Positions 1 to 64,000 of a DNA stretch of 64,000 bases are shown here, piece after piece (positions within the stretch are counted from its first letter, which is position 1; each line of letters opens with the position of its first letter). The stretch lies in assembly GCA_000092065.1 (NCBI GenBank), contig CP000597.1, one strand, 5' to 3'. Made by a program: the position numbers and the translations under genes. Below the pieces are notes generated by a model. It worked only from the letters and a program-made list of their open reading frames with translations. It searched no databases and was not told the origin of the DNA. The stretch comes from Ostreococcus lucimarinus. Taxonomy: Eukaryota.

Positions 1-1053
1 GAGTGGTTTGCGGGCTGTTACTTCAGGCAGCCGGGCGTGGAATCCCATCCATGTTTGGCGTTAATCAGCCCGTAAAGTAACGAGCTCGCATTCTGAGCGG
101 CCGCGGGGAAGTTACTTACTATCTCGGCCCCGATGCAGTTTGCTCTGGAAACCGGGCTTACACCTACTTCTGCCTTACCTCTGTTTTCGAATCTCTCATC
201 TCGCGCGTTTTCTCGGTCACTCACCGAGTTGTTTAATTTTCCCATCGCAGAAATCGCTAGCGTCGAGCTTTCCAAGACGACGCGAGCGTACACGGGTAGA
301 AGTTTTATAGGTGCGTGCATCGTCGAACGGCGCGAATGTTTCGTTTATTTTCTATGGATGCGCGTCATGGCGAGAGTGATGAAATGGTGATGATTGCGAT
401 GATTATAACCTCGAGGCTGTTTGTTAGAAGGCCATGTGCCTGTGCGCTCAATCACTTCAAAAACGACTTCTCCTTTCGCTGAGCAATCATCACTTCAATG
501 TTAAGAACTCTCGTCGGCACAGCCGATGATGCAGCAATTTCGTGTGCAGCGCAGTACGTCGTCGGGGAATCTGGATTTCCAGGCGAACCTTCCTCGATCG
601 CGGCGTATGAGAATCCGTTCTCGGCTTGGCACAAATCGCGCGGTTACGCCGCTGTCTGAGGCTTGTCGCTGACCATCTTTTTTCTTTACTCGTGGCGAAC
701 AAATTTCACCATACTGACCCCGATCGTTTGGGTTTGCGCTCCACTCAGTACACATAGGATATAGACGGTTAGATGCATAGATGATTAGAGATTTGGTTAC
801 GACTCGAGCGCGAACGACTTCGCGAGCGGCGCAAGGACATGACGAAATACCATTGTTTCACGACGGTCTTCTGATGCCTCGGTTTTGATGACTTGCATGG
901 TGCTAGTACTCCGATCCTTTCTGTCGCTCGCACGTCGTTCGTACGACGAATCATTAGCGCGCGCGCGCACCGTTTGTAAAAATAACGTCGCGCACAAAAA
1001 AACTTGTCTGGCAATTTAGCGCAAAGCCGCGTCTCGTGTTACAAAAAAACTAA

Positions 1054-1743
1054 TCAAGGACACATCAAACTCAGCGCCGTGATGTTCCCAGTCACCGGAT
1101 TCTCCCCATCAGCCACCTTACACAGTCCCGTCAGCACATCCTTTCGCACGATCACATCCGACCAGTCACTATTCGTAAGCTTCACCTCGTCCAACTGCGC
1201 GCTGCTCACGATGGCGCCGCTAAGAATCGCGTTCGTGAAATCCGCTCCCGTCAGGTTCGCCTGCCCCAGGTTTGCGTTGCTCAAATTCGCGTTCACAAAC
1301 GTCGCGTTGGATAAATCCGCCCCGAACAGCGTGATTCCGGTCAAATTCGCGTCGTTGAAGTTCGCGCGCTTGAGCGACCCCTTCGTGAAGTACTCGCCGG
1401 TGCCCTCGAAGTTCTTCCCGCTGTAGTCGTACCCATCGCACGAGTTCGTCGCGCACTCGCTCGTCTGCGGGATCGCCAGCGCGACGGGCGCCGCGGACGC
1501 GCTCATCGCGAGCGCGGCGAGCGCGGCGACGAGCGCGGGCGCGGCGTCGGACCGCGGTGACGTCGTCGGGACGGCGCGCGGCGGGACAGCGCGCGCGCGC
1601 GGCGCGGTGACGCGGTGCGCGGGCGCGCGGGCGATGGGAGCGAACGTCGTCGTCGCGGTGGCGCGCATTCGGCGAGCGTGGGGCGGTGCGCGCGGAGATG
1701 TGAGGTGGTTTAAAGAATCGGTGAGTTGGAGTAAAAAATGCAA
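1054..1743 (-). CDS. Pentapeptide-repeat protein with an S/A/R/T/P-rich N-terminal presequence (thylakoid-lumen TL15/TL17-like). The likely true start is the ATG at 1668; the ORF track starts at 1743.
   Basis: Translation contains consecutive A(N/D)LxG pentapeptide repeats (ANLTGITLFGADLSNATFVNANLSNANLGQANLTGADFTNAILSG). The N-terminus MRATATTTFAPIARAP...AALAALAMSASAAPVALA resembles a bipartite transit plus lumen-targeting peptide. Lower-GC, conserved-looking coding core. Confidence 0.65.
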   Translation of the reverse strand: MHFLLQLTDSLNHLTSPRAPPHARRMRATATTTFAPIARAPAHRVTAPRARAVPPRAVPTTSPRSDAAPALVAALAALAMSASAAPVALAIPQTSECATNSCDGYDYSGKNFEGTGEYFTKGSLKRANFNDANLTGITLFGADLSNATFVNANLSNANLGQANLTGADFTNAILSGAIVSSAQLDEVKLTNSDWSDVIVRKDVLTGLCKVADGENPVTGNITALSLMCP

Positions 1744-1746
1744 GCG

Positions 1747-3195
1747 TCAACGTCGCCGCTTGACGCCGTGGATGATGGAGGCGTACAAATCGAACTGAAA
1801 GCTCGCGGCGACGTCGTCAGCGAATGGATAAGGCGCACCACAGCGGTACGCGGCGACGAGACCGGAAATGATGGCGATCTCGTGCGTGTTGACCGAAGTG
1901 TACGAGCCGGCGTAGAGCGTACGACGCTTGTTTTGGACGAAACGCCAAAAAGGTACGGCGCGCGTGAAATGCCGAACCGTGTGGCCGAATTGTCGCCACC
2001 ACTTGACGAGTAAAACGCGATTTGGGTCGATTTCGTCGCGAGTCCATCGCGATTTGTCTTTTGCGGCGTTCAAGAAGATGGATTGATACACTCGCTCGCC
2101 GTTCGCGCCCTTGGCGAACGGTTGGTACGCCGTCAGGTCGAAGCTCATCTCGCACAGCGACGGATCATCGTCGTAAGATTTGATAAAGTACATATCGCGC
2201 ACGTCTTCCGCGACTTCGTAGTGCTTCTTCATGTAAGCCTCATCGGAATGCGTGACGGAGACGTCGTCAAAGTACTCGATGTTGTTGAAAATGTGGCGCT
2301 CCATCATCGACGTCCCCGTGCCCGCATCGAGCATCGCCTTCGACTGCTCGGTGTTACACGCGAAAATCACGCGATCGCACTCTCGCACCTCGATCGCCCC
2401 TTCGGCGTTTTCAAAGTGCACTCGAACGCACTTTTTCTCGCGCTCAACCTTGACCACGCGCGCGTTCAACGTCACCCGACCCCCGTGACTCGTTATGTCC
2501 TCCCCGATCCGACGATACATCTCCGAAAACTTTGGAAACGCAAACATTTTCGGCGCTTCGCTCATAAACCGCACGGGATCGTAATCATACAACCGCAATC
2601 GATCATCGTTGAACACGCGCGCGAGCACGATGCTGCTCACCTTGCGCGTGCAGTTCCCCGTCCCAAAAAACAACGCCGTCGTCGCGTACACCATCCGATC
2701 CCGAAACGCCTTCGAGTGTCCGTGCCATCGCAGCGCTCGCTCCACGCTCACGAACGCGTACAGCGCCTCGAACCGTTTTATGCGTTTCAGCGTCTTTTCA
2801 AACCTCGCGATGTCGTCTCGCAGCGCTCGCGTCAGCGCCGTCGCCTCCCCGTGATTCCGCCAGTGCGCCTCTCCTCGCCCGAAGCTCACTCGGACGTCCA
2901 CCCAATGCGGCGTCTCCGTCCCGCACGCCTCCATGATCGCTCGCGCGTTCGCGTAGCTCGTCGCGCCGCCCTGCACGCCGTCGTTGATGGTCGTCCCGCC
3001 CACGACCTCGCTCGTCGCGACGCCGCCGAGCGCGTCGCCGCGCTCGAGCGTCTCCACGTCCGCGCCCGCGCGCGCGAGCGCGAACGACGCCGCGCACCCG
3101 GCCGCGCCGCCGCCGACGACGACGACGCGCATCGCGCGCGTCGCTCGCGCGTCGGCGTGTCCCGACGGTTCGCGTCGCGTGACGTCACCCCGCAC
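1747..3195 (-). CDS. FAD/NAD(P)-binding oxidoreductase (amine-oxidase-like fold); specific enzyme not identified.
   Basis: N-terminal dinucleotide-binding motif VVVVGGGAAGCAASFALARAG...DVETLERGDALGG. 482-aa uninterrupted ORF with non-repetitive composition. Confidence 0.5.
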   Translation of the reverse strand: MRGDVTRREPSGHADARATRAMRVVVVGGGAAGCAASFALARAGADVETLERGDALGGVATSEVVGGTTINDGVQGGATSYANARAIMEACGTETPHWVDVRVSFGRGEAHWRNHGEATALTRALRDDIARFEKTLKRIKRFEALYAFVSVERALRWHGHSKAFRDRMVYATTALFFGTGNCTRKVSSIVLARVFNDDRLRLYDYDPVRFMSEAPKMFAFPKFSEMYRRIGEDITSHGGRVTLNARVVKVEREKKCVRVHFENAEGAIEVRECDRVIFACNTEQSKAMLDAGTGTSMMERHIFNNIEYFDDVSVTHSDEAYMKKHYEVAEDVRDMYFIKSYDDDPSLCEMSFDLTAYQPFAKGANGERVYQSIFLNAAKDKSRWTRDEIDPNRVLLVKWWRQFGHTVRHFTRAVPFWRFVQNKRRTLYAGSYTSVNTHEIAIISGLVAAYRCGAPYPFADDVAASFQFDLYASIIHGVKRRR

Positions 3196-3318
3196 ACGAC
3201 GACGCGCGCGCGCGCGCGCGATCGCGCGCGCGCGACGGCGGCGAGGCGCGCGCGACCGACGCGCGGCGACCGACGCGCGGCGAACGCGCGCGACGCGACG
3301 CGCGCGCGAGCGAGAGAG

Positions 3319-4767
3319 ATGGATTCGTTGGTGAATGATGACGCGGCGGCGGCGGCGGCGGCGATGACGCGCGAGGACGACGCGACGGCGGCGATCGACG
3401 GCGCGGAGACGCGCGAGACGGGCGATGGCGGTGACATCGACGCACCGCGCGCGGACGAAGCGCGGAAACCGCCGACGAATCCGAATAAGAAACGGAAGTG
3501 CGCGGTGACGTTTGCCTACGTCGGCGCCGGGTACGCGGGCATGCAGCGAAACCCGGGCGTGCGGACGATCGAGGGGGAGCTGGAGGGCGCGATCGCGCGC
3601 GCGGGAGGGATATCCGATGCGAATGCGGGCGATTTCGCGAAAGTGCAGTGGACGCGGGCGGCGAGGACGGATAAGGGGGTGTCGGCGGTGGGGCAGGTGG
3701 TGGCGCTGAAGATGGTGTTGGAACCGAGCGGGATGGTGGAGAGGATTAACGCGGCTTTGCCGGAGCGATTTGAGGTGTTTGGGATCGATCGAGTCACCGG
3801 GGGGTTTAACGCGAAGACGATGTGCGATCGGCGACGGTATGAGTACGTGATACCGACGCGGGCGTTTGATCCGAATCTCGGCGCCGAGGGCGCGGCGGAG
3901 GCGTTCGCGTTTACGGAGGAGACGCGCTCGCGGGTGGACGGTGTGCTAAAAAATTACTGCGGGACGCATAATTTTCATAACTATACGGTTAAGGTGAAAC
4001 CAACGGACGCGCAAGCGAAGCGCTACATCATAAGCTTCGAATGCTCGGCGCCGTTTGAGGTGGAGGGCGAGCAATTCGTTCGGTGCCAAGTCGTCGGGCA
4101 GTCGTTCATGTTGCACCAGATTCGCAAGCTCATCGGCACCATGCTCGCCGTCGTTCGAGGTGAGCTGACCGAGGACGACCAGAAATTTGCACTGCTCACG
4201 CACGAATTCGTGCCGACGCCCATGGCGCCCGAACTCGGGCTCTTCCTTTGCGAGTGCATCTACAAGGCGTACAACGACAAATTCGGCGGCGTGCACGAAA
4301 ACTTTGAACTGGCCAAGTACAGCGAGCGAAGCGAGTCGTTCAAGCAAACGCACGTGTACCCGCACATCGCGAAACAAGAGCGAGAGGAATCAACCATGCA
4401 AAACTGGATCCGCGACGTCCTCTGCGGGCGCGATTTACGCGACCAATTCGACGCCGCCATGGCCGCCTCGCTCGCCCGAGACGAAACCCTCGACGTCTCG
4501 CGCGTCGGCCACAGACAATCAAAGAAGCGTCAATCCCTCGAGGATTCCCGCGCCGCGCGCGCCGACGCCGACGCCTTTCGAGACGTCCTCCTCGCCGGCG
4601 CCGATCGCGCCAAGTCTCGCAAGCTCTCCGTTCGTTTCAACGACAGGAGCGCCGAAATCGACCGCGCCGCGTCCGCCGCGCGCGTCGTCCCCATCGCGCC
4701 CCCCCCGCCCCCGACTTCTCGCGCTCGCGCGCTCGACGACGCCGAGCTCAGCGACGGTTCGCTGTAA
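3319..4767 (+). CDS. tRNA pseudouridine synthase, TruA/Pus1 family. Start placed at the ATG at 3319; the 5' part of the 894-aa ORF-track entry is antisense noise over the upstream gene.
   Basis: TruA-family motifs: KKRKCAVTFAYVGAGYAGMQRNPGVRTIEGELEGAI, then AARTDKGVSAVGQVVALK (catalytic-Asp RTDKGVSA), then YEYVIPT...YCGTHNFHNYT...QIRKLIG. Confidence 0.7.
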   Translation: MDSLVNDDAAAAAAAMTREDDATAAIDGAETRETGDGGDIDAPRADEARKPPTNPNKKRKCAVTFAYVGAGYAGMQRNPGVRTIEGELEGAIARAGGISDANAGDFAKVQWTRAARTDKGVSAVGQVVALKMVLEPSGMVERINAALPERFEVFGIDRVTGGFNAKTMCDRRRYEYVIPTRAFDPNLGAEGAAEAFAFTEETRSRVDGVLKNYCGTHNFHNYTVKVKPTDAQAKRYIISFECSAPFEVEGEQFVRCQVVGQSFMLHQIRKLIGTMLAVVRGELTEDDQKFALLTHEFVPTPMAPELGLFLCECIYKAYNDKFGGVHENFELAKYSERSESFKQTHVYPHIAKQEREESTMQNWIRDVLCGRDLRDQFDAAMAASLARDETLDVSRVGHRQSKKRQSLEDSRAARADADAFRDVLLAGADRAKSRKLSVRFNDRSAEIDRAASAARVVPIAPPPPPTSRARALDDAELSDGSL

Positions 4768-4950
4768 CGCCCATCGACGCCCATTTTCATCGCTTCGCCT
4801 CCCTCGCGCCTCGCGTCCCGCGTCCGTCGCTCCCGCCTAACCACCCCTGACGAGTCGTGACCCATCGGGACCCCCGTCGAGTTTAAACCGTGCGCGCGAG
4901 CCGCGGGCGGTCGCGCACTTCGCGACGCGCCGTCGCGCGCTACGACGCGC

Positions 4951-7900
4951 ATGCGGCTCGACGACGGCGACGACGCGCGACGAAGGGACGCGCGCGCGGT
5001 TCGAGCGCGCGCGACGCGGACGCCGACGCGCGCGGCGACCACGCGCGGCGATGTCGTCGACGCCGCTGCCGCCGATGATGACATCGACGACGACGCCGTC
5101 GCGCGACCGGACGCGACGCGACGACGACGACGCGACGACGACGCGACGACGACGACGCGCGATGATGAGACGACGCGCGCGCGAGAGGGCGCGAGCGGAC
5201 GCCGGCGAGCGCGGGAACGAGGGAGAGCGACGAGGCGTCGTCGACGGCTCGGGACGGCGGCGGCGGCGGCGGCGACGGCGGCGTTGGCGGCGACGGTCGA
5301 GCGCGTCGGCGTGGACGCGTCGACGGCGCTCACGAAGGGGGTGGCGAGGAATGGTTTCGTGTCGTCGAGCGGGTATAAGTACTATAAGGTGAATGTGGCG
5401 TGCGTGGAGGCGGCGCAGCCGCTGACGTTGGAGCTGACGACGAGCAACGGGGACGCGAACTTGTACGTGTCTCGATCGGCGCAGCCGACGACTTCGTCGT
5501 ACGAACAGCGGAGCGTGAACGTTGGAAATGCGTTGGATTCGGTGACGATCACGAGTCCGGTGAATGGGTACTATTACGTGAGCGTGTACGGCGCGCTGTC
5601 CAGCACGTACAAGCTTCGAGCGCTCACGACGATGTTTACCGGGAAACATCCGTGCACGGGATTTCGAATCACCGATAGCGACGTCTCGAGCGTTGGCTCG
5701 GGATCTGGAAATCAGTTCATACTGCAAGAAGCGCTCACCGCGAGCGCGGCGGCGGGATTCACCGCGGATGTGTCCGTCGACGGCGACGTCATCCTCGGCG
5801 ACGCGTACACCGATTCGGTGACGGCGAAAGGAGAGCTCAAGCTCGGCGTGACGGACAGTACGTACTACGCCATCACGCGACAATCGCCGAGCGCACCGAG
5901 CAGCAACCCGGGCGGCGCTTTGTCGATCGTCGGCGCGAACGCGACCTATCAGGGGGGATCGGTAAAGATTCTCGGCGGAACGGGCGGTTCGGGGGCGGGC
6001 GGCGACGTCGTGATCGAGGCGGGGTCGGCGTCTGGCGGCAACGGTGGCGATTTGAAGTTACGTGGCGGCACGTCGAACTCAGGAACGGGCGGCGACGTCG
6101 TCATAGATGCCGGAGATAGCACGACACAAGCATCTTCGTACGAGGGCATCATTCACATAGGTCCAACTTCTGCGTCGTTTGTGCGCGTCGGCGAGAGTTC
6201 AAATAAGCAAGTTCAAACCGATATTTTCGGCGACTTGACGGTGCACGGAAATCTCTTGACAACGAATGATGTGGTGTACGCGAACAGCTACACGAGTTAC
6301 GTGCAGGTTTCAACCTCTCAAGACGGCATGTTTCATCAAGAAGTGCGCGCGCCAAAGATTACAGGTCTGGACGCGGAGGACATCACGGGCACTCCAACGA
6401 GCACGTTGACTTTAGACGCTGGCATGCGAGGGAGTCAGCAACACGTCGTGATCGCTCCGAGCGAGGCAACGGCGGTTTACATAGGTAGCAGCACATCCAC
6501 GATTCCGGTCTCGATAAGGCAAGGCGCGAACGCAGGAGACGTGCGAGTGCACGCTGATGGCAGCGGCGCGCTGTCCGTGACTTCGGCCGCAGGGCAGGAC
6601 CTGACGCTCGCGTCCGGCGACGACGTGGTGGTGACCACCGCGGCGAGTAAGACGCTCGCGCTGAAGCAGGACTCGACGAGCATTTTGAGCTGGGACGCGG
6701 CCGGCGCTGTGACTGTGAACTCCGTGAGCGGGCAGGACCTGACGCTGAGCACGGGCGGTAGCGCGGCCGTGACTGTGGACTCGACCGGGCAGGTGGGCAT
6801 CGGGACGACGACGCCGGGGAAGACGCTGGACGTCACCGGGACGGCGCGCGTGAGTGGCGCGACGACGCTGAGTAGCACGCTTGACGTGACTGGCGCTACG
6901 ACGCTCGCATCCGTGGGCGTGACCGGTGCGGCCACCGTCGGCGGGACTTTAGGTGTGACTGGCGCTACGACGCTCGCATCCGTGGGCGTGACCGGCGCGG
7001 CCACCGTCGGCGGGACTTTAGGTGTGACTGGCGCTACGACGCTCGCATCCGTGGGCGTGACCGGCGCGGCCACCGTCGGCACGACGCTCGGCGTGACTGG
7101 CGCTACGACGCTCACCGGCGACGTGACGATGAGCAACGACTTGACCGTGAGCGGTGCGCTTACTGTGACATCTGATGCCGCTGTGAGTTTGACCTCTGCA
7201 AGTGGTTCGGACGTGAGCTTGACGAGCGCCGGTACGGGTGGCATCGTGTTGACGTCGACGGACGACATCACGCTCGATGCTGCCGATGATGTGACGATCG
7301 ATGCCGCCGGTGCTTTGTCTTTGGAGCAGGGCGGGACGAGTATTTTGAGCTGGACCGACACCGGCGCTGTGACTTTGAACTCCTTAGGCGGGCAGACCCT
7401 GAGCGTGTCGAGCCTCAGCTCGGCCGGGAACGCGGGCGCCGTGAGCGTGTCCGGCGGCACGACGACTGGGACGTCCTCGAACACCGGCGGCGACTTGACG
7501 CTGCAATCTGGCGGCGCGCCCGCTGGCAGCGTGAACGGTGACGTTCTGGTGGACTCGGCCACTGGTCTAGGCACCGCCGGCTCGATCACGCTTCGCCAGG
7601 GGGTGGGCGGTGAGCGTGTTTCTGTGGACGCGAACGGCGCCGTGAGTCTGGACACGCACTCCGGGCAGGACCTGACGCTGAGCACGGGCGGTAGCGCGGC
7701 CGTGACTGTGGACTCGACCGGGCAGGTGGGCATCGGGACGACGACGCCGGGGAAGACGCTGGACGTCACCGGGACGGCGCGCGTGAGTGGCGCGACGACG
7801 CTGAGTAGCACGCTTGGCGTGACTGGCGCTACGACGCTCGCATCCGTGGGCGTGACCGGTGCGGCCACCGTCGGCGGGACTTTAGGTGTGACTGGCGCTA

Positions 7901-10900
7901 CGACGCTCGCATCCGTGGGCGTGACCGGCGCGGCCACCGTCGGCACGACGCTCGGCGTGACTGGCGCTACGACGCTCACCGGCGACGTGACGATGAGCAA
8001 CGACTTGACCGTGAGCGGTGCGCTTACTGTGACATCTGATGCCGCTGTGAGTTTGACCTCTGCAAGTGGTTCGGACGTGAGCTTGACGAGCGCCGGTACG
8101 GGTGGCATCGTGTTGACGTCGACGGACGACATCACGCTCGATGCTGCCGATGATGTGACGATCGATGCCGCCGGTGCTTTGTCTTTGGAGCAGGGCGGGA
8201 CGAGTATTTTGAGCTGGACCGACACCGGCGCTGTGACTTTGAACTCCTTAGGCGGGCAGACCCTGAGCGTGTCGAGCCTCAGCTCGGCCGGGAACGCGGG
8301 CGCCGTGAGCGTGTCCGGCGGCACGACGACTGGGACGTCCTCGAACACCGGCGGCGACTTGACGCTGCAATCTGGCGGCGCGCCCGCTGGCAGCGTGAAC
8401 GGTGACGTTCTGGTGGACTCGGCCACTGGTCTAGGCACCGCCGGCTCGATCACGCTTCGCCAGGGGGTGGGCGGTGAGCGTGTTTCTGTGGACGCGAACG
8501 GCGCCGTGAGTCTGGACACGCACTCCGGGCAGGACCTGACGCTGAGCACGGGCGGTAGCGCGGCCGTGACTGTGGACTCGACCGGGCAGGTGGGCATCGG
8601 GACGACGACGCCGGGGAAGACGCTGGACGTCACCGGGACGGCGCGCGTGAGTGGCGCGACGACGCTGAGTAGCACGCTTGGCGTGACTGGCGCTACGACG
8701 CTCGCATCCGTGGGCGTGACCGGTGCGGCCACCGTCGGCGGGACTTTAGGTGTGACTGGCGCTACGACGCTCGGCGGGACTTTAGGTGTGACTGGCGCTA
8801 CGACGCTCGCATCCGTGGGCGTGACCGGCGCGGCCACCGTCGGCACGACGCTTGGCGTGACTGGCGCTACGACGCTCGGCGGGACTTTAGGTGTGACTGG
8901 CGCTACGACGCTCGCATCCGTGGGCGTGACCGGCGCGGCCACCGTCGGCACGACGCTCGGCGTGACTGGCGCTACGACGCTCGCATCTGTGGGCGTGACC
9001 GGTGCGGCCACCGTCGGCGGGACTTTAGGTGTGACTGGCGCTACGACGCTCACCGGCGACGTGACGATGAGCAACGACTTGACCGTGAGCGGTGCGCTTA
9101 CTGTGACATCTGATGCCGCTGTGAGTTTGACCTCTGCAAGTGGTTCGGACGTGAGCTTGACGAGCGCCGGTACGGGTGGCATCGTGTTGACGTCGACGGA
9201 CGACATCACGCTCGATGCTGCCGATGATGTGACGATCGATGCCGCCGGTGCTTTGTCTTTGGAGCAGGGCGGGACGAGTATTTTGAGCTGGACCGACACC
9301 GGCGCTGTGACTTTGAACTCCTTAGGCGGGCAGACCCTGAGCGTGTCGAGCCTCAGCTCGGCCGGGAACGCGGGCGCCGTGAGCGTGTCCGGCGGCACGA
9401 CGACTGGGACGTCCTCGAACACCGGCGGCGACTTGACGCTGCAATCTGGCGGCGCGCCCGCTGGCAGCGTGAACGGTGACGTTCTGGTGGACTCGGCCAC
9501 TGGTCTAGGCACCGCCGGCTCGATCACGCTTCGCCAGGGGGTGGGCGGTGAGCGTGTTTCTGTGGACGCGAACGGCGCCGTGAGTCTGGACACGCACTCC
9601 GGGCAGGACCTGACGCTGAGCACGGGCGGTAGCGCGGCCGTGACTGTGGACTCGACCGGGCAGGTGGGCATCGGGACGACGACGCCGGGGAAGACGCTGG
9701 ACGTCACCGGGACGGCGCGCGTGAGTGGCGCGACGACGCTGAGTAGCACGCTTGGCGTGACTGGCGCTACGACGCTCGCATCCGTGGGCGTGACCGGTGC
9801 GGCCACCGTCGGCGGGACTTTAGGTGTGACTGGCGCTACGACGCTCGGCGGGACTTTAGGTGTGACTGGCGCTACGACGCTCGCATCCGTGGGCGTGACC
9901 GGTGCGGCCACCGTCGGCGGGACTTTAGGTGTGACTGGCGCTACGACGCTCGGCACGACGCTCGGCGTGACTGGCGCTACGACGCTCGCATCCGTGGGCG
10001 TGACCGGCGCGGCCACCGTCGGCACGACGCTCGGCGTGACTGGCGCTACGACGCTCACCGGCGACGTGACGATGAGCAACGACTTGACCGTGAGCGGTGC
10101 GCTTACTGTGACATCTGATGCCGCTGTGAGTTTGACCTCTGCAAGTGGTTCGGACGTGAGCTTGACGAGCGCCGGTACGGGTGGCATCGTGTTGACGTCG
10201 ACGGACGACATCACGCTCGATGCTGCCGATGATGTGACGATCGATGCCGCCGGTGCTTTGTCTTTGGAGCAGGGCGGGACGAGTATTTTGAGCTGGACCG
10301 ACACCGGCGCTGTGACTTTGAACTCCTTAGGCGGGCAGACCCTGAGCGTGTCGAGCCTCAGCTCGGCCGGGAACGCGGGCGCCGTGAGCGTGTCCGGCGG
10401 CACGACGACTGGGACGTCCTCGAACACCGGCGGCGACTTGACGCTGCAATCTGGCGGCGCGCCCGCTGGCAGCGTGAACGGTGACGTTCTGGTGGACTCG
10501 GCCACTGGTCTAGGCACCGCCGGCTCGATCACGCTTCGCCAGGGGGTGGGCGGTGAGCGTGTTTCTGTGGACGCGAACGGCGCCGTGAGTCTGGACACGC
10601 ACTCCGGGCAGGACCTGACGCTGAGCACGGGCGGTAGCGCGGCCGTGACTGTGGACTCGACCGGGCAGGTGGGCATCGGGACGACGACGCCGGGGAAGAC
10701 GCTGGACGTCACCGGGACGGCGCGCGTGAGTGGCGCGACGACGCTGAGTAGCACGCTTGGCGTGACTGGCGCTACGACGCTCGGCGGGACTTTAGGTGTG
10801 ACTGGCGCTACGACGCTCGCATCCGTGGGCGTGACCGGCGCGGCCACCGTCGGCACGACGCTCGGCGTGACTGGCGCTACGACGCTCGCATCCGTGGGCG

Positions 10901-13900
10901 TGACCGGCGCGGCCACCGTCGGCACGACGCTCGGCGTGACTGGCGCTACGACGCTCACCGGCGACGTGACGATGAGCAACGACTTGACCGTGAGCGGTGC
11001 GCTTACTGTGACATCTGATGCCGCTGTGAGTTTGACCTCTGCAAGTGGTTCGGACGTGAGCTTGACGAGCGCCGGTACGGGTGGCATCGTGTTGACGTCG
11101 ACGGACGACATCACGCTCGATGCTGCCGATGATGTGACGATCGATGCCGCCGGTGCTTTGTCTTTGGAGCAGGGCGGGACGAGTATTTTGAGCTGGACCG
11201 ACACCGGCGCTGTGACTTTGAACTCCTTAGGCGGGCAGACCCTGAGCGTGTCGAGCCTCAGCTCGGCCGGGAACGCGGGCGCCGTGAGCGTGTCCGGCGG
11301 CACGACGACTGGGACGTCCTCGAACACCGGCGGCGACTTGACGCTGCAATCTGGCGGCGCGCCCGCTGGCAGCGTGAACGGTGACGTTCTGGTGGACTCG
11401 GCCACTGGTCTAGGCACCGCCGGCTCGATCACGCTTCGCCAGGGGGTGGGCGGTGAGCGTGTTTCTGTGGACGCGAACGGCGCCGTGAGTCTGGACACGC
11501 ACTCCGGGCAGGACCTGACGCTGAGCACGGGCGGTAGCGCGGCCGTGACTGTGGACTCGACCGGGCAGGTGGGCATCGGGACGACGACGCCGGGGAAGAC
11601 GCTGGACGTCACCGGGACGGCGCGCGTGAGTGGCGCGACGACGCTGAGTAGCACGCTTGGCGTGACTGGCGCTACGACGCTCGCATCCGTGGGCGTGACC
11701 GGTGCGGCCACCGTCGGCGGGACTTTAGGTGTGACTGGCGCTACGACGCTCGCATCCGTGGGCGTGACCGGCGCGGCCACCGTCGGCACGACGCTCGGCG
11801 TGACTGGCGCTACGACGCTCGCATCCGTGGGCGTGACCGGCGCGGCCACCGTCGGCACGACGCTTGGCGTGACTGGCGCTACGACGCTCGGCGGGACTTT
11901 AGGTGTGACTGGCGCTACGACGCTCGCATCCGTGGGCGTGACCGGCGCGGCCACCGTCGGCACGACGCTCGGCGTGACTGGCGCTACGACGCTCGCATCT
12001 GTGGGCGTGACCGGTGCGGCCACCGTCGGCGGGACTTTAGGTGTGACTGGCGCTACGACGCTCACCGGCGACGTGACGATGAGCAACGACTTGACCGTGA
12101 GCGGTGCGCTTACTGTGACATCTGATGCCGCTGTGAGTTTGACCTCTGCAAGTGGTTCGGACGTGAGCTTGACGAGCGCCGGTACGGGTGGCATCGTGTT
12201 GACGTCGACGGACGACATCACGCTCGATGCTGCCGATGATGTGACGATCGATGCCGCCGGTGCTTTGTCTTTGGAGCAGGGCGGGACGAGTATTTTGAGC
12301 TGGACCGACACCGGCGCTGTGACTTTGAACTCCTTAGGCGGGCAGACCCTGAGCGTGTCGAGCCTCAGCTCGGCCGGGAACGCGGGCGCCGTGAGCGTGT
12401 CCGGCGGCACGACGACTGGGACGTCCTCGAACACCGGCGGCGACTTGACGCTGCAATCTGGCGGCGCGCCCGCTGGCAGCGTGAACGGTGACGTTCTGGT
12501 GGACTCGGCCACTGGTCTAGGCACCGCCGGCTCGATCACGCTTCGCCAGGGGGTGGGCGGTGAGCGTGTTTCTGTGGACGCGAACGGCGCCGTGAGTCTG
12601 GACACGCACTCCGGGCAGGACCTGACGCTGAGCACGGGCGGTAGCGCGGCCGTGACTGTGGACTCGACCGGGCAGGTGGGCATCGGGACGACGACGCCGG
12701 GGAAGACGCTGGACGTCACCGGGACGGCGCGCGTGAGTGGCGCGACGACGCTGAGTAGCACGCTTGACGTGACTGGCGTTACGACGCTCGCATCCGTGGG
12801 CGTGACCGGTGCGGCCACCGTCGGCACGACGCTCGGCGTGACTGGCGCTACGACGCTCGCATCCGTGGGCGTGACCGGTGCGGCCACCGTCGGCGGGACT
12901 TTAGGTGTGACTGGCGCTACGACGCTCGGCACGACGCTCGGCGTGACTGGCGCTACGACGCTCGCATCCGTGGGCGTGACCGGCGCGGCCACCGTCGGCA
13001 CGACGCTCGGCGTGACTGGCGCTACGACGCTCACCGGCGACGTGAGCGTCGGGACTTCCTCGGCTTTGAGTTTTGGTTCTGCAACCCGGCAGATGATCAA
13101 CTTATATGGAACAAACAACGCCATCGGCGTGCAATCGTCCACGATGTATTTTCGTAGTGCTTATAACTTTGCCTTTTTTGAAGGCGGCGTGTACACCAAC
13201 ACAGAGCTCGATCCGGGTTCGGGTGGCACTTTGCGCATGATGATTCAGAAAACCACGGGCAACGTCGGTATCGGGACGGCGAGTCCAGATTATGAACTCG
13301 ACGTGGTAGGCGATATCAACTTTTCTGGGAATCTCTATCAGGGTGGTTCGCTGTTTGCCTCCCCCTGGACGGAGAGCAGCGGTAACGTGTATCGCAGTAG
13401 CGGTAACGTCGGCATCGGGCTGACGAATCCGACCTACAATCTGCACGTTGCTGGAACGGGGCGCGTTAGTACGACGCTATCGGTGGGTCAAGATTTAACC
13501 ATCGACACGGCTGGCGACTTGAACTTTGCGGCGACGCATCGTCAGATGATCAACCTCCGCGTCGGCGCCGAGGGTTTCGGGATCGGGACGCAGATGGACA
13601 CGACGTACTTTCGCTCTCCGGGCCACTTTGCGTTCTACGAAGACGGAACGCACAGCACCACTGACTTGGACGCGAACGGTGGCACCGCGCGTCTGGTGAT
13701 CAGGAGCGGCGGGAAGGTGGGCATCGGGCGGACGAATCCGAGCTATGATCTCGACGTGGTAGGCGATATCAACTTTTCTGGGAATCTCTATCAGGGCGGT
13801 TCTCTGTTCCCGTCCCCCTCCCCCTGGACGGAGAGCGGCAGTAACGTGTATCGTAGTAGCGGTAACGTCGGCATCGGGCTGACGAATCCGAGCTACAAAC

Positions 13901-15045
13901 TGGACGTCACTGGAACAGGACACTTCACGGGCGCGACGACGATCGATGACCAACTCACCGTTGGCGGTAACGTATTGATCCAAAGTACAACCAATAAGAT
14001 TTCGTTTGGCAGCACAGCGCGTCAGTTTATTGAAACGAATAACGGTGGAATCGGAACGCAGTCAAAGACGCTGTATTTTCGTTCACAGGATTTTTTCGGC
14101 TTTTACAAAAATGGCGGTCACAACAGCGCCGATCTGAACCCAGGCGGAAGCGGGACTCTCCTTGTCGCCATTCGCGGTGACATCTCTGGTGCTCGAATGG
14201 CGATTGGATCTTCAGACACAGATAGTGGCTACGCTTTTAAGGTCACCGGGTCGGCGCAAGCGACCGCTGCGCTCGACGTAGGCACGACGCTTAATGTGGC
14301 GTCGTACGCGACAATTCGCGGCGACTTGCGCCTCAATACCGGTACTCAGCAAATAAATTTTGGTACCCAGCACCGTCAGGTTGCTGCGCTCGCGACTGGC
14401 GGCATCGGAACGCAGTCGAACACTGTATACTTTCGTTCACAGGACTTGTTTGGCTTTTATAAAGGTGGCGGCCATAGCTCTACCGCTCTTGATCCAGGCG
14501 GAAGCGGGACTCTCCTTGTCACCATTCGCGGTGACGTCTCTGGTCCTCGATTAGGAGTCGGAGTCACGAATCCCTCCTACGCTCTCGAAGTCAATGGAGC
14601 GGCGCACGTGTCTGGCGCACTGAGCAAGGGAAGTGGCTCTTTCAAGATCGATCATCCACTTCCTGAAATGAAAGACACGCATAATTTGTATCACTCCTTC
14701 ATCGAGGGACCACGGGCGGATCTCATCTACAGAGGCAAGGTTCGTTTGCAGAACGGTAGGGCGATGATAGACATCGATGCCGCATCAAACATGACGACAG
14801 GGACATTTGAAGCACTCAATCGCGACGTGCAGTCGTTCACGTCAAATGAAAGCGACTGGGACCCCGTCCGAGGTTCTGTCGTGGGCAACGTCCTCACCAT
14901 TGAGTGTCAAAACCCCACTTCGACGGCACTCATCAGCTGGCTTGTCATCGGTGAGCGTCACGATCAGCACATGTACGACACAGATTGGACCGATGAAAAC
15001 GGTCGTGTCGTTCCGGAACAATTGAAAAAGAGTGCGACGACGTGA
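4951..15045 (+). CDS. Giant (~3364 aa) repeat-rich secreted or surface protein. Architecture: PPC-like N-terminal domain, seven tandem ~300-aa units with nested 23-aa G/T/V/A sub-repeats, phage-tail-fibre-like GIGT repeats, and a C-terminal intramolecular chaperone auto-processing (peptidase S74-like) domain. Exact start uncertain: the first 100 codons are R/D low complexity and a hydrophobic signal-like segment LGTAAAAAATAALAAT lies downstream.
   Basis: Single open frame of 10 kb. The PPC-like segment is KYYKVNV...TTSNGDANLYVSRSAQP...GYYYVSVYG. The repeat unit is SGQDLTLSTGGSAAVTVDSTGQVGIGTTTPGKTLDVTGTARVSGATTLSSTLGVTGATTLASVGVTGAATVGGTLGVTG... The C-terminal part has four copies of (x)GIGTxxPxYxLDVxG / YFRSxxxFxFY motifs. 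The terminal domain GSGSFKIDHPLPEMKDTHNLYHSFIEGPRADLIYRGKVRLQNG matches the ICA / peptidase S74 signature (IDHPL...L.HSF.E.P..D.IYRG). Confidence 0.75.
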   Translation: MRLDDGDDARRRDARAVRARATRTPTRAATTRGDVVDAAAADDDIDDDAVARPDATRRRRRDDDATTTTRDDETTRAREGASGRRRARERGRATRRRRRLGTAAAAAATAALAATVERVGVDASTALTKGVARNGFVSSSGYKYYKVNVACVEAAQPLTLELTTSNGDANLYVSRSAQPTTSSYEQRSVNVGNALDSVTITSPVNGYYYVSVYGALSSTYKLRALTTMFTGKHPCTGFRITDSDVSSVGSGSGNQFILQEALTASAAAGFTADVSVDGDVILGDAYTDSVTAKGELKLGVTDSTYYAITRQSPSAPSSNPGGALSIVGANATYQGGSVKILGGTGGSGAGGDVVIEAGSASGGNGGDLKLRGGTSNSGTGGDVVIDAGDSTTQASSYEGIIHIGPTSASFVRVGESSNKQVQTDIFGDLTVHGNLLTTNDVVYANSYTSYVQVSTSQDGMFHQEVRAPKITGLDAEDITGTPTSTLTLDAGMRGSQQHVVIAPSEATAVYIGSSTSTIPVSIRQGANAGDVRVHADGSGALSVTSAAGQDLTLASGDDVVVTTAASKTLALKQDSTSILSWDAAGAVTVNSVSGQDLTLSTGGSAAVTVDSTGQVGIGTTTPGKTLDVTGTARVSGATTLSSTLDVTGATTLASVGVTGAATVGGTLGVTGATTLASVGVTGAATVGGTLGVTGATTLASVGVTGAATVGTTLGVTGATTLTGDVTMSNDLTVSGALTVTSDAAVSLTSASGSDVSLTSAGTGGIVLTSTDDITLDAADDVTIDAAGALSLEQGGTSILSWTDTGAVTLNSLGGQTLSVSSLSSAGNAGAVSVSGGTTTGTSSNTGGDLTLQSGGAPAGSVNGDVLVDSATGLGTAGSITLRQGVGGERVSVDANGAVSLDTHSGQDLTLSTGGSAAVTVDSTGQVGIGTTTPGKTLDVTGTARVSGATTLSSTLGVTGATTLASVGVTGAATVGGTLGVTGATTLASVGVTGAATVGTTLGVTGATTLTGDVTMSNDLTVSGALTVTSDAAVSLTSASGSDVSLTSAGTGGIVLTSTDDITLDAADDVTIDAAGALSLEQGGTSILSWTDTGAVTLNSLGGQTLSVSSLSSAGNAGAVSVSGGTTTGTSSNTGGDLTLQSGGAPAGSVNGDVLVDSATGLGTAGSITLRQGVGGERVSVDANGAVSLDTHSGQDLTLSTGGSAAVTVDSTGQVGIGTTTPGKTLDVTGTARVSGATTLSSTLGVTGATTLASVGVTGAATVGGTLGVTGATTLGGTLGVTGATTLASVGVTGAATVGTTLGVTGATTLGGTLGVTGATTLASVGVTGAATVGTTLGVTGATTLASVGVTGAATVGGTLGVTGATTLTGDVTMSNDLTVSGALTVTSDAAVSLTSASGSDVSLTSAGTGGIVLTSTDDITLDAADDVTIDAAGALSLEQGGTSILSWTDTGAVTLNSLGGQTLSVSSLSSAGNAGAVSVSGGTTTGTSSNTGGDLTLQSGGAPAGSVNGDVLVDSATGLGTAGSITLRQGVGGERVSVDANGAVSLDTHSGQDLTLSTGGSAAVTVDSTGQVGIGTTTPGKTLDVTGTARVSGATTLSSTLGVTGATTLASVGVTGAATVGGTLGVTGATTLGGTLGVTGATTLASVGVTGAATVGGTLGVTGATTLGTTLGVTGATTLASVGVTGAATVGTTLGVTGATTLTGDVTMSNDLTVSGALTVTSDAAVSLTSASGSDVSLTSAGTGGIVLTSTDDITLDAADDVTIDAAGALSLEQGGTSILSWTDTGAVTLNSLGGQTLSVSSLSSAGNAGAVSVSGGTTTGTSSNTGGDLTLQSGGAPAGSVNGDVLVDSATGLGTAGSITLRQGVGGERVSVDANGAVSLDTHSGQDLTLSTGGSAAVTVDSTGQVGIGTTTPGKTLDVTGTARVSGATTLSSTLGVTGATTLGGTLGVTGATTLASVGVTGAATVGTTLGVTGATTLASVGVTGAATVGTTLGVTGATTLTGDVTMSNDLTVSGALTVTSDAAVSLTSASGSDVSLTSAGTGGIVLTSTDDITLDAADDVTIDAAGALSLEQGGTSILSWTDTGAVTLNSLGGQTLSVSSLSSAGNAGAVSVSGGTTTGTSSNTGGDLTLQSGGAPAGSVNGDVLVDSATGLGTAGSITLRQGVGGERVSVDANGAVSLDTHSGQDLTLSTGGSAAVTVDSTGQVGIGTTTPGKTLDVTGTARVSGATTLSSTLGVTGATTLASVGVTGAATVGGTLGVTGATTLASVGVTGAATVGTTLGVTGATTLASVGVTGAATVGTTLGVTGATTLGGTLGVTGATTLASVGVTGAATVGTTLGVTGATTLASVGVTGAATVGGTLGVTGATTLTGDVTMSNDLTVSGALTVTSDAAVSLTSASGSDVSLTSAGTGGIVLTSTDDITLDAADDVTIDAAGALSLEQGGTSILSWTDTGAVTLNSLGGQTLSVSSLSSAGNAGAVSVSGGTTTGTSSNTGGDLTLQSGGAPAGSVNGDVLVDSATGLGTAGSITLRQGVGGERVSVDANGAVSLDTHSGQDLTLSTGGSAAVTVDSTGQVGIGTTTPGKTLDVTGTARVSGATTLSSTLDVTGVTTLASVGVTGAATVGTTLGVTGATTLASVGVTGAATVGGTLGVTGATTLGTTLGVTGATTLASVGVTGAATVGTTLGVTGATTLTGDVSVGTSSALSFGSATRQMINLYGTNNAIGVQSSTMYFRSAYNFAFFEGGVYTNTELDPGSGGTLRMMIQKTTGNVGIGTASPDYELDVVGDINFSGNLYQGGSLFASPWTESSGNVYRSSGNVGIGLTNPTYNLHVAGTGRVSTTLSVGQDLTIDTAGDLNFAATHRQMINLRVGAEGFGIGTQMDTTYFRSPGHFAFYEDGTHSTTDLDANGGTARLVIRSGGKVGIGRTNPSYDLDVVGDINFSGNLYQGGSLFPSPSPWTESGSNVYRSSGNVGIGLTNPSYKLDVTGTGHFTGATTIDDQLTVGGNVLIQSTTNKISFGSTARQFIETNNGGIGTQSKTLYFRSQDFFGFYKNGGHNSADLNPGGSGTLLVAIRGDISGARMAIGSSDTDSGYAFKVTGSAQATAALDVGTTLNVASYATIRGDLRLNTGTQQINFGTQHRQVAALATGGIGTQSNTVYFRSQDLFGFYKGGGHSSTALDPGGSGTLLVTIRGDVSGPRLGVGVTNPSYALEVNGAAHVSGALSKGSGSFKIDHPLPEMKDTHNLYHSFIEGPRADLIYRGKVRLQNGRAMIDIDAASNMTTGTFEALNRDVQSFTSNESDWDPVRGSVVGNVLTIECQNPTSTALISWLVIGERHDQHMYDTDWTDENGRVVPEQLKKSATT
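6727..13050 (+). repeat. In-frame coding tandem array of seven near-identical units (933, 864, 1074, 1005, 900 and 1107 bp spacing between unit starts, plus a last unit). Each unit contains a variable number of a 69-bp (23-aa) sub-repeat and 33/36-bp partial variants.
   Basis: Unit starts (codon CAG of SGQDL) at 6733, 7666, 8530, 9604, 10609, 11509 and 12616. All spacings are divisible by 3 and differ by multiples of 69, 36 or 33 bp. Units appear essentially identical at nucleotide level by eye. Confidence 0.9.
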
Positions 15046-15163
15046 ACGCGCGTCAGTGTAACACTGACAAACGAGTCGCCGAAACACGCACCTTGAAAAC
15101 GCACGCACGATCAACGGCAAAACGTTACGGCTGTGTGGCGCATTGAGTCTTAATATTGTAAAT

Positions 15164-18100
15164 CTATAGTCTAAAAGATAGCTTTGCGAACTCTCCGTCG
15201 GACACCGCGTCGCTCGTCTGCCCCCCCGTCGCGCCGTCATCGCTCGTTTCGCTTCCGAGCAACGAAGACGCCTTTCGCCGGCGCTCAGGCGAATCGTCCG
15301 CGTCCCGAAAATCGTAGAGATAATCGCTATGCCTTGCATAATGCACCCGCGTCGCTTCTTCTCCTGAGGCATTAAATCTATACGACTCGGGAGAAAATGA
15401 TGACTGAGCGAATCTGTCCTCATCTGACGCGCTCTCTTCGGCGTCGTACGATTCACCCATGGAATACGCCAGTTCGCTCGGTTCACGTTCACTCAGTCCA
15501 TCATTCGGTGTATTCAGCCCTGGTTGGCGTCCACTAGATGGGTCTTTCATCTCAAACGCGTAATGATCGTCATCCGAGTCAGCATCCGTGGAAGATGCGT
15601 AAGCACGCCGCGACTCAAACCTGTTCTCACCAAAAAATGCGGCGCCGCGTAGAGGTTCCGGTGGTTCCAGTTCTAGTTCGGGTTCCGGTTCCGGTCGCAC
15701 TTCCCGTTCTGCTGTCACATCCGTCTCTGGTGCGAGATCTAAGATGGACTGGTTCCGTCCGGGCACGACGTTACCCTGCTCTCCATTCGTCTCGAATGCG
15801 GCGAGCGTCGCGACGTGATCGCGAGCGACACTCCCGCCTCGGTGACCCTTTACGACGGCACGTTCTTCCTGAGCGCTGTGGGTGAATCTCTCAATCACGC
15901 TACGCGCTTTGGTTGATGCGTCAAATAACGCGCCACCAGGTTCGCGCGACCGCACGACTTTCTTTTTAATTCTGATTGCGAGTCGTCGAAGCTGAATCGT
16001 GTGCTTGATAATTTCCACCACCTCCTCGGTGTCGTACAGTCCCTCGTCGTCCGCTGATACTGAGAATCTTTCGAGAATGATCGCCACAAATAAATTTCCG
16101 AGCAAAAATATAGAGATGATGACAAATGATATAAAGTATGGGACCGCAGCAGCGTTATACGAGCAGTCGATGCTGGATTCCAACATGAACGGTGCTTCTG
16201 TGCGTAAGCACGCCTCTGTTTGGTACACCTCGCCGAACGTGCCAACCCAGCCACCCGTGTACACCCCGATGAGAGATGAGCAAGCTGTGGTGAATCGTTG
16301 AAAGTTCGAGTACTTCGATAGCACGCCGCCTTCGAAAGGGCCGGTTTCATCGCCGAAAAGTGAAACACCCATGATGGCGTACGAAAAGATCGCGAGGGAC
16401 GATAGCGCGGCGACGTTTCCGACACCCGGAAGACTCATTATGAACGTGTTGAAGAGCGACCGCAGCCCAGAATGTGCCTTTACCAGTTTCAGTAATCTCA
16501 ACAATCTCACCAATTGTAGGTAATTCATGACACCGCCTGCGTTTAGACTTTGTCCGATCGCCTGTACGATGGAAACTACGACGACGAAGGCGTCCAGCCA
16601 ATTCCAATAATTCCTAAAGTAACGCGTCCGACCTTGCGCCATGAGCAAAAGCATCATTTCCAAAGAGTACACCGCAGTGAACGCGATAGACATGCAGAAG
16701 TGAGCATATTCTGCTGAACTGCTCATATTCGCCGTTTGTGTCAAGAGCTCGATTAAATTTGCGCACACTACCACGAGGATGAAGTACGCAAACTTTTTCG
16801 GCTTTGAGATATGATGCGCAAGTAGACGAGCTCGCGACCAAAGGCTTTTGCCTGGCGGCGGTACGATTCTGCGCCATGCCTCTGAATCTTGCGTGCTTGC
16901 ACGTAGTATAGCCTGCTGCCAGCGCCGCTGCGCTGGGGTGACAAACGTAAGCTTGTCTTGCGAAGCCATCTTGTTAAAGTTGTCCACGAGCGCCGTGACT
17001 AATAAATTCAACCAAAAGAAATTCCCGATGGCGACCGTCAATACAAAATAAAGAGCGGCGGCTTGGTTGTTATCTGTTTTCAAGCCGGTCCCGACGCCTG
17101 TGGTATCCATGGCGACCCACATGATTTCTTGCCAGTCATCGCCGGCGTGCAGTAGAAACGTCGATAAAAGTGCAGCGCCAAAGTTATCAAAGTTGAACTT
17201 TGCATTTCGCCACTTTCCTCCCGCTGCCTCGCACGTTGCTTGTGTAGTGTAGCTACTCGCATCATTCACCACTCGACACGACCAAAACTTACCCATAAAG
17301 AGCTCCATACCAAGAAGTGCGAAAATTGACATGGAAACTAAACCGATGAAGCACACGTAACTTACGGCTGGGATCGCGGAAAGTACAGTGTTAACGACAA
17401 GGCGGAGACCAGGGAAACGACGAATGGATCGAAGCGGGCGCATGATTCGCAAAAGTCGAAGTGCTCGCACGCTTCCGCTGCCATCGTCTGCCGCGGTGAG
17501 CGAAATGATTGATGTAAAGACGACGACGCCATCGAGAATGTTGAAGGAATTCTTCAGATACGCAGTCGGTCGCTCGTACAACCCGTAGGCGAATAACTTT
17601 AATACCATCTCTGCGCCAAATAAAGTCGTAAAAGTAATATCAACCGCGGTGTACACTTTTGCAGTATGAGATCCCGCCACTGGCCAAGTCTTTGTTTCTG
17701 TCGCGAGTAACACGCTACCAGCGATGATCATGCATAGAATGGCGTTCTCAAAGAGGTTGTGTGAAACAATTTTGTGCACCAAGTATTTGTATCTCTCGAC
17801 GGGAATCGTATCGTCGTACAGCGGTATAAAGTCGCCATCTTTTGTGACGATCACGCCCGGTATCTCTGACGACTGTTTCTTCACGCGTGAGGAGATGGAT
17901 CTCGTGATTGTCGCCGCCCAAGGACCGTGCGCGTCAAAGACGACATGCTCGTCTTCCTTACTCTTATCCTCGATGCTTAAACGATTGTTTTGCGCCGCAA
18001 ATCTTTTCGTCATACTGTGCCTAATAGAACTTTTGATAGAGCTAGTCACCCCGAACGCTTTGTCTTGATAGTCTTGATACTCCACAAACTTTGGCGTCAG

Positions 18101-20740
18101 GCGAAGTTGAGCCTCCTTAAGAGCGTGCTCGCTTATGGTCAGTACTTGCGCCGGTGTCTTCAACTTGAATCCGATCGAATCTAGAAATATCCTGCACGCA
18201 GCAACATCTTCGACTGTTTGCTTTCTCAAGCGGTCCTTCTTGACCTGCGCGAGCTTGCCACCGTGATCCGGAGGCTTTAATGCTGCGAGTACGGATGAAA
18301 TCGCCGTAGGCGTACTGCCATCGGCCGTCTTTAAACTCTTTTTCGCTTGCGATTGTATTGCTTGTTCGGCACATTCTTGTTTCCTGGCCGCATCCAAAAG
18401 ATTAAACTTGAAGCTCGTATCACCTCTGTCTTTTATCGAGTCGCCGCGCTTGCTGCGCGCATGTTTTCGCAACGTACTCCTGAATGCGTTCGCCGCGAAT
18501 GTCATGTTTTGCAGTACCCGTTTCGCTTTCCGATTCGGATCTAGCACGATATCACCCGCACGTTCGATGGCAGACCTCAGTCTGCCATCTTCAAGCTCGT
18601 CTTGCGCGCGTTGCTCTTCCTCGATGTCGACGAGCGAACACGAGTCGATTAAAATCCCGAGCACGAGCGACAAGATGACGGTGGATAAAAAAATCCACGC
18701 GATGGTGTACAGAACGACGACGTCGTTACCGGACGCTACCATAGTATTCCACGCGACAACAAACGAGTCCTCTCCCGTGGCGACAACAAACAGCGTCAAC
18801 GCGCTGCGCAAAAAGTTCCTAAACGTCAAGCGCTCGTCGTCGAGCGCTCCTAACCCGGTGAAGAGTTGAAATCCGTAAATGGCAAATATGACTTGAAATA
18901 ATAGCCAAACGATCAAAAACGGCCACATGTCTTGGAAACCGAGATACGCGCTTGAAATGATCTTCCTAAATTCTCTGTTGTTTCTGATGACGCGAAACGT
19001 TCGCAGCGCCCTTCCTATTCGCAAGAGACGAATGAATGACGCGCTCACGCCTTGACTCGTCACCGCCGTACTGATGACACCGGTAAACACGATCAACCCA
19101 TCGACAACGTTTTGCTTTGAGCTCCAGTATCCTCTAAAGCCGTATCCGATGTGTTTAATCGCCATTTCTACAGCAAAACATCCGAGGAAAACATATTCTA
19201 AAATTTCAGAAGCCTTGACGAATCCCGACGACGCCGCGTGATGCTGCGACATCATCAAAATTGTATTAAATATAATAACCACCGTGATGCTGGCATCAAA
19301 ACGTCGGTCTTCAGCGATTTTCCAGCACATTTGACGCGTTGCATCAGACACAAAGAGACGAAAAAAACGCTCACCATTCTTGTGAAAGTTGTTTCCGCGT
19401 CCATCGCTTTCGCCGCGACTGAGCGCCGTCTCGTCGTCCAAGCTTTCTAGTACTTTCTCTGTCTTCGCCTGGCTCGAGTCTTCGGGCGCTTCGTCTTCGT
19501 CGCGAATACCCATTTGCGTCAACGTCGCGCAAATGACGGATGTAAAGAGTTCCATCATAAAAAACCCACCCATCAGAACGACGACGATGAACCAAAGAAA
19601 CGCCGCGGGATAGCCAACCGCGTACGCCGTGGGATTGAGCAACTCATTCCAACCGTCGATGGTCATTCCATTTAACGCGACAATTGAACTTCTCCCAGCG
19701 TTCGCAAAGCTCAGAAATCCGTCATACGGCTCGATGCCCGAATCACAGCACCACTCCGTCGCGCTTCTGTTTGTGTTCCATTCCTTGTAGTTGCACGTGC
19801 TGTCGTACTCATTTGGGTACGTTCCTTCGGCGCCCAACGCGAGAGCGCCCATCCACGCGCCGACCAAGTTCGCACACGTCTCACTCCCCGTCCCCACGGG
19901 AAACACGTAGCTCGCGTTCGTCGCTTGATCCGGCGGCGTCCCGTACCACCGTCCCGTCATCCGACCGCCGAACATCGTCACGCCGCTCACCGCGAAGAAT
20001 ATTAAAAACCACAGCAAAAACAACAGCACGTCCCCCAACAACGGCAGCGCTCGAGCGATCGTTTTCATCGCCAACCTCGCGCTGCGGTACTTCGCGAACA
20101 ACTTGAACGCGTACAACGACCGCAACAGTCGCACCGTCACCACCTGCGAGCCTCCGATCGGCATCAACATCAACGACAGCACGACGAGCGTGAAATCGAA
20201 CCGATGCCAATTCGTCGTCAAGTACGCCCCCTCGCCCAGCGCGAATCCCAGCGCCACGCTCTTCACCAGCGCCTCCGCCGCGAACACCCCCGCGACGACG
20301 TAATTCGCCGCCGTCGCCGCCGTCGCCTCCGCCGCGCCATCCCTCGCCGGTTTCACCACCGCGACGATCGCGCTCGAGCCCACGACGCACATCGCGACGA
20401 CGGCGTGAAACGCGCGCGCCTCGATCGCGCGCGCGCAGAACCGTCGCGTCGCGCCGTCGCGCCGGAACATCAACAGCGACGCGTCGTTCGCGCGCCATCG
20501 CTCGAGCGTCCTCGCGACGCGTCGCGTCACCGCGCCTCCCGCGTCGTCGTCGCCGTCGCGCGCGTCGTCGTCGTCGTCGTCGCGCGCGCGCGCGCCGTCG
20601 CGCGCGTCGCGCGCGTCGCCGTCGTCGTCGTCGTCGTCGCTCGTCGAGCTCGCGCGCGCGCTGTCGTCCACCTTCCGCGCGCGCGCCTCGCGCGCGTCGC
20701 GCGCGCGCGACACGAACGCGTCCGTGAACTGAAAGTTCAT
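15164..20740 (-). CDS. Four-domain voltage-gated cation channel (CaV/NaV/NALCN superfamily), 1858 aa, single exon.
   Basis: Four homologous 6TM domains, each with an R/K-every-third S4: VTVRLLRSLYAFKLFAKYR; IRLLRIGRALRTFRVIRNNR; ALRLLRIMRPLRSIRRFPGLR; LVRLLRLLKLVKAHSGLR. Pore loops are MTIDGWNEL, ATGEDSF, AGDDWQEIMW and YTGGWVGT. Acidic disordered N-terminus; IQ-like segment TIQLRRLAIRIKKK after domain IV. Confidence 0.85.
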   Translation of the reverse strand: MNFQFTDAFVSRARDAREARARKVDDSARASSTSDDDDDDGDARDARDGARARDDDDDDARDGDDDAGGAVTRRVARTLERWRANDASLLMFRRDGATRRFCARAIEARAFHAVVAMCVVGSSAIVAVVKPARDGAAEATAATAANYVVAGVFAAEALVKSVALGFALGEGAYLTTNWHRFDFTLVVLSLMLMPIGGSQVVTVRLLRSLYAFKLFAKYRSARLAMKTIARALPLLGDVLLFLLWFLIFFAVSGVTMFGGRMTGRWYGTPPDQATNASYVFPVGTGSETCANLVGAWMGALALGAEGTYPNEYDSTCNYKEWNTNRSATEWCCDSGIEPYDGFLSFANAGRSSIVALNGMTIDGWNELLNPTAYAVGYPAAFLWFIVVVLMGGFFMMELFTSVICATLTQMGIRDEDEAPEDSSQAKTEKVLESLDDETALSRGESDGRGNNFHKNGERFFRLFVSDATRQMCWKIAEDRRFDASITVVIIFNTILMMSQHHAASSGFVKASEILEYVFLGCFAVEMAIKHIGYGFRGYWSSKQNVVDGLIVFTGVISTAVTSQGVSASFIRLLRIGRALRTFRVIRNNREFRKIISSAYLGFQDMWPFLIVWLLFQVIFAIYGFQLFTGLGALDDERLTFRNFLRSALTLFVVATGEDSFVVAWNTMVASGNDVVVLYTIAWIFLSTVILSLVLGILIDSCSLVDIEEEQRAQDELEDGRLRSAIERAGDIVLDPNRKAKRVLQNMTFAANAFRSTLRKHARSKRGDSIKDRGDTSFKFNLLDAARKQECAEQAIQSQAKKSLKTADGSTPTAISSVLAALKPPDHGGKLAQVKKDRLRKQTVEDVAACRIFLDSIGFKLKTPAQVLTISEHALKEAQLRLTPKFVEYQDYQDKAFGVTSSIKSSIRHSMTKRFAAQNNRLSIEDKSKEDEHVVFDAHGPWAATITRSISSRVKKQSSEIPGVIVTKDGDFIPLYDDTIPVERYKYLVHKIVSHNLFENAILCMIIAGSVLLATETKTWPVAGSHTAKVYTAVDITFTTLFGAEMVLKLFAYGLYERPTAYLKNSFNILDGVVVFTSIISLTAADDGSGSVRALRLLRIMRPLRSIRRFPGLRLVVNTVLSAIPAVSYVCFIGLVSMSIFALLGMELFMGKFWSCRVVNDASSYTTQATCEAAGGKWRNAKFNFDNFGAALLSTFLLHAGDDWQEIMWVAMDTTGVGTGLKTDNNQAAALYFVLTVAIGNFFWLNLLVTALVDNFNKMASQDKLTFVTPAQRRWQQAILRASTQDSEAWRRIVPPPGKSLWSRARLLAHHISKPKKFAYFILVVVCANLIELLTQTANMSSSAEYAHFCMSIAFTAVYSLEMMLLLMAQGRTRYFRNYWNWLDAFVVVVSIVQAIGQSLNAGGVMNYLQLVRLLRLLKLVKAHSGLRSLFNTFIMSLPGVGNVAALSSLAIFSYAIMGVSLFGDETGPFEGGVLSKYSNFQRFTTACSSLIGVYTGGWVGTFGEVYQTEACLRTEAPFMLESSIDCSYNAAAVPYFISFVIISIFLLGNLFVAIILERFSVSADDEGLYDTEEVVEIIKHTIQLRRLAIRIKKKVVRSREPGGALFDASTKARSVIERFTHSAQEERAVVKGHRGGSVARDHVATLAAFETNGEQGNVVPGRNQSILDLAPETDVTAEREVRPEPEPELELEPPEPLRGAAFFGENRFESRRAYASSTDADSDDDHYAFEMKDPSSGRQPGLNTPNDGLSEREPSELAYSMGESYDAEESASDEDRFAQSSFSPESYRFNASGEEATRVHYARHSDYLYDFRDADDSPERRRKASSLLGSETSDDGATGGQTSDAVSDGEFAKLSFRL

Positions 20741-20920
20741 CGAATCCCGGCGCGTCGCGCGCCGCGCGTCGCGCGCGCGCGCCGCTGTGCCGACGAATCG
20801 AATCGAAACCGCATTCGCATTCGCGAATCGCGCGCGTCAGAGCGCCGCGCGACACGCCGCTCGACGCGACGCGCCGCGTCGCGACGCGCGACGCCGCGCT
20901 CGACGCGCGCGCGCGCGCGC

Positions 20921-20958
20921 GACGCGCTGAAAACGACGCGACGCGCTGAAAACGGCGC
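20921..20958 (+). repeat. Two tandem copies of a 19-bp motif (gacgcgctgaaaacgRcgc) in the shared channel/calmodulin promoter, about 20 bp upstream of the calmodulin-like ATG.
   Basis: Read directly: gacgcgctgaaaacgacgc followed by gacgcgctgaaaacggcgc. Confidence 0.6.
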
Positions 20959-20976
20959 GTTCGATCGCGCGCGGGC

Positions 20977-21468
20977 ATGTCGCGGAAACACCTCACGGAC
21001 GAGGAGCTCGCGAGCGCGTGGCCGTACCTCACGCGCGCGCAGGTGCAGGAGTTCAAGGAGGCGTTCGATATATTCGACGTCGACGGCGGCGGGACGATCA
21101 CGGCGGAGGAGCTCGGGGAGGTGATGAAGTCGCTCGGGCAGAAACCGACGAGGGCGCAGCTGGAGGCGATGGTGCGGGAGATCGACGCGGACGGGGACGG
21201 GGCGATCGATTTTCCAGAGTTTTTGACGATGATGCTGCGGAAGATGAACGAGGGTGATCCGGAGAGGGAGCTCAGGGACGTGTTCACGGTGTTCGATAAG
21301 GATCAGAGCGGGACGATTAGCGCGGATGAGCTGAAGAGCGTGATGAAGGTCATCGGGGAGAAACTGACGGAGCAAGAGATCGAGGACGCGATTCGGTTGG
21401 CGGATACCACGGGAGACGGAGAGGTTGATTACGATGAGTTCATCGCGTTCGTGCTGTCGTCGAATTAA
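20977..21468 (+). CDS. Calmodulin-like EF-hand protein: four EF hands plus a ~25-aa N-terminal extension.
   Basis: [66 protein letters not shown]...[53 protein letters not shown] is nearly collinear with canonical calmodulin. Confidence 0.85.
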
Positions 21469-21633
21469 GATGAAGCGGCGGTGGCGAGCGCGGGGAAAGC
21501 GTTGAGCTAACGACGAACGCGGAGACGCGTTCGTCGGTGTAATGGTATTCTATTGTCTTGAGCTACTCGCGCGCGCGCCCGCGCGCGCTTCTAAATCGCT
21601 AACGACGCGTTCGCGCCTCGCTTCGTCGTCGCG

Positions 21634-22038
21634 CTACGGCGCGTCACCACCACCTCGTCGCCGTCGGTCCTCGCGAAACGCCTCGACGCTCCGCTCGTAC
21701 TCGCGAGGAACGACGTACAAGAACAGGAACCACCACGCCAGGACGGCGGCGCCGACGATGGTGGTGGATAGCGTTCCGAACCAGCCGGCGACGCGCTCGT
21801 CGAGGTGGAGCACGTTCACTGGCGTCGCGGTGGCGAGCACGCCAGTGGCCACGATTGAGTACGGCTGGCACCACGCGGGTTTCGTCTTCCACATATCTGT
21901 CGGCAGATCGTCGTCGCCCTGGGACGACGCGCGAGCAGGGATGGAAACGATACGACGGTGCGCGCGCGTTCCCGGCGCACGCGCGCGGCAACGAAGCCCC
22001 GCTCGCGTGGGCGCCGGTGGGCGCGCGACGCCGCGCAT
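21634..22038 (-). CDS. Small hypothetical membrane protein (two predicted TM helices); frame and start uncertain.
   Basis: Hydrophobic segments IVATGVLATATPVNVL and TTIVGAAVLAWWFLFLYVV inside an ORF otherwise R-rich at its 5' end. Confidence 0.25.
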   Translation of the reverse strand: MRGVARPPAPTRAGLRCRARAPGTRAHRRIVSIPARASSQGDDDLPTDMWKTKPAWCQPYSIVATGVLATATPVNVLHLDERVAGWFGTLSTTIVGAAVLAWWFLFLYVVPREYERSVEAFREDRRRRGGGDAP

Positions 22039-22101
22039 GGCGCTGCTAATTGTGAGGCCAACCCGGCTTCGGTTCGGTGGTGAAAGGTTCGGTGATGATT
22101 A

Positions 22102-23676
22102 TCAATTCGAGCGTCGTTGCTGCTTGCTTCTATTTTCCTGCGGGTCGTTGGCTCCTTTGTCCCCTTTATCCCCATCGCGGTGATGACGCTCGCCGCCGAA
22201 CCGCCGCTCGCCGTCGCCGCGCCCTCCTCTGCCCGCGCGCCCGCCGTCGCCGCGCCCGCCCCTGCCGCCGCGCCCGCCGTCGCCGCGCCCGCCGCCTTGG
22301 CGAAACTTACTCGGCTGGCTCAGTTTGTAATTACCATCCCTCCACATATCGCTTCGATGAATTTCGCCGATGCCTTCGAATATGATTTCTCGAAGCTCGA
22401 CGAAGTTTCGCTCGACGAGCGGTAGCGGATACTTTTCGGCGCCTTCGAGCGCATTCTCTAGCACGAAAGCTGCAGCACCGGAGGCGATCGCGAGAGCTTC
22501 TTCGGCCGAAAACTTGAAACAAATATTCCGCACGGTGTCCGCGATGTGCGGCGGTAAACTGCTCGGCTCAAAACGCGCGGCGCGAACCAACTGACCGGGC
22601 GGCAACGGCGGCGGCGCTTGGTCTCGCTCTCGCTTATGACCCGTAATTTTTGCATCAGCATTCGCCGCCGCGACGGCGGCGTACGTCGTCACCGGTGGCG
22701 GTGGTGGCGCTCCCTTGGTCGTTTGCAGCGACGGCGGCGGCGCCGCGCCCGCTTCCCAGTCCAAAGGCGTGTCGCCGGCGTTGCGCACGACGTCTTCAAA
22801 CGGCGCCCGCAGCGCGGCGTAATCTGGGGTTTGCCCATACTCCAACGTCGCGATCGCGCGTGCGAAAGTTTCTATGGCTGTCGGGCACCCGTGTTTCGGG
22901 CACAACAACGCCGGATTCTTCACGCATTTCTTCTTTTCGCGCTCGACGTTTTGCTTGCTCATCTTTTCTTCGCCCGCCTTCCAGGGCAAAACACCCTCGT
23001 GTGCTTCGACCAAGACGTACAAAGCGCTAAACAAGTCGTCACGCGCGCTCTGTTCCTTGTTTTCGTGCGCGTACACGCTCGCGTACGTCGTCGTCCCTCG
23101 AAACGTCGCGTCGTCCCGCTCCGGCAACACGTTTCCGTCGTCGTCGGTGAACTTGCGCGCCAAACCGAAATCGATCAAATACAACCGCTTCATCCCCTCT
23201 TTACCGTTCCCCACGCACACGTTCCCTGGTTTAATATCTCTGTGCACGTATCCCGCGCCGTGCATGCTCTCCAGCGCGTCCAGCATCGCGATCGCGATCG
23301 CGCACGTCGTCCTCGGCCCGAACCGTCCGCCCCGCGCGCGACTTCGCAAATCCGCCAAATTCTCCCCCACCAGTTCCATCGCCAGGAACGGCTTCCCCTC
23401 GTGCGACGATTCCAGCAGTAACTCCGCGAAGTGTTCCTTCCCCGCCATCGCTCGCATCACCCGCGCCTCTCGCGCGCTCGTCCTGTGTTCGCTCTCCACC
23501 TTGACCGCGACGCGCGCGCCGTCCCGCGTCGCGTCGTTCGCCGCGTACACCTCCGCGAACTGTCCTCGTCCCAGCTTCGGCGCCGACGCCACCGTGAACC
23601 GTCCGTCCGCGCCCAATCGCGCGCCCGGTTTCAGCAGATTGTGCGGCTGCGCGAACTGCGTCGTCGATTTGCTCAT
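22102..23676 (-). CDS. Ser/Thr protein kinase of the casein-kinase-1 superfamily (CK1/TTBK-like) with a C-terminal RGG-rich low-complexity tail.
   Basis: Kinase subdomains: LGRGQFAEVY (Gly loop), VAVK, HRDIKPGNVCVG (catalytic loop), LIDFGLARKF (DFG), TTYASV..., then a C-terminal GGRGDGGRGGRGGRGDGGRAGRGG tract. Confidence 0.75.
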   Translation of the reverse strand: MSKSTTQFAQPHNLLKPGARLGADGRFTVASAPKLGRGQFAEVYAANDATRDGARVAVKVESEHRTSAREARVMRAMAGKEHFAELLLESSHEGKPFLAMELVGENLADLRSRARGGRFGPRTTCAIAIAMLDALESMHGAGYVHRDIKPGNVCVGNGKEGMKRLYLIDFGLARKFTDDDGNVLPERDDATFRGTTTYASVYAHENKEQSARDDLFSALYVLVEAHEGVLPWKAGEEKMSKQNVEREKKKCVKNPALLCPKHGCPTAIETFARAIATLEYGQTPDYAALRAPFEDVVRNAGDTPLDWEAGAAPPPSLQTTKGAPPPPPVTTYAAVAAANADAKITGHKRERDQAPPPLPPGQLVRAARFEPSSLPPHIADTVRNICFKFSAEEALAIASGAAAFVLENALEGAEKYPLPLVERNFVELREIIFEGIGEIHRSDMWRDGNYKLSQPSKFRQGGGRGDGGRGGRGGRGDGGRAGRGGRGDGERRFGGERHHRDGDKGDKGANDPQENRSKQQRRSN

Positions 23677-24101
23677 CGCGACGCGAATCGCTCGACCGTC
23701 GGCGATCCCGTCCCGTCGCGCCCCGTCGCGTCGCGCCCGCGTCCCGCGTCGCGTCGCGTCGCGCGCGTCGCGCGTCCGCGTTCGCTCGCGCGTCGCGCGT
23801 CGCTCGCGCGGGCGTCGCTCGCGCGGGCGTCGGATTCTGTCGTCACTCCGCGCCGCTCGGTCCGACCGTCATGAGCGACAATCCCGCGATGACGATCGTC
23901 GTCGTCTGCGTCGCGGTCACGGTGACGTTCCTCGCCGCGTGCGTCGCGCTGTTCGCGCGCGCCGAGCGCGCGCGACCGACGCCGAGGCCGAGGAAGAGGC
24001 TGAGCGCGAAGAAGCGCGCGCGCGAGCTCAAGCGACGCTCGACGCGCGAGATCGGGTGACGCGCGCGCGAAGAGCGACGACGCATGGTCGATATCGATCG
24101 A

Positions 24102-25892
24102 TTAATCATCGGCGTCGGAGGGGACGTCGTCGTCGCCGGAGGAGGAGGACGGACGGGAGGAGGCGCGCGCGCGGACGACGAAGGAAGCGTCGCGACGAGC
24201 GACGGCGTCGGGAGCGTCGCGAAGCCGGAGGACGAGGGCGAGGGAGGCGGACGCGGCGAGGGCGCCGATGAGGAAGGTGAAGGGTAAATTCCCGGCGCGG
24301 GGGGTCTGGATCCAGACGTAGACGCCGGATTTCGTGTGGAGGACGAGGTCGGTGAAACCGTCGCCGTCGACGTCTCGAGCGACGAGCGGAGCCGCGGGAG
24401 GGGAGGGGAGCTCGATCGGTGCCGTCGCGCGGTAGCCCTTGGAGTTGACGATGACCATCGAACTCGCGCCGGTGGCGATGGCGAGGTCCAAGTATCCATC
24501 GACGCGTATGGGGAACGACGTCAGCGACGGTTTGACGACGTCGTCGCTCGGCGTCCAATCCGCGGTGGTGCGAATTTGCCAACGCTTTTGCTCACCGTCT
24601 CGCGCGTTGTAACACGTCATCTCACCGCGACTGTTGAGAAAAATCGCGTCCCTTCCCATGCGATCGAGCGGTTTCGCGAGCTCGCTCGATGTTTCCGGTA
24701 ACCTGCGAAGCGAAATCGGCGAAACGACTTCGACGGCGCGAATGTCTCGCCCCGCGGCTTGCGCGGCGCGATGACCGGCCAAGCCGCTCCCGCCTCTGCA
24801 AATACTCGCACTGAGCGTGCGTCCCTCGTCGGGCACTCCCGACGTCACGGTCGCCCAACAGTGCGGAATGTCCTCGGCGCTGCGTAAGTTTCGGCCGTGC
24901 GCCTCGACGTGGTCGACGACGCCGTCGCCGTCGAGATCGACGTGCAATCCCGGACTCTTCAATTTCATTTCGCACACCTTGACGCCCGAGTACAAGTGCA
25001 ACACGTCGATGCCCTCGGCGTGATGTGAGACGACGACGTTCGGTGGTTCTCGTTTTCTCACGCGCCGCGCGTGCGTCGACGCGTGCGGCGGATGCGCGTC
25101 GTCGTCGTCGAGTCTACGTTTCGACTCGCCTTTCAGCGCGTCCAACGCGCGTCCGAACGCGCGCGTCGCCGCGTTCGACGGCACGGCTTTCGCCGCCGCC
25201 GCGCCGCGTTTGCGTTTGCCCGCGCTCGCCTTGTCGCGCGCCATCGCGTTTGCGCGAGATTTGTGTCGTCTAAAGTGCGCCAAACGCATCTTCGTATCCA
25301 CCGGGTGCCGCCACAGATGCGGTAGCCCATCCTGCACGATGCTCTCTCTAAAATCTCGACACGCGCGCTCCACGGCGCCGTCGATCTCGTCGTCGTCCAA
25401 GTTTCTCAGGCTCAACCTCGCGCGCGCGCGCCGACGGTGTTCGTCCTCGCCGCTCGTCTCCGTCCAACGCCTCGCGCCCGTGCGAGCGTCGAACGCGTAA
25501 TATTCAAACTCTCCGCCCTCCTCGTCCTCGAGAACCTCGCGCTCGACCTCATCCACCGCGTCGACCCCCCCGAATCCCCGCGTTCGTCCCCGTCGCGTCT
25601 CCATCGTCATCCGCCGCAGCGCCTCGTCGCTCAACCCGCGTCTCGCCCGTCTCTCGCGCCGCACGCCCACGACGACCAGCCCATCGTCCCCTACCTCCGT
25701 GCCCTCGTTCGTCACGACGATCGACGCCTCCGTCGCTCGCCATCGTCCCGTCGGCGCCGTCTCCGCGCGCCACAGCTCGCGCAGCCCGTCGTCGAACGCC
25801 ACCGCGCGCGCGTCTCGCGTCGCCGCCACGACGATCCCGCGCTTCTCTCGCCCCCGTCCGACGATCCCACGCTCGATGACGATCGCGCCGTA

Positions 25893-25933
<41 letters not shown>

Positions 25934-26267
25934 GCGCCAGACTCGCCGTCGCGCGCGTCGACCGCGTCCGACCAACCACCCCTCCGTACTGTTTACCCAT
26001 ACGTCTTCGCCCAAGCGCGTCCTCCCGCGCCTCGCGCGTCACGCCCTCGCGAATCCGCGCGCCCGCGACGTACGCGTGCGTCCGCGACATCGCCGGCGCG
26101 ACGCCCGCGATCGCGCGCCCCCGTTCGTCGCGTCCCGCGCCTCGGCGCGCGCCGAATCCGTCGTCGAATCGCGCGCTCGGCGCGAACGTCACGCCCTCCC
26201 GCGCGCGCGCGGCGACGAAGCACGCGAGCGCGGCGACGCACAGCGCGAGGACGTCCCTCGCGAGCAT
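24102..26267 (-). CDS. FG-GAP / integrin-alpha-like beta-propeller membrane protein with signal peptide and C-terminal TM helix (ITFG/FAM234-like). Start at the ATG at 26267 (signal peptide MLARDVLALCVAALACFVAARA); the ORF-track 5' extension is rejected.
   Basis: Calcium-binding-type loops DLDGDGVVDHV and DVDGDGFTDLV, a C-terminal hydrophobic helix FTFLIGALAASASLALVL, and a signal peptide at the internal Met. Confidence 0.55.
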
Positions 26268-26379
26268 CGCCGCGCGCGCGCGGCGCGATTCGACGCGCGT
26301 CGACGCGCCGGCGCGTCGCGATGTGATTTCGCGCGCGCGACCGACGACGCGCGCGACGCGCGATTTCGCGACGCGCGCG

Positions 26380-26653
26380 ATGCGCGAGCGCCGCGCGTCG
26401 ACGCGAAGCGACGACGACGACGACGACGCGTGCGGCGCGAAGGCGAGCGCGGGCGACGCGGTGACGGACGCGGAAACGGCGCCGACGCGCGAAGATTCGG
26501 ATTCGGCGCGCGACGGCGCGACGACGACGCGCGACGCGCGAGCGCGCGACGACGCGCGCGACGACGACGGCGACGACGACGGCGAGGTCGCGGACGCGCG
26601 GACGCGGAAACGGCGACGCGCGGACGCGCGGGAGGGGCGGGAGGCGAGACGAC

Positions 26654-26715
<62 letters not shown>

Positions 26716-27666
26716 GCGCGGACGACGCGACGCGACGACGAGGCGGAGGACTCGGTGATCGGGGAAGACCCCGCGGTGACGGCGGCGAAAAACGCGGCGC
26801 GCGCGGGACCGACGGCGGCGGAGGCGGCGGCGGCGGCGGAGGCGGAGGCGGCGCGAAGACGCGCGGAGGAGGCGGCGAACGCGCTCGTCACGCGGACGAT
26901 CGATTGTCCGCAGAGCATGGTGGGGAGAATAATCGGTCGGGGTGGGGAGACGATCAAGGGGCTGCAAGCGTCGTCGGGAGCGCACGTCGCGATCGATCAA
27001 AACGTCGGCGAGGGCGAACCGAGGAAGATTACGATCGCGGGCGCGGCGGCGTGCGTGGACGTCGCGAGCGAGTTGGTGGAGAATTTGCTCCTGGGCACGG
27101 GCGTGGGAGGCGGGTTGTTGGTCACCCCGGGACAGATCACGCGGTCGATCGAGTGCCCGAAGGAATCGGTGGGGAAACTCATCGGGCGCGGCGGCGAGAC
27201 GATTCGCGGGATACAAACAGCCACCGGCGCGCGCATGCAAATCGATCAGACCCGTCAGCCGTGTCAGGTCATCCTCGCCGGTTCCGAGGCGTGCGTGGAA
27301 GCTGGCGCGCAGGTGGTTCAAGAAATCATCGACGGCGGCTCGACGGCGGTGTTTAACGAAATCGCTCGAGGCGGTCAAGGATTCGGCGGTCAAGGATTCG
27401 GCGGTCAAGGATACGGCGCGCAAGCCGCCGGTTGGGGCGCGCCTCAAGCGCAAGCCGCCGCCTACGCCAATCCCGCGGCGTACGCGCAGCAACAAGCGAT
27501 GTACGCGCAAATGTACGCGCAGCACTACGGGCAGCAGTACGCCGCCGTCGCCCCCGTCGCCGCCGCCAACCCGTGGCGCGCGCTCGACGACGGCAAGGGC
27601 AACGTCTACTACTACAACGCCCTCACCGGTGTGTCCCAGTGGGAGAAACCGAGCGAATTGACTTGA
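26380..27666 (+). CDS. RNA-binding protein with two KH domains, a GQGFG-repeat linker and a C-terminal WW domain (FUBP/KHSRP-like architecture). The acidic/poly-D N-terminus may be shorter than annotated.
   Basis: KH motifs IDCPQSMVGRIIGRGGETIKGLQASSGAHVAI and IECPKESVGKLIGRGGETIRGIQTATGARMQI (GxxG loops). WW domain: NPWRALDDGKGNVYYYNALTGVSQWEKPSEL. Confidence 0.65.
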
Positions 27667-27685
27667 TTTATAGACGGTGTAATCG

Positions 27686-28015
27686 ATGCCTCGCATCGCG
27701 CGACGGGTCCGACTCGACTTTTTCCTTCGCCGTCGCGAGTCGCCGCACTTCGCGCCTCGCGCCGCGTCGCCGCGCTCGCGCGGCGCGCGCCGATCGCCGC
27801 GCGGCGCCGCCTCTCGCGCGCGCGCATCGCGCATGCGCGTCTCCTCGCGCGCGCTCGCGCCGCGCGACACCGCGCGCGGCGCGCGAGCGCGTCGAAAGCG
27901 CGTCGGCGGCGGCGCCGTCCGCGCGGTGTCGCGCTCGACCGCGCGCGAAAACCGCCGCGAGGAGCTCGTGTGCTACTGGGATTTAGATAACATGCGACCG
28001 CCGTGCGGCGTGGAG
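27686..28015 (+). CDS. NYN/LabA-like domain protein, exon 1. Ends at the GAG|GTGCGTCG donor at 28015; the start codon is uncertain (27686 or an internal Met at ~27833).
   Basis: Exon 1 ends with ELVCYWDLDNMRPPCGVE (start of the NYN domain). The donor GTGCG matches the other introns in this window. Confidence 0.5.
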
Positions 28016-28301
28016 GTGCGTCGACGCCTCGCGCGCGGTTCGTCGACGCGTTTCGTTTGGCTCGTCGCGCGCGCGCCCGGCTTACCAGCTCCACGTTCCG
28101 AACCGAATGAACCGCGAGTTAAACGGCCGGGCAACATCGACGTCGATCATCAGAAGCTCGCTCGTCCTTTTCCGTGGGTGAATGAGTTCATGAGGTCGCG
28201 ACATTCCATCTTTGACGCGCTCGGCGCGACGCGCTCGGCGCGACGAATTTCTTCGAGCCGACGCGCGCGAACGAATTACTGACGCGCGCTTTCACTCGCA
28301 G

Positions 28302-28958
28302 GCGCTTTGGGCGGCGAGAATAGTCGAAGCGTCGAAATCGTTCGCGAAGAAGTGCGTGGTTCGCGCGTACGCGAATAAGACGACGCTCTCCGCGCCGCGA
28401 TTGCGCGAACGGTTGACGCGCGCCGGCGTCGACATCGTGGAAGTGAGCGACGTCTCGCAGGCGGCGGATGAGAGGTTAATGAGCGACGTATACGTTCGCG
28501 CGCGAGACGCGAATGACGCCGGCGTGGCGAACGAGCTCGCGACGATGGTGATGACGTGCGACGCGCGATTGTCGATTTGCGTAGAACAGAGCCGCGTTCG
28601 CGGGTTGCTCACTATCGCTCTCTCGGATTATCTGCGAACGTGGCGCTCGAGACCAGAGTTCAGACACTTGTTTCAAAAGTTTGCCAAAGTCCACGCGTTG
28701 TATGACGCCAGCTCCTACGAGCGCGCTTTGCAGACGATCGCGCGGAACGGGAAGATGTTCTCACAGAGCAAACTCGCCAAATCCGCCGACGTCGCCCTGG
28801 TGTGGGATCCACGTCGCGTCATGACAGTGACGCCCGCCGAACTCAAGGTCCACAACCGAGTGCACGAGCGCGGCGACGACGATTTCGGTTCCCCCGTGGC
28901 GGCGCCCGGCGGCGTCGTCGGCACCCTTCTCGACGGCGCCATCGTGGTTTGGGCGTAA
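28302..28958 (+). CDS. NYN/LabA-like domain protein, exon 2 (acceptor CGCAG|GCG at 28300-28301), joined in phase 0 to exon 1.
   Basis: Continues ALWAARIVEASKSFAKKCVVRAYANKTTLSAPRLRERLTRAGVDIVEVSDVSQAADERLMSDV, the NYN-domain core. The spliced product is collinear with NYN domains (VFWDxENcxVPxG...RAYxN...AGVxLxxV...KNAADxxL). Confidence 0.55.
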   Translation, partial: ALWAARIVEASKSFAKKCVVRAYANKTTLSAPRLRERLTRAGVDIVEVSDVSQAADERLMSDVYVRARDANDAGVANELATMVMTCDARLSICVEQSRVRGLLTIALSDYLRTWRSRPEFRHLFQKFAKVHALYDASSYERALQTIARNGKMFSQSKLAKSADVALVWDPRRVMTVTPAELKVHNRVHERGDDDFGSPVAAPGGVVGTLLDGAIVVWA

Positions 28959-29172
28959 CGCGCGACGAATCGAGCGTCGCTTCGGCAACGACCGCGCGCG
29001 CAAAAACGAAACATTCATTCATTCGCTCACCGATTGTTCGATTCTTCTGTATGCTGCCATGTATTCATTTGTTTGTATTGCTAAAAGTACGAAATGTAAA
29101 ATGTATAAACGCGCGACCTCGCGTCGACGAAACCGCGTCCCTCGCGCGTCCCACCCGCGTCCCTCGCGTCCC

Positions 29173-29658
29173 TCAATTCAACGTGTACAACCCGATCGCC
29201 GGTCCGATGAACCTGAACACCACCCAAAAAAATGCCAATCCTCCCGCGCCGTACAGCGACGCTTGATTCATCCAGTACATCCATCCTTTCTCTCCCGTCC
29301 ACACCGTCCACGCGCGTTCGCCCGCGGGCGTCTCTTCCCACGCCGCCGGGTCCGCCTCCCACATCGCGTACTGCCCGTTCGCTCCCGCGCGCACGCGATT
29401 CTTCTTCGCCGCGGTGTCCAGGTACCCGAACGCGGGATTCGCGCCTCGCGCGCGCGCGTCGCGCGCGTCCGCCGTCGTTTTCGCGTTCGCGCGCTTCGGT
29501 TTCAGTCTCGCCTCGAGGGCTTCGATCGAGTCTCGGTCGTCGCTCGACGCGCGGACGCGCGCGCGGGACGCGCGCGCGGACGCGCGAGACTCTTTACGCG
29601 CGCGGGGACGCGCGAGCGCGGCGCGCGGCGCGGACGGCGCGATGGAGGACGGCGACAT
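29173..29658 (-). CDS. Small hypothetical protein with a transit-peptide-like N-terminus and a C-terminal Trp-rich hydrophobic hairpin. Start trimmed to the ATG at 29658 to remove overlap with the upstream gene's 3' end.
   Basis: MSPSSIAPSAPRAALARPRARKESRASARASRARVRASS presequence-like. C-terminus WTVWTGEKGWMYWMNQASLYGAGGLAFFWVVFRFIGPAIGLY. Confidence 0.35.
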   Translation of the reverse strand: MSPSSIAPSAPRAALARPRARKESRASARASRARVRASSDDRDSIEALEARLKPKRANAKTTADARDARARGANPAFGYLDTAAKKNRVRAGANGQYAMWEADPAAWEETPAGERAWTVWTGEKGWMYWMNQASLYGAGGLAFFWVVFRFIGPAIGLYTLN

Positions 29659-29720
29659 GTCGCGGCGAGGCGATAAGTGCGGGGTCGGGCGGAACGCGAG
29701 ACGCGAATACGAATACAAAG

Positions 29721-31862
29721 TCACGAAGACGGCGCGAGCGCGGCGCTGAGCTCGCGCTCGCGAGCGACGGCGTCGCGAAGCTCCTTGACGAGGGCGACGT
29801 ATTGACGCTGAAGACGGACGGCGTCGTCGTGACGCGCGCGACATTCGGCCTCGGCGTCGCGCTCGGATTTGAGCTTGGCGTCGACGAGCTTGATGTTCGC
29901 CGTGACGCCGTCCTGAATCGCGGCTAGGGCGGTGACGAGGGACGATTTCCCGGATAACGTCTCCAACGCCGGCGCGACTTGCTGCTGGACGGAGTTCAGG
30001 AGGGAGATTTCTTTTCGAAGATACTTTTTCGTGTCGGCGAGGACGTTGTACGCGGCAAAGTACTTGCGCGTTTCCTTGAGCTTGGCCTGCACGGTGTCGT
30101 AGAGCTCTTCGAAGCGACGTTCGTATTGAATCAACTCCGGACGCGTTGGGATGTCCTCGAGCTTGCGCCGCAGGAGCGCCACCGCGCGCGAGCGTTTGTT
30201 CAGCATCGCGCGTTCGCCTTCAAATTTTTCCCGTTCGCGGCGGTGCGTCGCGTCCACTTCTTCAATCTGCGCGCGCTCTTCCTCGGTGAGCGTGTGCTCG
30301 CCGCCGCGTTCGATTTCGTCTTTAAGCTCGAGCATGCGCTTTTTACACTCGGCTTTGAACTCTTTTTCGTCCGCCTTGGTGCTCGACGCTCTCTTTATCA
30401 GCGCCATGACGCGCTCGACGGATGCGCGTTGCCCGGGATCGGCGACGGATTCCATGAGACTTTTAGTCTCCGTCTCGCACTTGTCGTTGTACGCCGTCAC
30501 CTTTTCTAACTCTTCCAGCGCGGCGACGACCTCGGCTTGCGCGGCTTCGGCGCGTTGACGCGCCTCGCTCGCCGCCGCGGTCTCCGCCGCGAGCTTGCGC
30601 TCCATGGCGGCGATTTTCCGCTCCACCGCGAGCATCTTCCCCACCGTCCCACCGATCGCGATCTCCCCCCCGAACTTCTCCGCCGCCGCTAAAATTTCCT
30701 CGCCACCGCGCGCGCCTAAAATCGCGCGCGCGACGGCGCTCGAAAGCGTATCCTCGCCGTCCGCGACGGCGAGTTCGGATTCCAAATCCCGCAACGCGTT
30801 CAATTCGCTCACCGCCGCCTCGTCCTCCTCCTCGTCGTCCTCGTCCCCCCCCGCCCCCCCCGCTCCCGGCGCGACGACGAGCGCGCTCACCTTGCTCACC
30901 AACGACGCCGCGCCCTCTCGCCCGCCCTCTCCCGCCTCGCTCGCCCGCGTCGCTCCCGCCGCCTTACCCGCCCGCGTCCTCCGCCTCCATCGAGTCGCCG
31001 CCAACACCGCCGTCGCCGCGCTCGCGAACGCCTCCAACCCCGCGAGTTTATGCCCGTACTCCATCATCACCGATTTCGCCCACCGCGACGCGTTCTCTCG
31101 CGGCGGTTCCTTCCCCGCCGCGCGCTTGTACCGCCGTCTCGCGCCGTACTCTTCGCGCAGCGCGCGTCTCGCTCTCGCCGCCCGCTCGCGCGTCCGCGCC
31201 GTCCCCAGCGCCTCCCGTCCGCACGTTCGTTTGTACGCATACATCGCCCGCGCTCTCGCGTCCCGTTTTCGCCGCTCGCGCGTCTCCAACACCCGCGTTA
31301 TCAACCACCGCGCCGTCGGCAGCAGCGCGTCCGCGTCCAGTCCCCCGATCTGGTGCGCCCTGAGCGCGCCCGGCGCGCCCATGTCCCGCAGCGCGCGCTC
31401 GATCGCCTCGCACGCGCGCAATCGCTCGCCCATCGTCGCGTACAGCGCGTCGGCGTCGACGTCGTCCAGCGCGCCGTCCGCCGCGCGCACCGCCCACGCG
31501 AGCGCGCCGAGCACGCGGTCGAACGGCGCGAGCGACGCGAAGCGCGCGCGGTGGCACCCGGCGGCGACGAACAGGTCGGTGATCTCGTCGACGCGGCTCG
31601 CGTCCGTCGCGCGCGACGCCGCGATCGCGTCGTCGACCGTCATCGTTTTAATTTTAATGTAATTCGCATCCGATTCGCGCCGCGCCGCACTGTGACGCGC
31701 CTCGCGATGCGCGACGTCGCGATGCGCCCGCGCGCGATCGCCAAGGCGGTCTCGCACGCGCTCGCGCACCCGACGCGCGAGTGCGCGGGCGCGCTGCTCG
31801 TCGACGCGCGCGCGATGGACGACGACGCGCGCGCGGTCGTCGACGCGCAACCGCTGTTCCAC
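29721..31862 (-). CDS. Long coiled-coil protein (possibly CCDC93/CCDC22-like); function not established.
   Basis: About 450 aa of heptad-like E/K/R/A/L-rich sequence (EKVTAYNDKCETETKSLMESV...EEERAQIEEVDATHRREREKFEGERAMLNKRSRAVALLRRKLEDIPTRPELIQYERRFEELYDTVQAKLKETRKYF). The N-terminal globular part, with AHQIGGLDADALLPTARWLI, is reminiscent of the CCDC93 N-terminal domain. Confidence 0.45.
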   Translation of the reverse strand: MEQRLRVDDRARVVVHRARVDEQRARALARRVRERVRDRLGDRARAHRDVAHREARHSAARRESDANYIKIKTMTVDDAIAASRATDASRVDEITDLFVAAGCHRARFASLAPFDRVLGALAWAVRAADGALDDVDADALYATMGERLRACEAIERALRDMGAPGALRAHQIGGLDADALLPTARWLITRVLETRERRKRDARARAMYAYKRTCGREALGTARTRERAARARRALREEYGARRRYKRAAGKEPPRENASRWAKSVMMEYGHKLAGLEAFASAATAVLAATRWRRRTRAGKAAGATRASEAGEGGREGAASLVSKVSALVVAPGAGGAGGDEDDEEEDEAAVSELNALRDLESELAVADGEDTLSSAVARAILGARGGEEILAAAEKFGGEIAIGGTVGKMLAVERKIAAMERKLAAETAAASEARQRAEAAQAEVVAALEELEKVTAYNDKCETETKSLMESVADPGQRASVERVMALIKRASSTKADEKEFKAECKKRMLELKDEIERGGEHTLTEEERAQIEEVDATHRREREKFEGERAMLNKRSRAVALLRRKLEDIPTRPELIQYERRFEELYDTVQAKLKETRKYFAAYNVLADTKKYLRKEISLLNSVQQQVAPALETLSGKSSLVTALAAIQDGVTANIKLVDAKLKSERDAEAECRARHDDAVRLQRQYVALVKELRDAVARERELSAALAPSS

Positions 31863-32417
31863 GGCGACCGCGCCGCGACGGCGTACGAGGAGATCGCGCT
31901 GGAACAGACGGCGCGGTGCGCGGCGACGCGCGGACGCGTCGTCGTCGGGACGTATCGCGCGCGCGCGCGACGAGGCGACAACGAGGACGCGACGACGAGC
32001 GCGACGAGCGAGGCGAGGCTGGACGCGATCGAACGCGCGCTGAAGCGCGCGCGCGGCGAGAACGGCGGAAACGGAAGGCGCGCGAATGCGTTCGAGGTGA
32101 CGCTGGACGCGGCGGGATTGGTGCGGTTGGGGACGGCGCGCGAGACGCGCGAGGGCGGCGACGCGACGACGTTCGGCGTCGTCGAACGCGACGACGACGG
32201 CGCGTGGAGACGGTCGTCGACGACGCGCGCGGTGGTGCGCGATGAAGATTTAGGCGTCGTGCGCGAGCTCGTGCGACGGACGCTGGACGACGCGGACCCG
32301 GACGCGTTGGCGGCGCGCGACTTCGACGACCACTTCGACGACGCGCGCGTCGACTGGACCAACGCCGCGTTCGATCGCGCCGTCGACGCGGCGCTGAACC
32401 GCGCGATAAATTCATGA
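31707..32417 (+). CDS. EMC8: ER membrane protein complex subunit 8/9 homologue (UPF0172 / MPN-like).
   Basis: Matches EMC8 family blocks: AIAKAVSHALAHPTRECAGALLVDAR ([25 protein letters not shown]), VDAQPLFHG (VDCIPLFHG) and C-terminal FDDHFDDARVDWTNAAF (FDNHLDDIRNDWTN). Confidence 0.7.
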   Translation: MRDVAMRPRAIAKAVSHALAHPTRECAGALLVDARAMDDDARAVVDAQPLFHGDRAATAYEEIALEQTARCAATRGRVVVGTYRARARRGDNEDATTSATSEARLDAIERALKRARGENGGNGRRANAFEVTLDAAGLVRLGTARETREGGDATTFGVVERDDDGAWRRSSTTRAVVRDEDLGVVRELVRRTLDDADPDALAARDFDDHFDDARVDWTNAAFDRAVDAALNRAINS

Positions 32418-32562
32418 ATTCTTTGTTTTGTTTTTACACGTCGTCTCGTCTCGTCGACCTCGTCGCGTCTCGCGTCTCGCGTCTGCGCGCGTCGCCCGAG
32501 CCGCGCCGCTTTATCCTCGCCCTCGCGAGATCGCCGTCTTCGTCGCCGCTATCGCTCGTCCG

Positions 32563-32832
32563 CTAGTGATGTCCGCCCCGACGCTCGGCCATCATGTGTC
32601 TGTACTCCGTGGGCCACACCGTGACGTAGGCGACGCCGAAGACGCCGCCCATGAAGTGCCAGAGCGGCGCCGCGGATCCGGTTTGAATGTACTTTGCGTT
32701 GTACTCCCTCGCGAACGTCGCCGCGCGGCCGGCGTAGTCGTACTCGCGCGCGGTCTTCACGACGAACTCGGGGAGCTCCTTGAGCTTGAGCGCGCCGACG
32801 CGGGCGAAGAACGTGCGCGGAGGCGCGCTCAT
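32563..32832 (-). CDS. Small protein resembling mitochondrial F1Fo-ATP synthase subunit f (ATP5MF-like).
   Basis: KLKELPEFVVKTAREYDYAGRAATFAREYNAKYIQ...HFMGGVFGVAYVTVW parallels human ATP5MF (KLGELPSWILMRDFSPSGIFGAFQRGYYRYYNKYIN...ITMVLACYVLFSY). Single C-terminal TM helix. Confidence 0.45.
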   Translation of the reverse strand: MSAPPRTFFARVGALKLKELPEFVVKTAREYDYAGRAATFAREYNAKYIQTGSAAPLWHFMGGVFGVAYVTVWPTEYRHMMAERRGGHH

Positions 32833-33008
32833 GATGGACGCGGCGGCGTGTGAGGGCGCGGCGACGGGACGGGACGCGCGAGACGCGAGACGCGAGACGG
32901 AGACGCGAGACGGAGACGCGAGACGCTTCGATCGTTCGGGTGAGATTGATTCCTTAAAAGTCGCGCGATGCGCGCGATGCGCGGAGTGCTAAGCGCGCGG
33001 CGCGTCGA

Positions 33009-34505
33009 TTACGCCGATTTGGGCTTGGACGAGCGCCTCGGCGCGAAGACGGCGCCGAAGACGAGCAAGACGGCGATGCCGACGTGGCCGAAGTAGTGCA
33101 TCGATGACCACGATTGTATGCATTGCTTCAAATCGACCAAGATGAAAGCGGCGCACATGTAGTTGAGCGCGACGTGCGTAAACGCCCAGAGAGGGACGTC
33201 GACGAGGACGCGATACTTCTCCGGCACGCGCGTTTGCTTCCATCGGTACATCAAACGACCGGCGTTGACGGCGAACGCGGAGGAGACGAAGAACAGCCAA
33301 TAACCGGCGTGCAGTCCGTGCCACACGCCCGAGACGATTTGCGTGATCAAAATCTGCAACAAACCGGGCTTCTTACCCTTGGGCGTCACCCGATCGTACA
33401 CGTAGTGGCGCAACCACAATCCAGTTTTCACGTTCCACGACAACGGAATGGCGTTCAACGTCACCGACTTCTCCACGCCGATCGGGTATATATTTGCTGC
33501 CGTGTCCCAACGCGCCTTACCCATGGCGTCGTACCCGCTAAAGCCAAGTCCCGAGACGGTGGCGGCGAAATCCGCCATCATCCACACGAAGTAATACTTG
33601 GCGCGATTACCTTGACCGTACACGTACACGTGCCAAATGCGCTCGGCGAGCGAGTACTGCGCCCAGCTCGGGTTCAAGTACGTATTTTCTATCGTATACC
33701 TCATCGCGACCGCCTGGTAGATCCCCAAGCACGCGATCGCGCCGAGAAGCTTGCGCGTCGCCGGCGCGACGCGATTCGGCGTCCCTCGCGCGTACACCCC
33801 TCGATCGCGCAACCAATCCGAGTAATCCCTAAACTCGATCGCCGGCCCGCTCACGAGCGTGCACGGAAACATCAACCAGCTCGCGTAATCCAGCGCGCTC
33901 GGCAACCGCTTCAGATGCCGTCGATTTTGAAACTCGCTCATCTCGCTCGCCTTCGTCGTCGCCGCGTCTTGATAATTCAACGCGCACGCCGTCACCTTCA
34001 GCACCAGCACCATCAACAGCCCGCTGATGTCCACCTCACCGCTCTTCCACGCCGTCGCCGTGTCCGCGACGAAGTGATACCGCATCAGATACGCGAACGA
34101 CCCCGCGAAGACGACGTATCCGCACCGCCGCCGCGTCGCCAGCATCGTCGCGTACGCGCACGCCCCGAAGTGCGCGCACACCACCGTCGCGCGCCCGAAC
34201 GCCGCCGCGCTCAGCATCGTCCCCGTCACCAGCGCGTACGCCGACCTCGCGCGCGCGCGCGCGTCGTCGCGCTCGACGCCCGCGACGCGAAGCGCGCGAT
34301 CGAGCGCCGGGAACCCGAGCCCGATCGCCGGCGCGAGCGCGAGCGCGAGCAGAAACCGCGTCGATCCGCGCGGCATCGCGATCGCGACCGACGTCGCGCG
34401 CACGACGTCGTCCCACGCCGCGACGACGCCGTCGAGCATGGCGCGCGCGTCGCGCCCTCGCGCGTCGGTCGTCGAGTGCGGATAAGGCGTCCCGCTCGAC
34501 GGCAC
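33009..34505 (-). CDS. MBOAT-family membrane-bound O-acyltransferase (lysophospholipid acyltransferase-like).
   Basis: Multi-pass hydrophobic protein with the MBOAT signature region WNVKTGLWLRHYVYDRV...QILITQIVSGVWHGLHAGYWLFF (conserved His within WHG). Confidence 0.7.
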   Translation of the reverse strand: MPSSGTPYPHSTTDARGRDARAMLDGVVAAWDDVVRATSVAIAMPRGSTRFLLALALAPAIGLGFPALDRALRVAGVERDDARARARSAYALVTGTMLSAAAFGRATVVCAHFGACAYATMLATRRRCGYVVFAGSFAYLMRYHFVADTATAWKSGEVDISGLLMVLVLKVTACALNYQDAATTKASEMSEFQNRRHLKRLPSALDYASWLMFPCTLVSGPAIEFRDYSDWLRDRGVYARGTPNRVAPATRKLLGAIACLGIYQAVAMRYTIENTYLNPSWAQYSLAERIWHVYVYGQGNRAKYYFVWMMADFAATVSGLGFSGYDAMGKARWDTAANIYPIGVEKSVTLNAIPLSWNVKTGLWLRHYVYDRVTPKGKKPGLLQILITQIVSGVWHGLHAGYWLFFVSSAFAVNAGRLMYRWKQTRVPEKYRVLVDVPLWAFTHVALNYMCAAFILVDLKQCIQSWSSMHYFGHVGIAVLLVFGAVFAPRRSSKPKSA

Positions 34506-34516
34506 TTCGCGACGCC

Positions 34517-35098
34517 ATGCGCGTCGCGCGCGTCGCGCGCGCGCTCGCGCGACCGCGACGCGACGACGGACGACGCGCTCGACGCGCGCCGCGACGCGCG
34601 ACGGCGACGCGCGCGTTCTTCGGACAAAAAAAGGATAAGACGGCGCGCGACGCCATCGACCTGTCGAAGCGCCGCCTCGCCGAGGACTTGGACGACCGCG
34701 GCGACGTCGTGACGGTCACCTTCCTCGGCGCCGGCGGCTCGCGCGTCGACGTCGAGTGCGGATCGAATCAGTACATCCTCGACGCCGGCCTCGAGGCGGG
34801 GATCGAGATTCCGTTCACGTGCCGCGGAGGCATCTGCGGCGCGTGCGTGGCGCGCTGCGCGTCGGGCGACGTCGATCAGAGCGACATCGCCGACCTCGAG
34901 TTCACGCTCGGCGAGGACGAGATCGAGGCGGGGATGGTGTTGCTGTGCATGGCGCGACCGGTCGGGGACGTGGAGATCGAGACGCAGAGCGATTGGGGGT
35001 ACTCGCTCGGGACGACGGAATGGGCGGGCGCGACGGGGGAGATTTTGGGTCGCGACCCCACGCCGCTGATGGGCGACACCGATCGCGTCGGATTGTAA
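34517..35098 (+). CDS. Plant-type [2Fe-2S] ferredoxin with an R/A-rich N-terminal presequence (likely plastid-targeted).
   Basis: VTFLGAGGSRVDVECGSNQYILDAGLEAGIEIPFTCRGGICGACVARCASGDVDQSDIADLEFTLGEDEIEAGMVLLCMARPVGDVEIETQSD. This is the CxxxxCxxC...C cluster-binding pattern and is collinear with plant-type Fd (YILDAAEEAG...PYSCRAGxCSxCAGK...[26 protein letters not shown]). Confidence 0.8.
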   Translation: MRVARVARALARPRRDDGRRARRAPRRATATRAFFGQKKDKTARDAIDLSKRRLAEDLDDRGDVVTVTFLGAGGSRVDVECGSNQYILDAGLEAGIEIPFTCRGGICGACVARCASGDVDQSDIADLEFTLGEDEIEAGMVLLCMARPVGDVEIETQSDWGYSLGTTEWAGATGEILGRDPTPLMGDTDRVGL

Positions 35099-36552
35099 GA
35101 CTCGAGCCGCGCGCGGCGTTTCGATCGTTAAACCATCGCTCGCGTTCGTCGTTTTCGCGCTCTCGCGCGTCGTTCGCGCGTCGCGTCGCGCGTCGTCGTC
35201 GGTCGAACGCGACGGCGGGCGCGATTTTGAATCGACGGTGCCCGGATCGCGGACGGGGCGCGCGCGCGCGCGTCGACGTCCGCGTCGTCGCGATCGCGCG
35301 CGCCGTCGATCGACGCCGTCGCGATCGCGCGCGACGCGCGCGCGCTCGCGGTCGCGCGCGCGCCGCGCGACCGCGAACCCGTAACACGAAATCCGTCGTC
35401 GCGCGCGCGTCGCGCGAAGGAAATTTCCTCGACACTGTTTACCACGCGTCTCGACCGCCCTCGCGGTCGCGTCGCGCGCGCGCGCGTTCGCGCGCGATGC
35501 GCCGATGATGGCGCTGTTCGCGCGCGCAATACGCGCGCGCGATCGCGACGCGCGACCCACGGACGCGGCGGCGACCGGCCGGTGCCGCGACGGTGCTGGA
35601 TCCCTAAACCCTAATACACGCCCGCGGGCGACCGCGGGCGACGACGGAGGCGCGAAGTCGGTTCGACCACGACCACGAGCGGGTTTCGCGGGACGTTTAC
35701 CGCCGTCGAATCGCGCGCGGAGCGCGCGCCGGGCGGCGCTCCGCGGACAAACGTCCGACGTCGCCGCGTCGCGTCCGGGGCGTCGCGCGACGCGAGGCGA
35801 AGCGAGCGCCGCGCGCGCCGCGCGTCGAGACGACGCGCGCGCGACGCGACCGACTCACCGAACACAGTCGCGAGGGCCGAGGTGCGCGAACGATCGCGCA
35901 TTGAAATCGTCGACGGGGCGTCGCGATCGTCGCGCGCTCGAACCGCGCTCGAACCGCGTCGCGAACGCGCGCGAGACGACGGACGCGCGAGACGAATCGT
36001 CGCGCGGACGCGCGCGCGTCCCGATCCCGAGTTCCCGCGGCGCGACGAACGATCGCGACGATCGAACGTCGTCGCACGACGCGGTGCGCCGTTCGGGACG
36101 TCGCGCGACGCCTACGATCGCTCGCGCGTCGCGACCGTCGCCCTCGCGCGCGCGCGCGTCCGACCCGAATCGTCACCCGTGACGACGACACGTTTCGCCG
36201 CGCGTCTCGGTCGCTCGACCGCGTCGGCGCGCGCACGGCGCGCGCGCGGACGCCGAACGCCCCGCGGCGTTCGTCTCGTCGAGCCGCCGAATCGCGCGCG
36301 GCGTCACCGGTCGGTCGCGCGCGGCGAACGCGGCACGCGCGGTCGAGTTCCAGCGCGACGACGCGACGCGCGCGGTCGCGGGACCGCGTCCGCGACGACG
36401 GGGCGGCGCGAGCCGCCTCGTGACGTCGAACGCTGCTTATTTTTTGTCTTCGCGTCGTCGCGCTCTTCGCGCGCGCGCGGCTTCGCGCGCCGCGCGACGA
36501 CGCGAGGGCCGAATCGTCGCCGCCGAATCGTCACGTCGACGCGCGCCGAGCG

Positions 36553-37488
36553 ATGGCCGCGCGCGTCGCGCGACCGGCGCTCGCGGCGCTCGCGCGCGAC
36601 GCGCGAAGACGCGCGAAGGCGCGCGCGCCGCGCGCCGCGTCCTCGTCGTCGCCCGCGACGACGCTGTCCGTCGTCTCGTGGAACGTCAACGGGCTGCGGT
36701 CGTTGCTCAAAAAGGCGCCGCGCGCGCTCGATGAGCTCGCGCGACGCACCGACGCCGACGTGCTGGTGCTGCAAGAGACAAAACTCGGCGCGGATGGACG
36801 CGGCGCGGTGGACGGCGAGGGAGAGGCGCCGAAGTTTTTGCGCGAGTACGGGACGCGCGAGTACGCGACGTCCACCGCGCGCAAGGGGTATTCGGGCACG
36901 GCGATGTTCATCCGAGACGGCGATTGGGCGAAGATGAAACGCGTCGAGGCGACGCGGTTGAGCGCTGGCGGGTTTGACGACGAGGGACGCGTGCTGACGG
37001 CGGAGTTGGATTCGTGTTTCGTCGTCAACGCGTACGTGCCGAACTCGGGCGCGGATTTAAAGCGTTTGCCCGAGCGCGTGGAGGTTTGGGAACGCGCGAT
37101 TCGCGAGCACGTGCGCGCGTTGGAATCGCGAGGTAAAGCGGTGATTTATTGCGGTGACTTGAACGTCGCGCACGAAGAAATCGATTTATGGGGTAGGCAC
37201 GCCGAAAACAGCAAATCCGCGGGATTTACGCCCGAGGAACGCGCGGCGATGACGCGGCTGCTCGAAGAGTGCGATTTGGTCGACACATTTCGCGCGCATC
37301 GACCCGACGCGCGTGCGTTTACGTATTGGAGCTATCGCGCCGGCGCGCGCGAAAAAAATCGCGGTTGGCGTCTCGATTACATTCTCGCGAGTCGGCGCCT
37401 GGCGGACTCCATCGTCGACGCGTACGCGCTGCCCGACGTGCTCGGCAGCGACCACTGCCCCGTCGGTCTGCGCGTCGCGCTGCCCTGA
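36553..37488 (+). CDS. AP endonuclease / exodeoxyribonuclease III family (Xth/APE1-like).
   Basis: LSVVSWNVNGLRS...DVLVLQETKL...GYSGTAMFIRD...NAYVPNSG...VIYCGDLNVAHEEIDLWG...GFTPEERAAMTRLL...DTFRAHRPD...FTYWSYR...GWRLDYILAS...SDHCPV: all catalytic blocks of the EEP/Xth family in order. Confidence 0.85.
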   Translation: MAARVARPALAALARDARRRAKARAPRAASSSSPATTLSVVSWNVNGLRSLLKKAPRALDELARRTDADVLVLQETKLGADGRGAVDGEGEAPKFLREYGTREYATSTARKGYSGTAMFIRDGDWAKMKRVEATRLSAGGFDDEGRVLTAELDSCFVVNAYVPNSGADLKRLPERVEVWERAIREHVRALESRGKAVIYCGDLNVAHEEIDLWGRHAENSKSAGFTPEERAAMTRLLEECDLVDTFRAHRPDARAFTYWSYRAGAREKNRGWRLDYILASRRLADSIVDAYALPDVLGSDHCPVGLRVALP

Positions 37489-37660
37489 CGCCACCGTCTT
37501 AGCGATTAACACCATTAGATGTCCCAATTCCACTAGATGTCCCAAACACCGCGAGCACTTCGACGTCGCGCCTTCTACGACGTCGCGCGCCGCCGCCCGA
37601 TTCACGCGAACCCACCAGAGCGCGCCGCCCGCACACCTCGTCGCGCGCCGCGCGGTCGCG

Positions 37661-40600
37661 ATGGAGTCTATGGACGCCTCGACCGTCGCGCGCGCGTGCG
37701 CGCCGCCGAACGACGCCGACGCGAGCACGAGCGAGGCGGATTACCGAACGATGATTGAAATCCTCGAGCGGCAACGGATTCTGTCGACGATCGACCGTCG
37801 CGCGCGCGCCGCGCTCGCCCTGCGCGTCCTCGAGTGCGCGCGCTCGGTCGCCGCAAACGTCACGCATCGCGTCAAGGCGCTCGAGCGCGCGACGGCGCGG
37901 ACGACGACGCGCGCGAACGCGGGAACGGCGGCGGCGACGACGCTCGACGGCGCGCGCGGCGACGACTCAGCCGAGTCGGCGGACGCGATGCGGCACGGCG
38001 GTAAGACGACGAGCCGGTTGTCGATCGCGGATGAAAGTGAATTTCCGTCGCTCGCGTCGGGGGCGCGAAGGAACCTGGCGATGGCGTTGGACGGCACGGC
38101 GAGCGGGGACGGAAAGCCGAGGCGAGTGGCGCCGACGCCGGTGGAGACGAACGGAACGAACGGAGCGAGACCGCCCGTGGGGAACGGATTTCACGCGCAA
38201 GTGACGCACTGTGCGTCGCCGATGGGAGGTGCGCGACGAATCGCGCCGACGATGGTTTCGAGACCAGTGGATGGGGATTTGTCGTCGTCGTTTACGGCGT
38301 CGGGCGCGGCGACGCCGGCGAGCAAGCCGAGTAGTTTATCCGCGTCGCCGTCGTCCATGATGAAACGCGCGGCGGCGACTGCGACGGCGCTGACGCTGGA
38401 ACGATTGTATGTGAACGAGCCGAGACCGATGGAGCCGATAGAGTTGCCGACGCCCTTGGCGATGTTGGCGACGCTGCACGCGGCGGCGCTGCGCGCGGGA
38501 TTTCCGCTCGATCAGTCTCCGGAGCTCGCGTGGTTGTGTGCGCTCTTGGGCGCGCCCTCAGACTTGGTCGTCGAAACGATCGAGGGTAGTGCAAAGCTCG
38601 TCATGCGTACTGGACGCGAGGCGCATGCGTACGCTTCAAAAGTGCTTTCGCTCGTGCCGGCGCTCGCGTGCGCGCTCGGCGAAGGCGCGCTCGAAGCGCT
38701 CGCCGAGTCCAACGTTTTAGCTTCGCACGCTAGTGCGTTACATAGGGAAATAGTCCGTGAGTTGGGTGCCGTGCGTGTCGCTTCGGGCGAGTGCGAGCGG
38801 GCGTATCAAGTAGACGGTCGCGTGGGAAGCAAGCTGTATGGATTCGACTTGCTCGACGCTTTGGCCAAGGCGGACGAGCGACGGGGTCGCGCAAACGCCA
38901 GACCAGGTCGTGCGATTCCACTGACGGAAAATCAGGCGATAGAACACAACCGTGAACGCACTCGAGATGCGTTCTATGCGCTCTTACGCGCGTCGGCGAG
39001 CCGATCGGTGGGTTTAGGTCAAGATGCGTCCATCGCAAGCCGCGCTCGAACGCTCATCGCGAACACGCATCCGGCAAATATGCGGTGGCTTGCCGATTTA
39101 TTCGTCGCCCGTCTGTCACAAAGCAGTGCGGTAGGCGAAGTAGACGAAGAGCTTGGAAACAGCATCACGCCGGCGCGCTTATCACGCCTACACGAGCGCA
39201 TAGTAGGAAGTAACGCAGCGACGCAAGCGCCGCAAGGAGGTAGGAGCGGCGCGGGCGCGCGAGTCGATGGTAGAGGTGGCCGAGGAGGACGTGGACGTAC
39301 TCTTGGTCGAGGAGGTGGAGAAAAATCCACGAACGGAGTGACGCAGACCAACGGGTTTGGCGCTGAAGTGACGCACACGTGGCCGTCATTTGTGTGCTTG
39401 TTCCCGCCTGCGCAACAGCCCTTCGTGCGATTCATCGAAACGACGGATTCGCACAAGTTTTGCGTCGCACTTCAACGCTCGCTTGTCGCAGCGTTACATG
39501 TTCTTGACCCGAATGCGCACCCGAGTGAAGACGCCGCGCAGTCTCCGGCGAGTTCATCGAACGCTGGGCAAACGGAACGCATGTTGGCTGCTCACGCGAT
39601 GGGCTCTTTCTTGGGTTTACTCACTTTTGGATTCGCTTCAGGCGCGACTTCTGCGCGTGTGGCGTCAAATAATATGGCACTGCAAGGTATTGATTTGACG
39701 TCGACGCTTCGGCGAGCCGGAAGACGTGGAGAGCTCGTCGTGAGCGCGCCGTGGGTGCTCGCGTTTTTGCGCTTCCTGATGTGGGACGCAGATTCGCTCG
39801 ATATCGCGCACTACGCCGAAGCACTGGCGTATTTGCGTGCAATCGCGGCATCACCATGCTTAGATCCGTTCGCTGTAAAAGGCGACTTCAATTCATCGCG
39901 CATGTGTTTGCGATCCATTTTAGCAAATGGTTTGTCGGTGAATGCGCCGATTACGACAGTGCAAGCCTCGACTTGGACCTCCAACAACGTGATGGGTCTA
40001 CCGCCACCACCGCTCGCGGTGATGGATGCGTTGCCTACGACAAGCAAGGAGATTATGCAATCGTACGAAGATCCTTTAGCGATTGACAGTTGGGGCAGGG
40101 AATGGGTTCCATCGGCTTCGGCGAACGCTAGCGCCACGGCGAATTCTCAAGAAGTACCAGATTCGCCCTCCGAGTCGGACTCGAGGATCGAAACACAAAC
40201 TGCGCCAGACTTGAGTCGTGTGGGCGTAGATCGTCGCTACGTCGAAACTGTGTGCCCAAGCGTCGACCGTGCGGTGCGAACTTTGAAACAACGAGGTGCC
40301 ATCGCGCAAGCGCTCGTCGAAGAGAAAGAACAACTCACAAAGGAAGCACCTCGTTCTTTGATGCACACGCCATCGCAACCGACGAATGTGCCTCGTCGAA
40401 TGCAAGCGCAGCCACAGCGCGTAGAACCAACTTCTGTGAGCAAGTCGACGCAAGCACAAGACTTCGGCGGCGTCTTTGAAGCCAAAAACACGCTTTCGCC
40501 AACCTTTGGCGTGACTTCGCCAAACGCGGAGAGTGCACTCGCAACAATGCCGTCGATGGATTTGAAATCTTCCTCGACTGAAATTAAACATGCACTGCAG

Positions 40601-42172
40601 CGTGCTTTCTTGCAGAACGTTCCAGGTCTGCGCCGTCTCGTCGACTTTGCCGTGGACGCCGCAACGCTCGCTGCTGTCGATGACGCCACCGCGGCTATCA
40701 CCGCAAGCGCGGTAGAGAGCGCGCAAGAGGTTGTGAGTGCAGCGGCGACGCAGGCAGCGATGAAGTATGCCGAGTCGGCGAAACGAAACGGAACGTCGTT
40801 CGTTTCCCATGCGAGTTCTGTCATCGAAGAAGCTTGGACACCAGAGTTTGAGCGTGCAGTCGAGCGATCTGCAATGTCGGTGACGAGAGATGTCATATCT
40901 TCTGTAGCAAGCACCGCCGCCGACGACGCGGGTGCACGCGCCGCCGCCGCGGTTGCGGCACTTTCAGGTGCCAACACGAGCCGAGGCGGAGCAGCCGCGA
41001 CTGGGGGATCAAGCGCCGCGACGAGAGCAGCGTGCGGCGTCGCCGCTGACGCGGCGGCGTTCGCGGCGGCGGATCGGGTGCGACGAAATTTACCTTTCGA
41101 GCTTCACGCGCGCGTGGCGAGCGACGCACGAAGGTTGTTGAAGTCAGCGCTCGGCGCGGCGAAAGAGGCCATGAGCGCACCGGCGACTGAAGAGACAGAC
41201 ACTCAGAAGTCATCCTCGCGTGAAGCCGAGTACGCGAGCGTCGCCGCTTCGGCGATCGCAGCCGCGCTTTCTTCGGCGTCAAAGTGGCCCGCAGGCACCT
41301 TACTTGCCGAGTGTTCATCTTTAAAGCTGCTCGCTGATCGTAAGGCGGACGCGTTAACGCTCTCTCGCGGCATAAAAAGTGTCATCGAGTGCACCAGAAA
41401 AGTTCTCGAACAAGACGCCAAATTTATTCGCGTGCAAACGAGTCGTAAGAAGCCTTCGACGCACGTTGAAAAGCCGATTCCCGACTCTAGACCTGGAGAG
41501 CAGCTCGCGTCGATGTTAGCCCAGCTCGCGAGAGCGTACGTCAAGCTTCTTCTCGCGGCGCCCCAAAACGCGCTCTCGAAGACGACAAAGGCAAAGGAGG
41601 CGGAGGAAGGCTGGGGAATATCGCGGGACGAAGTGTGCGAAGGTCTCACCGCCACGCTCATCGCCACGTTTACCGCATCTGCACCGGCATTAAACCTCGT
41701 GTCGGCCTTAGCGCCACCGGACTCACCCGATCCTTGGAAGCGTGTGTACGACGAAATGTTCGCCGGCGAACTCTGGCTCGCCGCGCTTCGCGAGTTCCCC
41801 GAGAGCCCGTTCGCTCAAAAGCGAATTGAACTCATCTTCGCCGAGGCCATCTCAAAACTGCCGCGACGCTCCGTGTTGCGCACTGCCTTTCTCCACCTCA
41901 TTGACGACGCCGACAAGCGCGTCGGTCGACTCGGGCACGCCCTCGCGATTCGCGGCGCGATTCGTTTCTGCGCCGTCGTCGCCGCGAGCGCGACGCACGA
42001 CGACGCCGAAGAAGTCACCGCCATCGCCGCCTTCGCCGAAGATCTTCGTCAGCGATGCGAAGCCGCGGGCGAAAACAGGCTCGCTAGACGCGCCGAGGGC
42101 GCGCACCGGTCGCTCACGTCGGGATCCGTGTACGCCAACATCAAATCCGTCGCGACTCCGACAAAGTCGTAG
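37661..42172 (+). CDS. Large (~1500 aa) uncharacterised protein, mostly alpha-helical/low-complexity with an internal RGG box. Start placed at the ATG at 37661 because the ORF-track 5' end overlaps the APE gene.
   Basis: Continuous 4.5-kb ORF with normal, non-R-biased composition and lower GC in its central part. No family recognised by eye. Confidence 0.5.
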   Translation: MESMDASTVARACAPPNDADASTSEADYRTMIEILERQRILSTIDRRARAALALRVLECARSVAANVTHRVKALERATARTTTRANAGTAAATTLDGARGDDSAESADAMRHGGKTTSRLSIADESEFPSLASGARRNLAMALDGTASGDGKPRRVAPTPVETNGTNGARPPVGNGFHAQVTHCASPMGGARRIAPTMVSRPVDGDLSSSFTASGAATPASKPSSLSASPSSMMKRAAATATALTLERLYVNEPRPMEPIELPTPLAMLATLHAAALRAGFPLDQSPELAWLCALLGAPSDLVVETIEGSAKLVMRTGREAHAYASKVLSLVPALACALGEGALEALAESNVLASHASALHREIVRELGAVRVASGECERAYQVDGRVGSKLYGFDLLDALAKADERRGRANARPGRAIPLTENQAIEHNRERTRDAFYALLRASASRSVGLGQDASIASRARTLIANTHPANMRWLADLFVARLSQSSAVGEVDEELGNSITPARLSRLHERIVGSNAATQAPQGGRSGAGARVDGRGGRGGRGRTLGRGGGEKSTNGVTQTNGFGAEVTHTWPSFVCLFPPAQQPFVRFIETTDSHKFCVALQRSLVAALHVLDPNAHPSEDAAQSPASSSNAGQTERMLAAHAMGSFLGLLTFGFASGATSARVASNNMALQGIDLTSTLRRAGRRGELVVSAPWVLAFLRFLMWDADSLDIAHYAEALAYLRAIAASPCLDPFAVKGDFNSSRMCLRSILANGLSVNAPITTVQASTWTSNNVMGLPPPPLAVMDALPTTSKEIMQSYEDPLAIDSWGREWVPSASANASATANSQEVPDSPSESDSRIETQTAPDLSRVGVDRRYVETVCPSVDRAVRTLKQRGAIAQALVEEKEQLTKEAPRSLMHTPSQPTNVPRRMQAQPQRVEPTSVSKSTQAQDFGGVFEAKNTLSPTFGVTSPNAESALATMPSMDLKSSSTEIKHALQRAFLQNVPGLRRLVDFAVDAATLAAVDDATAAITASAVESAQEVVSAAATQAAMKYAESAKRNGTSFVSHASSVIEEAWTPEFERAVERSAMSVTRDVISSVASTAADDAGARAAAAVAALSGANTSRGGAAATGGSSAATRAACGVAADAAAFAAADRVRRNLPFELHARVASDARRLLKSALGAAKEAMSAPATEETDTQKSSSREAEYASVAASAIAAALSSASKWPAGTLLAECSSLKLLADRKADALTLSRGIKSVIECTRKVLEQDAKFIRVQTSRKKPSTHVEKPIPDSRPGEQLASMLAQLARAYVKLLLAAPQNALSKTTKAKEAEEGWGISRDEVCEGLTATLIATFTASAPALNLVSALAPPDSPDPWKRVYDEMFAGELWLAALREFPESPFAQKRIELIFAEAISKLPRRSVLRTAFLHLIDDADKRVGRLGHALAIRGAIRFCAVVAASATHDDAEEVTAIAAFAEDLRQRCEAAGENRLARRAEGAHRSLTSGSVYANIKSVATPTKS

Positions 42173-42254
42173 CTCTGTAACTCTATGGATAGAACGCTTC
42201 ACACGCCGCCGCGCCGACGCGCGCCCACCTTCGACCGCGCGACTCCGACGAACG

Positions 42255-43139
42255 ATGTCTCGCGCCATCTCCCGCGCGCCCGCGCGCGCGCCCGCGCGCG
42301 CCATCGCGCGCCGACGCCACCGGACGCGCGCGCGCGCGACCACCACCACCGCCGAAGTCGACGCGTTCGCGCGCGAAATCAGCGGCGAATGGATCGGGCA
42401 CTGCGCGAGCTTCGATCCGATCAGCGGTGAACCCTCGAGTCTGCCGTCGTCGATGGTTCCGGACGCGTTCCGCGAGTGGGGGATGGACATAAAGGATTGG
42501 CAGAGCCAGTGCTCGACGACGGTTCGGGACGCCGCGAGCGGGACGGAGTTGTACTGCAAAGACGCCCGGTTCGTTCCGGTGGTCGGATGCGAGGCCGACG
42601 CGTCGACGGTGGAGAGCTTCGAGCGCGACGCGATCGCGATCGAGCGCGTGGCCGTGGAGGCGGGCGCGCGCGGCGGGTACAGCGCGTGTTACGAGGACCA
42701 AAAAGGCGTAGAAATCGTACAGCACTGCGTCGTGAACGACGCGCTCGATCCGCCGATTCGCGTGCGCATGAAGCATCGCGCGGACGGGTGTGGTGCGGTG
42801 CGCGTGTGGCGAGAAGCGATGGATGAACCGTTTTGCGACGGCGGCTCGTTGGCGTCGTCGTGCGGCGGCAACAGCGCGGTGGCGAAATTCGCCGAGTATC
42901 CGCGAGACGCCGCCGACGTCGTCGCGCGCGTCGACGCCGATTTCACCCTTCCCACCAACGCGACGCAACTTCCCGTGGGTATTTGGTTCTCCATCGTCGT
43001 CGAGGAAGACGGTTCGTACGCGTCTCAACTCGGGTACGCCGACGAGAAAACCGCCTCGCACGTCGCGAGCGCTCGCTCGCGATCCGGCCGCGACGAGTCC
43101 TCCGTCGTCGTCCGCTTTCACCGCGCGCTCTCGCCTTAA
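42255..43139 (+). CDS. Hypothetical protein with a presequence-like N-terminus (MSRAISRAPARAPARAIARRR).
   Basis: Non-repetitive, Cys/Trp-containing globular sequence (EISGEWIGHCASFDPISGEP...GMDIKDWQSQCSTTVRD...) in one frame. The 5' extension of the track ORF overlaps the upstream gene. Confidence 0.4.
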   Translation: MSRAISRAPARAPARAIARRRHRTRARATTTTAEVDAFAREISGEWIGHCASFDPISGEPSSLPSSMVPDAFREWGMDIKDWQSQCSTTVRDAASGTELYCKDARFVPVVGCEADASTVESFERDAIAIERVAVEAGARGGYSACYEDQKGVEIVQHCVVNDALDPPIRVRMKHRADGCGAVRVWREAMDEPFCDGGSLASSCGGNSAVAKFAEYPRDAADVVARVDADFTLPTNATQLPVGIWFSIVVEEDGSYASQLGYADEKTASHVASARSRSGRDESSVVVRFHRALSP

Positions 43140-43260
43140 TTTGTAACTCCTAATCGTGCGTTCGCTTTGTCCCGGCGTTTTCGCCGCGCGCGCGTCGTCC
43201 GCGCGCGTTTTATCCAAAACTCCGAAATGACGTCACGCCTCGTCGTCACTCGCCGACGCC

Positions 43261-43950
43261 ATGTTCGCCGCGAACGGCGCGTCCGCGCTCCAGCGCCCGC
43301 GCGCGCGCGCTCGTAAAGCGTCCACCGGCGTCAACGCGCTGTTCAAGAAGAAGGCACCGCCGCCGCCGCCGCCGCAAGCGCCCAAGAAGTCGCGCTTTAG
43401 CTTTGGCGCCAAGAAATCATCGCCGCCGCCGACGCCGACGCCCGCGAAGAAGTCCCGCTTCGGCTTCGGCGCCGAGCGAGCGTCGTCGCCGGCGCCGCCG
43501 AAGCAGCAGCAGGTGCGCGACTTCGAGTACAACGCGCAAGAGTCGATGAGCGAGTCTTACGCGCGCATTCGCAAGCAGCGCGCGCGGAGAAAGGCGGAAT
43601 TCGAAGCGAAGGAGAAGGGGGGGCTGAGCGCGGCGATCTTCAGCGTGACGCGCGCGCTAGATTTCCAAGAAGACATCTCCGCCGATCGTGGATTGCTGGC
43701 GCGCGCGAAGAGCATGCAAAAGGGAGATAAGATGTCCACGGAGGAGTACGGGGCGCTGCGACGCAAAGTCGGAGGCACGAAGGGTGGATTTTTCGGGGAG
43801 AGCGTGGACGTCAAGGGTAAATACGTCGAGGCTGGGTACGTGGACGCGGAGTCGGAGCTCGTCGGCGATTTGGCGTACGCGCCGTTTTTGGGATTGGTCG
43901 TCTTCGCCGTGCTCGCCACCACGGTTTGGGTCGCGGCGCAGGTGCCGTGA
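43261..43950 (+). CDS. Hypothetical tail-anchored protein: Pro/Lys-rich N-terminus with two KKSRFxFGA repeats and a single C-terminal TM helix.
   Basis: PKKSRFSFGAKK / AKKSRFGFGAER repeats. C-terminus YAPFLGLVVFAVLATTVWVAAQVP. Confidence 0.4.
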   Translation: MFAANGASALQRPRARARKASTGVNALFKKKAPPPPPPQAPKKSRFSFGAKKSSPPPTPTPAKKSRFGFGAERASSPAPPKQQQVRDFEYNAQESMSESYARIRKQRARRKAEFEAKEKGGLSAAIFSVTRALDFQEDISADRGLLARAKSMQKGDKMSTEEYGALRRKVGGTKGGFFGESVDVKGKYVEAGYVDAESELVGDLAYAPFLGLVVFAVLATTVWVAAQVP

Positions 43951-43976
43951 TTATTTTGTAACGTAATTTAGTGCGA

Positions 43977-44489
43977 TTAATCGAGCGCGTCTAGATCGCG
44001 GTACGCCGCGTCGGAGACGCGACCGTCGGCGTCGAGCGCGCGCGCGGCTTTGTCTTTTTCGCGGTCGTCCACGCGCGGTTCCGGTGCGACGCCCGCGGAG
44101 ACGTCGTGCTCGACGCGTCTCGCGGGACGCCTCGCGGACGTCGTCGCGCGCGACGCGACCAATGGGAAGGCCTCCGCGCGCTTCAACGCGATCGCCGTCG
44201 GCGTGACGACGAGTTTGCCGGGTTCGTCGTCCGCGTCGTTCGCGTCGTCGACGTCGTCGCTTGGATGCTCGGAGTCGCGCGCGTCGACGTCCTCCTCCGG
44301 ATACGTCAAGTACGTCGGCGTCTCGTACGTCAACCCCAATCGATCCATCTCTCGTATCCTCTTCACCGCTCCCGGCGCGGTCAAATCGCTCACGTCATCT
44401 CCTCGATCGATCACCGCGTACGCTTTCGCGATGGCGAGCTCGGCGTCCTCGATCGCGCGTCGCGTCGCCGCGGCTTCGTTCACGCGCAC
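43977..44489 (-). CDS. Hypothetical small acidic protein.
   Basis: 170-aa ORF with a conserved-looking N-terminal helix (AIEDAELAIAKAYAVIDRGDDVSDL...RIREMDRLGLTYETPTYL) and an acidic tract. No family assigned. Confidence 0.3.
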   Translation of the reverse strand: MRVNEAAATRRAIEDAELAIAKAYAVIDRGDDVSDLTAPGAVKRIREMDRLGLTYETPTYLTYPEEDVDARDSEHPSDDVDDANDADDEPGKLVVTPTAIALKRAEAFPLVASRATTSARRPARRVEHDVSAGVAPEPRVDDREKDKAARALDADGRVSDAAYRDLDALD

Positions 44490-44853
44490 CTTGTACCCGT
44501 GATGTTTGCTGCTCGACGTGCTCGCGAATTCCTGCGACCGAGACCGCGCGCGGTGAGAACGACGCGACGCGAAATAACGCCGCGCATGCGCGCATCGCTC
44601 GCGCCGCGCGCGCGACGCGTCGTCGACGACGCACCTCGTATTCCAACTCTAACATTTCGAGCGTTTTCTCAAGCCTCGCGCGCGCGGCCCGTCTCACCGC
44701 CTTCGCGACGCGCCTTCGCGCCGCGCGCGCGCGCGACGCTCGACGCGGTTTTCGCCTCGCGCCTCCGCGTCGCCGAACGCGCGCGAATCGTCGCGACGCG
44801 CGCGTCGTGCGTCGCAAAGTGCCTCGCGCCGACGCGAAAACGCTCGTCACACC

Positions 44854-46035
44854 ATGCCTCGCCCTCGCGTCGCCGTCGTCGCCCTCGAATACGACCGAGA
44901 CGCGTTCAGCGGGAACGGGATACTGTGTCAAGGTCTGGCCCGCTCTTTGGCGGCGCACGCGGACGTCCTCGTGCTGTGCGCGCGCCCGAGAGGTTCGGGA
45001 CGGGAGGACGATGTCCCGGTGGTGACGCGCGGCGACGGTGCGACGACGACGGCGTACGTCGACGTCGACACGTGGCACCGACTCGACCGTCTCGGTCCGC
45101 ACGAGCAGTTCGCGCGCGGGTGCGCGTCGCGGGCGATTCGAGACGCGGTGGCGGCGTTCGGCGCGAGCGCGTGCGTGGGCGTCGATTTCAGCGCCGTCGC
45201 GGCGGCGACGAATTCTGGATTGTGTGGCGGCGACGTTCCGTTTATTTGGTCGCCATTTCGAATTTTTAGTCGGAGCGATTTCGATGGGCATCACGCGCTC
45301 GAGTGCGATGGCGTGCGAAGGAGCGATGGGGTGCTGGCGTTGTGCGCCAGCGACGCGGATTTCGTGACGGAGCGGCTCGGCGCGGCGGTTCGGCCGCTCG
45401 TCGTCCATCCACCGTTGAGGGAGAGCGTGTTGAAGATTGCGCGCGCGCGGCGCGGAGAGACTCGAAGACGGAAGTACTTGACGTGCGTCGTGCGCGTGAG
45501 CGAAGAGAAAGAGCCGCACAGGTTCGTCGAGCTGTGCGAGGAACTCGCGAGGCGAGGCGTTTTTGATTCCAAAGCTCTCTCGCCCGTGTTTTGCGCCAAC
45601 GCGAGCTTGTGTCAAACGAGCGCGTACGCACAAGATCTGAAGGCTCGCTTTCAAAAGTGTGCGCCCAGTGGTCGAGTGATTGAGCACTTTCTTTCGCCGG
45701 AAGAGTTGGGCGAATTGTTTAGCGAGACGATTTTGAACATTCACCCGCCGACACACGACGCCTTCGGGATGACAATCGTCGAAAGCGCAGCGTTTGGTGC
45801 GCCCTCCGTCGTACATCACGCGGGCGCGGTCGGAGCGAGTGAGTTATTACAGACCATTGGTGTGGACGTGGAAGCTCCGACGCGCGAGTTCGCTGATAAA
45901 ATCGAAGAAATTCTTCTCGACGCGCGCACGCGCGTCGTCGCCGAAAACGCCCACTCCAAAGCTTTGGAGTGGGACGAGGCCAGTTTTGGGCATGCGGTCT
46001 TCGACTTTTTGTTCAGTCACATTAGAAATCCGTAG
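44854..46035 (+). CDS. Glycosyltransferase, GT-B fold (GT4 / glycosyl transferases group 1 family).
   Basis: N-terminal VAVVALEYDRDAFSGNGILCQGLARSLA (GT4 N-domain start) and a C-terminal nucleotide-sugar-binding block FLSPEELGELFSETILNIHPPTHDAFGMTIVESAAFGAPSVVHHAGAVG (the E-x7-E-like motif region). Confidence 0.6.
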   Translation: MPRPRVAVVALEYDRDAFSGNGILCQGLARSLAAHADVLVLCARPRGSGREDDVPVVTRGDGATTTAYVDVDTWHRLDRLGPHEQFARGCASRAIRDAVAAFGASACVGVDFSAVAAATNSGLCGGDVPFIWSPFRIFSRSDFDGHHALECDGVRRSDGVLALCASDADFVTERLGAAVRPLVVHPPLRESVLKIARARRGETRRRKYLTCVVRVSEEKEPHRFVELCEELARRGVFDSKALSPVFCANASLCQTSAYAQDLKARFQKCAPSGRVIEHFLSPEELGELFSETILNIHPPTHDAFGMTIVESAAFGAPSVVHHAGAVGASELLQTIGVDVEAPTREFADKIEEILLDARTRVVAENAHSKALEWDEASFGHAVFDFLFSHIRNP

Positions 46036-46070
46036 TTCGTAGCGATTATGTAATACTAGCGCTGTGTAGC

Positions 46071-48734
46071 CTATCGCGCGTCGTTCCCGAATTCCTTCTC
46101 AAGCGCCTCGGGATGTTCAAGACACTGCAGGGCGTCCTTGTGTATGAAAAATTTAGTATCCGCCGAGTCTAAGAGTCCGCGCACGATTGTGGCGACTTGT
46201 GAGTGACAATGTTGCAAAGCACCTAACACTCTGCATGCTCCCACTCGAACGGCTTTGTCGGCGTCATCGGCGAACACGAAGATGTCTCCCACAAACTTCT
46301 TAGCCGTCTGATGGTCGTTAAAATCGCGTATCAACTGTGCAATGGTTTTCCCCAAGGCTAACAACGAACGAACACGAACCTGAGTACTTGAGGAAGTCGA
46401 GACTTGCTCTAAATATCTGGATGCGACGCGCTCGAGAAATTTTACTGCGTTTTGTCTGTCTGCCAAACATGCACATTTTTGCAAATGCAACATGGCGTCT
46501 CTCTTTTGCCGGCAAAAGACAGACGACGTTTTTTCGAATGACATCGAACATATCACGTCTATCACTCGCTTTGAACGATTTTCTAGTGATAACCAGCGCG
46601 TCAAGAATGTTTGCAACGCACTTTCTTCGGATTGCTCATCTGTCAGGGATTCCACAAACTCGCCAATTTCATCATTATACGAAATTGGCTCACTCAATGA
46701 ATTTTGAACGGCGAAACACGTGGCGGCTATATCGGCAAGCTGCGCCGTCATTTCACCCGGTCTCCATCGCATCCAATCGAGCAAAGCGTCCAGAACTGGA
46801 GCGATATTTGTGACAAAATCCGCCTTATTCAGTGTCTCATCGCCGCGTGATCGCAAGTACAAGATGAATGGTACCATGAAGTCTTTGACTGTAAGAAGTG
46901 AATCCAATGATGCATCACACGTCGCTGGGTCGATTTGTTGGGCGAGACATTCCGATATTTCAGCAACCAGTTGCGTACCGCGAAGAAGGCAAAAAAGCGC
47001 CGTGAGTGTATTTGCCCGGAACGAACGTAGTGGTACGTTACGGTCGACGATGAGACGAAATATCTCCGATGCCTCAACTTCATCCTTTGGAGTGCATGCC
47101 ATCAACATCTCGCCAGTTACGTCGATGGAAGACATTCCGCACACACAAAAGTACATAGTCTGAATTTTCACACATGCTTCAAGTTTCTTGAACTTTCGCG
47201 TCGCCATGCTAGCCTTATTCTGCTGACGAAGAATCTCTAAACATGACGCAAGGATACTTTCGACGCAATTTAGGACGCCACTTGAATCATCTAGCTTGTC
47301 ACATGAATCCAATCGAAACATAGTCTTCTCCAGACTTTCTGAAATGAACGCAACATCATCCAAGTTGAGTGCATGTGTGACGCCATGCTGCTTTCTTCTA
47401 GAGAGAAATTTTTCGCATACACACAAAGCAACCATGTGCAAAGTAAACTCGGAGTTTACGTGCAGCATCGTCGGTTCAACCCACGTCCTACGCGTCGAGG
47501 GCGCGTGAATCATCAATATTTCCATCAAATATTCCGCATCGCGCCAAACAAGACTCTTGGTCAAAGTATCTAGCAACATCTTGATGATTGAATCGACGAA
47601 CGGGGCAACGCGATCGCCGACGTGTTCGACGATGAGCGCGCACGCGCGGAGACGCCGTCCAAGGATGTCTTTGTCATCCGTGCGCCACAGCTGATCGTTT
47701 AACATGCACTGAATCATTCGTTCTAAGGTATAGTGCGTCACTGATGCAAACCCTTCATTCATAGTTTTTGTCAAGTGCGCTTTGTTCACGTAATCGATGT
47801 GCGCAAAAGGATTTCTTTTCCCGACGGCACTCACAAACATCGCGCACAGCAAAGCTGCATCCGCTTCTCTTACGGTGAAAAGCCCAGAATATATGCGTCT
47901 AACGAAGCACATGGAGACGCTACAGGACACGGCGTGTCGTACTGTGCACTTTTCATCTAAGCTCAAGCGTAACATATCACGAGCATATGCCTCGTGCACG
48001 CGCAAATCGCACAACTTCAACATCGCGGCGGTGGCCAACTCCCCGCACTGAATCGCCGCACACGCGCGGATTTTGCTGAAGCGATGACTCAAACAGAGCG
48101 TGTGGATCGTCCAAAACAGTTTCTCGAGCACTCGTATCCACTCGCTACGTCTAAAAAGTTCATTTTGAATCGCGCTCCACGCCCCGCACCACACCGCGAC
48201 TGCGACGACTTTCGAATCCTCGCTCCGCGCGTACTTTTCGAAATCCTTCACCAACTCCAGAGCGCCTTCCAACTTTCCCGTTTCATCAAAAAATTGAATT
48301 CGTCTCGCAATGTCGAACATCTCTTTCATCTCGTCCTCGATCTGTGTGTCGAGAAACAACTCTTTCGTGACGTCGTCGATCTCGGCTCGGTCAAACGCGT
48401 CGTCCGCCGCTTTGACCAAACCCGACAACACCGCCATTCTCTCGCGTTGCTGTAGTGCCTCCATCGCGATGATGAACGCGTTGTAAAGAGTCGCGATCGT
48501 GCCATCGAGCACGGCGCGCACGATCGCGTCTCGCGCGAGCGCGAGCGCGGTTTCTTTCGACGCGGCCTCGAGGACGGCGGCGCGCTCCGCGCGCGCCGAG
48601 GACGCAACACCGGCGACGTCGCGCGAAGTGAAAGGATCGAGAAACCACCGGTCAGGGGCGTCATCGTCATCATTTGCGTCGTTTTGGGGCATGGTTTTGG
48701 ACGAAACGATCGGTCGAGCGTCGAGGTGTGACAA
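46071..48734 (-). CDS. Large alpha-helical (ARM/HEAT-like) protein of unknown function; markedly lower GC than its neighbours.
   Basis: 887-aa uninterrupted ORF. Leu/Ile/Phe/Cys-rich helical composition without low-complexity tracts; local GC about 50% versus over 70% in the flanks. Confidence 0.5.
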   Translation of the reverse strand: MSHLDARPIVSSKTMPQNDANDDDDAPDRWFLDPFTSRDVAGVASSARAERAAVLEAASKETALALARDAIVRAVLDGTIATLYNAFIIAMEALQQRERMAVLSGLVKAADDAFDRAEIDDVTKELFLDTQIEDEMKEMFDIARRIQFFDETGKLEGALELVKDFEKYARSEDSKVVAVAVWCGAWSAIQNELFRRSEWIRVLEKLFWTIHTLCLSHRFSKIRACAAIQCGELATAAMLKLCDLRVHEAYARDMLRLSLDEKCTVRHAVSCSVSMCFVRRIYSGLFTVREADAALLCAMFVSAVGKRNPFAHIDYVNKAHLTKTMNEGFASVTHYTLERMIQCMLNDQLWRTDDKDILGRRLRACALIVEHVGDRVAPFVDSIIKMLLDTLTKSLVWRDAEYLMEILMIHAPSTRRTWVEPTMLHVNSEFTLHMVALCVCEKFLSRRKQHGVTHALNLDDVAFISESLEKTMFRLDSCDKLDDSSGVLNCVESILASCLEILRQQNKASMATRKFKKLEACVKIQTMYFCVCGMSSIDVTGEMLMACTPKDEVEASEIFRLIVDRNVPLRSFRANTLTALFCLLRGTQLVAEISECLAQQIDPATCDASLDSLLTVKDFMVPFILYLRSRGDETLNKADFVTNIAPVLDALLDWMRWRPGEMTAQLADIAATCFAVQNSLSEPISYNDEIGEFVESLTDEQSEESALQTFLTRWLSLENRSKRVIDVICSMSFEKTSSVFCRQKRDAMLHLQKCACLADRQNAVKFLERVASRYLEQVSTSSSTQVRVRSLLALGKTIAQLIRDFNDHQTAKKFVGDIFVFADDADKAVRVGACRVLGALQHCHSQVATIVRGLLDSADTKFFIHKDALQCLEHPEALEKEFGNDAR

Positions 48735-48797
48735 CGCCGGCGGCGTTTTCGTTTCGTTCTCGCGAAACGACGCTCACATTATCTAAGTCTATGGAAT

Positions 48798-51149
48798 CTA
48801 TGGGTCTACACGCGCGACCGCGCGCAAGATGGCGCTCGCCTTGAGCTCTATTTCCTCCCACTCCGACACTGGATCACTGAGAATGGTGATCGCGCCTCCC
48901 GCGCCGATCCACTGCTCGTCGCCGCGCGAGAGCACGCTTCGGATGACGATGTTCAGATCGAAGGCGCGCGAAAGCGAAAAGAATCCGATCGAACCGCTGT
49001 AAACCATCCGCGGACCGGTTTCCAAGGCGTCGATGATTTCCATAGTACGTATTTTTGGCGCACCTGTCATACTACCGCCCGGATAGGTGGCGCGGACGAC
49101 ATGCATCGGGGTGACGTCGTCGCGTCGGCGACCTCGAACCGTGCTGACGAGTTGGTGCACTGTGGCGTAGGATTCAATTTGCATCAATCCTGGGACCTCG
49201 ACAGTGCCCACGTCGCACACGCGCGCGAGATCGTTTCGCAACAAGTCAACGATCATCAAATTTTCTGCACGGTCCTTGACGTTGCGCTCGAGGGCGAGCG
49301 CGGCGGCGCGGTCTGCGGCGCCGCCGAGCGGTTCGAGACGCTTGCACGTGCCTTTAATCGGCTTCGCCTCGAGCGCACCCTCGGTGGTGTGGCGTAAAAA
49401 CCGTTCGGGGGAGCAACATGAAATCACCAACGGGTGTTCGTCGCCGCCAATGCTCAGAAGCGCGGCATAAGGCGCGGCGTTACTACGGCGAAGCTCAGAA
49501 TAGAGCCGGCGCGGCTCCGCGCGCGAACCAGTTCGGCGCAACATGTTCGTCAAACACACTTCGTACGTTTCCCCCGCCTCGATGGCGTCTTGACTTGCTT
49601 TGATGTCCGATATGTACTCATCGCGATCGCGGCGCCACTTGAAACCGGTCTTCTCGAGTAACTCGGTCGATGACATCGGCGGCGAGGTCGTCGGCGGCGA
49701 ATCCGAAGCCTCGACGGTCTCCGTCGCCAGGCGCGAGACCTCGCGAGTCGTCGCCGCGACCCACGATTGCGTCGCATCGCGTCCGCGAGCGTCGTCTTCT
49801 TCGTAAACACCCACGATGTACGCCTGGCGCTCGACGTGATCGAACGCGACGAAGCGATCGGCCAAGAAGAACGCCGCGTCCGGGAGCGGCGAATCGTACT
49901 TCGGCGGAAGCGAATCGCACTCGTCGCGCAATTCATAGCCTAAATACCCCACAAAACCACCTTGGAAATCGAACGGCAACGCCGCGGCGTCCGATTCGTT
50001 GAGCGTTCTTCTCTGAAGCTCGTCGTCGAGCCAAGACACGAATCCACGCTCGAGCGTCGTCGTTGTTGAGGCTTCGCCGTCAAAAATCTCAATCGACCCC
50101 GCGGCGCGTCGACGCGTCGACGCGCCGCCCACGCGCCAACACACCTTTCCGTTATCTTCGACCGTGTCCGCGTCGCGCTCGGGCGCGGACGCGAGATTAT
50201 ATCGCACGCGTCGCCACATCGACCCCCCACGCGCGCCCATAAAGCTAAACCGCCCCTTGGACTCGTCCGCGGAATCGAGCCAAAAGCAGTCGCGCGCCAC
50301 GTCGCCCGCGTCGCCTTCGACGCCGCCAAACAAACTCCAAAATATGCCCTCCGTCGTGAACGCGCTCGACGACGCGACATCCAAACTATTAAACTCTAAT
50401 CGCACGCGCGATCGCGCTGTCATCGGGATCGACGCGCGCGTCGTCGGCTCGTCCGCCGCGCCCAGCGAGCGAGGAATCGCTTCGCCGCTCGGCGGCGCCC
50501 GCCCTCGCGTCTTCCACCACCGGTCGCTGATCGCCATAAAATTCGCATAGATCTTATCCCCGTACGTCGTGCTCACGCTTTCCGGGTGAAACTGCACGCC
50601 GAATCGCGGCAACTCGCGATGATCGATCGCCATAATCGTCCCGTCGTCCTCCGCCCACGCGCGCGCTCGATACTCCTCTCCGCACGCCGTCACCGCCAAC
50701 GAGTGATACCGCGTCGCCACGAACCCGGCGTCCCCTCCCGACGGCACGCCATCAAACAGCGCGCTCTCACCGTCGTGTCGCACCCCGCACACGCGTCCGT
50801 GCACCGCTCCGCGCGGATTCCGTTCCGCGACGCCGCCGGCCGCGAGCGCCGCGAGCGCCTGGTGCCCCAAACACACCCCGAAGATCGGCATCTCGCGCGC
50901 TTCCGCCGCGTTCGACCGCACGAGCGCGTCGCCGACGCCCAAATCGCTCGCCCGACCCGGCGTCCCGGGCCCCGGCCCGATCACGACGCGCGTCACCGTC
51001 GTTCGCAGCGCCGCTCGAAGCTCCGAAAAGTGCACCTCGTCGTTCTTAATCACCCACGGCATCGCGCCCTCGCACCGCGCGATCACGTGCGCCAGGATTT
51101 CGGCGTACGAATCGTAGTTGTTGATCAGCAGCGCGCGCGCGGGCGCCAT
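48798..51149 (-). CDS. Bifunctional aminodeoxychorismate synthase: N-terminal class-I glutamine amidotransferase (PabA) fused to a C-terminal chorismate-binding domain (PabB), in the eukaryotic/plastid ADCS arrangement.
   Basis: GATase block LLINNYDSYAEILAHVI...PIFGVCLGHQALAALAAGGVAE...RYHSLAV...FGVQFHPES (Cys-His-Glu triad context). Chorismate-binding block GETYEVCLTNML...GAPKIRTMEIIDALETGPRMVYSGSIGFFS. GATase-first domain order favours ADCS over anthranilate synthase. Confidence 0.65.
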   Translation of the reverse strand: MAPARALLINNYDSYAEILAHVIARCEGAMPWVIKNDEVHFSELRAALRTTVTRVVIGPGPGTPGRASDLGVGDALVRSNAAEAREMPIFGVCLGHQALAALAAGGVAERNPRGAVHGRVCGVRHDGESALFDGVPSGGDAGFVATRYHSLAVTACGEEYRARAWAEDDGTIMAIDHRELPRFGVQFHPESVSTTYGDKIYANFMAISDRWWKTRGRAPPSGEAIPRSLGAADEPTTRASIPMTARSRVRLEFNSLDVASSSAFTTEGIFWSLFGGVEGDAGDVARDCFWLDSADESKGRFSFMGARGGSMWRRVRYNLASAPERDADTVEDNGKVCWRVGGASTRRRAAGSIEIFDGEASTTTTLERGFVSWLDDELQRRTLNESDAAALPFDFQGGFVGYLGYELRDECDSLPPKYDSPLPDAAFFLADRFVAFDHVERQAYIVGVYEEDDARGRDATQSWVAATTREVSRLATETVEASDSPPTTSPPMSSTELLEKTGFKWRRDRDEYISDIKASQDAIEAGETYEVCLTNMLRRTGSRAEPRRLYSELRRSNAAPYAALLSIGGDEHPLVISCCSPERFLRHTTEGALEAKPIKGTCKRLEPLGGAADRAAALALERNVKDRAENLMIVDLLRNDLARVCDVGTVEVPGLMQIESYATVHQLVSTVRGRRRDDVTPMHVVRATYPGGSMTGAPKIRTMEIIDALETGPRMVYSGSIGFFSLSRAFDLNIVIRSVLSRGDEQWIGAGGAITILSDPVSEWEEIELKASAILRAVARVDP

Positions 51150-51385
51150 GGCGCCGCGCGCGCGACGGTGTGACGCGCGGACGTCGCCTCCGGGAGGTCG
51201 ACCGACGCGCCGAGCGACGGCGCGCCGCGCGCCACACCGTCGCGCCGGCGCCCGCTCGACGCGCGCGCGAAGACCGCGAGACGCGCGACGCGCGCGCGGT
51301 CGCGACGCGCGGCGCGCGCGACGACGCGCGTCGACGCGCGAAAAGGTTATCCAACGCGGCGACGATCGGTGCGACGAACGCGAAA

Positions 51386-52354
51386 ATGTCCGGCGACGAC
51401 GCGAAGCGCGCGAGCGACGCGGCGAGCGCGCGCGATAAGTTGCTGTGGATCATCATCTACTCCCTGTGCTCGTCGACGATGCTGGTGATCAATAAGCTCG
51501 CGGTGGGCGCGAACGGGCTGCCGACGGTGGTGGCGGGCGCGCAGCTCGCGGTGTCGGCGGCGGTGGTCGTCGTGATGGAATTCGCGGGCGCGGGAGTGTT
51601 GGGACCGTTTGAGAAGAAGCGGATCGTGCCGTTCGTGCTGTACACGACGATGTTCGCCATGGGGTTGTTTTCGAACATGAAGGCGCTGATGCTGACAAAC
51701 GTCGGGGCGGTGATTTCGGCGAGGTGCTGCCTGCCGCTCATCGTGTGCTCGATCGAGTGGTTTTTCATGAATCGAGCGTTCCCGAACGCTCGAAGCGTGA
51801 TGTCGCTCATGGGAGTCGTGGTTTCGGCCGGGATTTACATCGCGAACGATACCGGGGTGGACATTCAAGGCGGGGCGGGGATGTTTTGGTTGCTCGTGTG
51901 GTGGCTGTTGCTCGCGGTGCAGATGACGTACGGAAAACACCTGACGGAGAACATCGCGATGACGCAGTGGGAGCGAGTGTTTTACACGAACGCCATGGCT
52001 ATCCCGCCGACTATAGTTCTTTATTACGCCACCGGGGAAAACGAGCTCGAGATGGAGGATGGCGAAGGGGCGATGTTTTATTTGATTTTGAGTTGCGTCG
52101 TCGGCGTGGCGATTTCGTACAGCGGGTGGAAGTGCAGAAGCGTCATCACGGCGACGACCTTCACGCTCGTGGGGGTGCTGAATAAGATGGCCACGATCAC
52201 ATTCACCATCATCGTCTGGCCTAAAGATTTCTCGGTGGTTAAAACGCTCGCTTTAATCGCGAGCGTGGGGTTCGGTTTGCTCTACACGGAGGCGCCGCTG
52301 CGCAAGCCCAAGGTCGCGGGCGCAGGAACTTCGCCGCTTGGGATTAAGCACTAG
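51386..52354 (+). CDS. Drug/metabolite-transporter-superfamily nucleotide-sugar or triose-phosphate-translocator-like transporter (TPT family).
   Basis: About 10 hydrophobic helices. Motifs typical of NST/TPT proteins: SSTMLVINKLAV, KALMLTNVGAVISARCCLPLIV, TFTLVGVLNKMATITFTIIVW. Start at the ATG at 51386 after an R-rich leader. Confidence 0.6.
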   Translation: MSGDDAKRASDAASARDKLLWIIIYSLCSSTMLVINKLAVGANGLPTVVAGAQLAVSAAVVVVMEFAGAGVLGPFEKKRIVPFVLYTTMFAMGLFSNMKALMLTNVGAVISARCCLPLIVCSIEWFFMNRAFPNARSVMSLMGVVVSAGIYIANDTGVDIQGGAGMFWLLVWWLLLAVQMTYGKHLTENIAMTQWERVFYTNAMAIPPTIVLYYATGENELEMEDGEGAMFYLILSCVVGVAISYSGWKCRSVITATTFTLVGVLNKMATITFTIIVWPKDFSVVKTLALIASVGFGLLYTEAPLRKPKVAGAGTSPLGIKH

Positions 52355-52483
52355 ATACGTTCGCGTTGGTTCATATTGTAGCATTTTCACTTTAATTGCA
52401 ACGTTCGTCCATTCGTATAAAGAAGTGTGAAAAGTTGAGCGGAGTTACTACGAACGAAGCGTCGTGGGAACTCGCCGTGGGAC

Positions 52484-53189
52484 CTAGTCTTCCTCATCGA
52501 CGTCTTGCCCCGTTTGCGCGGATTCGTCCATGTCCGACGTCCATAAAGTGAGGTTATCTCGCAACAACTGCATGATGAGCGTGCTATCTTTGTACGACTC
52601 TTCACCGAGAGTATCGAGCTCGCTGATGGCCTCGTCGAACGCCTTCTTCGCCATTTGGCACGCGCGCTCCGGGGCGTTCAAGATTTCATAGTAGAAGACG
52701 GAAAAGTTGAGCGCCAAGCCGAGCCGTATCGGGTGCGTCGACGCGAGTTCGGCTTCGGCGGTTTGCTCGGCACTCTTGTACGCCAAGAGCGTCTCCTCCG
52801 CAGCCTCCTTGCGTTCCGATCCACCCTTGAACTCGGCGAGATAACGCCAGTAATCGCCCTTCATCTTTTTGTAAAAAACCTTCGATTCGCCCGCGGAGCA
52901 TCGATCCTCCAGATGGTTCTTGAGTAAATCCAAAATCCGCGTGCAGATGTCCGTGAGTTCCTTCTCAACGTTCGCCTTGTATGCGGCGATCAACTTGCAC
53001 TTATCGCTCTCCTTCGAGTGCTTCGCTTCCTCCTTAGTTTCGATCGAACTCACGATGCGCCACGACGCGCGTCGCGCGCCGATGACATTCTTAAACGCGA
53101 CGCTCAGCAAGTTTCGCTCTTCGACGCTCAACTCTTCTTCGCTCGACTTGAGCGTCACCTCGCTCATGTAATCCATCATCTCTTCATAC
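52484..53189 (-). CDS. 14-3-3 protein, exon 2 (acceptor AAATAG|G at 53191-53190).
   Basis: [50 protein letters not shown]...[11 protein letters not shown]...[17 protein letters not shown]...[19 protein letters not shown]: canonical 14-3-3 blocks. Confidence 0.9.
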
Positions 53190-53565
53190 CTATTTCGTTT
53201 CGAAACGGAAAAAGTCAGTCCTCTCGCTCCCCGCGCGCGCGTCGTCGTCGTCGTCGTCGTCGTCCTCGCGTCCGACCCCTCGCGCCTCGACCCACCGCGC
53301 GCGTCCCTCGTCGCGCGCGCGTCGACGCGCGCCCCACGTCTCGCCCCGCCGTCGTCCCTCGCCCGTCGTCGCGCCGGATCGCCGCCTCGTCCCCTTCGTC
53401 CCGATCGCGCGTCTCCCGATCCCGTCCTCGCGCGCCCATCGCGTTCGCTGCCCCCGATCGCCCGTCCCGAGTCCCGCGCCGCGTCCCATCGCGTCGCGTC
53501 CGCGCGCGTCCGCGCGTCGCGCGCGCGTCCGCGCGTCCGTCGCGTCGCCTCGCGTCGCCTCGCAC

Positions 53566-53645
53566 CGCTCCGCCTGCTCCGCGAGCTTCGCCTTGTACAC
53601 GAGATCTTCGCGCTTGAGCGCGCTCAGATCCTCCTTTTCGCTCAT
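53566..53645 (-). CDS. 14-3-3 protein, exon 1 ([27 protein letters not shown]). Donor GAGCG|GTGCGAG; a 376-bp CG-rich intron at 53190-53565.
   Basis: Splicing exon 1 to exon 2 restores the universally conserved 14-3-3 N-terminus (...[20 protein letters not shown]...). Exon 1 lies in a different ORF-track entry (53190..53645) that is only in frame for its first 27 codons. Confidence 0.8.
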
Positions 53646-53912
53646 CGCGCGCCGATCGCGATGTGACGCGTCGCGGCGCGGCGGTCGGCGCGATCGCGCG
53701 ATCGAGCGCGCGCGCGTGTGCGCTCGCCGCGCGCGCGATCGGGGTCAACGTGACAGGGCATCCGACGCTTTTTCCGCGCGGTCGGTCGTCGTGTGCGCAA
53801 ACAGTGAGACACGTCGTCGGCGCGTCACTGTTGCCGCCAATAGTGTTTATATACCGTCATTGTAGTTATTATATTATCTCAGAGTTCATATAAAGACGAT
53901 ACGTATACATAG
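53646..53912. promoter_or_regulatory. Divergent promoter region shared by the 14-3-3 (-) and RCC1-like (+) genes. It contains the only strongly AT-rich, TATA-like stretch in the vicinity.
   Basis: tatataccgtcattgtagttattatattatctcagagttcatataaagacgatacgtatacatag lies at 53840-53910, immediately upstream of the RCC1-like ATG, in otherwise ~75% GC context. Confidence 0.35.
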
Positions 53913-55340
53913 ATGAATACGGCCCCGTCGGTGCGCGGATTCAAATCGAAGCGCGCGCGGCGACGCGCGATCGCGCGCCGCACGACGACGCGCGCGATGG
54001 ACGCGCCCGACCGCGCCGACGCGACGCTCGCGTGCGAACTGCTCTACTGCGGCGCGACCGATTTCGCGAGCGTCGGACGACAGAAGACGAACGAATCCGG
54101 CGCGCACGCCGACCTCGTCGAACCGCATCGCTACGCGACGCTCGCGGATAAAACGTGGACGCGCGTCGCCGGCGGCGCGGCGGCGACGCACTGCGCGGCG
54201 ATCGATGACGAGGGACGATTGTACACGTGGGGACGGAACGAGCGGGGACAGCTCGGACACGGGGATTACGTGAGCCGAGGGACGCCGACGCGAGTGGAGG
54301 CGCTGGGGGAGACGCGGTGCGCGAGCGCGGCGTGCGGGAAGGGACACACGGTGGTGGTGTGCGAAAACGGGGACGTGTACGGCTTTGGATCGAATAAGTT
54401 TGGACAGTTGGGATGCGGGACGATGAAGAAACAGATGAAGAAGGGGGACGCGGAGGATGATAAGTTGACGCCGGTGAAGGCGCTCGTGACGAACGGGAAG
54501 AGCGCGTCGTGCGGGGCGGAGTTTACCGCGGTGGTGACGCGCGATGGGGAGGTGTTCACGTACGGTTTGCCGCAATACGGCCAGCTTGGACATGGGACTG
54601 ATCACGAATATAACACCAGTGCGAGTTCTATTAAGATTGTGTACGAACCGCAACCGCACCCGAAGCGCGTCGTCGCCAACGGCTTCGGCGAACGTAAAAT
54701 CGTTAAACTCGCGTGCGGGACGAATCACGTCGCGTGCTTCGACGATGCCGGCAAAATTTGGACTTGGGGGAACGGTGGTTACGGCCGTCTCGGTCATCGC
54801 GTGCAGAAAGATGAATTCGCGCCGAAAATGGTTGAGATTCAAGGCGGCGACCGCAACCTCGTTCCCGCGGACGCCGTCCTCGGCGCCGGGTCGACTTCGA
54901 CGTTTGTCTCCGCGTTACAGGGACAAATGTACGCCTTCGGTAAACTGAAAACGACTGGTGATAACACCATGTACCCGGTTCCGCTCATGGATCTGCAAGG
55001 TTGGGTATTGCGCGACTTCGCGTGCGGTAGCGTCACCTTCGCGGGGTGCGCTGAAAAGTCGGCCGTGACGTGGGGCGGAGGCGCGTACGGCGAACTCGGG
55101 TACGGGCCCAAGGGAAAGAAATCCAGCGCCAATCCCGATTTGGTGCCTTCTTTGGAGGGTAAGACGACGCGTCGCGTCGCGTGTGGGAACGGCTACACGC
55201 TTTTCCTGGTCGATAAGGAAGACGCCAAGGATTTGCCCGCATTCACTCCCGGCCCGGACCAAGAACCGAAGCCGGCGGTTGGCGCCAAGACGAAAGCCGG
55301 CGCCGCGAAGGGAGGCGCCGCGAAAAAGGCTAAAAAGTAA
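53913..55340 (+). CDS. RCC1-repeat (regulator of chromosome condensation-like) beta-propeller protein with a basic C-terminal tail.
   Basis: Seven repeats of the RCC1 signature (YTWGRNERGQLGHGD; YGFGSNKFGQLGCG; FTYGLPQYGQLGHG; WTWGNGGYGRLGH; VTWGGGAYGELGYG; ACGNGYTLFL). C-terminus KAGAAKGGAAKKAKK. Confidence 0.8.
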   Translation: MNTAPSVRGFKSKRARRRAIARRTTTRAMDAPDRADATLACELLYCGATDFASVGRQKTNESGAHADLVEPHRYATLADKTWTRVAGGAAATHCAAIDDEGRLYTWGRNERGQLGHGDYVSRGTPTRVEALGETRCASAACGKGHTVVVCENGDVYGFGSNKFGQLGCGTMKKQMKKGDAEDDKLTPVKALVTNGKSASCGAEFTAVVTRDGEVFTYGLPQYGQLGHGTDHEYNTSASSIKIVYEPQPHPKRVVANGFGERKIVKLACGTNHVACFDDAGKIWTWGNGGYGRLGHRVQKDEFAPKMVEIQGGDRNLVPADAVLGAGSTSTFVSALQGQMYAFGKLKTTGDNTMYPVPLMDLQGWVLRDFACGSVTFAGCAEKSAVTWGGGAYGELGYGPKGKKSSANPDLVPSLEGKTTRRVACGNGYTLFLVDKEDAKDLPAFTPGPDQEPKPAVGAKTKAGAAKGGAAKKAKK

Positions 55341-55423
55341 TCATCAAGTTATCGCACGAAGTAGTTTGCAAATTCGGAATATGAATCAAGAAATTAATGT
55401 TATTTTATCGCACACATCGCCGT

Positions 55424-57604
55424 CTAACTCAAGCCGAGAATTTGGTCGTTCTCGGTGTCCACAGAGATTTCGTAGTACGCCGGTCGCGTGGGCAAGCCCG
55501 GAATCGTCGGGAACGCGCCGACGAGCGGGACGAGGAAACCAGCACCCGCGCTCAAGCGGACGTCGCCGATGGGCAACGTGAACCCGCTCGGCGCACCCTT
55601 CAACGATTGGTCGTGAGAGAAGGAGTACTGCGTCTTGGCCATGCAAATCGGCAAATCGCCGAAGCCTTGCTCGGTGAAGAGCTTGATCTTTTCTTCGGCT
55701 CGTTCAGAGAACTCAACACCGTCAGCCTTGTAGATGTTCTTCGCCACGGTTTCAATCTTACTCTTGATGTCGAGAGAAGATTCGTATCCAAACTTGAAGT
55801 CCTTGCAGTCTTCGTTCGCCTCGCACGCCGCCTTGACGGCGTTGGCGAGCGCGACGGCGCCCTTGCCCCCGTGCGCGTGATGGGTGCAGAGAACGGCGTC
55901 TTCCGCGCCCGCGGCGAGAGAGATTTCACGAATCACCGCGTGTTCCGCTTCGGTGTCGGTCGGGAACGCGTTGATGGCGACGACGACCGGGATACCGAAA
56001 GACTTGGTGTTTTCGATGTGGCGGACCAAGTTGCACATGCCCTCGCGCACCATGTCGACGTTTTCAGTCGTGTACGAGTGATCGAGGGGCTTACCCGCGG
56101 TCACGGGCGGACCACCGCCGTGGCACTTCAACGCGCGCACGGTGGCGACGATGACGGCGCAGTTCGGCTTCAGACCAGACTTGCGGCACTTCAAGTTGAC
56201 AAACTTTTCGAGGCCGATGTCGGCGCCGAAGCCGGCTTCGGTGACGACGAAGCCACCCTTACCGACCATGGAGAGACCGATTTGATCGGCAATGATGGAC
56301 GAGTTACCGCTCGCGATGTTAGCGAATGGGCCGGCGTGCACGAGCACGGGCGTCGCTTCGAGAGTCTGCATCAACGTCGGCTTGATGGCGTCGCGCATGA
56401 GAGCCATCAACGCGCCGGTGACGCCCAAATCGTCGCACGTCACCGGGGTGCCGTCGCGCGCGGGGCCGACGACCATGTTTCCGAGACGGTTTTCCATGTC
56501 CGCGAGCGAAGTCGTCATCGCCAAAACCGCCATGATTTCCGAGGCGACGGTGATGTCGAAACCAGTCTTGCGAGTCTTGCCCTTCTCCGTCGGCGATTCG
56601 CCGACGGTGATTTCGCGCAAAAAGCGGTCGTTCATGTCGACGACGCGTCTCCACGTGATGCGCTCGGGGTCGATGTCCAAACGCACGAATTTGTTTCGCT
56701 CTTCTTCCGTCAAGTCATCGGGATTGGTTTTGTCGATTCCAAGCTTCTTCAAGCGCTTGAACATGATGGCTGAGAACTTGCGAGAACCATCCTTGGCTTG
56801 CGGCATCAAGCGCTTCCACAGCGCCTCATCGCTTTGCGTGGATTCGTGGAACACGCGCGCGTCCACCGCCGCGGCGAGCAAGTTATTCGCGACGCCGATG
56901 GCGTGAATGTCCCCGGTCAAGTGCAAGTTCATCTCCTCCATAGGAATCACCTGCGAGTACCCCCCGCCCGCGGCCCCCCCCTTGATGCCGAACGTCGGTC
57001 CCATGGACGGTTGTCGAATGCACGCCACCGCCCGCGCGTTCGTGTGCGCCTGCATCGCCTGCACCAACCCGATCGTCGTCGTGGACTTCCCCTCTCCCAA
57101 CGGCGTCGGCGTGATCCCCGCCGTCACGACGTAATACCCGTGCCCCGCCGTCGCGTCGCACGTCGGCCCGTCGCCCTCGCCCTCGCGCCCTCCCAGCGTC
57201 GAGCTCAGCTTTTCCGACAGTTTCGCCTTATACCGTCCGTACATCTCGTAATCATCCTCCGTCAATCCGCACATCTTCTCCGCGATCTCCCTGATCGGCA
57301 GCGCCTTCGCCGCGCTCGCGATTTCGATGTCGCTCGGCGTCGGCGTCGTCACCTCCTCCAACCGCCTCGCCCCGAAATCGTACCTCGCCTCGCTCGCGCG
57401 CTCGATCGTCATCCCGACCGTCGTCGTCGTCGTCGTCGTCGCGTCGCTCGCGCTCGAGCTCGACCGCGCGCGCGTCGCGCGTCGTTGGTCGTTCGCCCTC
57501 GCGACCGTCGCGCCGCGGTCTCTCGACGGTCGCGCGATCGTCGCGCGTCGCGCGCCGGCGCGCGCGAGCTGCGAGCGGGCGGTCGTCGCGAGCGCGGCGC
57601 GCAT
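55424..57604 (-). CDS. Formate-tetrahydrofolate ligase (formyltetrahydrofolate synthetase, FTHFS), possibly with an N-terminal organellar presequence. Alternative start at MTIERAS about 75 codons downstream.
   Basis: [23 protein letters not shown]...[25 protein letters not shown] (P-loop)...[15 protein letters not shown]...[18 protein letters not shown]...[19 protein letters not shown]: collinear with FTHFS throughout. Confidence 0.9.
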
Positions 57605-57704
57605 GTACCGCCGTGCGCCGCGTCGGACGCGGGCGCGTCGCGCTGTGCGCGCGTTCGATGGATGGATGGATGACGTCGCCGCCGCCGCGTTCGGATAACG
57701 CGCG

Positions 57705-58140
57705 CGCGACGCCGCTTTTTAGCCCGGGTCTCGCGTTTCGTGATGGCGTTACGGCGCGCGCGAATACGAGGGCGTCGACCGGCGTCGCGCGGGACGTCGC
57801 GATGGGTTTATGTCGCGCGCGAGACGTCACGCTCGATGGCGTTACGTCGAGCGCGAATACGAGGGCGTCGACCGGCGTCGCGCGGGACGTCGCGATGGGT
57901 TTATGTCGCGCGCGAGACGTCACGCTCGATGGCGTCGCGACGAGCGCGAATACGACGGCGCGCGTGTGCGGGGAGTGTTCGGACACACGGAGAGCGTGAC
58001 GGTCGTGTGGGGAGTTTATATCGCGCGCGAGACGTCACGCTCGATGGCGTCACGTCGAGCGCGAATACGACGGCGCGCGTGGGCGGGGAGTGTTCGGACA
58101 CACGGAGAGCGTGACGGTCGCGTGGGGAAACAGTGCGGGG
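57705..58140. repeat. Minisatellite: about 4.5 tandem copies of a ~93-bp unit (two alternating variants) in the FTHFS/Sec1-like intergenic region.
   Basis: gatgggtttatgtcgcgcgcgagacgtcacgctcgatggcgttacgtcgagcgcgaatacgagggcgtcgaccggcgtcgcgcgggacgtcgc recurs at 57801 and 57894. Variant copies (…gaatacgacggcgcgcgtgtgcggggagtgttcggacacacggagagcgtgacggtcg…) occur at ~57930-58140. Confidence 0.8.
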
Positions 58141-58278
58141 ACGAAAAACAGCGGTGCATGCGAACGCGCGACCGCGACGGGTCGGCCGGGACGGCGCGCG
58201 CGCGCGCGACGGGCGGCGCGCGCGCGAGACCGCGACGCGCGCGGGACCGTCGCGCGGCGACCGTCGCGCGACGGCGCG

Positions 58279-58339
58279 CGACGAACCGACGAACCGACGA
58301 ACCGACGAACCGACGAACCGACGAACGAACGAACGAACG
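58279..58339 (+). repeat. Microsatellite (CGACGAAC)5 followed by (GAAC)n, ending exactly at the ATG of the Sec1-like gene.
   Basis: cgacgaaccgacgaaccgacgaaccgacgaaccgacgaacgaacgaacgaacgATGggc read directly. Confidence 0.85.
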
Positions 58340-60796
58340 ATGGGCGCGGACGCGCGCGCGACGACGATGCGCGACGCCGCGCGGCGATGGTACGACGACG
58401 CGATGGCGCCGTTCGCGCGCGACGCGGTCGTCGCGCTGGACGCGGAGGCGGCGGCGCAGGCGCGCGCGCACGCGGGCTGGGGCGGGACGAGCGGGACGGG
58501 ACGCGCGCGCGCGACGCGGGCGCTCGAGGCGTACGCGACGATGGACGACGCGATGGGCGACGAGGAAGAGGTCTGGGACGTCAGGGGGGAGCGGGTGCCG
58601 GCGGAGGCGCCGCTGGTGATCTGCGTCGCGGGACGGCTGGGGGAGGCGGCGGCGAACGTGCGGCGGTGCGTGCGGGCGCGGCGACGCGCGACGCGCGCGA
58701 CGGTGTTCGTCGGATGCGACGAGGGCGATGAGGCGCACGGGGCGTGCGTGGAGGCGCTGACGGAGGCGTGTGAAAGGATTTTGAGCGACGCGGCGGCGGA
58801 ATTCGGGGAGACGCCGACGGGGAATCGTTCGGGGGTGGGACGGAACGAAGAAGGAGACGAAGACGACGAAGAGGACTGGGGGAGTTGGGGCGACGAGGAC
58901 GAGGCGAGAGACGAGGCGCCGGTGGAGGACTCGAGGGAGGGGACGGGCGATGGGTGGAACGATGCGCCGACGCCGACGTCGAAACAAGGGCGAAATCGCA
59001 CCGCCGCCGCGGACGCCGTCGCGGGTCGGTTTTCGGTCAAGTTTTTCCCTCCTATGATGTATCGCGCGCTCGGCGACGGTGCGTTCACGCTTCCGCGAAC
59101 GCGAACGATGGGGTTGGTGAACGATGCCGCGGCTGCGTTGACGGGGGAGTCGAAAGAGAATCGCGTCATCGGGCATCACTTGGCTGAAATCGCCGCGCAC
59201 TGGGCGTTGGCGCCGGATTATTTCGCCCTCGGTCCGAACGCCGAAGCCGTGTCGCGCGTCGCAGCGCAAGCGAAGACCGATCCCGTGGGCGTGGACACGA
59301 CGGTGAAACCACGAACGGCGGCGATCATCGTCGTCGATCGCGAGGTGGACTTGATGACGCCGAGCGTGAGTCGAGACGGTTGGCTCGAGCGCGTGTTGGA
59401 GACGACGGACGACGAAGACGCGGCGTCTTCATCGACCTACGTCGACCGCGTCACGGCGACGTTGTCCCCGCTCTTGAGCGATGAAAATGTTCTCACGTTA
59501 GATGAAGCTCTGTGCGCGAAGACTGCGCGTGATGGCGCTGTGCACGTGCGGAAGTTGCTGCGCGAGGCGGCTCGCGTGGAATCCGTCGCCGCGCCGGCGG
59601 CGGATGGAAAGAGCGCGCGCGTCGTCGGTGCTGACGATATTCTTAGCTTAGTGCGAGCGCTGGAGGTTGATCCTAGCGTTGCTTTGCGTCATCGCGCGTT
59701 GATTCAGCGCGCAAAGCTCACCGCGCGGAGTTTGACGGATGAGAACGACATGAAGGCGAATAGGCAAATCATCGCTTTGCAACGACTCACCGCCGCTGCG
59801 CTCGAGCGCCAAGCCACGGGCGTGTGCGCGACGGTGGTAGAGATACTGAAAGTGATGTATTCTGCGGGAGGTACCGCCGTAGGTCACCCGAGCGAGGCGC
59901 TGGCGCTCGTCTTAGCGGCGTATGTACTCGCGACGGAGGCGAACGTTCAAGCGCAGGCGCCGACGAACGCCGCGTCGCCGTTCACGGCGCAAGACGAGGC
60001 GTCCGTGCGCGACGCACTTTTGGGCGCACTACTGGCGAGCGATCTCGCCGATGTGAAGAAGCAAGTTCCAAGTTTCAACGCCAGTGCGCTCGAAGCGCTC
60101 GAAGCGCTTCAGAACGCGACCGCGGCCGCGGCCGCCGACGCGACGCCGACGCCCTCGAAAGATGACGACGGTTGGGACGACGACGACGACGACGACTGGG
60201 GCGACGATGAATGGGGCAACTCTCCGACGGCGCCGAGTAAATCCACGACGACGAACGCGATGACGGCGATCGACGATCCCGAACTCGCCGCCGCCGCGCT
60301 CGAGGCGCGAGACGCCGTCGAGCGCGCGCTTCACAACTTCGCCCTCGCCGCGCATCGCGGCCGCGCATCGCTCAAGCACAACATCCCAGAGTCTAACTCA
60401 CTCTACGCCAACGGTCTACCCAACTCCATCCTGCTCGACATCATCTCCCGCGTCAAGACGTCCGCCGACGACGGCGGCGCGTGCGCCGATTTCGTCCACG
60501 TCGCCGCCTCCCTCGGCGGCTTACTCAAGCACGCCGCCGCCACCGCCACCGCATCCATCGTCACCGGCGCCATGGGTCGTCTCGGCAACCTCATCAACAA
60601 GGTCACCGCCGCCCCCAAACCATCCGATCGCGACGTCGTCGTCGTCTTCCTCCTCGGCGCCCTCTCCTCCGGCGAATTCGCCGCCGCCCTCACCGCGCGC
60701 GCCCCCGATCCCGCCGCCGCGCTCTTCGCCCGTCACAGGGATCGCGAGTTCATCTTCGGCGCGCTCGACCTCGCGTCCGCGCGCGCCATCGCGTGA
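58340..60796 (+). CDS. Sec1/Munc18-like (SM-family) vesicle-fusion regulator, divergent (possibly VPS33-like). Start taken as the ATG at 58340; the upstream in-frame extension through the microsatellite is considered unlikely.
   Basis: SM-family hallmark TAAIIVVDREVDLMTPSVSRDGWLERVLE (cf. LLILDRxxDxxTPLLHxxTYQAM). C-terminal DVVVVFLLGALSSGEFAAAL (cf. VIVFVVGGxTYEE). Length and helical content are consistent. Assignment is by motif recall only. Confidence 0.45.
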   Translation: MGADARATTMRDAARRWYDDAMAPFARDAVVALDAEAAAQARAHAGWGGTSGTGRARATRALEAYATMDDAMGDEEEVWDVRGERVPAEAPLVICVAGRLGEAAANVRRCVRARRRATRATVFVGCDEGDEAHGACVEALTEACERILSDAAAEFGETPTGNRSGVGRNEEGDEDDEEDWGSWGDEDEARDEAPVEDSREGTGDGWNDAPTPTSKQGRNRTAAADAVAGRFSVKFFPPMMYRALGDGAFTLPRTRTMGLVNDAAAALTGESKENRVIGHHLAEIAAHWALAPDYFALGPNAEAVSRVAAQAKTDPVGVDTTVKPRTAAIIVVDREVDLMTPSVSRDGWLERVLETTDDEDAASSSTYVDRVTATLSPLLSDENVLTLDEALCAKTARDGAVHVRKLLREAARVESVAAPAADGKSARVVGADDILSLVRALEVDPSVALRHRALIQRAKLTARSLTDENDMKANRQIIALQRLTAAALERQATGVCATVVEILKVMYSAGGTAVGHPSEALALVLAAYVLATEANVQAQAPTNAASPFTAQDEASVRDALLGALLASDLADVKKQVPSFNASALEALEALQNATAAAAADATPTPSKDDDGWDDDDDDDWGDDEWGNSPTAPSKSTTTNAMTAIDDPELAAAALEARDAVERALHNFALAAHRGRASLKHNIPESNSLYANGLPNSILLDIISRVKTSADDGGACADFVHVAASLGGLLKHAAATATASIVTGAMGRLGNLINKVTAAPKPSDRDVVVVFLLGALSSGEFAAALTARAPDPAAALFARHRDREFIFGALDLASARAIA

Positions 60797-61006
60797 GCGC
60801 GCGTCGCGTCCGCGCGCTCCCGAGCGCTATCGAAGACCCATAGTGTAGAGATTTTAAACCACGTCGAGTCCGCGCACGCCGCGCGCGCGCCGCAGTCGCC
60901 CACGCGCGCCGCTCTCGCGCCGCGCCGACGCGCCGACGCGCGCGACCGACGCGCGCCGCGCGCGAGACGACGAAAACCGCGCGCGCGACGACGAAAACCG
61001 CGAACG

Positions 61007-63343
61007 ATGAGCGCCGACCTGGCGGCGGTCCTGGATCACCAATCGCTCGATGGCTTCGTCTCCCTGCTCCAAGGGCTGCAGAGCGCCGATAACGCGCACC
61101 GAACGATGTGCGAAGAGGTGTTCGAACGGTGCAAGGCGCAGCCCGATCACCTGGCGTCGCAGTTGGTGCGAACACTGCGAGGAGGGACGGAGAGTCGACT
61201 GCGAGAGCTGAGCGCGGTGCTGGCGAGACGGGCGTTCACGAGCGATGACGGCGAATTGTACACGAAATTGAGCGAATCGGTGAAACAGATGTTTAAGAGT
61301 GAACTGTTGATGGCGCTGAGGGAAGAGGCGGAGGCGAGGGTGACGCGAAAGACGTGCGATTTGATTTACGAAGTCGCGGCGGGGGCGATGGAACGGGAAG
61401 AGCCGTGGGCGGAGTTGATGCCGTTCATGTTCGGTGCGGTTTCTGAAGGGTCGGACCGATTGAAGGAGAGCGCGTTGATGATCTTTGCGATGCTCGCGAG
61501 TTACATGAGCGATGCGTTGGTGCCGCAAATTCCGACGCTGCACGCGACGCTGAGCGCGTGCTTGGCGTCGGCGGATACGAATGTGCGACTGGCGGCGTTA
61601 CGAGCGACGTGTGCGTTCGTCGATGCGTTGGAAAATCCGAGCGATCGAATGAAGTTCCAAGATTTGTTGCCGGCGATGCTCAACACGATCGGTTCGGCGT
61701 TGAGAGGTCAAGATGAGACGTCGGCGCAAGAGGCTCTCGCGTTGTTCATCGAGCTCGCTGAAGCCGATCCGAGATTCGTGCGCAATCATCTCGTCGAGCT
61801 CGTGGAAGCGATGCTCAGCATCGCGGAACATAACGACCTCGAGGATGGCACGCGAACGTTGGCGACTGAGTTCTTGGTGACGCTCACCGAGGCGAGAGAT
61901 CGTGCGCCGGGTATGATGCGCAAGGTTCCAAATTTCGTCCAGCGCCTGTACAACTGCCTCGTCTCCTTCTTGGTCAACGACATCGAAGACGATGAAGATT
62001 GGCACACGACGGAGAACGAAGAGGACGAGGGTATCGGTCAAGGTGATTTGTACGACGTCGGTCAAGAGTGCCTGGACCGCGTCTCCATCGCGCTCGGCGC
62101 CAACTCCATGTTACCCGCGTGCGCCGCAACGATGCCGTCGCTGATTGGCGACGCGGATTGGAAGCGTCGTCACGCCGCTCTCATCGCACTCTCGCAAATT
62201 GCCGAAGGTTGCGCCAAGGGAATGAAGAAGGACGTTGTCGGCGCCATTCAGCCGTGCTTACACGCGCTCGCCACCGATCCCCATCCTCGCGTTCGTTGGG
62301 CCGCCATCAACGGGTTGGGGCAAATGTGCACCGATCTTGGCCCGAGATTGCAAGAACAGGCGCACGCTAACGTCGTACCGTTGCTCCTGAACGCCATGGA
62401 TGACGTGAAGAATCCGCGTTGCCAGGCGCACGCGGCCGCCGCGACGGTAAACTTCAGCGAAGACTGCCCTCCGGAGTGCATGGCGCCGTATTTGGACACG
62501 CTCATGAACAAGCTTTTGAGCTTACTGCAGTCTGGCAACAAGTCTGTGCAAGAAGCGGCGCTCACGGCGCTCGCATCGACCGCGGACAACGCGCAAGAAT
62601 CCTTCATCAAGTACTACGACACCGTCCTTCCGTACTTGAAGTCCATCTTGGTGAACGCCAACGGAAAGGAGTACCGCATGTTGCGCGCCAAGGCTGTGGA
62701 GTGCATTTCTCTCGTCGGTATGGCCGTTGGACGCGCCCGCTTCGCTCAAGATGCGCGTGAAGTCATGGACATGTTGATGCGTCTCCAATCTGGCGGATTC
62801 GAAGACGACGACCCAACGGTGCAATACATGCTTCAAGCCTGGACGCGTTTGTGCAAGTGCCTTGGCGAGGAATTCGTCCCGTATCTTGAAGTCGTGATGC
62901 AGCCGCTGTTGAAGTCTGCCAATTTGAAGGCGGACGTCATCGTCACGAACAAGGACGATGAAGACGGGGGCGAGGAGGAGGAAGAGGAAAACGACGATTA
63001 CGAACAGGTCGAAGTCGGCGACAAGCGAGTTTCCATTCGCACGGCGGCTTTGGAAGAAAAAGCCACCGCGTGCAACATGTTGTGCTGCTACGTCGACGAG
63101 CTCAAGGACGGTATTTTGCCCTACTTGGAGCAAATTCTGCAAACCATGATTCCCTCGCTCGAGTTTTATTTCCATGAGGACGTGCGTAGAGCCGCCGTGG
63201 CGTCGTTACCGGATCTTCTCCGCGCCGGTAAGCTTGCTGTGAGCAAGGGAGCAAAGGATAAAGCTTGGTTCCAGCAACTCGTCAATCATATCATTCCCCC
63301 CCTTATTCAAGCGATGGCGAAGGAACCGGATATCGAGATTCAG
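61007..63343 (+). CDS. Importin-beta family nuclear transport receptor (importin-5/Kap121/RanBP5-like), exon 1. Donor ATTCAG|GTGCGTT.
   Basis: HEAT-repeat protein with an importin-N-like start (MSADLAAVLDHQSLDGFVSLLQGLQSADNAHRTMCEEVFERCKAQPDHLASQLVRTL). The conserved IPO5 blocks LPACAATMPSLIGDADWKRRHAALIALSQIAEGC, HPRVRWAAINGLGQMCTDLGP and QAHAAAATVNF are collinear with IPO5. Confidence 0.8.
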
Positions 63344-63544
63344 GTGCGTTACTCAAAGTCGACGTCGACGAGAAGAAACAAGTGATGAGACTTATGGATT
63401 CCCCTTCAAGACGCCTTGAGGCTCTGGTGATAAATCCGATAACAGTCCCTGATGTTTCTGATTGTTCCTCTTTTTTTTGCATTTTTCCGTCTCGAAAATA
63501 CAGTCGTACTGACCTAGCGCCCTCTTTTCTTTTTCGCCACGCAG

Positions 63545-64000
63545 GCTCGCATGCTCGAATCGCTCGCGGAGTCCGCCGGTGAAGCCGGTGACCTCGTGCG
63601 CGATCACTTATCGGCAATGTTAGAAACATTCAAGGTATTGCTCACGGAGTCGCTGGAGCGACGTGCGGAGCGGAACAAGCGCGCGGGCACGGACGATTTC
63701 GATGAAGAGGAAATGCACGCGCTGGAGGAGGAACAAGAAGCCGAGGACGAAGTGTTTGATCAATTCGCCGAATGCGTCGGGTCTTTGTTGAAAAGCTTCC
63801 ACAGCGCGATTCTTCCGTCTCTTGAGCCATTGCTCGCGTTCATCGTGCCGCTGCTGGACAAGAACAGGAGCCCCGCCGAGCGACGTATTGCGATTTGCGT
63901 GTTCGATGACATTTTTGAACACGCGAGTGACGGTGGCGGCGCTCTCAAATATCTCGACGGTTTCGTATCGCCTTGCATCGCTGGATGCACGGACAACGAC
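63545..64000 (+). CDS. Importin-5-like, exon 2 (acceptor CCACGCAG|GCT). It continues beyond the window end. The 201-bp intron 63344-63544 is pyrimidine/AT-rich.
   Basis: The frame stays open from 63545 to 64000. It encodes ARMLESLAESAGEAGDLVRDHL...EVFDQFAECVGSLLKSF...RRIAICVFDDIFEHASDGG, which matches the IPO5 region ...QWGLCIFDDVIEHCSP. Confidence 0.7.

What the first reader, a model, noticed from the sequence alone, without database searches (positions are those of the whole stretch)
4951..15045. Eukaryotic 10-kb gene with phage tail-fibre-like architecture and a C-terminal intramolecular-chaperone auto-processing (peptidase S74) domain
The + strand encodes a 3364-aa protein, apparently without introns. 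It begins with a PPC-like domain (GDANLYV motif). It then carries kilobases of G/T/V/A-rich 23-aa sub-repeats (GATTLASVGVTGAATVGGTLGVT), typical of beta-helical fibre shafts, and four copies of a GIGTxxPxYxLDVxG / YFRSxxxFxFY repeat, as in phage and chlorovirus fibre proteins. It ends with GSGSFKIDHPLPEMKDTHNLYHSFIEGPRADLIYRGKVRLQNG, which matches the signature of the endosialidase / tail-spike intramolecular chaperone (ICA, peptidase S74) domain. That domain autocatalytically cleaves itself off after trimerisation and is otherwise known in eukaryotes mainly from MYRF. A nuclear, high-GC gene with a shaft-plus-ICA architecture suggests a self-processing trimeric surface or adhesion fibre, or an ancient horizontal acquisition from a phage or giant virus that has since been ameliorated to host codon usage.
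Basis: partly seen in the sequence, partly recalled or inferred. Interest (0 to 1): 0.85.

Follow-up and report, generated by a model that had tools for sequence, protein, structure and literature searches.

The report
Algal giant fibre with virus-type tip

Summary
The 3364-aa ORF at 4951-15045 (+) is real. It lies between ordinary eukaryotic genes. The PPC domain, the 23-aa shaft sub-repeats, the four YFRS modules and the quoted C-terminal sequence are all present.

The C-terminal "IDHPL" domain belongs to a very large family with no Pfam model: about 11,000 clusters at 50% identity, and at the C-terminal end in 149 of the 150 best-scoring members listed.
- Its nearest viral relatives (74-76% identity) are proteins beside the capsid genes of prasinovirus-like contigs.
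- Cyanophage tail-fibre proteins are 50-56% identical.
- Bacterial chromosomal copies are 35-43% identical.

Ostreococcus tauri has a homologous ORF of at least 3515 aa, annotated only as a partial "phage tail fiber-like protein". Relatives start with a signal peptide. Repeat number differs between assemblies of the same locus.

Best reading: a secreted or surface-anchored fibre built like a viral fibre. Its cellular role is not established.

The parts
4951..15045 (+). Complete ORF of 3364 aa plus stop codon: giant fibre-like protein
   Evidence: ORF list and translation. Homology runs from the N-terminal PPC domain to the C-terminal domain.
4951..5247 (+). R/D/T/A-rich low-complexity N-terminal extension (aa 1-99). 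It is uncertain whether it is translated as drawn.
   Evidence: Simple (CGA)n-type repeats. Homologues P0139 and P0141 lack it and start with a short signal peptide. There is no other in-frame ATG before about aa 230.
5248..5298 (+). Hydrophobic segment LGTAAAAAATAALAATV (aa 100-116), preceded by RRRRR: signal-peptide core or type-II signal anchor
   Evidence: Most hydrophobic 17-mer of the protein, Kyte-Doolittle 1.61. It corresponds in position to the signal peptides of P0139 and P0141, just before the conserved ...ST(A/T)L(T/A)KGVARNGF.
5374..5592 (+). PPC (bacterial pre-peptidase C-terminal) domain, aa 142-214
   Evidence: Pfam PF04151, E 1.2e-8 and 1.1e-9, 36-39 bits against a cut-off of 25.9. 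It is the only part of the N-terminal model with pLDDT around 70-80.
5701..6780 (+). G/S/T/D-rich region (aa 251-610) with GGxGGDVxI-type repeats and a highly conserved core. A beta-solenoid is inferred but not shown.
   Evidence: 76% identical to O. tauri over 283 aa. 51 invariant columns across 12 homologues. The AF2 model is of low confidence.
6781..13044 (+). Shaft: 7 macro-repeats (aa 611-2698). Each has a GIGTTTPGKTLDV head and a variable run of 11/12-aa GVTGATTL(ASV/GGTL) units; the first six also carry a constant 201-aa module.
   Evidence: The module types are also present in the O. tauri ORF.
7111..7713 (+). First of six constant 603-bp modules that are 100% identical in DNA. The others are at 7975-8577, 9049-9651, 10054-10656, 10954-11556 and 12061-12663.
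   Evidence: Direct comparison: 603/603 identical for all six.
13045..14610 (+). Region of GIGT/YFRS modules (aa 2699-3220): four YFRS modules and five GxVGIGxxxPxYxLxV motifs. Shared with prasinovirus-like proteins and phage tail-fibre families.
   Evidence: PHROG tail-fibre family phrog_9942, E 4.6e-11. 34-55% identity to proteins of prasinovirus-like contigs. GC3 0.62 against 0.72-0.83 upstream.
14611..15042 (+). C-terminal 'IDHPL' domain (aa 3221-3364): all-beta knob domain of a large, unnamed family of fibre-end domains
6477..13142 (-). Antisense 'shadow' ORF of 2221 aa, confined to the repeat array. Not regarded as a gene.
   Evidence: Listed mechanically. It covers only the GC-rich repeats. 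All homology is on the + strand.

Best explanation
The gene encodes a secreted or N-terminally anchored extracellular fibre of a marine green picoalga (Mamiellophyceae-like). It is built on the same plan as a viral attachment fibre.

The order of parts is:
1. a signal or anchor segment;
2. a PPC domain and a conserved glycine-rich region, forming the proximal part;
3. a long, length-variable repeat shaft;
4. a cassette of GIGT/YFRS modules;
5. a 140-aa all-beta C-terminal domain.

The C-terminal domain most likely serves as the folding and oligomerisation nucleus and the distal knob of the fibre, as C-terminal domains do in phage tailspikes and pyocin fibres. It carries a strongly conserved polar site of unknown ligand.

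The C-terminal roughly 650 aa belong to a pool of modules shared with prasinovirus attachment-region proteins and cyanophage tail fibres. The N-terminal roughly 2700 aa matched only algal-type sequences and not the viral loci compared.

What is shown: the architecture, the homologies, the predicted fold class, conservation between two algae, and the absence of S74. What is inferred: secretion, oligomerisation, the knob role and any role at the cell surface.
For: - The gene is real and lies in a eukaryotic context.
- The same flanking ion-channel gene is found in two independent metagenome assemblies, at 99.4% identity.
- Homologues start with short signal peptides directly before the conserved N-terminal sequence. 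The window's only strongly hydrophobic segment lies at that position.
- PPC domain.
- The O. tauri homologue is an ORF of at least 3515 aa with the same module types and a 93% identical end domain. Third-codon positions are only 64% identical, which indicates purifying selection.
- The domain is at the C-terminal end in 149 of the 150 best-scoring family members listed.
- The 27 viral loci (among L004-L031) that carry NCLDV capsid-protein paralogues and/or DUF5767 nearby, many also NUDIX, are 67-74% identical to the window domain. This layout matches the published prasinovirus hypervariable region (PMC12906663).
- The prasinovirus-like proteins carry F5/8-type-C carbohydrate-binding modules upstream of the domain. 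This fits a structural rather than a specificity role for the end domain.
Against: - No experimental or multimer-model evidence for trimerisation or secretion was obtainable.
- The shaft and N-terminal regions could not be modelled (pLDDT 46).
- The start codon is uncertain.
- 60-75% identity of the end domain across viruses of algae and of cyanobacteria, together with ten conserved polar residues, looks more like a catalytic or metal site than a passive knob.
- The repeat array may be partly an assembly product. Six modules are 100% identical, and the gene has different lengths in L167 and L168.
Confidence: 0.6

Rival explanations
1. The C-terminal domain is an intramolecular chaperone that cleaves itself off after trimerisation. 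It would be either a divergent peptidase S74 or an analogous self-processing domain using the conserved Lys-x-Ser at its N-terminal boundary.
For: - The domain is C-terminal in 149 of the 150 best-scoring family members listed.
- It is unusually conserved across viruses with unrelated hosts.
- K3226, S3228, D3234, H3235, H3248 and S3249 are conserved family-wide, including in bacterial copies at 35-43% identity. They sit at the boundary with a Gly/Ser-rich hinge.
- GIGT-type modules commonly precede S74 domains in phage fibres (own knowledge, not tested here).
Against: - No PF13884 hit at E<=1 in the host protein, and none at E<=0.01 in three viral members.
- The model is an all-beta sandwich, matching tailspike and fibre C-terminal domains rather than any S74 entry.
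- In S74 the catalytic Ser lies at the cleavage site with the Lys a few residues downstream (own knowledge). Here the Lys precedes the Ser by two residues.
Confidence: 0.08
2. Antiviral receptor interference or decoy. The alga displays a fibre carrying the same end cassette as the attachment-region proteins of its prasinoviruses. The fibre would occupy or mask the ligand those proteins use, or bind virions, much as captured retroviral env genes block receptors in animals. In the reverse direction, the viruses copied a host self-binding tip in order to dock on cells.
For: - 74-76% identity of the end domain, and 34-55% of the GIGT/YFRS modules, to proteins lying between capsid-gene paralogues of prasinovirus-like contigs. 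That region is described as the host-interaction hypervariable region (PMC12906663).
- The viral-type cassette has lower GC3 (0.60-0.62) than the rest of the gene.
- Module number differs between assemblies of the same locus whose flanks are about 99.4% identical.
- A relative, P0141, carries a different C-terminal domain.
Against: - There is no functional evidence.
- The sister grouping of the host and prasinovirus clades has only 4-14% bootstrap support.
- The end domain is equally conserved in cyanophages, so it is unlikely to encode host-specific recognition.
- The low GC3 extends into the neighbouring ion-channel gene, so it may be regional.
- The O. tauri copy has host-like GC3 of 0.71.
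- No PADLOC defence-family hit.
- The length differences may be assembly artefacts.
Confidence: 0.15
3. A non-functional remnant or an artefact: an endogenised viral gene decaying in the nuclear genome, a contaminant, or an ORF inflated by mis-assembled repeats.
For: - Six 603-bp modules are 100% identical.
- A MEGAHIT contig of the same locus encodes only 826 aa.
- The L167 version has broken reading frames in the repeat region.
- The exact 3364-aa product is not on record anywhere.
Against: - The 10-kb reading frame is uninterrupted and has host-like GC3.
- Both flanks are eukaryotic housekeeping genes, and the same neighbour is seen in three assemblies.
- O. tauri keeps an open frame of at least 3515 aa.
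- The end domain is under purifying selection between the two algae.
- The N-terminal 490 aa are conserved at 71-81% in related environmental sequences that start with signal peptides.
- No capsid or other viral genes lie nearby in the window.
Confidence: 0.07

Closest known systems
Large proteins of the prasinovirus hypervariable region (described in PMC12906663 as FhaB-like / phage tail fibre proteins); examples here are L008:6722-10486 and L004:3237-8735
   Same: - The C-terminal IDHPL domain is the same, at 74-76% identity.
- GIGT/'DVVGDINFxGNxYQxG' modules are shared at 34-55% identity.
- Both are very long, beta-rich and modular.
   Different: - The viral proteins have FG-GAP and F5/8-type-C modules. 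They lack the PPC domain, the conserved glycine-rich region and the GVTGATTL shaft.
- GC3 is 0.28 against 0.60.
- They lie between capsid genes of a virus, not in a nuclear chromosome.
Cyanophage tail-fibre-like proteins: P-SSM2 PSSM2_295 (Q58M60) and the S-TIM5/54/61/66 virion structural proteins
   Same: Same C-terminal domain family, 50-56% identical over 84-91% of the 164-aa query, E 1e-41 to 1e-44. TM-score 0.78 in BFVD. The domain is at the extreme C-terminus.
   Different: The upstream parts are unrelated. These are phage virion components of bacterial viruses.
C-terminal beta-sandwich domains of phage tailspikes and fibres: Pam1 tailspike 7eea, R2 pyocin fibre 6cl6/6cu2, K1 lyase 7w1c, AP22 gp53 4mtm
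   Different: Only 74-99 of 164 residues align, at 11-20% identity and TM-score about 0.35. There is no significant sequence relationship (7eea E 0.48 in the profile search). The conserved K/S/D/H/H/S/E motif was recognised in the IDHPL family alignment; its presence in these structures was not checked.
Peptidase S74 / endosialidase-type intramolecular chaperone domain (PF13884; also in MYRF)
   Same: C-terminal position on a fibre. It is often preceded by GIGT-like modules (own knowledge). A role as a C-terminal folding nucleus is plausible for both.
   Different: No sequence-profile or structural match in any search. Self-cleavage is not shown.
Ostreococcus tauri 'phage tail fiber-like protein, partial' (P0017; locus KZ155793.1, L003)
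   Same: Homologous giant gene. The end domain is 93% identical, the glycine-rich core 76% and the constant shaft module 61%.
   Different: It has no YFRS modules, a different repeat organisation and different neighbouring genes. In the public record it is annotated only as a 186-aa fragment.

Membership tests
Peptidase S74 / intramolecular chaperone auto-processing domain | Significant match to the Pfam Peptidase_S74 profile (PF13884) | tested here: not met
   No hit at E<=0.1 for the whole protein or at E<=1 for the last 400 aa. No hit in the viral family members L004, L001 and L002.
Peptidase S74 / intramolecular chaperone auto-processing domain | Structural similarity to solved ICA domains (endosialidase CTD, T5 pb1, MYRF) | tested here: not met
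Peptidase S74 / intramolecular chaperone auto-processing domain | Ser-Lys dyad with autocatalytic cleavage at the Ser after trimerisation | not testable with these tools
   K3226 and S3228 are conserved family-wide, but in the order K-x-S and in a non-S74 fold. Cleavage needs mass spectrometry or mutagenesis.
IDHPL C-terminal fibre-end domain family (unnamed, no Pfam model; includes P-SSM2 Q58M60) | Full-length sequence match with the conserved SKGSGSFxIDHPL...HSFxExP...YxG...W...RxD motif, at the protein's C-terminus | tested here: met
   1090 hits at E<=1e-3, the best at 60-99% identity. 10,990 clusters in the profile search. All conserved family residues are present in the window sequence. 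14 residues follow the last one, D3338, that is absolutely invariant.
PPC (bacterial pre-peptidase C-terminal) domain, PF04151 | Pfam profile match above the gathering score | tested here: met
   36.2 and 39.5 bits against a cut-off of 25.9. aa 142-214 cover profile positions 2-70 of 70.
Phage tail fibre / tailspike (functional class) | Homotrimeric fibre with a C-terminal end domain | not testable with these tools
   Only monomer prediction was available. The predicted fold class and the homology to annotated tail-fibre proteins are consistent with this.
Phage tail fibre / tailspike (functional class) | Component of a virion, encoded in a viral structural module | tested here: not met
   The gene lies between a pseudouridine synthase gene and an ion-channel gene in a eukaryotic chromosome. 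No viral genes are found among the window's large ORFs.
Known anti-phage defence proteins (PADLOC) | Match to a PADLOC model | tested here: not met
   No hit at E<=0.01 for three segments.

The most novel reading that the evidence does not exclude
A picoalgal nuclear gene and the hypervariable attachment genes of the alga's own giant viruses draw on one pool of fibre modules. The host deploys its copy at the cell surface to interfere with viral docking by receptor masking or as a decoy. This would be a protist counterpart of receptor interference by captured retroviral env genes, and the strain-to-strain differences in repeat and module number would record an arms race. A second, independent possibility is that the IDHPL domain is a new self-processing C-terminal chaperone, analogous to S74 but unrelated to it.
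Probability: 0.15. Interest if true: 0.8.

Novelty: new variant of a known kind. Interest (0 to 1): 0.55.

Why it matters
Prasinoviruses are major mortality agents of Ostreococcus and Micromonas-type picoalgae. How they attach, and how hosts resist them, are open questions.

This host gene carries the same end domain and adjoining modules as proteins of the viral hypervariable region. It is conserved between at least two algae and may vary in length between strains. That makes it a concrete candidate for a surface molecule involved in virus-host contact, and O. tauri is genetically tractable.

Separately, the IDHPL domain is a very large family (about 11,000 clusters) of viral and bacterial fibre-end domains. 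It has no Pfam model and no solved structure, and it carries a strongly conserved polar motif. Its function is worth determining in its own right.

The finding also corrects a tempting mis-annotation. GIGT modules followed by a conserved C-terminal domain do not by themselves indicate S74.

Tried and rejected
- **Contamination or provirus:** rejected, given the eukaryotic flanks, the same neighbour in L167 and L168, and host-like GC3.
- **Structure of the N-terminal 493 aa:** uninformative, pLDDT 46. Only the PPC part folded.
- **Naming the organism:** failed. An exact look-up of the 3364-aa product found nothing. The neighbouring genes are found only in unnamed ENA, JGI, Logan and Tara metagenome sequences. 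The only named relative is O. tauri.
- **Look-up of the second O. tauri fragment, P0150:** failed.
- **AFDB50 fold library:** not available.
- **Direction of transfer:** the NJ tree placed the host clade next to the prasinovirus clade. Bootstrap support was only 4-14% for that grouping and about 50% for host monophyly, against 90% for the prasinovirus clade. No direction of transfer is claimed. A first bootstrap script timed out.
- **FG-GAP ORF at 24102-26957:** no similarity to the viral FG-GAP proteins.
- **PADLOC:** no hit.
- **Literature:** searches for the motif and for a host 'tail fiber' gene in Ostreococcus or Micromonas found no description of this host gene.
Full report
**Observation**

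The + strand ORF at 4951-15045 is present and encodes 3364 aa. The window is eukaryotic. Its other large ORFs encode CCDC93, an importin-5-like protein, a four-domain voltage-gated-type cation channel, a protein kinase, a bifunctional chorismate-utilising enzyme and a tRNA pseudouridine synthase. GC is 0.60-0.72 over most of the window.

The protein is 66% Thr, Gly, Ser, Ala and Val, and has only three Cys. Pfam confirms the PPC domain at aa 142-214 (E 1e-8 to 1e-9, above the cut-off). Tandem Repeats Finder confirms the 69-bp (23-aa) and 105-bp (35-aa) units. YFRS occurs four times, and GxVGIGxxxPxYxLxV motifs occur in the C-terminal 650 aa and at the head of every macro-repeat.

- The shaft consists of seven macro-repeats. 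Each has a head and a variable run of 11/12-aa units, and the first six also end in a constant 201-aa module.
- The six constant 603-bp modules are 100% identical in DNA.

The 2221-aa antisense ORF at 6477-13142 is confined to the repeats, and I regard it as a shadow ORF.

**The S74 claim**

No Peptidase_S74 hit appears for the whole protein at E<=0.1, or for the last 400 aa at E<=1. NCBIfam has nothing. A sequence search and a 33-sequence profile search of all PDB chains return no endosialidase, T5 pb1 or MYRF entry. Three viral members of the same family also lack the Pfam domain.

An AlphaFold2 model of the last 164 aa, built on a 33-sequence alignment, has mean pLDDT 84 and is all beta.
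- Foldseek against the PDB gives the C-terminal domain of the cyanophage Pam1 tailspike (E 7e-4), followed by Klebsiella capsule depolymerases, the Sf6 tailspike and the R2 pyocin fibre.
- In BFVD the distant matches are proteins named for 'K1 capsule-specific polysaccharide lyase C-terminal domain' and 'gp53-like C-terminal domain'.

The matches are partial: 74-99 residues, TM-score about 0.35. The domain is therefore its own family within the general class of fibre and tailspike end domains. It is not an ICA domain.

**What the C-terminal domain is**

The last 164 aa have more than 1000 homologues at 58-99% identity in marine metagenomes. A profile search of 1.84 billion cluster representatives finds 10,990 clusters at E<=1e-3 and 2,876 at E<=1e-30. 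In 149 of the 150 best hits the domain lies at the C-terminal end of a protein of 170-1950 aa.

Among isolated phages it occurs in cyanophages. It is found in P-SSM2 PSSM2_295, annotated 'tail fiber protein', and in the S-TIM5/54/61/66 proteins, annotated 'virion structural protein' in S-TIM61 and S-TIM66. Identity is 50-56%.

In IMG/VR at least 542 viral stretches carry it. 27 of the loci L004-L031 (67-74% identity over the query) are flanked by NCLDV major-capsid-protein paralogues and/or a DUF5767 gene, many also by a NUDIX gene, and have GC of 0.36-0.39. This is the layout published for the prasinovirus hypervariable, host-interaction region: it is delimited by capsid genes, has NUDIX downstream, and holds large FhaB-like or tail-fibre-like proteins (PMC12906663).

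In bacterial genomes, copies on long contigs are only 33-44% identical (Acidobacteriota, Planctomycetota, Bacteroidota, candidate phyla). The 54-68% matches are all on MAG contigs shorter than 3.5 kb, which may be mis-binned.

Across 144 sequences, 69 of them bacterial, the following are conserved in at least 90%, most of them invariantly: K3226, S3228, G3229, F3231, I3233, D3234, H3235, P3236, L3246, H3248, S3249, F3250, E3252, P3254, Y3260, G3262, W3330, R3336 and D3338. So many conserved polar residues suggest a defined site for a metal, a ligand or catalysis.

**The rest of the protein and its relatives**

A segment-by-segment tblastn against all fetched loci gave these results.
- The PPC domain matched none of the fetched loci. 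It is shared only with the environmental proteins.
- The glycine-rich region and the shaft modules matched only algal loci: O. tauri (76% and 61%) and a second strain.
- The GIGT/YFRS cassette also matches prasinovirus-like proteins, at 34-55%.
- The end domain is 93% identical to O. tauri and 74-76% to prasinovirus-like proteins.

A search with aa 118-610 found only 14 proteins. All were environmental except one O. tauri fragment.

Two of these, P0139 (778 aa, 81% identical) and P0141 (723 aa, 71%), begin with short classical signal peptides directly before the conserved sequence ...ST(A/T)L(T/A)KGVARNGF. P0141 ends in a different C-terminal domain. In the window, the equivalent position is occupied by LGTAAAAAATAALAATV, the most hydrophobic 17-mer of the protein. 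It is preceded by RRRRR and by about 100 aa of R/D/T-rich low complexity starting at M1. The protein is therefore exported or anchored in type-II orientation. Which of the two applies depends on the true start codon, and I could not determine it.

The O. tauri locus behind the public annotation 'phage tail fiber-like protein, partial' (P0017) actually contains an open frame of at least 3515 aa. It has the same module types and the same end domain, but different neighbouring genes. Between the two algae the end domain is 93% identical in protein but only 64% identical at third codon positions, which indicates purifying selection.

**Variation**

Two independent metagenome contigs cover the same locus and have the same ion-channel neighbour at 99.4% identity.
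- L167 has three rather than four YFRS modules, and a shaft dominated by 135-bp repeats with broken reading frames.
- L168 encodes an 826-aa form that joins window 4710-6811 to 13255-13466 and then to 14558 onward.

These differences may reflect real repeat-length polymorphism or assembly problems. Six perfectly identical 603-bp modules are very hard to assemble, so I treat the exact repeat number in the window as provisional.

**Origin**

GC3 is 0.72-0.83 over aa 1-2700, but 0.62 and 0.60 over the virus-shared cassette and end domain. The prasinovirus-like copy has GC3 of 0.28. The neighbouring ion-channel gene also has GC3 of 0.63, and the O. tauri end domain has 0.71, so this is only weak evidence for a later acquisition.

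A neighbour-joining tree places the algal sequences next to the prasinovirus clade, inside a radiation of marine viral sequences, with the bacterial chromosomal copies outside. Bootstrap support is 90% for the prasinovirus clade, about 50% for the algal clade and only 4-14% for their sister grouping. The safe statement is that the domain is far more widespread and diverse in bacteria and their viruses than in the few algal sequences found, and that the algal and prasinovirus versions are each other's most similar relatives. The direction of exchange is open.

**Mechanism**

I commit, at a confidence of about 0.6, to an exported fibre organised like a viral attachment fibre. The N-terminal PPC domain and glycine-rich region form the proximal part. 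A long beta-rich shaft follows, whose length is set by repeat number. The C-terminal beta-sandwich domain nucleates folding and oligomerisation and forms the distal knob.

The prasinovirus-like proteins carry F5/8-type-C carbohydrate-binding modules upstream of this domain, and the domain is conserved across viruses with unrelated hosts. Both points argue that it is not itself the specificity determinant.

Three rivals remain:
- an analogous self-cleaving chaperone (0.08);
- an antiviral receptor-interference or decoy role, or the reverse case of viral mimicry (0.15);
- a decaying or mis-assembled locus (0.07).

No PADLOC defence model matches.

**Novelty**

The kind of object is known: phage-type fibre proteins and the IDHPL end domain in cyanophages. 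The O. tauri fragment already carries a 'tail fiber-like' label. I found no description of a host gene in the prasinovirus papers read or in the library searches.

What is new is the full architecture: a giant, exported nuclear gene of a picoalga that combines modules found only in algal sequences with a cassette shared with the alga's own giant viruses. I rate it a new variant of a known kind, with interest 0.55. The S74/MYRF angle that drove the original score of 0.85 does not hold.

Noticed in passing
window 15164-20740 (-): An intron-free gene of 1858 aa for a four-domain Ion_trans cation channel (Pfam E 5e-171). Its GC is clearly lower (0.50-0.54, GC3 0.63) than that of its surroundings. 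The exact protein heads a cluster of 256 metagenome sequences. The next closest cluster is only 62% identical, and no named organism was returned.
   Followed up: partly
window 46071-48734 (-): An 887-aa ORF in the lowest-GC stretch of the window (GC 0.47-0.50, GC3 0.57). It has no Pfam hit. It is conserved at 99% next to the chorismate-utilising enzyme gene in three metagenome contigs (L084-L086).
   Followed up: partly
window 7111-12663: Six 603-bp modules are identical at every base, while the intervening 11/12-aa unit arrays differ in number. This points to very recent duplication or gene conversion, or to an assembly that copied one consensus module.
   Followed up: partly
L168 (ENA ERZ27251463 k141_383247) 273-2753; L167 1-8707: Other assemblies of the same locus encode an 826-aa short form (L168) and a version with 135-bp repeat arrays, one YFRS module fewer and broken reading frames (L167), although their flanks are 99.4% identical to the window.
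   Followed up: partly
protein P0141 (ENA, 18.9-kb contig): A 71%-identical relative of the N-terminal 490 aa ends in a completely different C-terminal domain (...YDPPAVVAGDTYEQIDTVTGCTLGDFVRVAF...) instead of the IDHPL domain. This suggests that end domains are swapped within the algal family.
   Followed up: no
L003 (O. tauri KZ155793.1) 2-10546: The public O. tauri annotation 'phage tail fiber-like protein, partial' (186 aa) sits at the end of an open frame of at least 3515 aa made of near-identical repeats of about 135 aa. The gene is badly under-annotated.
   Followed up: yes
window 24102-26957 (-): The ORF has weak FG-GAP repeat hits and long poly-Ser and poly-Asp runs. Prasinovirus hypervariable regions also encode FG-GAP proteins, but tblastn found no similarity between them.
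   Followed up: yes
window 4959-5296: (CGA)n and related 9-34-bp simple repeats encode the R/D/T-rich first 100 aa of the ORF. There is no in-frame ATG nearer to the signal-like segment, so the annotated start may be wrong or the protein may be type-II anchored.
   Followed up: partly
L039 (IMG/VR contig of 281 kb, GC 0.30) and L044 (388 kb, GC 0.41): The IDHPL domain also ends proteins on very large viral contigs, with quite different upstream parts. These include YadA-head-like AxAIG repeats, a module resembling the S74 N-terminal region ('LRPRTYLYNSD...GFIAEEV'), and WD-like and fibronectin-like modules. They were not classified.
   Followed up: no

What the first reader, a model, noticed from the sequence alone, without database searches (positions are those of the whole stretch)
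6727..13050. Seven near-identical 0.86-1.1 kb in-frame tandem units with nested 69-bp sub-repeat length variation
Unit starts at 6733, 7666, 8530, 9604, 10609, 11509 and 12616 give spacings of 933, 864, 1074, 1005, 900 and 1107 bp. All are multiples of 3 and differ from each other by 69, 36 or 33 bp, that is, by gain or loss of one sub-repeat. Outside those indels the units look nucleotide-identical. This points to very recent amplification or strong concerted evolution (unequal crossing-over), and predicts copy-number polymorphism between strains, as in a surface-antigen or adhesin-type contingency locus. It is also the kind of structure that short-read assemblies collapse or expand.
Basis: seen in the sequence. 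Interest (0 to 1): 0.6.

Follow-up and report, generated by a model that had tools for sequence, protein, structure and literature searches.

The report
Hypervariable repeat shaft, algal fibre gene
The repeats are real: they form the length-variable shaft of a 3,364-residue, phage-tail-fibre-like protein encoded in the nuclear genome of the tiny marine alga Ostreococcus, whose repeat number differs between natural populations and whose end domain also occurs on fibres of giant viruses that infect related algae.

Summary
Observation confirmed. Window 6733-13032 holds six complete units and a truncated seventh. Each has a 151-nt head (identical in 7 copies), a variable run of 36- and 69-nt modules, and a 552-nt block (identical in 6 copies). 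All lie in frame in one ORF (4951-15045, 3,364 aa). The window is Ostreococcus lucimarinus CCE9901-like nuclear DNA.

Chromosome-scale metagenome contigs with 99.5-100% identical flanks carry 10 or 5 units. Two others carry a different nested array (390-nt blocks plus 135-nt modules, at least 13 units) at the same site. Short-read contigs collapse or break there. Two derived amino-acid changes occur in all six window copies, showing homogenisation or recent re-expansion. All length changes are in frame, so this is length variation, not on/off switching.

The protein has a signal-like segment, a PPC domain, the repeat shaft, four knob modules and a 145-aa tip. The tip is 50-69% identical to tailed-phage tail-fibre tips and 71-73% to fibres beside capsid genes in Bathycoccus-virus-like prasinoviruses. 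The best reading is an extracellular, probably trimeric, adhesion or recognition fibre. This is a new variant of a known kind. Surface display, trimer state and ligand are untested.

The parts
4951..15045 (+). Single ORF of 3,364 aa (the giant fibre gene) that contains the whole array
   Evidence: The same gene sits between a pseudouridine synthase gene and a four-domain Ion_trans channel gene in L002, L005, L006, L007, L008 and L110.
4951..5247 (+). Arg/Asp-rich low-complexity N-terminal extension encoded by (CGN)n repeats. Whether it is translated, and where the true start lies, is uncertain.
   Evidence: TRF rows 4923-5296 and translation. The relatives P0151 and P0153 lack it and start with a signal peptide.
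5248..5298 (+). Ala-rich hydrophobic segment LGTAAAAAATAALAATV (aa 100-116). Likely a signal peptide or signal anchor.
   Evidence: It aligns by eye with the N-terminal signal peptides of P0151 (MLALTLCVARA|VDGST) and P0153. No signal-peptide predictor was available, so this is an inference.
5374..5592 (+). PPC (pre-peptidase C-terminal) domain, aa 142-214
   Evidence: Pfam PF04151, E = 1.2e-8, 36.2 bits against a cut-off of 25.9.
5593..6591 (+). Conserved N-terminal beta-rich region with Gly-rich GGxGGDVxI repeats, found only in Ostreococcus-like sequences
   Evidence: Only 9 proteins in 5.8 billion match the N-terminal 495 aa. All are Ostreococcus-like metagenome proteins or O. tauri XP_022841210.1.
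6592..6732 (+). One copy of the 45-aa module (GQDLTL.SGDDVVV..AS.TLALKQDSTSILSWD) that is amplified in the alternative B-type array
6733..7665 (+). Unit 1 (933 nt): head, modules Lg* Lg Lt, 552-nt block
7666..8529 (+). Unit 2 (864 nt): modules Lg Lt
8530..9603 (+). Unit 3 (1074 nt): modules Lg Sg Lt Sg Lt Lg
9604..10608 (+). Unit 4 (1005 nt): modules Lg Sg Lg St Lt
10609..11508 (+). Unit 5 (900 nt): modules Sg Lt Lt
11509..12615 (+). Unit 6 (1107 nt): modules Lg Lt Lt Sg Lt Lg
12616..13032 (+). Truncated unit 7 (417 nt): head and modules Lt* Lg St Lt, with no 552-nt block
13033..14616 (+). C-terminal region: four older, diverged 'knob' modules (F[GA].T.RQ ... YFRS ... LDP ... G.VGIGxxNPxYxLxV), with five junction motifs
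   Evidence: Direct-repeat families D16-D18, 82-91% nt identity; motif map; hits to phrog_9942 tail fibre and to PDB 8OND/8OJN.
14617..15042 (+). C-terminal tip domain (~142 aa, ALSKGSGSFKIDHPL...), an all-beta domain shared with phage and prasinovirus fibres
   Evidence: It is always C-terminal in 68 homologues. There are 27 invariant columns. The AF2 model has pLDDT 80-97 over most of residues 80-214. It is 50-56% identical to cyanophage fibres and 71-73% identical to prasinovirus-like fibres. There is no Pfam model.

Best explanation
The array is a real, in-frame, two-level tandem repeat. It encodes the shaft of a giant extracellular fibre protein of Ostreococcus lucimarinus.

DNA level (shown). 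Large units of 0.8-1.1 kb each contain a run of 36- and 69-nt modules. Both levels gain and lose copies, always in multiples of three bases, and copies within one array are kept identical. The most likely process (inferred) is unequal homologous recombination, replication slippage and gene conversion between the identical 151-nt and 552-nt blocks.

Protein level (inferred from homology and architecture). A signal-like N-terminus and a conserved PPC/beta-rich domain sit next to the cell. The repeat units build a long all-beta shaft, probably trimeric. Four knob modules and a conserved 145-aa tip sit at the far end. This is the layout of phage tail fibres and of the cell-encoded MAT fibres of Bdellovibrio.

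Adding or removing units or modules changes shaft length without touching the tip. Scaling from the MAT structures gives roughly 11-22 nm per unit and 0.1-0.2 micrometre for the whole fibre; this is a rough extrapolation.

The tip is a module exchanged between tailed phages, prasinoviruses and the Ostreococcus lineage. In the alga the gene is long-resident and host-like, not a recent viral insertion.

Likely role: an adhesion or recognition fibre whose reach varies between strains. The ligand is unknown.
For: Structure of the array.

One intact 10-kb ORF with homology at both ends:
- PPC domain.
- Tip and junction modules.
- GC3 of 0.79 in the array, typical of host coding sequence.

Eukaryotic host and conserved synteny.

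Copy-number and module variation between assemblies with 99.5-100% identical flanks:
- Window 6 units, L006 10, L008 5.
- Alternative B-type array with at least 13 units in L005 and L110. The two differ by exactly one 135-nt module.
- No stop codon in 3,319 aa of the L110 array.

Homogenisation: two derived non-synonymous changes are present in all 6 window copies and absent from all 15 copies in L006 and L008 and from O. tauri.

Fibre nature:
- The GIGTxxPxxxLDVxG junction motif recurs 12 times and is the part shared with 7,207 giant repeat proteins.
- Sequence hits to solved Bdellovibrio MAT fibres 8OND (E = 1.4e-4) and 8OJN (E = 4.8e-4). The MAT layout is described in PMC10769870.
- Tips are swapped between paralogs: P0153 has the same N-terminus and a different tip.
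- The tip model best matches C-terminal domains of phage tailspikes and fibres (7EEA, R2 pyocin fibre, Sf6) and P-SSM2 'tail fiber-like protein'.

Viral relatives:
- Tailed phages.
- 25 NCLDV-marked loci at 71-73% identity. Their neighbouring capsid gene is 84-87% identical to Bathycoccus RCC716 virus capsids.
Against: - No experimental or expression evidence was available. Secretion, surface display, trimerisation and binding are all inferred.
- The window ORF has no Met next to the signal-like segment. It starts 100 codons upstream in low-complexity sequence, so the true start and topology are uncertain.
- The single-chain AF2 model of a unit is poor (pLDDT 50), so the shaft fold is not established.
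- The exact unit number in the window cannot be verified without spanning reads.
- The comparison arrays come from metagenome assemblies. Their technology is inferred from contig names and lengths. Polishing could over-homogenise repeats, and L005 and L006 carry frameshifts that may be errors.
- The tip is highly conserved across hosts as different as cyanobacteria and green algae. It may therefore be a folding or trimerisation cap rather than the ligand-binding part.
- The full-length protein is absent from the protein collection, and no CCE9901 annotation was seen.
Confidence: 0.72

Rival explanations
1. Assembly artefact. The number, order or identity of the units in the window is produced by mis-assembly of a shorter or different repeat.
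For: Identical blocks of 703 nt (552 + 151) are hard to order with reads of about that length. Short-read assemblers demonstrably collapse or break this locus. Long-read polishing can homogenise copies.
Against: Every window unit has its own module string, which is not what a duplicated or collapsed assembly gives. Unit boundaries, head and block recur in independent assemblies from other projects (L006, L008, L029, L030). The frame is preserved over 10 kb. Allele-specific substitutions are consistent across copies. The existence of the array is therefore safe. Only the exact count of 6+1 is unverified.
Confidence: 0.08
2. The fibre is part of the alga-prasinovirus arms race. It could be a viral receptor, or a decoy or shield that carries the same tip as viral fibres. 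On this view virus-driven selection maintains the array types and lengths.
For: The closest viral tips (71-73%) are in fibre genes beside capsid genes of Bathycoccus-virus-like prasinoviruses. PMC12906663 describes this region in O. tauri viruses as a hypervariable host-recognition region under positive selection. Host tips lie next to the NCLDV tips in an NJ tree. There are two very different array haplotypes on flanks that differ by 0.4-0.5%.
Against: The similarity is confined to the tip and junction modules; shafts and N-termini differ. The matching viruses resemble Bathycoccus viruses, not known Ostreococcus viruses. The same tip is common in phages of bacteria (more than 575 viral stretches), which argues for a generic structural role. 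The tree has no support values. No infection data exist. Known Ostreococcus resistance maps to the small outlier chromosome according to the abstracts listed (PMC5082852, PMC13390643), and this window shows ordinary housekeeping gene content.
Confidence: 0.13
3. Recently integrated viral DNA (an endogenous giant-virus or phage fragment) rather than a host gene.
For: There is tail-fibre and prasinovirus homology in the C-terminal third. GC3 is lower in the C-terminal modules (0.63) and the tip (0.585) than in the rest of the gene (0.75-0.79).
Against: No other viral genes flank it; the neighbours are ordinary eukaryotic genes. Synteny is kept in lineages whose ortholog is only 59-81% identical, and an ortholog exists in O. 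tauri. The N-terminal 495 aa are found only in Ostreococcus-like sequences. The neighbouring channel gene and another host ORF have equally low GC3 (0.63 and 0.57). Viral contigs are 36-40% GC against 53% in the tip.
Confidence: 0.04
4. A decaying, non-functional repeat (a pseudogene or coding-looking satellite) evolving neutrally.
For: The reference annotation appears to lack the gene. Some long-read assemblies show frameshifts. An antisense ORF of 2,221 aa shows that stop-free frames arise easily in this repeat.
Against: All 13 heads, 6 blocks and 26 modules in the window, and all units in L006, L008 and L110, keep one frame for up to 3,565 codons. Every indel is a multiple of 3. The tip is 83% identical, and the flanking domains are retained, in an ortholog that is only 59% identical overall. 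One L006 frameshift is a 1-nt insertion followed by a compensating 2-nt insertion about 310 nt downstream, which looks like consensus error or a local variant.
Confidence: 0.03

Closest known systems
Intragenic tandem-repeat (minisatellite) surface-protein genes, such as yeast FLO/ALS adhesins and streptococcal alpha-C/Rib proteins (named from my own knowledge; general reviews appear, e.g. PMC3899988)
   Same: Long, in-frame, nearly identical repeats lie inside a gene for a secreted or surface protein. Copy number differs between strains through recombination or slippage. Copies are homogenised within an allele. Short-read assemblies mis-handle them.
   Different: Here the repeat has two levels (36/69-nt modules inside 0.8-1.1-kb units). 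Two non-equivalent array types occupy the same site in one species. The organism is a wall-less picoalga with a very compact genome. The protein is of the phage-fibre type, not a Ser/Thr-rich stalk. No phenotype has been linked to copy number.
Bdellovibrio bacteriovorus MAT (mosaic adhesive trimer) fibres (PMC10769870; PDB 8OND, 8OJN)
   Same: These are cell-encoded, phage-tail-fibre-like proteins. They have a signal peptide, a conserved cell-proximal N-terminal domain, a long beta shaft with recurring GxxGIGTxxP...L.V.G modules, and swappable C-terminal tips. Sequence hits have E = 1.4e-4 and 4.8e-4.
   Different: The host here is a eukaryote. The N-terminal domain is different (PPC plus a lineage-specific region). 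There is no S74 chaperone. The tip fold is different. The protein is 3-4 times longer, with a recently amplified, polymorphic array. Trimer state and surface display are not shown here.
Tail-fibre and virion proteins of marine T4-like cyanophages (P-SSM2 'tail fiber protein', S-TIM5) and other tailed phages
   Same: The C-terminal ~145-aa tip is 50-69% identical, and the junction modules are shared.
   Different: Those proteins are virion components encoded among tail genes. The algal gene is chromosomal, syntenic across species, and has an unrelated N-terminus and shaft.
Fibre-like genes ('FhaB / cell wall surface anchor family') of the prasinovirus hypervariable region (PMC12906663) and their Bathycoccus-virus-like relatives in IMG/VR (L031-L059)
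   Same: These have the closest tips (71-73%) and the same junction modules. The genes lie beside capsid genes in a fast-evolving host-recognition region.
   Different: The N-terminal domains differ (propeller-like and discoidin-like regions, by eye). The A-type and B-type units are absent. GC is 36-40%. I did not compare directly with the published OtV proteins, so equivalence with the 'FhaB' genes of that paper is inferred from layout and annotation only.

Membership tests
Intragenic VNTR surface-protein genes (FLO/ALS/alpha-C type) | In-frame tandem units with very high nucleotide identity inside one ORF | tested here: met
   Six 552-nt blocks and seven 151-nt heads are 100% identical. All unit lengths are multiples of 3, within ORF 4951-15045.
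Intragenic VNTR surface-protein genes (FLO/ALS/alpha-C type) | Repeat number differs between strains or alleles | tested here: met
   6 (window), 10 (L006) and 5 (L008) complete units, with different module strings. The B-type arrays L005 and L110 differ by one 135-nt module. Caveat: these are metagenome assemblies.
Intragenic VNTR surface-protein genes (FLO/ALS/alpha-C type) | The product is secreted or displayed on the cell surface | tested here: inconclusive
   There is a hydrophobic segment at aa 100-116 aligned with apparent signal peptides of P0151 and P0153, and a PPC domain typical of secreted proteins. No predictor or experiment was available.
Intragenic VNTR surface-protein genes (FLO/ALS/alpha-C type) | Repeat number changes an adhesion or antigenic phenotype | not testable with these tools
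   This needs strains or engineered alleles.
MAT fibres of Bdellovibrio (PMC10769870) | Signal peptide followed by the conserved ~130-aa MAT N-terminal domain | not tested
   The layout is analogous (signal-like segment plus a conserved N-terminal region). No MAT N-terminal sequence was available for comparison, and Pfam finds a PPC domain here instead.
MAT fibres of Bdellovibrio (PMC10769870) | Intertwined trimeric beta-helix/prism shaft | not testable with these tools
   Only single-chain AF2 was available. The unit model is poor (pLDDT 50), with short beta strands only. Sequence similarity to 8OND and 8OJN is limited to the junction modules.
MAT fibres of Bdellovibrio (PMC10769870) | Mosaic, exchangeable C-terminal tip domains on a common chassis | tested here: met
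   P0153 shares 72% identity over the N-terminal region but ends in an unrelated C-terminus. P0151, P0005, P0156 and the window share the tip.
MAT fibres of Bdellovibrio (PMC10769870) | S74 intramolecular chaperone/protease (S74 subgroup only) | tested here: not met
   There is no PF13884 hit in the window protein at E <= 0.1-1. It would correspond to the non-S74 type.
Phage/prasinovirus fibre tip-domain family (P-SSM2 tail-fibre C-terminus) | C-terminal ~145-aa domain with the conserved F.I.HP...L.H..E.P....YRG ... W.V..R.D signature | tested here: met
   27 invariant columns across 25 sequences. 50-56% identity to cyanophages, 60-69% to phage contigs and 71-73% to NCLDV contigs. BFVD hits have E = 1e-15 to 3e-19.
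Phage/prasinovirus fibre tip-domain family (P-SSM2 tail-fibre C-terminus) | Encoded in a viral genome as a virion component | tested here: not met
   The neighbours are eukaryotic housekeeping genes, and synteny is conserved across Ostreococcus lineages.
Phase-variable contingency locus (simple-sequence on/off switch) | Repeat gain or loss shifts the reading frame or promoter spacing, switching expression | tested here: not met
   All modules (36, 69, 135 nt) and units are multiples of 3, so no frame change arises from copy-number change.
Chlorovirus glycoprotein repeat (Pfam PF06598), considered because of the GIGT..P motif | Match to the Pfam model | tested here: not met
   It is not among the Pfam hits at E <= 0.1 for the whole protein, or at E <= 1 for the parts.

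The most novel reading that the evidence does not exclude
A free-living eukaryotic alga has domesticated a phage/giant-virus-type receptor-binding fibre. It diversifies the shaft through a fast, two-level repeat system as part of its interaction with prasinoviruses, for instance as a decoy or shield that carries the same tip as the viral attachment fibres, or as the structure the viruses dock on. Alternative array haplotypes would then be maintained by virus-driven balancing selection.
Probability: 0.13. Interest if true: 0.85.

Novelty: new variant of a known kind. Interest (0 to 1): 0.62.

Why it matters
Ostreococcus is a model for marine picophytoplankton and for alga-giant-virus coevolution. 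It is described as a naked cell, and no surface recognition structure is known for it (my own knowledge).

A 10-kb gene for a fibre perhaps 0.1-0.2 micrometre long would be a concrete candidate for cell-surface recognition of virus, bacteria or mates. Three features support that candidacy: its length differs between co-occurring populations, it exists in two array types, and its tip is shared with prasinovirus host-recognition fibres.

The idea is directly testable, because targeted gene replacement is established in O. tauri (my own knowledge).

The locus also illustrates two other points. A fibre tip has moved between tailed phages, giant viruses and a eukaryote. And an important gene can be missed or truncated: it appears to be absent from the O. 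lucimarinus annotation, it is 'partial' in O. tauri, and it is broken in every short-read assembly examined.

Tried and rejected
- tRNA and Rfam scans of the window found nothing.
- NCBIfam gave no meaningful hit for any part. Pfam has no model for the shaft or the tip.
- A single-chain AF2 model of one unit with a shallow 8-sequence alignment was of low confidence (pLDDT 50), so it was not used for fold search.
- The AFDB50 fold library was unavailable, so the distribution of the tip fold in cultured cellular organisms is unknown.
- The one metagenome DNA scan for the constant block returned only two short-read contigs that begin inside the array.
- Cluster look-ups of ten tip-bearing proteins returned no organism names.
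- Four literature searches for a prior description of this Ostreococcus gene found nothing.
- I first read L002 (1,329 aa) as a natural array-less allele. I rejected that as unproven once its single block proved to be the B-type block at the position of the first block in L005, because a k-mer collapse explains it equally well.
- I first read L008 as a chimera of two species because of its 93.8% right flank. The sliding identity profile shows a mosaic of 98-100% and 80-92% segments instead. The cause is unresolved.
- The antisense ORF 6477-13142 was rejected as a gene. It has no homology support and is an expected by-product of a stop-free GC-rich repeat.
I believe it belongs to a Bathycoccus virus, but that is memory, not a result.

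Full report
**1. The observation**

I split each unit at the conserved codons TGDV. Each unit then has three parts:
- a 151-nt head that is identical in all seven copies;
- a variable stretch of 312-555 nt, counted with the head;
- a 552-nt block with no difference in any of the 15 pairwise comparisons of its six copies.

The seventh unit has no 552-nt block. After TGDV at 13033 the sequence becomes unique. The variable stretch is built from two modules: S (36 nt, GVTGATTLG[G/T]TL) and L (69 nt, GVTGATTLASVGVTGAATVG[G/T]TL). The units read Lg*LgLt, LgLt, LgSgLtSgLtLg, LgSgLgStLt, SgLtLt, LgLtLtSgLtLg and, truncated, Lt*LgStLt. TRF and the repeat finder recover the same periods of 36, 69 and 105 nt and spacings of 864-1107 nt.

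**2. What contains it**

The array lies in one ORF, 4951-15045 on the + strand, 3,364 aa. The antisense ORF 6477-13142 has no homology support and is a by-product of a stop-free repeat.

The window is eukaryotic nuclear DNA. Its neighbours include a pseudouridine synthase, a single-exon four-domain Ion_trans channel, a protein kinase, CCDC93, a fused GATase/chorismate-binding enzyme and an importin. The importin ORF matches Ostreococcus lucimarinus CCE9901 XP_001422121.1 at 680 of 684 residues, and the four mismatches lie at the very end of the ORF. There are no tRNA or Rfam hits.

**3. Anatomy of the protein**

From N to C:
- An Arg/Asp-rich low-complexity stretch encoded by (CGN)n.
- An Ala-rich hydrophobic segment at aa 100-116. 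It aligns with what look like signal peptides at the very start of two shorter relatives, P0151 and P0153.
- A PPC domain at aa 142-214 (Pfam E = 1.2e-8).
- A Gly-rich beta region. The N-terminal 495 aa have only nine relatives in 5.8 billion proteins, all Ostreococcus-like, including O. tauri XP_022841210.1, 'unnamed product, partial'.
- The array (aa 595-2694).
- Four older, diverged knob modules.
- A C-terminal tip of about 142 aa.

The motif G(I/V)G(T/L/R/V)..(N/T)P.Y.L.V occurs 12 times: once per unit head and five times in the C-terminal region.

An exhaustive HMMER search with block plus head found 7,207 proteins. Almost all matched only on that junction motif, which recurs 10-50 times in giant proteins. 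The rest of the block has few relatives.

The C-terminal 670 aa hit a PHROG tail-fibre family. They also hit two solved Bdellovibrio fibre proteins, 8OND (bd2133, E = 1.4e-4) and 8OJN (E = 4.8e-4), through these modules. Those are MAT fibres: cell-encoded, surface-displayed, trimeric, with a conserved N-terminal domain after the signal peptide and mosaic tips (PMC10769870). The Ostreococcus family shows the same mosaic logic. P0153 keeps the N-terminal region at 72% identity but ends in an unrelated C-terminus.

**4. The tip**

The last ~145 aa are always C-terminal in 68 homologues and have 27 invariant columns in a 25-sequence alignment. There is no Pfam model for them.

With that alignment, AF2 gives a confident beta-rich domain (pLDDT 80-97 over most of residues 80-214). 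Its best solved matches are C-terminal parts of phage tailspikes and fibres: cyanophage Pam1 7EEA (E = 8e-4 over 73 columns), K1 lyase, Sf6 and R-type pyocin fibres. All are weak. In BFVD the best named match is the P-SSM2 'phage tail fiber-like protein' (E = 1e-15).

By sequence, the tip is:
- 50-56% identical to cyanomyovirus proteins annotated as tail fibre or virion structural protein;
- 60-69% identical to proteins on tailed-phage contigs that carry sheath, connector or SU10-capsid genes;
- 71-73% identical to the ends of 1,254-1,832-aa ORFs on 25 IMG/VR loci of 36-40% GC. These loci carry an NCLDV major capsid gene and/or a DUF5767 gene next to the fibre gene: 22 carry both, L037 only the capsid, L046 and L048 only DUF5767.

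That capsid protein is 84-87% identical to capsid proteins of Bathycoccus sp. RCC716 viruses 1 and 2, so these are prasinoviruses of the Bathycoccus-virus type. The layout, with fibre-like genes flanked by capsid genes, matches the hypervariable host-recognition region described for O. tauri viruses. There, 'cell wall surface anchor family (FhaB)' genes are under positive selection (PMC12906663). That paper does not mention host homologues.

The viral fibres share only the junction modules and the tip with the algal protein. In an NJ tree without support values, the host tips form one clade beside the NCLDV tips, inside a broad radiation of phage tips.

**5. Is it a host gene?**

Yes. Three lines of evidence agree:
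- The same neighbours flank the ortholog in lineages whose C-terminal region is only 81% (L001) or 59% (L004) identical, and O. tauri has an ortholog.
- GC3 is 0.75-0.79 in the N-terminal part and the array, which is typical of the neighbouring genes. It drops to 0.63 and 0.585 in the knob modules and the tip, but the adjacent channel gene (0.63) and another host ORF (0.57) are just as low.
- No viral genes flank it.

**6.

Look-ups by protein identity returned syntenic loci from at least three independent projects.

*A-type arrays (the window's type).*
- L006 is a 356-kb 'contig_N' record with flanks 100% (left) and 99.5% (right) identical to the window. It has 11 heads and 10 blocks, in units of 795 or 864 nt.
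- L008 (135 kb) has 6 heads and 5 blocks.
- Their units carry only one or two L modules. S modules occur only in the window.
- All 15 blocks in L006 and L008 are identical to one another. They differ from all six window blocks at the same two positions, both non-synonymous (G43D, E71A).
- O. tauri P0156 has D and A at those positions. The window's G and E are therefore derived, yet present in every copy. This is what homogenisation, or re-expansion from one unit, predicts.
- Edge units differ more than inner ones. The D and V variants are in units 1 and 7 of the window.

*B-type arrays.*
- L005 (362 kb) and L110 (362 kb) have left flanks 99.6% identical to the window but none of the window's heads or blocks.
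- They carry a different nested array: at least 13 blocks of about 390-413 nt separated by runs of 135-nt (45-aa) modules (3 to 7 recurrences of the module motif per run in L110).
- The blocks differ by 0-5 nt. The L110 array has no stop in 3,319 codons.
- L005 and L110 differ by exactly one 135-nt module.
- The window keeps a single 45-aa module just upstream of its array (6592-6732). The O. tauri fragment contains both an A-type block fragment and a 45-aa module. The building blocks are therefore old, and what differs is which of them has been amplified.

*Short-read contigs.*
- L002 and L007 (k141 names) cross the locus with one B-type block or none.
- L001, L003, L004, L029 and L030 begin inside the gene or at the array.
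- I therefore do not treat L002 and L007 as evidence for array-less alleles.

*Caveats.*
- The sequencing technology of the long contigs is inferred from their names and near-chromosome lengths. The CCE9901 record that carries the importin is 366 kb.
- L005 and L006 contain frameshifts that may be consensus errors.
- L008 has a mosaic right flank, with segments of 80-100% identity.

**7. Mechanism**

*Shown:*
- a two-level, in-frame array with identical copies;
- allele-specific substitutions shared by all copies;
- different unit and module counts between closely related haplotypes;
- two array types at one site.

*Inferred:* the changes arise by unequal recombination, slippage and gene conversion between the 151/552-nt blocks and between modules. 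Frame and tip are kept by selection.

*Inferred from homology:* the product is an extracellular, probably trimeric, fibre anchored or secreted through its N-terminus, with the tip at the far end. The array sets shaft length. In the MAT paper, 370 aa span 142 Angstrom, and the Bd3182 full-length model is about 550 Angstrom. I take Bd3182 to be 922 aa, because that is the last residue in the paper's construct names. Scaling from those figures, a unit would add roughly 11-22 nm and the whole protein would reach 0.1-0.2 micrometre. This is a rough extrapolation. A single-chain model of one unit was uninformative (pLDDT 50).

Because every change is a multiple of three, this is length variation, not phase variation.

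**8. Comparison and novelty**

As a genetic device, the array belongs with the intragenic tandem repeats of surface adhesins. As a protein, it works like phage tail fibres and Bdellovibrio MAT fibres. Membership in MAT is not established: the N-terminal domain was not compared, the trimer state is not testable here, and S74 is absent.

The following features seem to be new, and four literature searches found no prior description:
- the eukaryotic host;
- the nested architecture, with two alternative arrays at one locus;
- a tip shared with fibres of prasinoviruses that infect a sister genus.

I rate it a new variant of a known kind, with moderate-to-high interest. The more exciting reading, a role in the alga-virus arms race, is not excluded, but it rests only on tip homology and on the polymorphism.

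Noticed in passing
window 4923-5296: (CGN)n trinucleotide repeats encode an Arg/Asp-rich 100-aa extension upstream of the signal-like segment. There is no Met near that segment, whereas P0151 and P0153 start directly with a signal peptide. The real start codon or 5' structure of the gene is therefore uncertain.
   Followed up: partly
window 6477-13142 (- strand): An antisense ORF of 2,221 aa runs through the array. It has no homology support and is most likely an artefact of a stop-free GC-rich repeat, but it could mislead gene callers.
   Followed up: partly
window 46001-48734: This is the lowest-GC tract of the window (0.474 at 46-48 kb). It holds an 887-aa ORF (46071-48734, - strand; GC 0.50, GC3 0.57) with no Pfam hit.
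   Followed up: no
window 14900-16400 and 20370-21840, compared with L008: L008 is 98-100% identical to the window over most of the right flank but only 80-92% in two segments: the 3' ends of the fibre and channel genes, and the region near the EF-hand gene. This could be local hypervariability or introgression, or it could be long-read error. L008's C-terminal fibre region also has extra low-GC insertions of 75 and 169 nt.
   Followed up: partly
window 15164-20740 (- strand): A single-exon 1,858-aa four-domain voltage-gated cation channel (Ion_trans, 4 stretches, E = 5e-171) lies tail-to-tail with the fibre gene. Its GC is unusually low for this genome (0.54, GC3 0.63). It stays next to the fibre gene in all syntenic loci.
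   Followed up: no
L028 3232-11628 (JGI 3300046170, 63-kb contig): A related fibre gene has a 77% identical N-terminal region and is split into 614 + 889 + 142 + 928-aa calls. It sits in a different genomic context (isoamylase, prefoldin, PMSR, DEAD helicase). It is either a paralog or a relocated ortholog in another Ostreococcus-like lineage.
   Followed up: no
P0153 (723 aa) versus P0151 (778 aa): These are two short members of the same Ostreococcus-like family. They share the signal peptide, PPC domain and N-terminal region but end in unrelated C-terminal domains, so tips are swapped within the algal family. Both come from short contigs and might themselves be repeat-collapsed.
   Followed up: partly
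L050 425-12413 (IMG/VR, 49% GC): This viral contig has the tip closest to the host clade in the NJ tree. It carries a row of fibre-type genes: ConA-like lectin plus C1q, the tip-bearing fibre, an S74-chaperone fibre and an RCC1-repeat protein. The content resembles that reported for the expanded hypervariable region of some O. tauri viruses, but no capsid marker lies within the 12 kb, so the type of virus is undetermined.
   Followed up: partly
L065 (281-kb contig, 32% GC) and L069 (388-kb contig, 39% GC): Two very large viral contigs also carry the tip domain (67-68% identity). It lies next to collagen-repeat, glycosyltransferase, RmlD-like and BNR-repeat genes. They may be other giant viruses or jumbo phages.
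   Followed up: no
window 13072-14616: The C-terminal region is itself an older, diverged tandem array of four ~115-150-aa knob modules. Two pairs are still 82-91% identical at the DNA level. L002-type alleles lack the first module, so module content varies here too.
   Followed up: partly

Follow-up and report, generated by a model that had tools for sequence, protein, structure and literature searches.

The window analyzed here is a stretch of 64,000 nucleotides, and one of its minus-strand genes (Table 1) is a single, uninterrupted open reading frame of 1858 codons with no internal stop. In the encoded protein, Pfam recognized Ion_trans (PF00520) in four stretches (E 5.1e-171) and nothing else notable. 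Together with the presence of an S4 segment in each repeat, this result bears out the claim, made originally from the nucleotide letters, of a four-domain channel equipped with voltage sensors. An identical 1858-aa protein (P0001) was found in public assemblies, and the channel corresponds to Ostreococcus lucimarinus XP_001422214.1, which Pozdnyakov et al. 2018 (PMC5824947) list as "Ostrel3" in their Table S2, a tabulation of the S4 strings of 277 four-domain channels. The Ostrel3 row agrees with all four S4 segments once machine-reading errors are allowed for, and the S4 strings of repeats I to III are unique to this protein among 164 relatives. Since the protein is Ostrel3, with a RefSeq entry and a place in a published survey, the gene was already cataloged and does not constitute a new discovery. 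We regard it, with reasonable confidence, as the pore-forming subunit of a four-domain voltage-gated cation channel from O. lucimarinus or a near-identical strain.

Table 1. Features of the channel gene and its immediate neighbors (positions within the window; aa, amino acid positions in the channel unless a protein length is given).
Feature	Positions	Strand	Basis or remark
Thr/Gly/Ala/Val-rich repeat protein, 3364 aa	4951-15045	+	downstream of the channel
Complete channel gene	15164-20740	-	uninterrupted 1858-aa ORF, no introns needed; four Ion_trans stretches
Basic amphipathic stretch IIKHTIQLRRLAIRIKKK, aa 1577-1594, directly after S6 of repeat IV	15959-16012	-	clade consensus
Repeat IV (aa ~1312-1568)	16037-16807	-	AlphaFold2 model helices; alignments
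Repeat IV pore loop YTGGW, aa 1494-1498	16247-16261	-	sequence
Repeat IV filter turn Gly1496-Gly1497, no acidic side chain	16250-16255	-	gapped alignments and model
S4 of repeat IV: R1412, R1415, K1418, K1421	16478-16507	-	sequence; model helix aa 1405-1422
LTFVT in the III-IV linker	16937-16951	-	sequence reading; conserved in clade consensus
Repeat III (aa ~990-1262)	16955-17773	-	AlphaFold2 model helices; alignment to CaV3
Repeat III pore loop AGDDW, aa 1199-1203: Asp1201 filter, Asp1202 +1	17132-17146	-	
S4 of repeat III: in-register run of six Arg, R1092-R1107	17420-17467	-	sequence; model helix aa 1089-1108
Repeat II (aa ~478-712)	18605-19309	-	motifs and alignments
Repeat II pore loop TGEDS, aa 655-659: Glu657 filter, Asp658 +1, Ser659 replacing Trp	18764-18778	-	
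S4 of repeat II: eight Arg, every third position, R571-R592	18965-19030	-	sequence
Repeat I (aa ~100-415), S1-S6	19496-20443	-	hydropathy and motifs
Repeat I pore loop TIDGW, aa 360-364	19649-19663	-	sequence
Repeat I filter residue Asp362	19655-19657	-	ungapped on Glu of CaV3 TLEGW; unchanged across 19 clade members
S4 of repeat I: R204, R207, K213, R219, R222	20075-20131	-	string agrees with Ostrel3 in Table S2
Calmodulin-like gene, 163 aa, four EF-hands	20977-21468	+	Pfam EF-hand families

Other genes in the window encode a pseudouridine synthase, a kinase, a DUF6737 protein, CCDC93, an importin, and an aminodeoxychorismate/anthranilate-type synthase. The rest of the window suits a green picoalgal nuclear genome. 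Across most of the channel gene, GC3 is low compared with that of the neighboring genes. A foreign origin was considered on account of this low gene-body GC and rejected, as the homologs likewise have a lower GC3 than their flanks; the low GC is therefore a trait that the whole gene family has, and it is not specific to the locus.

The calmodulin-like gene is transcribed divergently from the channel, with 236 bp separating it from the start codon of the latter, and its EF-hand product is 60% identical to calmodulin. The same head-to-head pair occurs in four homologous loci, whose EF-hand proteins are 82 to 90% identical to one another. However, synteny in those four loci comprises KH-WW, kinase, DUF6737, EF-hand, channel, and pseudouridine synthase genes, and at one locus of the sister clade described below (P0011) an ABC transporter lies upstream of the channel and the EF-hand pair is absent. 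Because the whole neighborhood is syntenic and the P0011 locus lacks the pair, adjacency is weak evidence, and functional linkage to the calmodulin-like neighbor was rejected on that basis. Furthermore, no shared promoter element was detected in the divergent intergenic region (190 to 250 bp) when five loci were aligned (mean identity, 42%). A link between the channel and the calmodulin-like protein, for example via the IQ-like helix at aa 1577-1594, can only be hypothesized. On the other side of the channel, the 3364-aa repeat protein separates it from the pseudouridine synthase gene, whereas in the other loci these two genes form an adjacent pair.

The transmembrane segments retain the motifs associated with the voltage sensor. 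An aromatic (F/Y)-x-x-Glu motif is found in S2 of all four repeats (F153..E156...K160 in repeat I), and an Asn-x-x-Asp motif is found in S3 of repeats II to IV, with the conserved Asp182 kept in S3 of repeat I; the customary countercharges to S4 are thus in place. The S4 segments of repeats I to IV contain totals of 7, 9, 8, and 5 Arg or Lys residues, respectively, with in-register runs of 8 in repeat II, 6 in repeat III, and 4 in repeat IV; in repeat I the register is broken by a Tyr and an Ala (R-R-(Y)-K-(A)-R-R). Thus, the first estimate of four to six basic residues per well-formed S4 is approximate only, given these totals and the interruption in repeat I.

An AlphaFold2 model covering repeats III and IV (14 sequences; mean pLDDT of 69.6, a moderate value; pTM of 0.63) placed P1 and P2 helices in both repeats and gave a III-IV linker of ~55 residues, counted from S6 to the following S1. 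Within this linker, which in NaV1 carries an IFM-type inactivation particle, the conserved LTFVT is a candidate hydrophobic inactivation latch, and the stretch IIKHTIQLRRLAIRIKKK that follows S6 of repeat IV is possibly IQ-like and a candidate calmodulin site, both judged from their residues. Pfam searches of the isolated linkers and the C-terminus, with E values up to 10, gave no match to Ca_chan_IQ, GPHH, or Na_trans_assoc or to any other channel-specific cytoplasmic family. The I-II linker showed no similarity to the AID, for which the Pfam set used has no dedicated model, and a sequence-string search found no inactivation or IQ annotation for Ostrel3 in Table S3.

The pore motifs highlighted in the sequence-only reading, TIDGW, TGEDS, AGDDW, and YTGGW, are all four located where that reading had placed them, and we assigned the filter positions from HMMER pairwise alignments to solved channels. 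These alignments were ungapped for repeat I (TIDGW against TLEGW of CaV3.2 and CaV3.3), repeat II (TGEDS against TGEDW of CaV2.2 and CaV1.1), and repeat III (AGDDW against SKDGW of CaV3.3). Consequently, the D/E/D ring of repeats I to III (D362, E657, and D1201), as originally proposed, is robust. One position further out, the repeat II residue Asp658 and the repeat III residue Asp1202 form a second carboxylate tier. None of the pore loops contains a Lys. The near-invariant Trp of repeat II is missing (TGEDS), a feature that had gone unremarked.

In repeat IV, the alignment to TGDNW of CaV3.2 reads TG-GW, with a gap facing the filter Asp, and the alignment to TSAGW of NaV1.5 reads T-GGW, with a Gly facing the Ala of DEKA. 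The turns were also compared structurally using the secondary-structure boundaries of the AlphaFold2 model, in which each of the two P1 helices spans 13 residues. Between P1 and P2, repeat III has a three-residue turn, G1200-D1201-D1202 (P1 at aa 1187-1199 and P2 from W1203), and repeat IV has a turn of only two residues, G1496-G1497. The gap in the alignments and the two-residue turn, with P1 helices of equal length, suggest that the change in repeat IV is best described as a one-residue deletion leaving a Gly-Gly turn free of side chains. The earlier description of a domain IV residue lost to Gly is fair shorthand, as no side chain is offered, but the change itself appears to be a deletion and not a substitution. 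The resulting pore would be asymmetric, with Asp and Asp on the I-III diagonal and, across the II-IV diagonal, Glu facing the bare backbone of the two Gly residues.

Taken literally, a ring of D/E/D with a fourth position that lacks a side chain equals none of EEEE, EEDD, DEKA, DEEA, and EEKE, in agreement with the initial claim. A better alignment restoring a canonical ring had been named in the sequence-only reading as grounds for refutation; alignments to solved CaV and NaV channels gave no such ring. The likelihood that D/E/D/G is an alignment artifact hiding a true E/E/E/E, E/E/D/D, or D/E/K/A ring is negligible. Such an error would have to lie in the one-position ambiguity of the repeat IV alignment, but repeats I to III are gap-free against the solved channels, the repeat IV stretch Y-T-G-G-W-V-G-T contains no Asp, Glu, or Lys to be recruited, and only two Gly residues stand between P1 and P2 in the model.

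A word-indexed search recovered ten homologs that are 51 to 62% identical over nearly the full length, and all ten carry exactly TIDGW / TGEDS / A(V)GDDW / YTGGW. The pore-loop windows of these homologs are 77 to 89% identical, against 52 to 63% for the complete proteins. Pore windows above whole-protein identity and the invariance of the four motifs argue for purifying selection on the pore. In an exhaustive HMMER search using repeats III-IV as the query (14,480 relatives), the score fell sharply after this core group, from 820 to 518 bits. A sister group of nine sequences (30 to 41% identity) carries the loops T(I/V)DGW / TGENT / TGDNW / (T/S)GNW; it shares with the core group the Asp-Glu-Asp ring, the missing Trp in repeat II, and the shortened loop in repeat IV, with Asn in place of Asp at both +1 positions. 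These sequences agree with the Micromonas rows Micros4 and Microp5 of the published table (PMC5824947).

In a set of 164 sequences, the repeat II alteration was confined to this clade and the repeat IV alteration nearly so. The repeat II Trp position was occupied by Ser or Thr in 19 of the 57 scorable loops, all of them from clade members. Of the ~148 repeat IV loops scored, those of the clade members all had the four-residue T/S-G-x-W form, and outside the clade there was one possible exception among ~145 other family representatives. In a neighbor-joining tree (553 columns of repeats III-IV, 80 bootstraps), the core group was recovered in 80/80 bootstraps, as was the core plus sister group. 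The suspicion of a lineage-restricted clade was therefore correct, with Micromonas included in the sister group, and the clade is known so far from Mamiellales-type green picoalgae. The tree also suggested a placement as a CaV3 offshoot, with the CaV3-like group sister to the clade in only 17/80 bootstraps (21%). This deep placement is therefore tentative at most, in agreement with PMC5824947. These results emphasize that the filter variant is real and conserved, within a well-known channel family.

The same comparisons bear on whether the protein conducts at all. A voltage sensor or scaffold without ion conduction, or a decaying gene, could be suspected from the alteration of two near-invariant pore features (the Trp of repeat II and the length of the loop in repeat IV) and from the low GC3 over most of the gene relative to its neighbors. 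On the contrary, the 1858-codon ORF is intact, the altered loops do not vary among about 20 sequences whose identity has fallen to 30 to 62%, the pore windows are better conserved than the remaining protein, and the S6 and S4 features are kept. Since the derived loops are themselves strongly constrained, loss of conduction is very unlikely.

Regarding function, we lean, with moderate confidence and mostly by analogy, toward a depolarization-activated, Ca2+-permeable, and probably Ca2+-preferring channel of reduced affinity. The S4 segments would move on depolarization and open the gate. The constriction is formed by Asp362 (I), Glu657 (II), Asp1201 (III), and the side-chain-free Gly1496-Gly1497 turn (IV). 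With five filter carboxylates, no Lys, and the +1 Asp of repeat II, the pore would be expected to bind and pass Ca2+. Its Ca2+ affinity would probably be below that of an EEEE channel, and as a result Na+ may also carry current at low Ca2+. Membrane depolarization would in this way be turned into Ca2+ entry in a non-flagellate picoalga. Yang et al. in 1993 and Ellinor et al. in 1995 are said to have found, by CaV1.2 mutagenesis, that the repeat IV Glu is the least important for Ca2+ affinity, with which a tolerated loss of the repeat IV residue would fit.

The expectation of Ca2+ permeation draws on published correlations. HFS rings without Lys (EEDD, DEEA, and DEEG) have been classed as calcium- or non-selective (PMC6259924). 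The presence of Asp at HFS+1 has been correlated with either calcium selectivity or a strong block by calcium (PMC10120453), and the repeat II +1 position is Spafford's "calcium beacon", which in the present channel is occupied by Asp658. The main alternative, which we consider clearly less probable, is a weakly selective cation channel carrying mainly Na+ (or Na+/K+) in seawater, which would depolarize the membrane instead of admitting Ca2+. In that case, the lost carboxylate and the flexible Gly-Gly turn would widen the filter and lower its Ca2+ affinity. Consistent with this, only three ring carboxylates are left, repeat IV has a shorter turn, repeat II is without its Trp, and the +1 Asp residues are missing from the sister clade; moreover, PMC9694082 and PMC10120453 describe how EEDD CaV3 channels can turn sodium-permeable through small changes near the filter. 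However, the core clade has the +1 Asp in both repeats II and III, which brings the carboxylates to five and includes the position associated with Ca2+ selectivity, and its ring is without any Lys. A Ca2+ channel is favored because Lys-free rings are calcium- or non-selective and because the +1 Asp is tied to calcium selectivity or block. Selectivity may nevertheless differ within the lineage, since in the sister clade both +1 positions are occupied by Asn.

The selectivity of this pore is probably less exotic than first suggested, given that D/E/D/G shares the charge pattern of the DEEA/DEEG NaV2 rings and is one step from the EEDD of CaV3. It is important to consider that the shorter repeat IV turn and the loss of the bracing repeat II Trp may give a pore geometry different from that of every solved channel, so that counting charges may mislead. 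An improbable extension of this idea is that the asymmetric pore forms a distinct filter whose selectivity or block profile lies outside those of CaV, NaV, and NALCN, with the calmodulin-like protein perhaps serving as a dedicated Ca2+ sensor at the conserved IQ-like helix.

Surveys of the four-domain channels of protists exist from Verret et al. 2010 and from Pozdnyakov et al. 2018, and the latter already reported wide filter diversity among them (PMC5824947). The channel described here is one of those surveyed, as Ostrel3, and Micros4 and Microp5 match the sister clade. Non-canonical protist rings listed in PMC5824947 and two reviews include D/D/K/G, T/E/N/D, N/E/D/N, RSDD, and SESE; in the searchable text of these sources there is no mention of a D/E/D/G ring, of a deletion in repeat IV, or of a missing Trp in repeat II. 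Likewise, a literature search found no paper pairing "DEDG" with "selectivity filter".

Accounts of ion selectivity in four-domain channels mostly draw on a small number of rings known from animals (EEEE, EEDD, DEKA, and DEEA). The clade combines a conserved three-carboxylate ring with a shortened, side-chain-free fourth loop, with or without the +1 Asp, and would be a valuable natural experiment on the "ring charge" and "beacon" ideas. Its study could likewise throw light on the role of voltage-gated Ca2+ or Na+ entry in non-motile picophytoplankton, which dominate parts of the ocean. The value of these observations is comparative and incremental, as the gene is in public catalogs and protist filter diversity is established.

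Among solved structures, the best matches to the channel were the human T-type (low-voltage-activated) channels CaV3.2, CaV3.3, and CaV3.1 (E 8e-130 to 2e-120), followed by L-type CaV and NaV channels (about 1e-108 to 1e-97), with NALCN far behind (1e-32). The Foldseek list was also headed by CaV3.2/3.3, making CaV3 the closest known system in both sequence and fold. The E/E/D/D ring of CaV3 has an Asp at the repeat III filter position, as in the present channel, and its repeat II Glu-Asp pair (TQEDW) is like that of TGEDS. Without its Asp, the repeat IV loop of CaV3 (TGDNW) resembles the TG-NW of the sister clade, and CaV3 is also without AID or IQ domains, as found here. The two differ in that the repeat I residue is Asp and not Glu, the acidic residue of repeat IV is deleted, and the repeat II Trp is lost; the ring is therefore D/E/D/(deleted, Gly-Gly) and not EEDD. 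Neither the EEEE ring of the high-voltage-activated CaV1/CaV2 channels nor anything similar to their IQ, GPHH, or AID elements was detected. NALCN and fungal Cch1 have the four-repeat architecture in common with our channel, but the match is far weaker (1e-32), the ring without Lys is neither EEKE nor EKEE, and the S4 segments are charge-rich, whereas those of NALCN are charge-poor. The DEKA ring of NaV1 is likewise not the one found, with Asp1201 in repeat III and no Lys in the pore loops.

NaV2/"CaV4" channels, with D/E/E/A or D/E/E/G, have the same charge pattern as the present ring: Asp, Glu, an acidic residue, and a small neutral one. However, they are not close in sequence, and NaV-type representatives have TQDFW in repeat I, where this channel has TIDGW; its pore therefore does not combine a D/E/E/A-type ring with NaV-type loops. 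Furthermore, no Na_trans_assoc domain was found, unlike in NaV2, and the repeat II loop has a +1 Asp where that of NaV2 lacks the +1 residue. The short loop is that of repeat IV and not of repeat II, whereas the NaV-type repeat IV loop has normal length (TSAGW in NaV1.5). Thus, despite a charge pattern like that of NaV2, the loops of the O. lucimarinus channel (TIDGW; TGED-) are CaV-like.

The intergenic region separating the channel gene from its calmodulin-like neighbour spans 236 bp (20741-20976), and the product of the latter carries four EF-hands behind an N-terminal extension of 17 aa, with 60% identity to calmodulin. This pair is kept at four homologous channel loci (L002, L004, L006 and L007), though the surrounding block there is syntenic in general, and is absent at the sister-clade locus L008.

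Codon composition changes within the channel gene itself. Over its first ~300 codons (19840-20740), by the divergent promoter, GC3 is 0.84-0.95, and in the rest of the gene (15164-19840) it falls abruptly to 0.47-0.67, with neighbouring genes at 0.75-0.85. The channel homologues likewise have a lower GC3 than their flanks. Since residues 1-95 show no conservation among homologues, the true start codon is uncertain, a doubt that leaves the channel core unaffected.

On its other side, the channel is separated from a pseudouridine synthase gene by a 3364-aa ORF consisting mostly of near-identical blocks rich in Thr, Gly, Ala, Val and Ser (e.g., GVTGATTLASVGVTGAATVGTTL), whose C-terminal 681 aa had no Pfam match. 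Because the channel and pseudouridine synthase genes adjoin directly in homologous loci, this ORF looks like a species-specific insertion; the 2221-aa ORF antisense to it is probably a by-product of its repeats. Elsewhere, a second low-GC stretch (46-48 kb bin, GC 0.47) holds an 887-aa ORF without a Pfam match.

Features in and around the channel locus and elsewhere in the window
Feature	Coordinates	Strand	Remarks
Repeat-rich ORF, 3364 aa	4951-15045	+	
Antisense ORF, 2221 aa	6477-13142		Antisense to 3364-aa ORF
Channel N-terminus, aa 1-95	20456-20740	-	Low-complexity, Asp/Arg-rich, DDDDDDGDARDARDG
Calmodulin-like gene	20977-21468	+	Head-to-head with channel
887-aa ORF	46071-48734	-	Inside second low-GC stretch

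Non-acidic ring residues also occur in a further group of four-domain channel representatives retrieved with repeats III-IV (P0024, P0025, P0067, P0072, P0084 and P0088), with pore loops such as TLQGW / TGNAW / AGDGW / TLTW. These are possibly the six non-CaV3 sequences that form the nearest neighbour of the clade, comprising the channel, its homologues and their sister clade, in 32 of the 80 bootstrap replicates.

Follow-up and report, generated by a model that had tools for sequence, protein, structure and literature searches.

Organization of the locus

We analyzed a 64,000-nucleotide stretch of Ostreococcus lucimarinus DNA from contig CP000597.1 (the window), in which the gene for a four-domain voltage-gated cation channel and the gene for a calmodulin-like protein (CML) lie head-to-head. 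The preliminary description of this DNA had placed the two genes on either side of a CG-rich spacer of 236 bp, and our ORF boundaries confirmed both the orientation and the exact length. The features considered here are listed by window position, with the basis for each in parentheses.

15164..20740, minus strand: four-domain voltage-gated cation channel gene, 1858 aa, intronless (ATG-initiated ORF, Ion_trans repeats, orthologues)
15944..16027, minus strand: EEVVEIIKHTIQLRRLAIRIKKKVVRSR, conserved basic amphipathic helix after IVS6, residues 1572-1599 (orthologue alignment)
15959..16000, minus strand: TIQLRRLAIRIKKK, the 'IQ-like' string, residues 1581-1594 (translation)
16937..16948, minus strand: TFVT, Nav-type inactivation-gate-like motif, residues 1265-1268 (alignment and supplement of PMC5824947)
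20741..20976, no strand: divergent intergenic spacer, 236 bp, 76% G+C (ORF boundaries)
20794..20808, no strand: (CGAAT)n microsatellite in the spacer, polymorphic in copy number (environmental contig alignment)
20921..20958, plus strand: 19-bp tandem duplication, its last base 18 bp before the CML ATG (TRF)
20977..21468, plus strand: calmodulin-like protein gene, 163 aa, intronless (ATG-initiated ORF, four EF hands)
20977..21027, plus strand: codons of the N-terminal extension, residues 1-17, absent from canonical calmodulin (family alignment)
21634-22038, minus strand: DUF6737 gene (Pfam; conserved CML neighbour)
22102-23676, minus strand: tau-tubulin-kinase-like gene (Pfam; conserved CML neighbour)

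According to the ORF list, both reading frames begin at the first start codon past an upstream in-frame stop. The channel start codon is further backed by orthologue P0002, which reads MNFxFTD, and that of the CML by the sequence MSRKHL, present in all CML orthologues. The CML is identical in sequence to XP_001422109.1 / A4S9Q9, a 'predicted protein' of O. lucimarinus CCE9901, and the channel corresponds to 'Ostrel3' (XP_001422214.1), as judged from S4 strings matching the supplement of PMC5824947. Searching the literature for both accessions and for WPYLTR/WPFLTR, the signature of the CML family described below, returned no matches, and we found no published description of the channel/CML gene pair or of that family.

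A four-domain channel with an unusual pore ring

Pfam analysis detected the Ion_trans family (PF00520) in four stretches of the channel (E 5e-171), corresponding to four tandem six-transmembrane repeats. The nearest solved structures, matched over the full length, were those of T-type Cav3, followed by Cav1 and Nav. The S4 strings SFIRLLRIGRALRTFRVIR, RALRLLRIMRPLRSIRR and LQLVRLLRLLKLVKA carry R/K at every third position, and the S4 of domain I has fewer charges than the other S4 segments. Ostrel3 is included in the survey of four-domain channels by Pozdnyakov et al. (2018; PMC5824947), which gives it S4 segments rich in arginine/lysine in domains II-IV, together with a Nav-like gate motif, TFVT, and which records both the pre-IQ and the IQ of this channel as 'Not identified' (PMC5824947). 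That work describes neither a conserved post-S6 helix in Ostrel3 nor the neighbouring CML. The III-IV linker, comprising TFVT and QRRWQQA, is almost invariant among orthologues.

HMMER alignment gave a pore ring of D (TIDGW), E (TGEDS), D (GDDW) and G or a gap (TGGW) for domains I to IV. None of the canonical selectivity rings (EEEE, EEDD or DEKA) was found in the channel, domain IV contributing no acidic residue to the ring, and the ring predicted by this alignment is unusual.

The nine channel orthologues that we aligned share 53-64% identity within the genus. In all five species compared, the GC3 of the channel is the lowest in its neighbourhood (0.58-0.70). We considered an origin of the channel in foreign or outlier-chromosome DNA as the source of its low G+C content and rejected it, because the orthologues in all five species have equally low GC3 inside neighbourhoods of normal GC content.

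The calmodulin-like protein belongs to a conserved family

Pfam EF-hand_1 matched the small protein in four stretches, giving four EF-hand loops in two lobes, and its nearest solved relative is calmodulin (E about 1e-53; 58% identity to vertebrate calmodulin). The AF2 model (pLDDT 70) is calmodulin-like, with a low-confidence N-terminal extension, and its top Foldseek matches are calmodulin in compact, peptide-bound states. Canonical calmodulin is about 149 residues long, has no terminal extension and is some 90% or more identical across eukaryotes. By comparison, the algal protein has 163 residues, 13 of them extra at the N-terminus, and its identity to calmodulin, at 58%, is below this level; on sequence grounds it is to be classed as a calmodulin-like protein, not as canonical calmodulin. 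The N-lobe keeps every calmodulin methionine; the C-lobe has lost three, with A, F and V in place of M124, M144 and M145. EF1 carries glycine at loop position 5 in the whole family (17 members).

That the N-terminal extension departs from calmodulin had already been remarked in the preliminary description, whose 24 N-terminal residues we verified. Our alignment identifies the extension as a conserved family feature: residues L11, W15, P16 and R20 are invariant in the 17 family members, from Ostreococcus to Klebsormidium and Mesostigma. We define this WPYLTR CML family by the pattern L..(x)WP[YF]L[TR]R.QV before EF1, which the O. lucimarinus protein carries; most members are 161-168 aa long. 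They come from Ostreococcus, Micromonas, Pycnococcus, Pyramimonas, Mesostigma and Klebsormidium. Identity among Ostreococcus species is 87-90%, and orthologues are 75-79% identical in Micromonas, 69% in Pycnococcus, 62% in Pyramimonas, 78% in Mesostigma and 72% in Klebsormidium. These comparisons indicate that the CML is a member of an old green-algal family marked by its N-terminal WPYLTR extension. Within the genus, it is under stronger constraint than the channel (87-90% vs 53-64% identity). In each of the five species, GC3 is also higher for the CML than for the channel, and in three of them by a wide margin (0.85 vs 0.63 in O. lucimarinus); the CML value, 0.67-0.85 over the five species, is the highest of the neighbourhood in two and the joint highest in a third. 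This gap between CML and channel hints at different expression levels for the two genes.

A conserved basic helix lies directly after S6 of domain IV

The preliminary description reported an IQ-like motif in the channel C-terminus after domain IV, at the site where CaV/NaV channels bind calmodulin. The string is present, and it is conserved to the same degree as the transmembrane domains: mean identity over the nine orthologues is 0.76 for residues 1559-1599 and 0.77 for domain IV, vs 0.39 for the distal tail. In the nine-species alignment, EGLYDxxEVVEIIKHTIQLRRLAxxIK is invariant or nearly so, and the tail past the helix diverges except for a few short motifs. Within Ostreococcus, T-I-Q-L-R-x-L-A is invariant; the Micromonas-like sequences P0011, P0012 and P0298 read TVQLRKIA. 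In homologues that are only 41% identical overall, T[IV]QLR[RK][LI]A is retained, and the motif reads TVQLRKIAKLIK.

A profile search over 1.84 billion representatives recovered 2269 channels (E<=1e-30), and among the 150 best of them only about 15 have alignments that continue past S6 into the helix. A word-indexed search with a fragment comprising domain IV and the tail returned only 6 fragments. In a MAFFT alignment of 21 channel tails, no gap interrupts the stretch between S6 and the end of the helix. EG[LVM], the hydrophobic face and the basic positions are conserved there, whereas the Q of 'IQ' is confined to Ostreococcus and the Micromonas-like group, with V, I, L or K at its position in the other channels. 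What reads as 'IQ-like' in Ostreococcus and Micromonas is their form of an older conserved module, a basic amphipathic helix that comes directly after IVS6 in one clade of protist four-domain channels.

The segment resembles the calmodulin-binding region of Cav1, Cav2 and Nav1 in that a four-domain channel carries a conserved basic helical segment in its tail, with I-Q followed by basic residues, and a calmodulin-type protein is a plausible ligand for it as well. Its position differs. In Cav and Nav channels, the IQ lies about 140 residues downstream of IVS6, behind an EF-hand-like domain; in the algal channel, the IQ-like segment starts about 24 residues past the ERF at the end of IVS6. Alignments of the channel to solved Cav/Nav structures end at ERFSVSADDE, and neither an EF-hand-like/GPHH domain nor a pre-IQ was found between IVS6 and the segment. 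Pfam IQ (PF00612), Ca_chan_IQ (PF08763) and GPHH (PF16905) gave no match to the whole channel or to the isolated tail at E<=10. When set against the IQ consensus [FILV]Qxxx[RK]Gxxx[RK]xx[FILVWY], IQLRRLAIRIKKKV fits at positions 1, 2, 11 and 14 and departs from it at position 6, with L instead of R/K, and at position 7, with A. These comparisons show that the 'IQ-like' string is not the Cav/Nav IQ domain, and the location proposed for it in the preliminary description does not hold.

The segment does have the properties of a calmodulin target of another kind. Basic amphipathic helices with 1-5-10 or 1-8-14 spacing of hydrophobic anchors are the classic calmodulin target type. Residues 1581-1598 have a net charge of +7 and a hydrophobic moment of 0.54, which ranks them first among the cytoplasmic basic amphipathic candidates in the channel, and the post-S6 segment offers both spacings, 1-5-10 with I1578/I1582/L1587 and 1-8-14 with I1582/I1589/V1595; it thus combines the charge and the anchors of such a helix. 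AF2 modeling of channel residues 1255-1640 (mean pLDDT 60) predicted a helix at 1572-1598 with pLDDT of about 40-52, and we used this model for secondary structure only (tail pLDDT below about 50). Helicity and exposure of the segment are therefore argued mainly from its sequence. It is reasonable to regard the post-S6 helix as a candidate docking site for calmodulin or a CML.

The same helix could instead be a structural or gating element, such as an extension of S6, a remnant of Cav/Nav CTD helix I, a BacNav-like 'neck' or a lipid-binding polybasic segment, with the CML acting on unrelated targets and the adjacency of the two genes a coincidence. The gap-free continuation of the module from S6 is consistent with such an element, as is the variable residue at the Q of 'IQ' in the clade. 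The first half of the module, EGLYDxxEVVEIIKH, would stand at the place of the first Nav/Cav CTD helix, which we presume to be represented by ENFSVATEESxEPLSEDDFEMFYEVWEKFD; weak similarity to constructs of the bacterial NavMs pore plus C-terminal region extends across S6 and the tail (E 5e-6, with no stretch significant alone), and the almost invariant III-IV linker is a possible intramolecular partner. Calmodulin binding directly after S6 is, however, well established in Kv7 (KCNQ helix A/B) and SK channels, and the hydrophobic spacing and the charge of +7 are those of a classic calmodulin target. Motifs homologous to calmodulin-binding sites are, moreover, widespread in protist four-domain channels (PMC5824947). 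We consider a helix with no calmodulin-type ligand unlikely, though worth keeping in view, and retain docking of a calmodulin-type sensor as the preferred role.

The intergenic spacer and its tandem duplication

The 236-bp spacer necessarily holds both core promoters and both 5' UTRs. Across ten environmental O. lucimarinus-type contigs, its length ranges from 234 to 247 bp through variation of the (CGAAT)n microsatellite, with two additional CGAAT units in 7 of the 10. Both copies of the 19-bp duplication are fixed in these conspecific contigs, which are too alike to inform on the conservation of promoter elements.

The duplication had been described as perfect. It is real, with a period of 19, 2.2 copies and 95% matches according to TRF, but copy 1 (20921-20939, gacgcgctgaaaacgAcgc) and copy 2 (20940-20958, gacgcgctgaaaacgGcgc) are identical at 18 of 19 positions. 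The repeat is not present in the spacers of four other Ostreococcus species. Its core, GCGCTGAAAACG, has no exact match in the window beyond the two copies, near-matches being at chance level, and more than 20 short tandem arrays at a TRF score >=60 are scattered over the window, in CG-rich spacers and at gene ends. The duplication is therefore a genuine, species-specific product of replication slippage and not a random match. A role of the repeat as a conserved cis-element was considered and rejected: no k-mer of length >=7 with at least 3 A/T was found in >=4 of the 5 Ostreococcus species spacers, and none of this kind is common to all five. Neither the comparison of spacers nor recurrence within the window supports a regulatory role for the duplication. 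A scan for bacterial sigma-70 promoters and terminators, which is irrelevant to a eukaryote, found nothing.

Head-to-head pairs are common, and this one is confined to Ostreococcus

Co-regulation of the channel and a Ca2+ sensor from one bidirectional promoter had been put forward as a possible functional module. In our crude gene map of the window, 8 head-to-head pairs occur among about 26 genes, with spacers spanning 77-1560 bp, and a second spacer is also exactly 236 bp long; nothing distinguishes the channel/CML spacer from the others. In O. tauri, 2288 bidirectional pairs account for 3884 transcripts, about half of the total (PMC4035068). The channel and the CML, head-to-head and less than 1 kb apart, form a bidirectional pair of the kind found in compact genomes generally, where divergent genes at such distances necessarily share promoter space. 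In a genome as gene-dense as this one, a 236-bp gap between two divergent genes is nothing out of the ordinary.

O. lucimarinus has 3 four-domain channels (PMC5824947), and 2 calmodulin plus 2 CML genes among 7796 genes (PMC6471108). The chance that a channel gene immediately adjoins a calmodulin or CML gene is then about 3x2x4/7796 = 0.003, a rough and post hoc figure, and because of this low value the pairing is not a likely accident a priori, with the reservation that the estimate was made after the fact.

For a comparison of gene order, channel orthologues (53-64% identity) were traced to their contigs. The adjacency is kept in all six Ostreococcus lineages examined, namely O. lucimarinus, L001, L002, L004 (O. 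mediterraneus), L005 and L021 (an O. tauri-type lineage). A 162-163-aa EF-hand gene stands head-to-head with the channel in L001, L002/3, L004 and L005-7. The spacer measures about 760 bp as called in L002/3 and about 190 bp in the other three of these; L021 has a matching head-to-head arrangement in which the channel N-terminus lies at the contig end. The conservation extends to the surroundings, with a collinear Ostreococcus order of pentapeptide protein, pseudouridine synthase, channel, CML, DUF6737, kinase, FG-GAP protein and CCDC93. A KH/WW gene comes next after the FG-GAP gene in the sister species and was not identified in the window. Near the pair, gene order in O. lucimarinus differs in a single respect: a 3364-aa gene has been inserted at the channel 3' end, separating the channel from the pseudouridine synthase and leaving the head-to-head junction intact.

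Outside Ostreococcus, both gene families are also present but are not paired at the loci that we inspected. In Micromonas, the CML still lies beside the DUF6737, kinase and FG-GAP genes, in inverted orientation, with no channel there. The CML has as neighbours a dynein heavy chain and an ABC1 kinase or other genes in the flagellate contigs L024-26, and an XRN exonuclease and an O-fucosyltransferase, one on either side, in Klebsormidium, again with no channel adjoining. The channel homologue P0011 (41% identity, on a high-GC Micromonas-like contig) has an ABC transporter upstream and no CML, and the P0013-type channel (P0013/P0129) is head-to-head with a glutamine amidotransferase, likewise with no CML. 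DUF6737 and the kinase flank the CML both in Ostreococcus species and in Micromonas, and this position of the CML is ancestral, since it is retained in Micromonas without the channel. The channel/CML junction is therefore specific to Ostreococcus (possibly to Bathycoccaceae). It is kept only within collinear Ostreococcus blocks, and its retention is indistinguishable from background collinearity. In Micromonas and the more distant lineages, the adjacency has either been lost or was never there.

These data also bear on the proposal that the CML is the channel's own Ca2+-sensing subunit, seated on the post-S6 helix and co-expressed with the channel from the 236-bp bidirectional promoter. The low chance of such a pairing and its conservation in all six lineages speak for it, as do the strong conservation and calmodulin-target physicochemistry of the helix and the complete set of N-lobe target-binding methionines and four plausible EF loops of the CML. 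Such a partnership could predate the adjacency, because Micromonas has CML orthologues and a Micromonas-like high-GC contig carries a helix-bearing channel homologue. Against it stand the unpaired genes at the Micromonas, L024-26, Klebsormidium, P0011 and P0013 loci, and conservation of the pair is not specific where the entire neighbourhood is collinear. No spacer motif is conserved between species, and the GC3 gap in favor of the CML would suggest unequal expression. The CML is also far more conserved than the channel, reaching 73-78% identity to streptophyte algae, which fits a sensor with other and older partners. We judge a dedicated, co-expressed subunit improbable.

Possible regulation from a proximal C-terminal site

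The reading that we favor, with a rough probability of 0.55, is that of an ordinary, genus-limited head-to-head gene pair combined with a conserved post-S6 amphipathic helix that probably docks a calmodulin-type sensor. The adjacency would have arisen in the genus Ostreococcus and been inherited there as part of a collinear gene block; most likely it is a neutral consequence of gene order and not a selected co-regulated module. Docking of a calmodulin-type Ca2+ sensor on the helix would provide Ca2+ feedback on gating, with either canonical calmodulin or the neighbouring CML as the ligand. For an old and highly conserved CML that elsewhere has no adjoining channel, the easier reading is that of a sensor whose targets are older or broader, and the channel clade carrying the post-S6 helix may possibly be among them. 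A functional partnership between channel and CML is a plausible lead. The overall picture drawn in the preliminary description is partly supported: the gene identities and the head-to-head arrangement stand, and the Cav/Nav IQ position and the perfect repeat fall away.

In this role, the helix would act as a proximal C-terminal regulatory element, more like Kv7 helix A or the SK calmodulin-binding domain than like the distal Cav/Nav IQ. Kv7 helix A and the SK domain are its best positional analogues, with a sensor helix almost directly past S6, from where movements of the sensor can pass to the gate. The likeness is one of position and does not come from demonstrated sequence homology. Kv7 and SK channels are single-domain tetrameric K+ channels with four sensors each, whereas the algal channel has the helix on domain IV only.

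What is new here is the putative calmodulin regulation of a four-domain channel from a proximal instead of a distal site. Binding of a calmodulin-type sensor to the post-S6 helix, if real, would mean that Ca2+ feedback on four-domain channels has a second solution, a proximal one, in a lineage without the animal EF-hand/IQ apparatus, and would bear on the evolution of Cav/Nav calmodulation. It would also name a concrete regulator for the channels of a non-motile picoalga; to our knowledge, Ostreococcus has no flagellum. A ligand role for the neighbouring CML would make the two Ostreococcus genes a channel-plus-sensor pair that is both very small and genetically tractable. The analysis yields two defined and testable objects, the channel peptide 1572-1599 and the WPYLTR calmodulin-like family.

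CaBP1 and CaBP4 provide a precedent for specialization of such a sensor, being calmodulin-like proteins with N-terminal extensions that serve as dedicated Cav1 regulators. Like them, the CML is a calmodulin relative that has four EF hands, one of them degenerate (glycine at the Z position of EF1), and an additional N-terminal segment, and by analogy it could specialize in channel regulation. It starts with MS- and not MG-, has no myristoylation signal, and is likened to CaBP1/CaBP4 by these features and not by orthology, its closest solved relative by both sequence and fold being calmodulin itself. The furthest-reaching version, in which the WPYLTR CML would be the dedicated Ca2+-sensing auxiliary subunit of the whole algal four-domain channel clade, acting on the post-S6 helix and in Ostreococcus sharing one bidirectional promoter with the channel, seems to us quite improbable; if true, it would constitute a minimal self-contained excitability module in the smallest free-living eukaryote, with a docking site and an architecture distinct from the Cav/Nav IQ domain.

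Organization of the channel polypeptide

Four segments of the 1858-residue four-domain channel are considered here, together with their positions in the window:

20500–20740, N-terminus (residues 1–80), repetitive CG-rich coding sequence made up of trinucleotide and 66-bp units
18518–18541, II–III linker (region of residues 734–741 onward), a second conserved basic amphipathic stretch, AKRVLQNMTFAANAF
16846–16978, III–IV linker (residues 1255–1298), near-invariant across nine species, FNKMASQDKLTFVTPAQRRWQQAILRAS
15164–15940, distal C-tail, short conserved islands amid divergent sequence

The repeat-encoded N-terminus forms an acidic, low-complexity D/E/R tail, of which neither the length nor the sequence is conserved across species. 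The III–IV linker contains TFVT, a Nav-type hydrophobic gate motif, which the channel pairs with an unusual D/E/D/G pore ring lacking an acidic residue in domain IV. Within the basic amphipathic stretch of the II–III linker, R741, Q744, F748 and A749 are invariant, and this candidate segment could be another protein-docking site. The islands retained in the distal C-tail are GENRF, SDDDxYxF, NTPxxxxSER, DYLxxFRDD, SSLLGS and SDDGATG; most channel orthologues also end in [LF]S[FL]RL, with the final RL invariant. All of these resemble short linear motifs that serve in trafficking or in binding a partner.

Codon third-position G+C content

We compared the GC3 of the channel gene (15164–20740) with that of its neighbors, both in the window and in four sister Ostreococcus contigs (L001, L002, L004 from O. 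mediterraneus, and L005). The channel gene was the neighborhood minimum in all five species (0.58–0.70, versus approximately 0.64–0.85 for the neighbors), while the gene for the calmodulin-like protein (CML) ranked at the top in two of the five and tied for the top in a third. Possible explanations for the low GC3 are a low level of expression or weak selection on codon usage. A further low-GC3 gene, encoding 873 residues with no Pfam match, is located at 46071–48692.

Variation in the spacer and the flanking gene order

Two features differ between lineages or contigs:

20794–20808, (CGAAT)n microsatellite in the divergent spacer, variable in copy number
4951–15045, plus strand, giant intronless ORF of 3364 residues carrying a PPC (pre-peptidase C-terminal) domain at its N-terminus

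Across the environmental O. lucimarinus-type contigs (L011–L020), the spacer carries either two or four full CGAAT units, shifting the length of the promoter region by 10 bp. The giant ORF, with its long arrays of 69- and 105-bp tandem repeats (23 and 35 residues, respectively), separates the pseudouridine synthase gene from the channel in O. lucimarinus. Because these two genes are direct neighbors in three other Ostreococcus lineages, the ORF represents a lineage-specific insertion or expansion; it may code for a surface protein or one that resembles an adhesin. Elsewhere in the window, the intergenic region upstream of the gene at 58340–60796 contains two large tandem repeats at 57742–58128, both near-perfect (93 bp × 2.4 and 115 bp × 2.0, 95% identical).

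Outside Ostreococcus, the CML orthologue of Micromonas (L028–L030, 7130–8489) is still adjoined by the DUF6737, kinase and FG-GAP genes, relative to which it is inverted compared with Ostreococcus. The changed orientation is the mark of a small inversion, located at or close to the site of the channel-junction difference. In a flagellate green alga (L024–L026), the CML orthologue is 78% identical and lies tail-to-tail with an axonemal-type dynein heavy chain gene that ends approximately 60 bp away.
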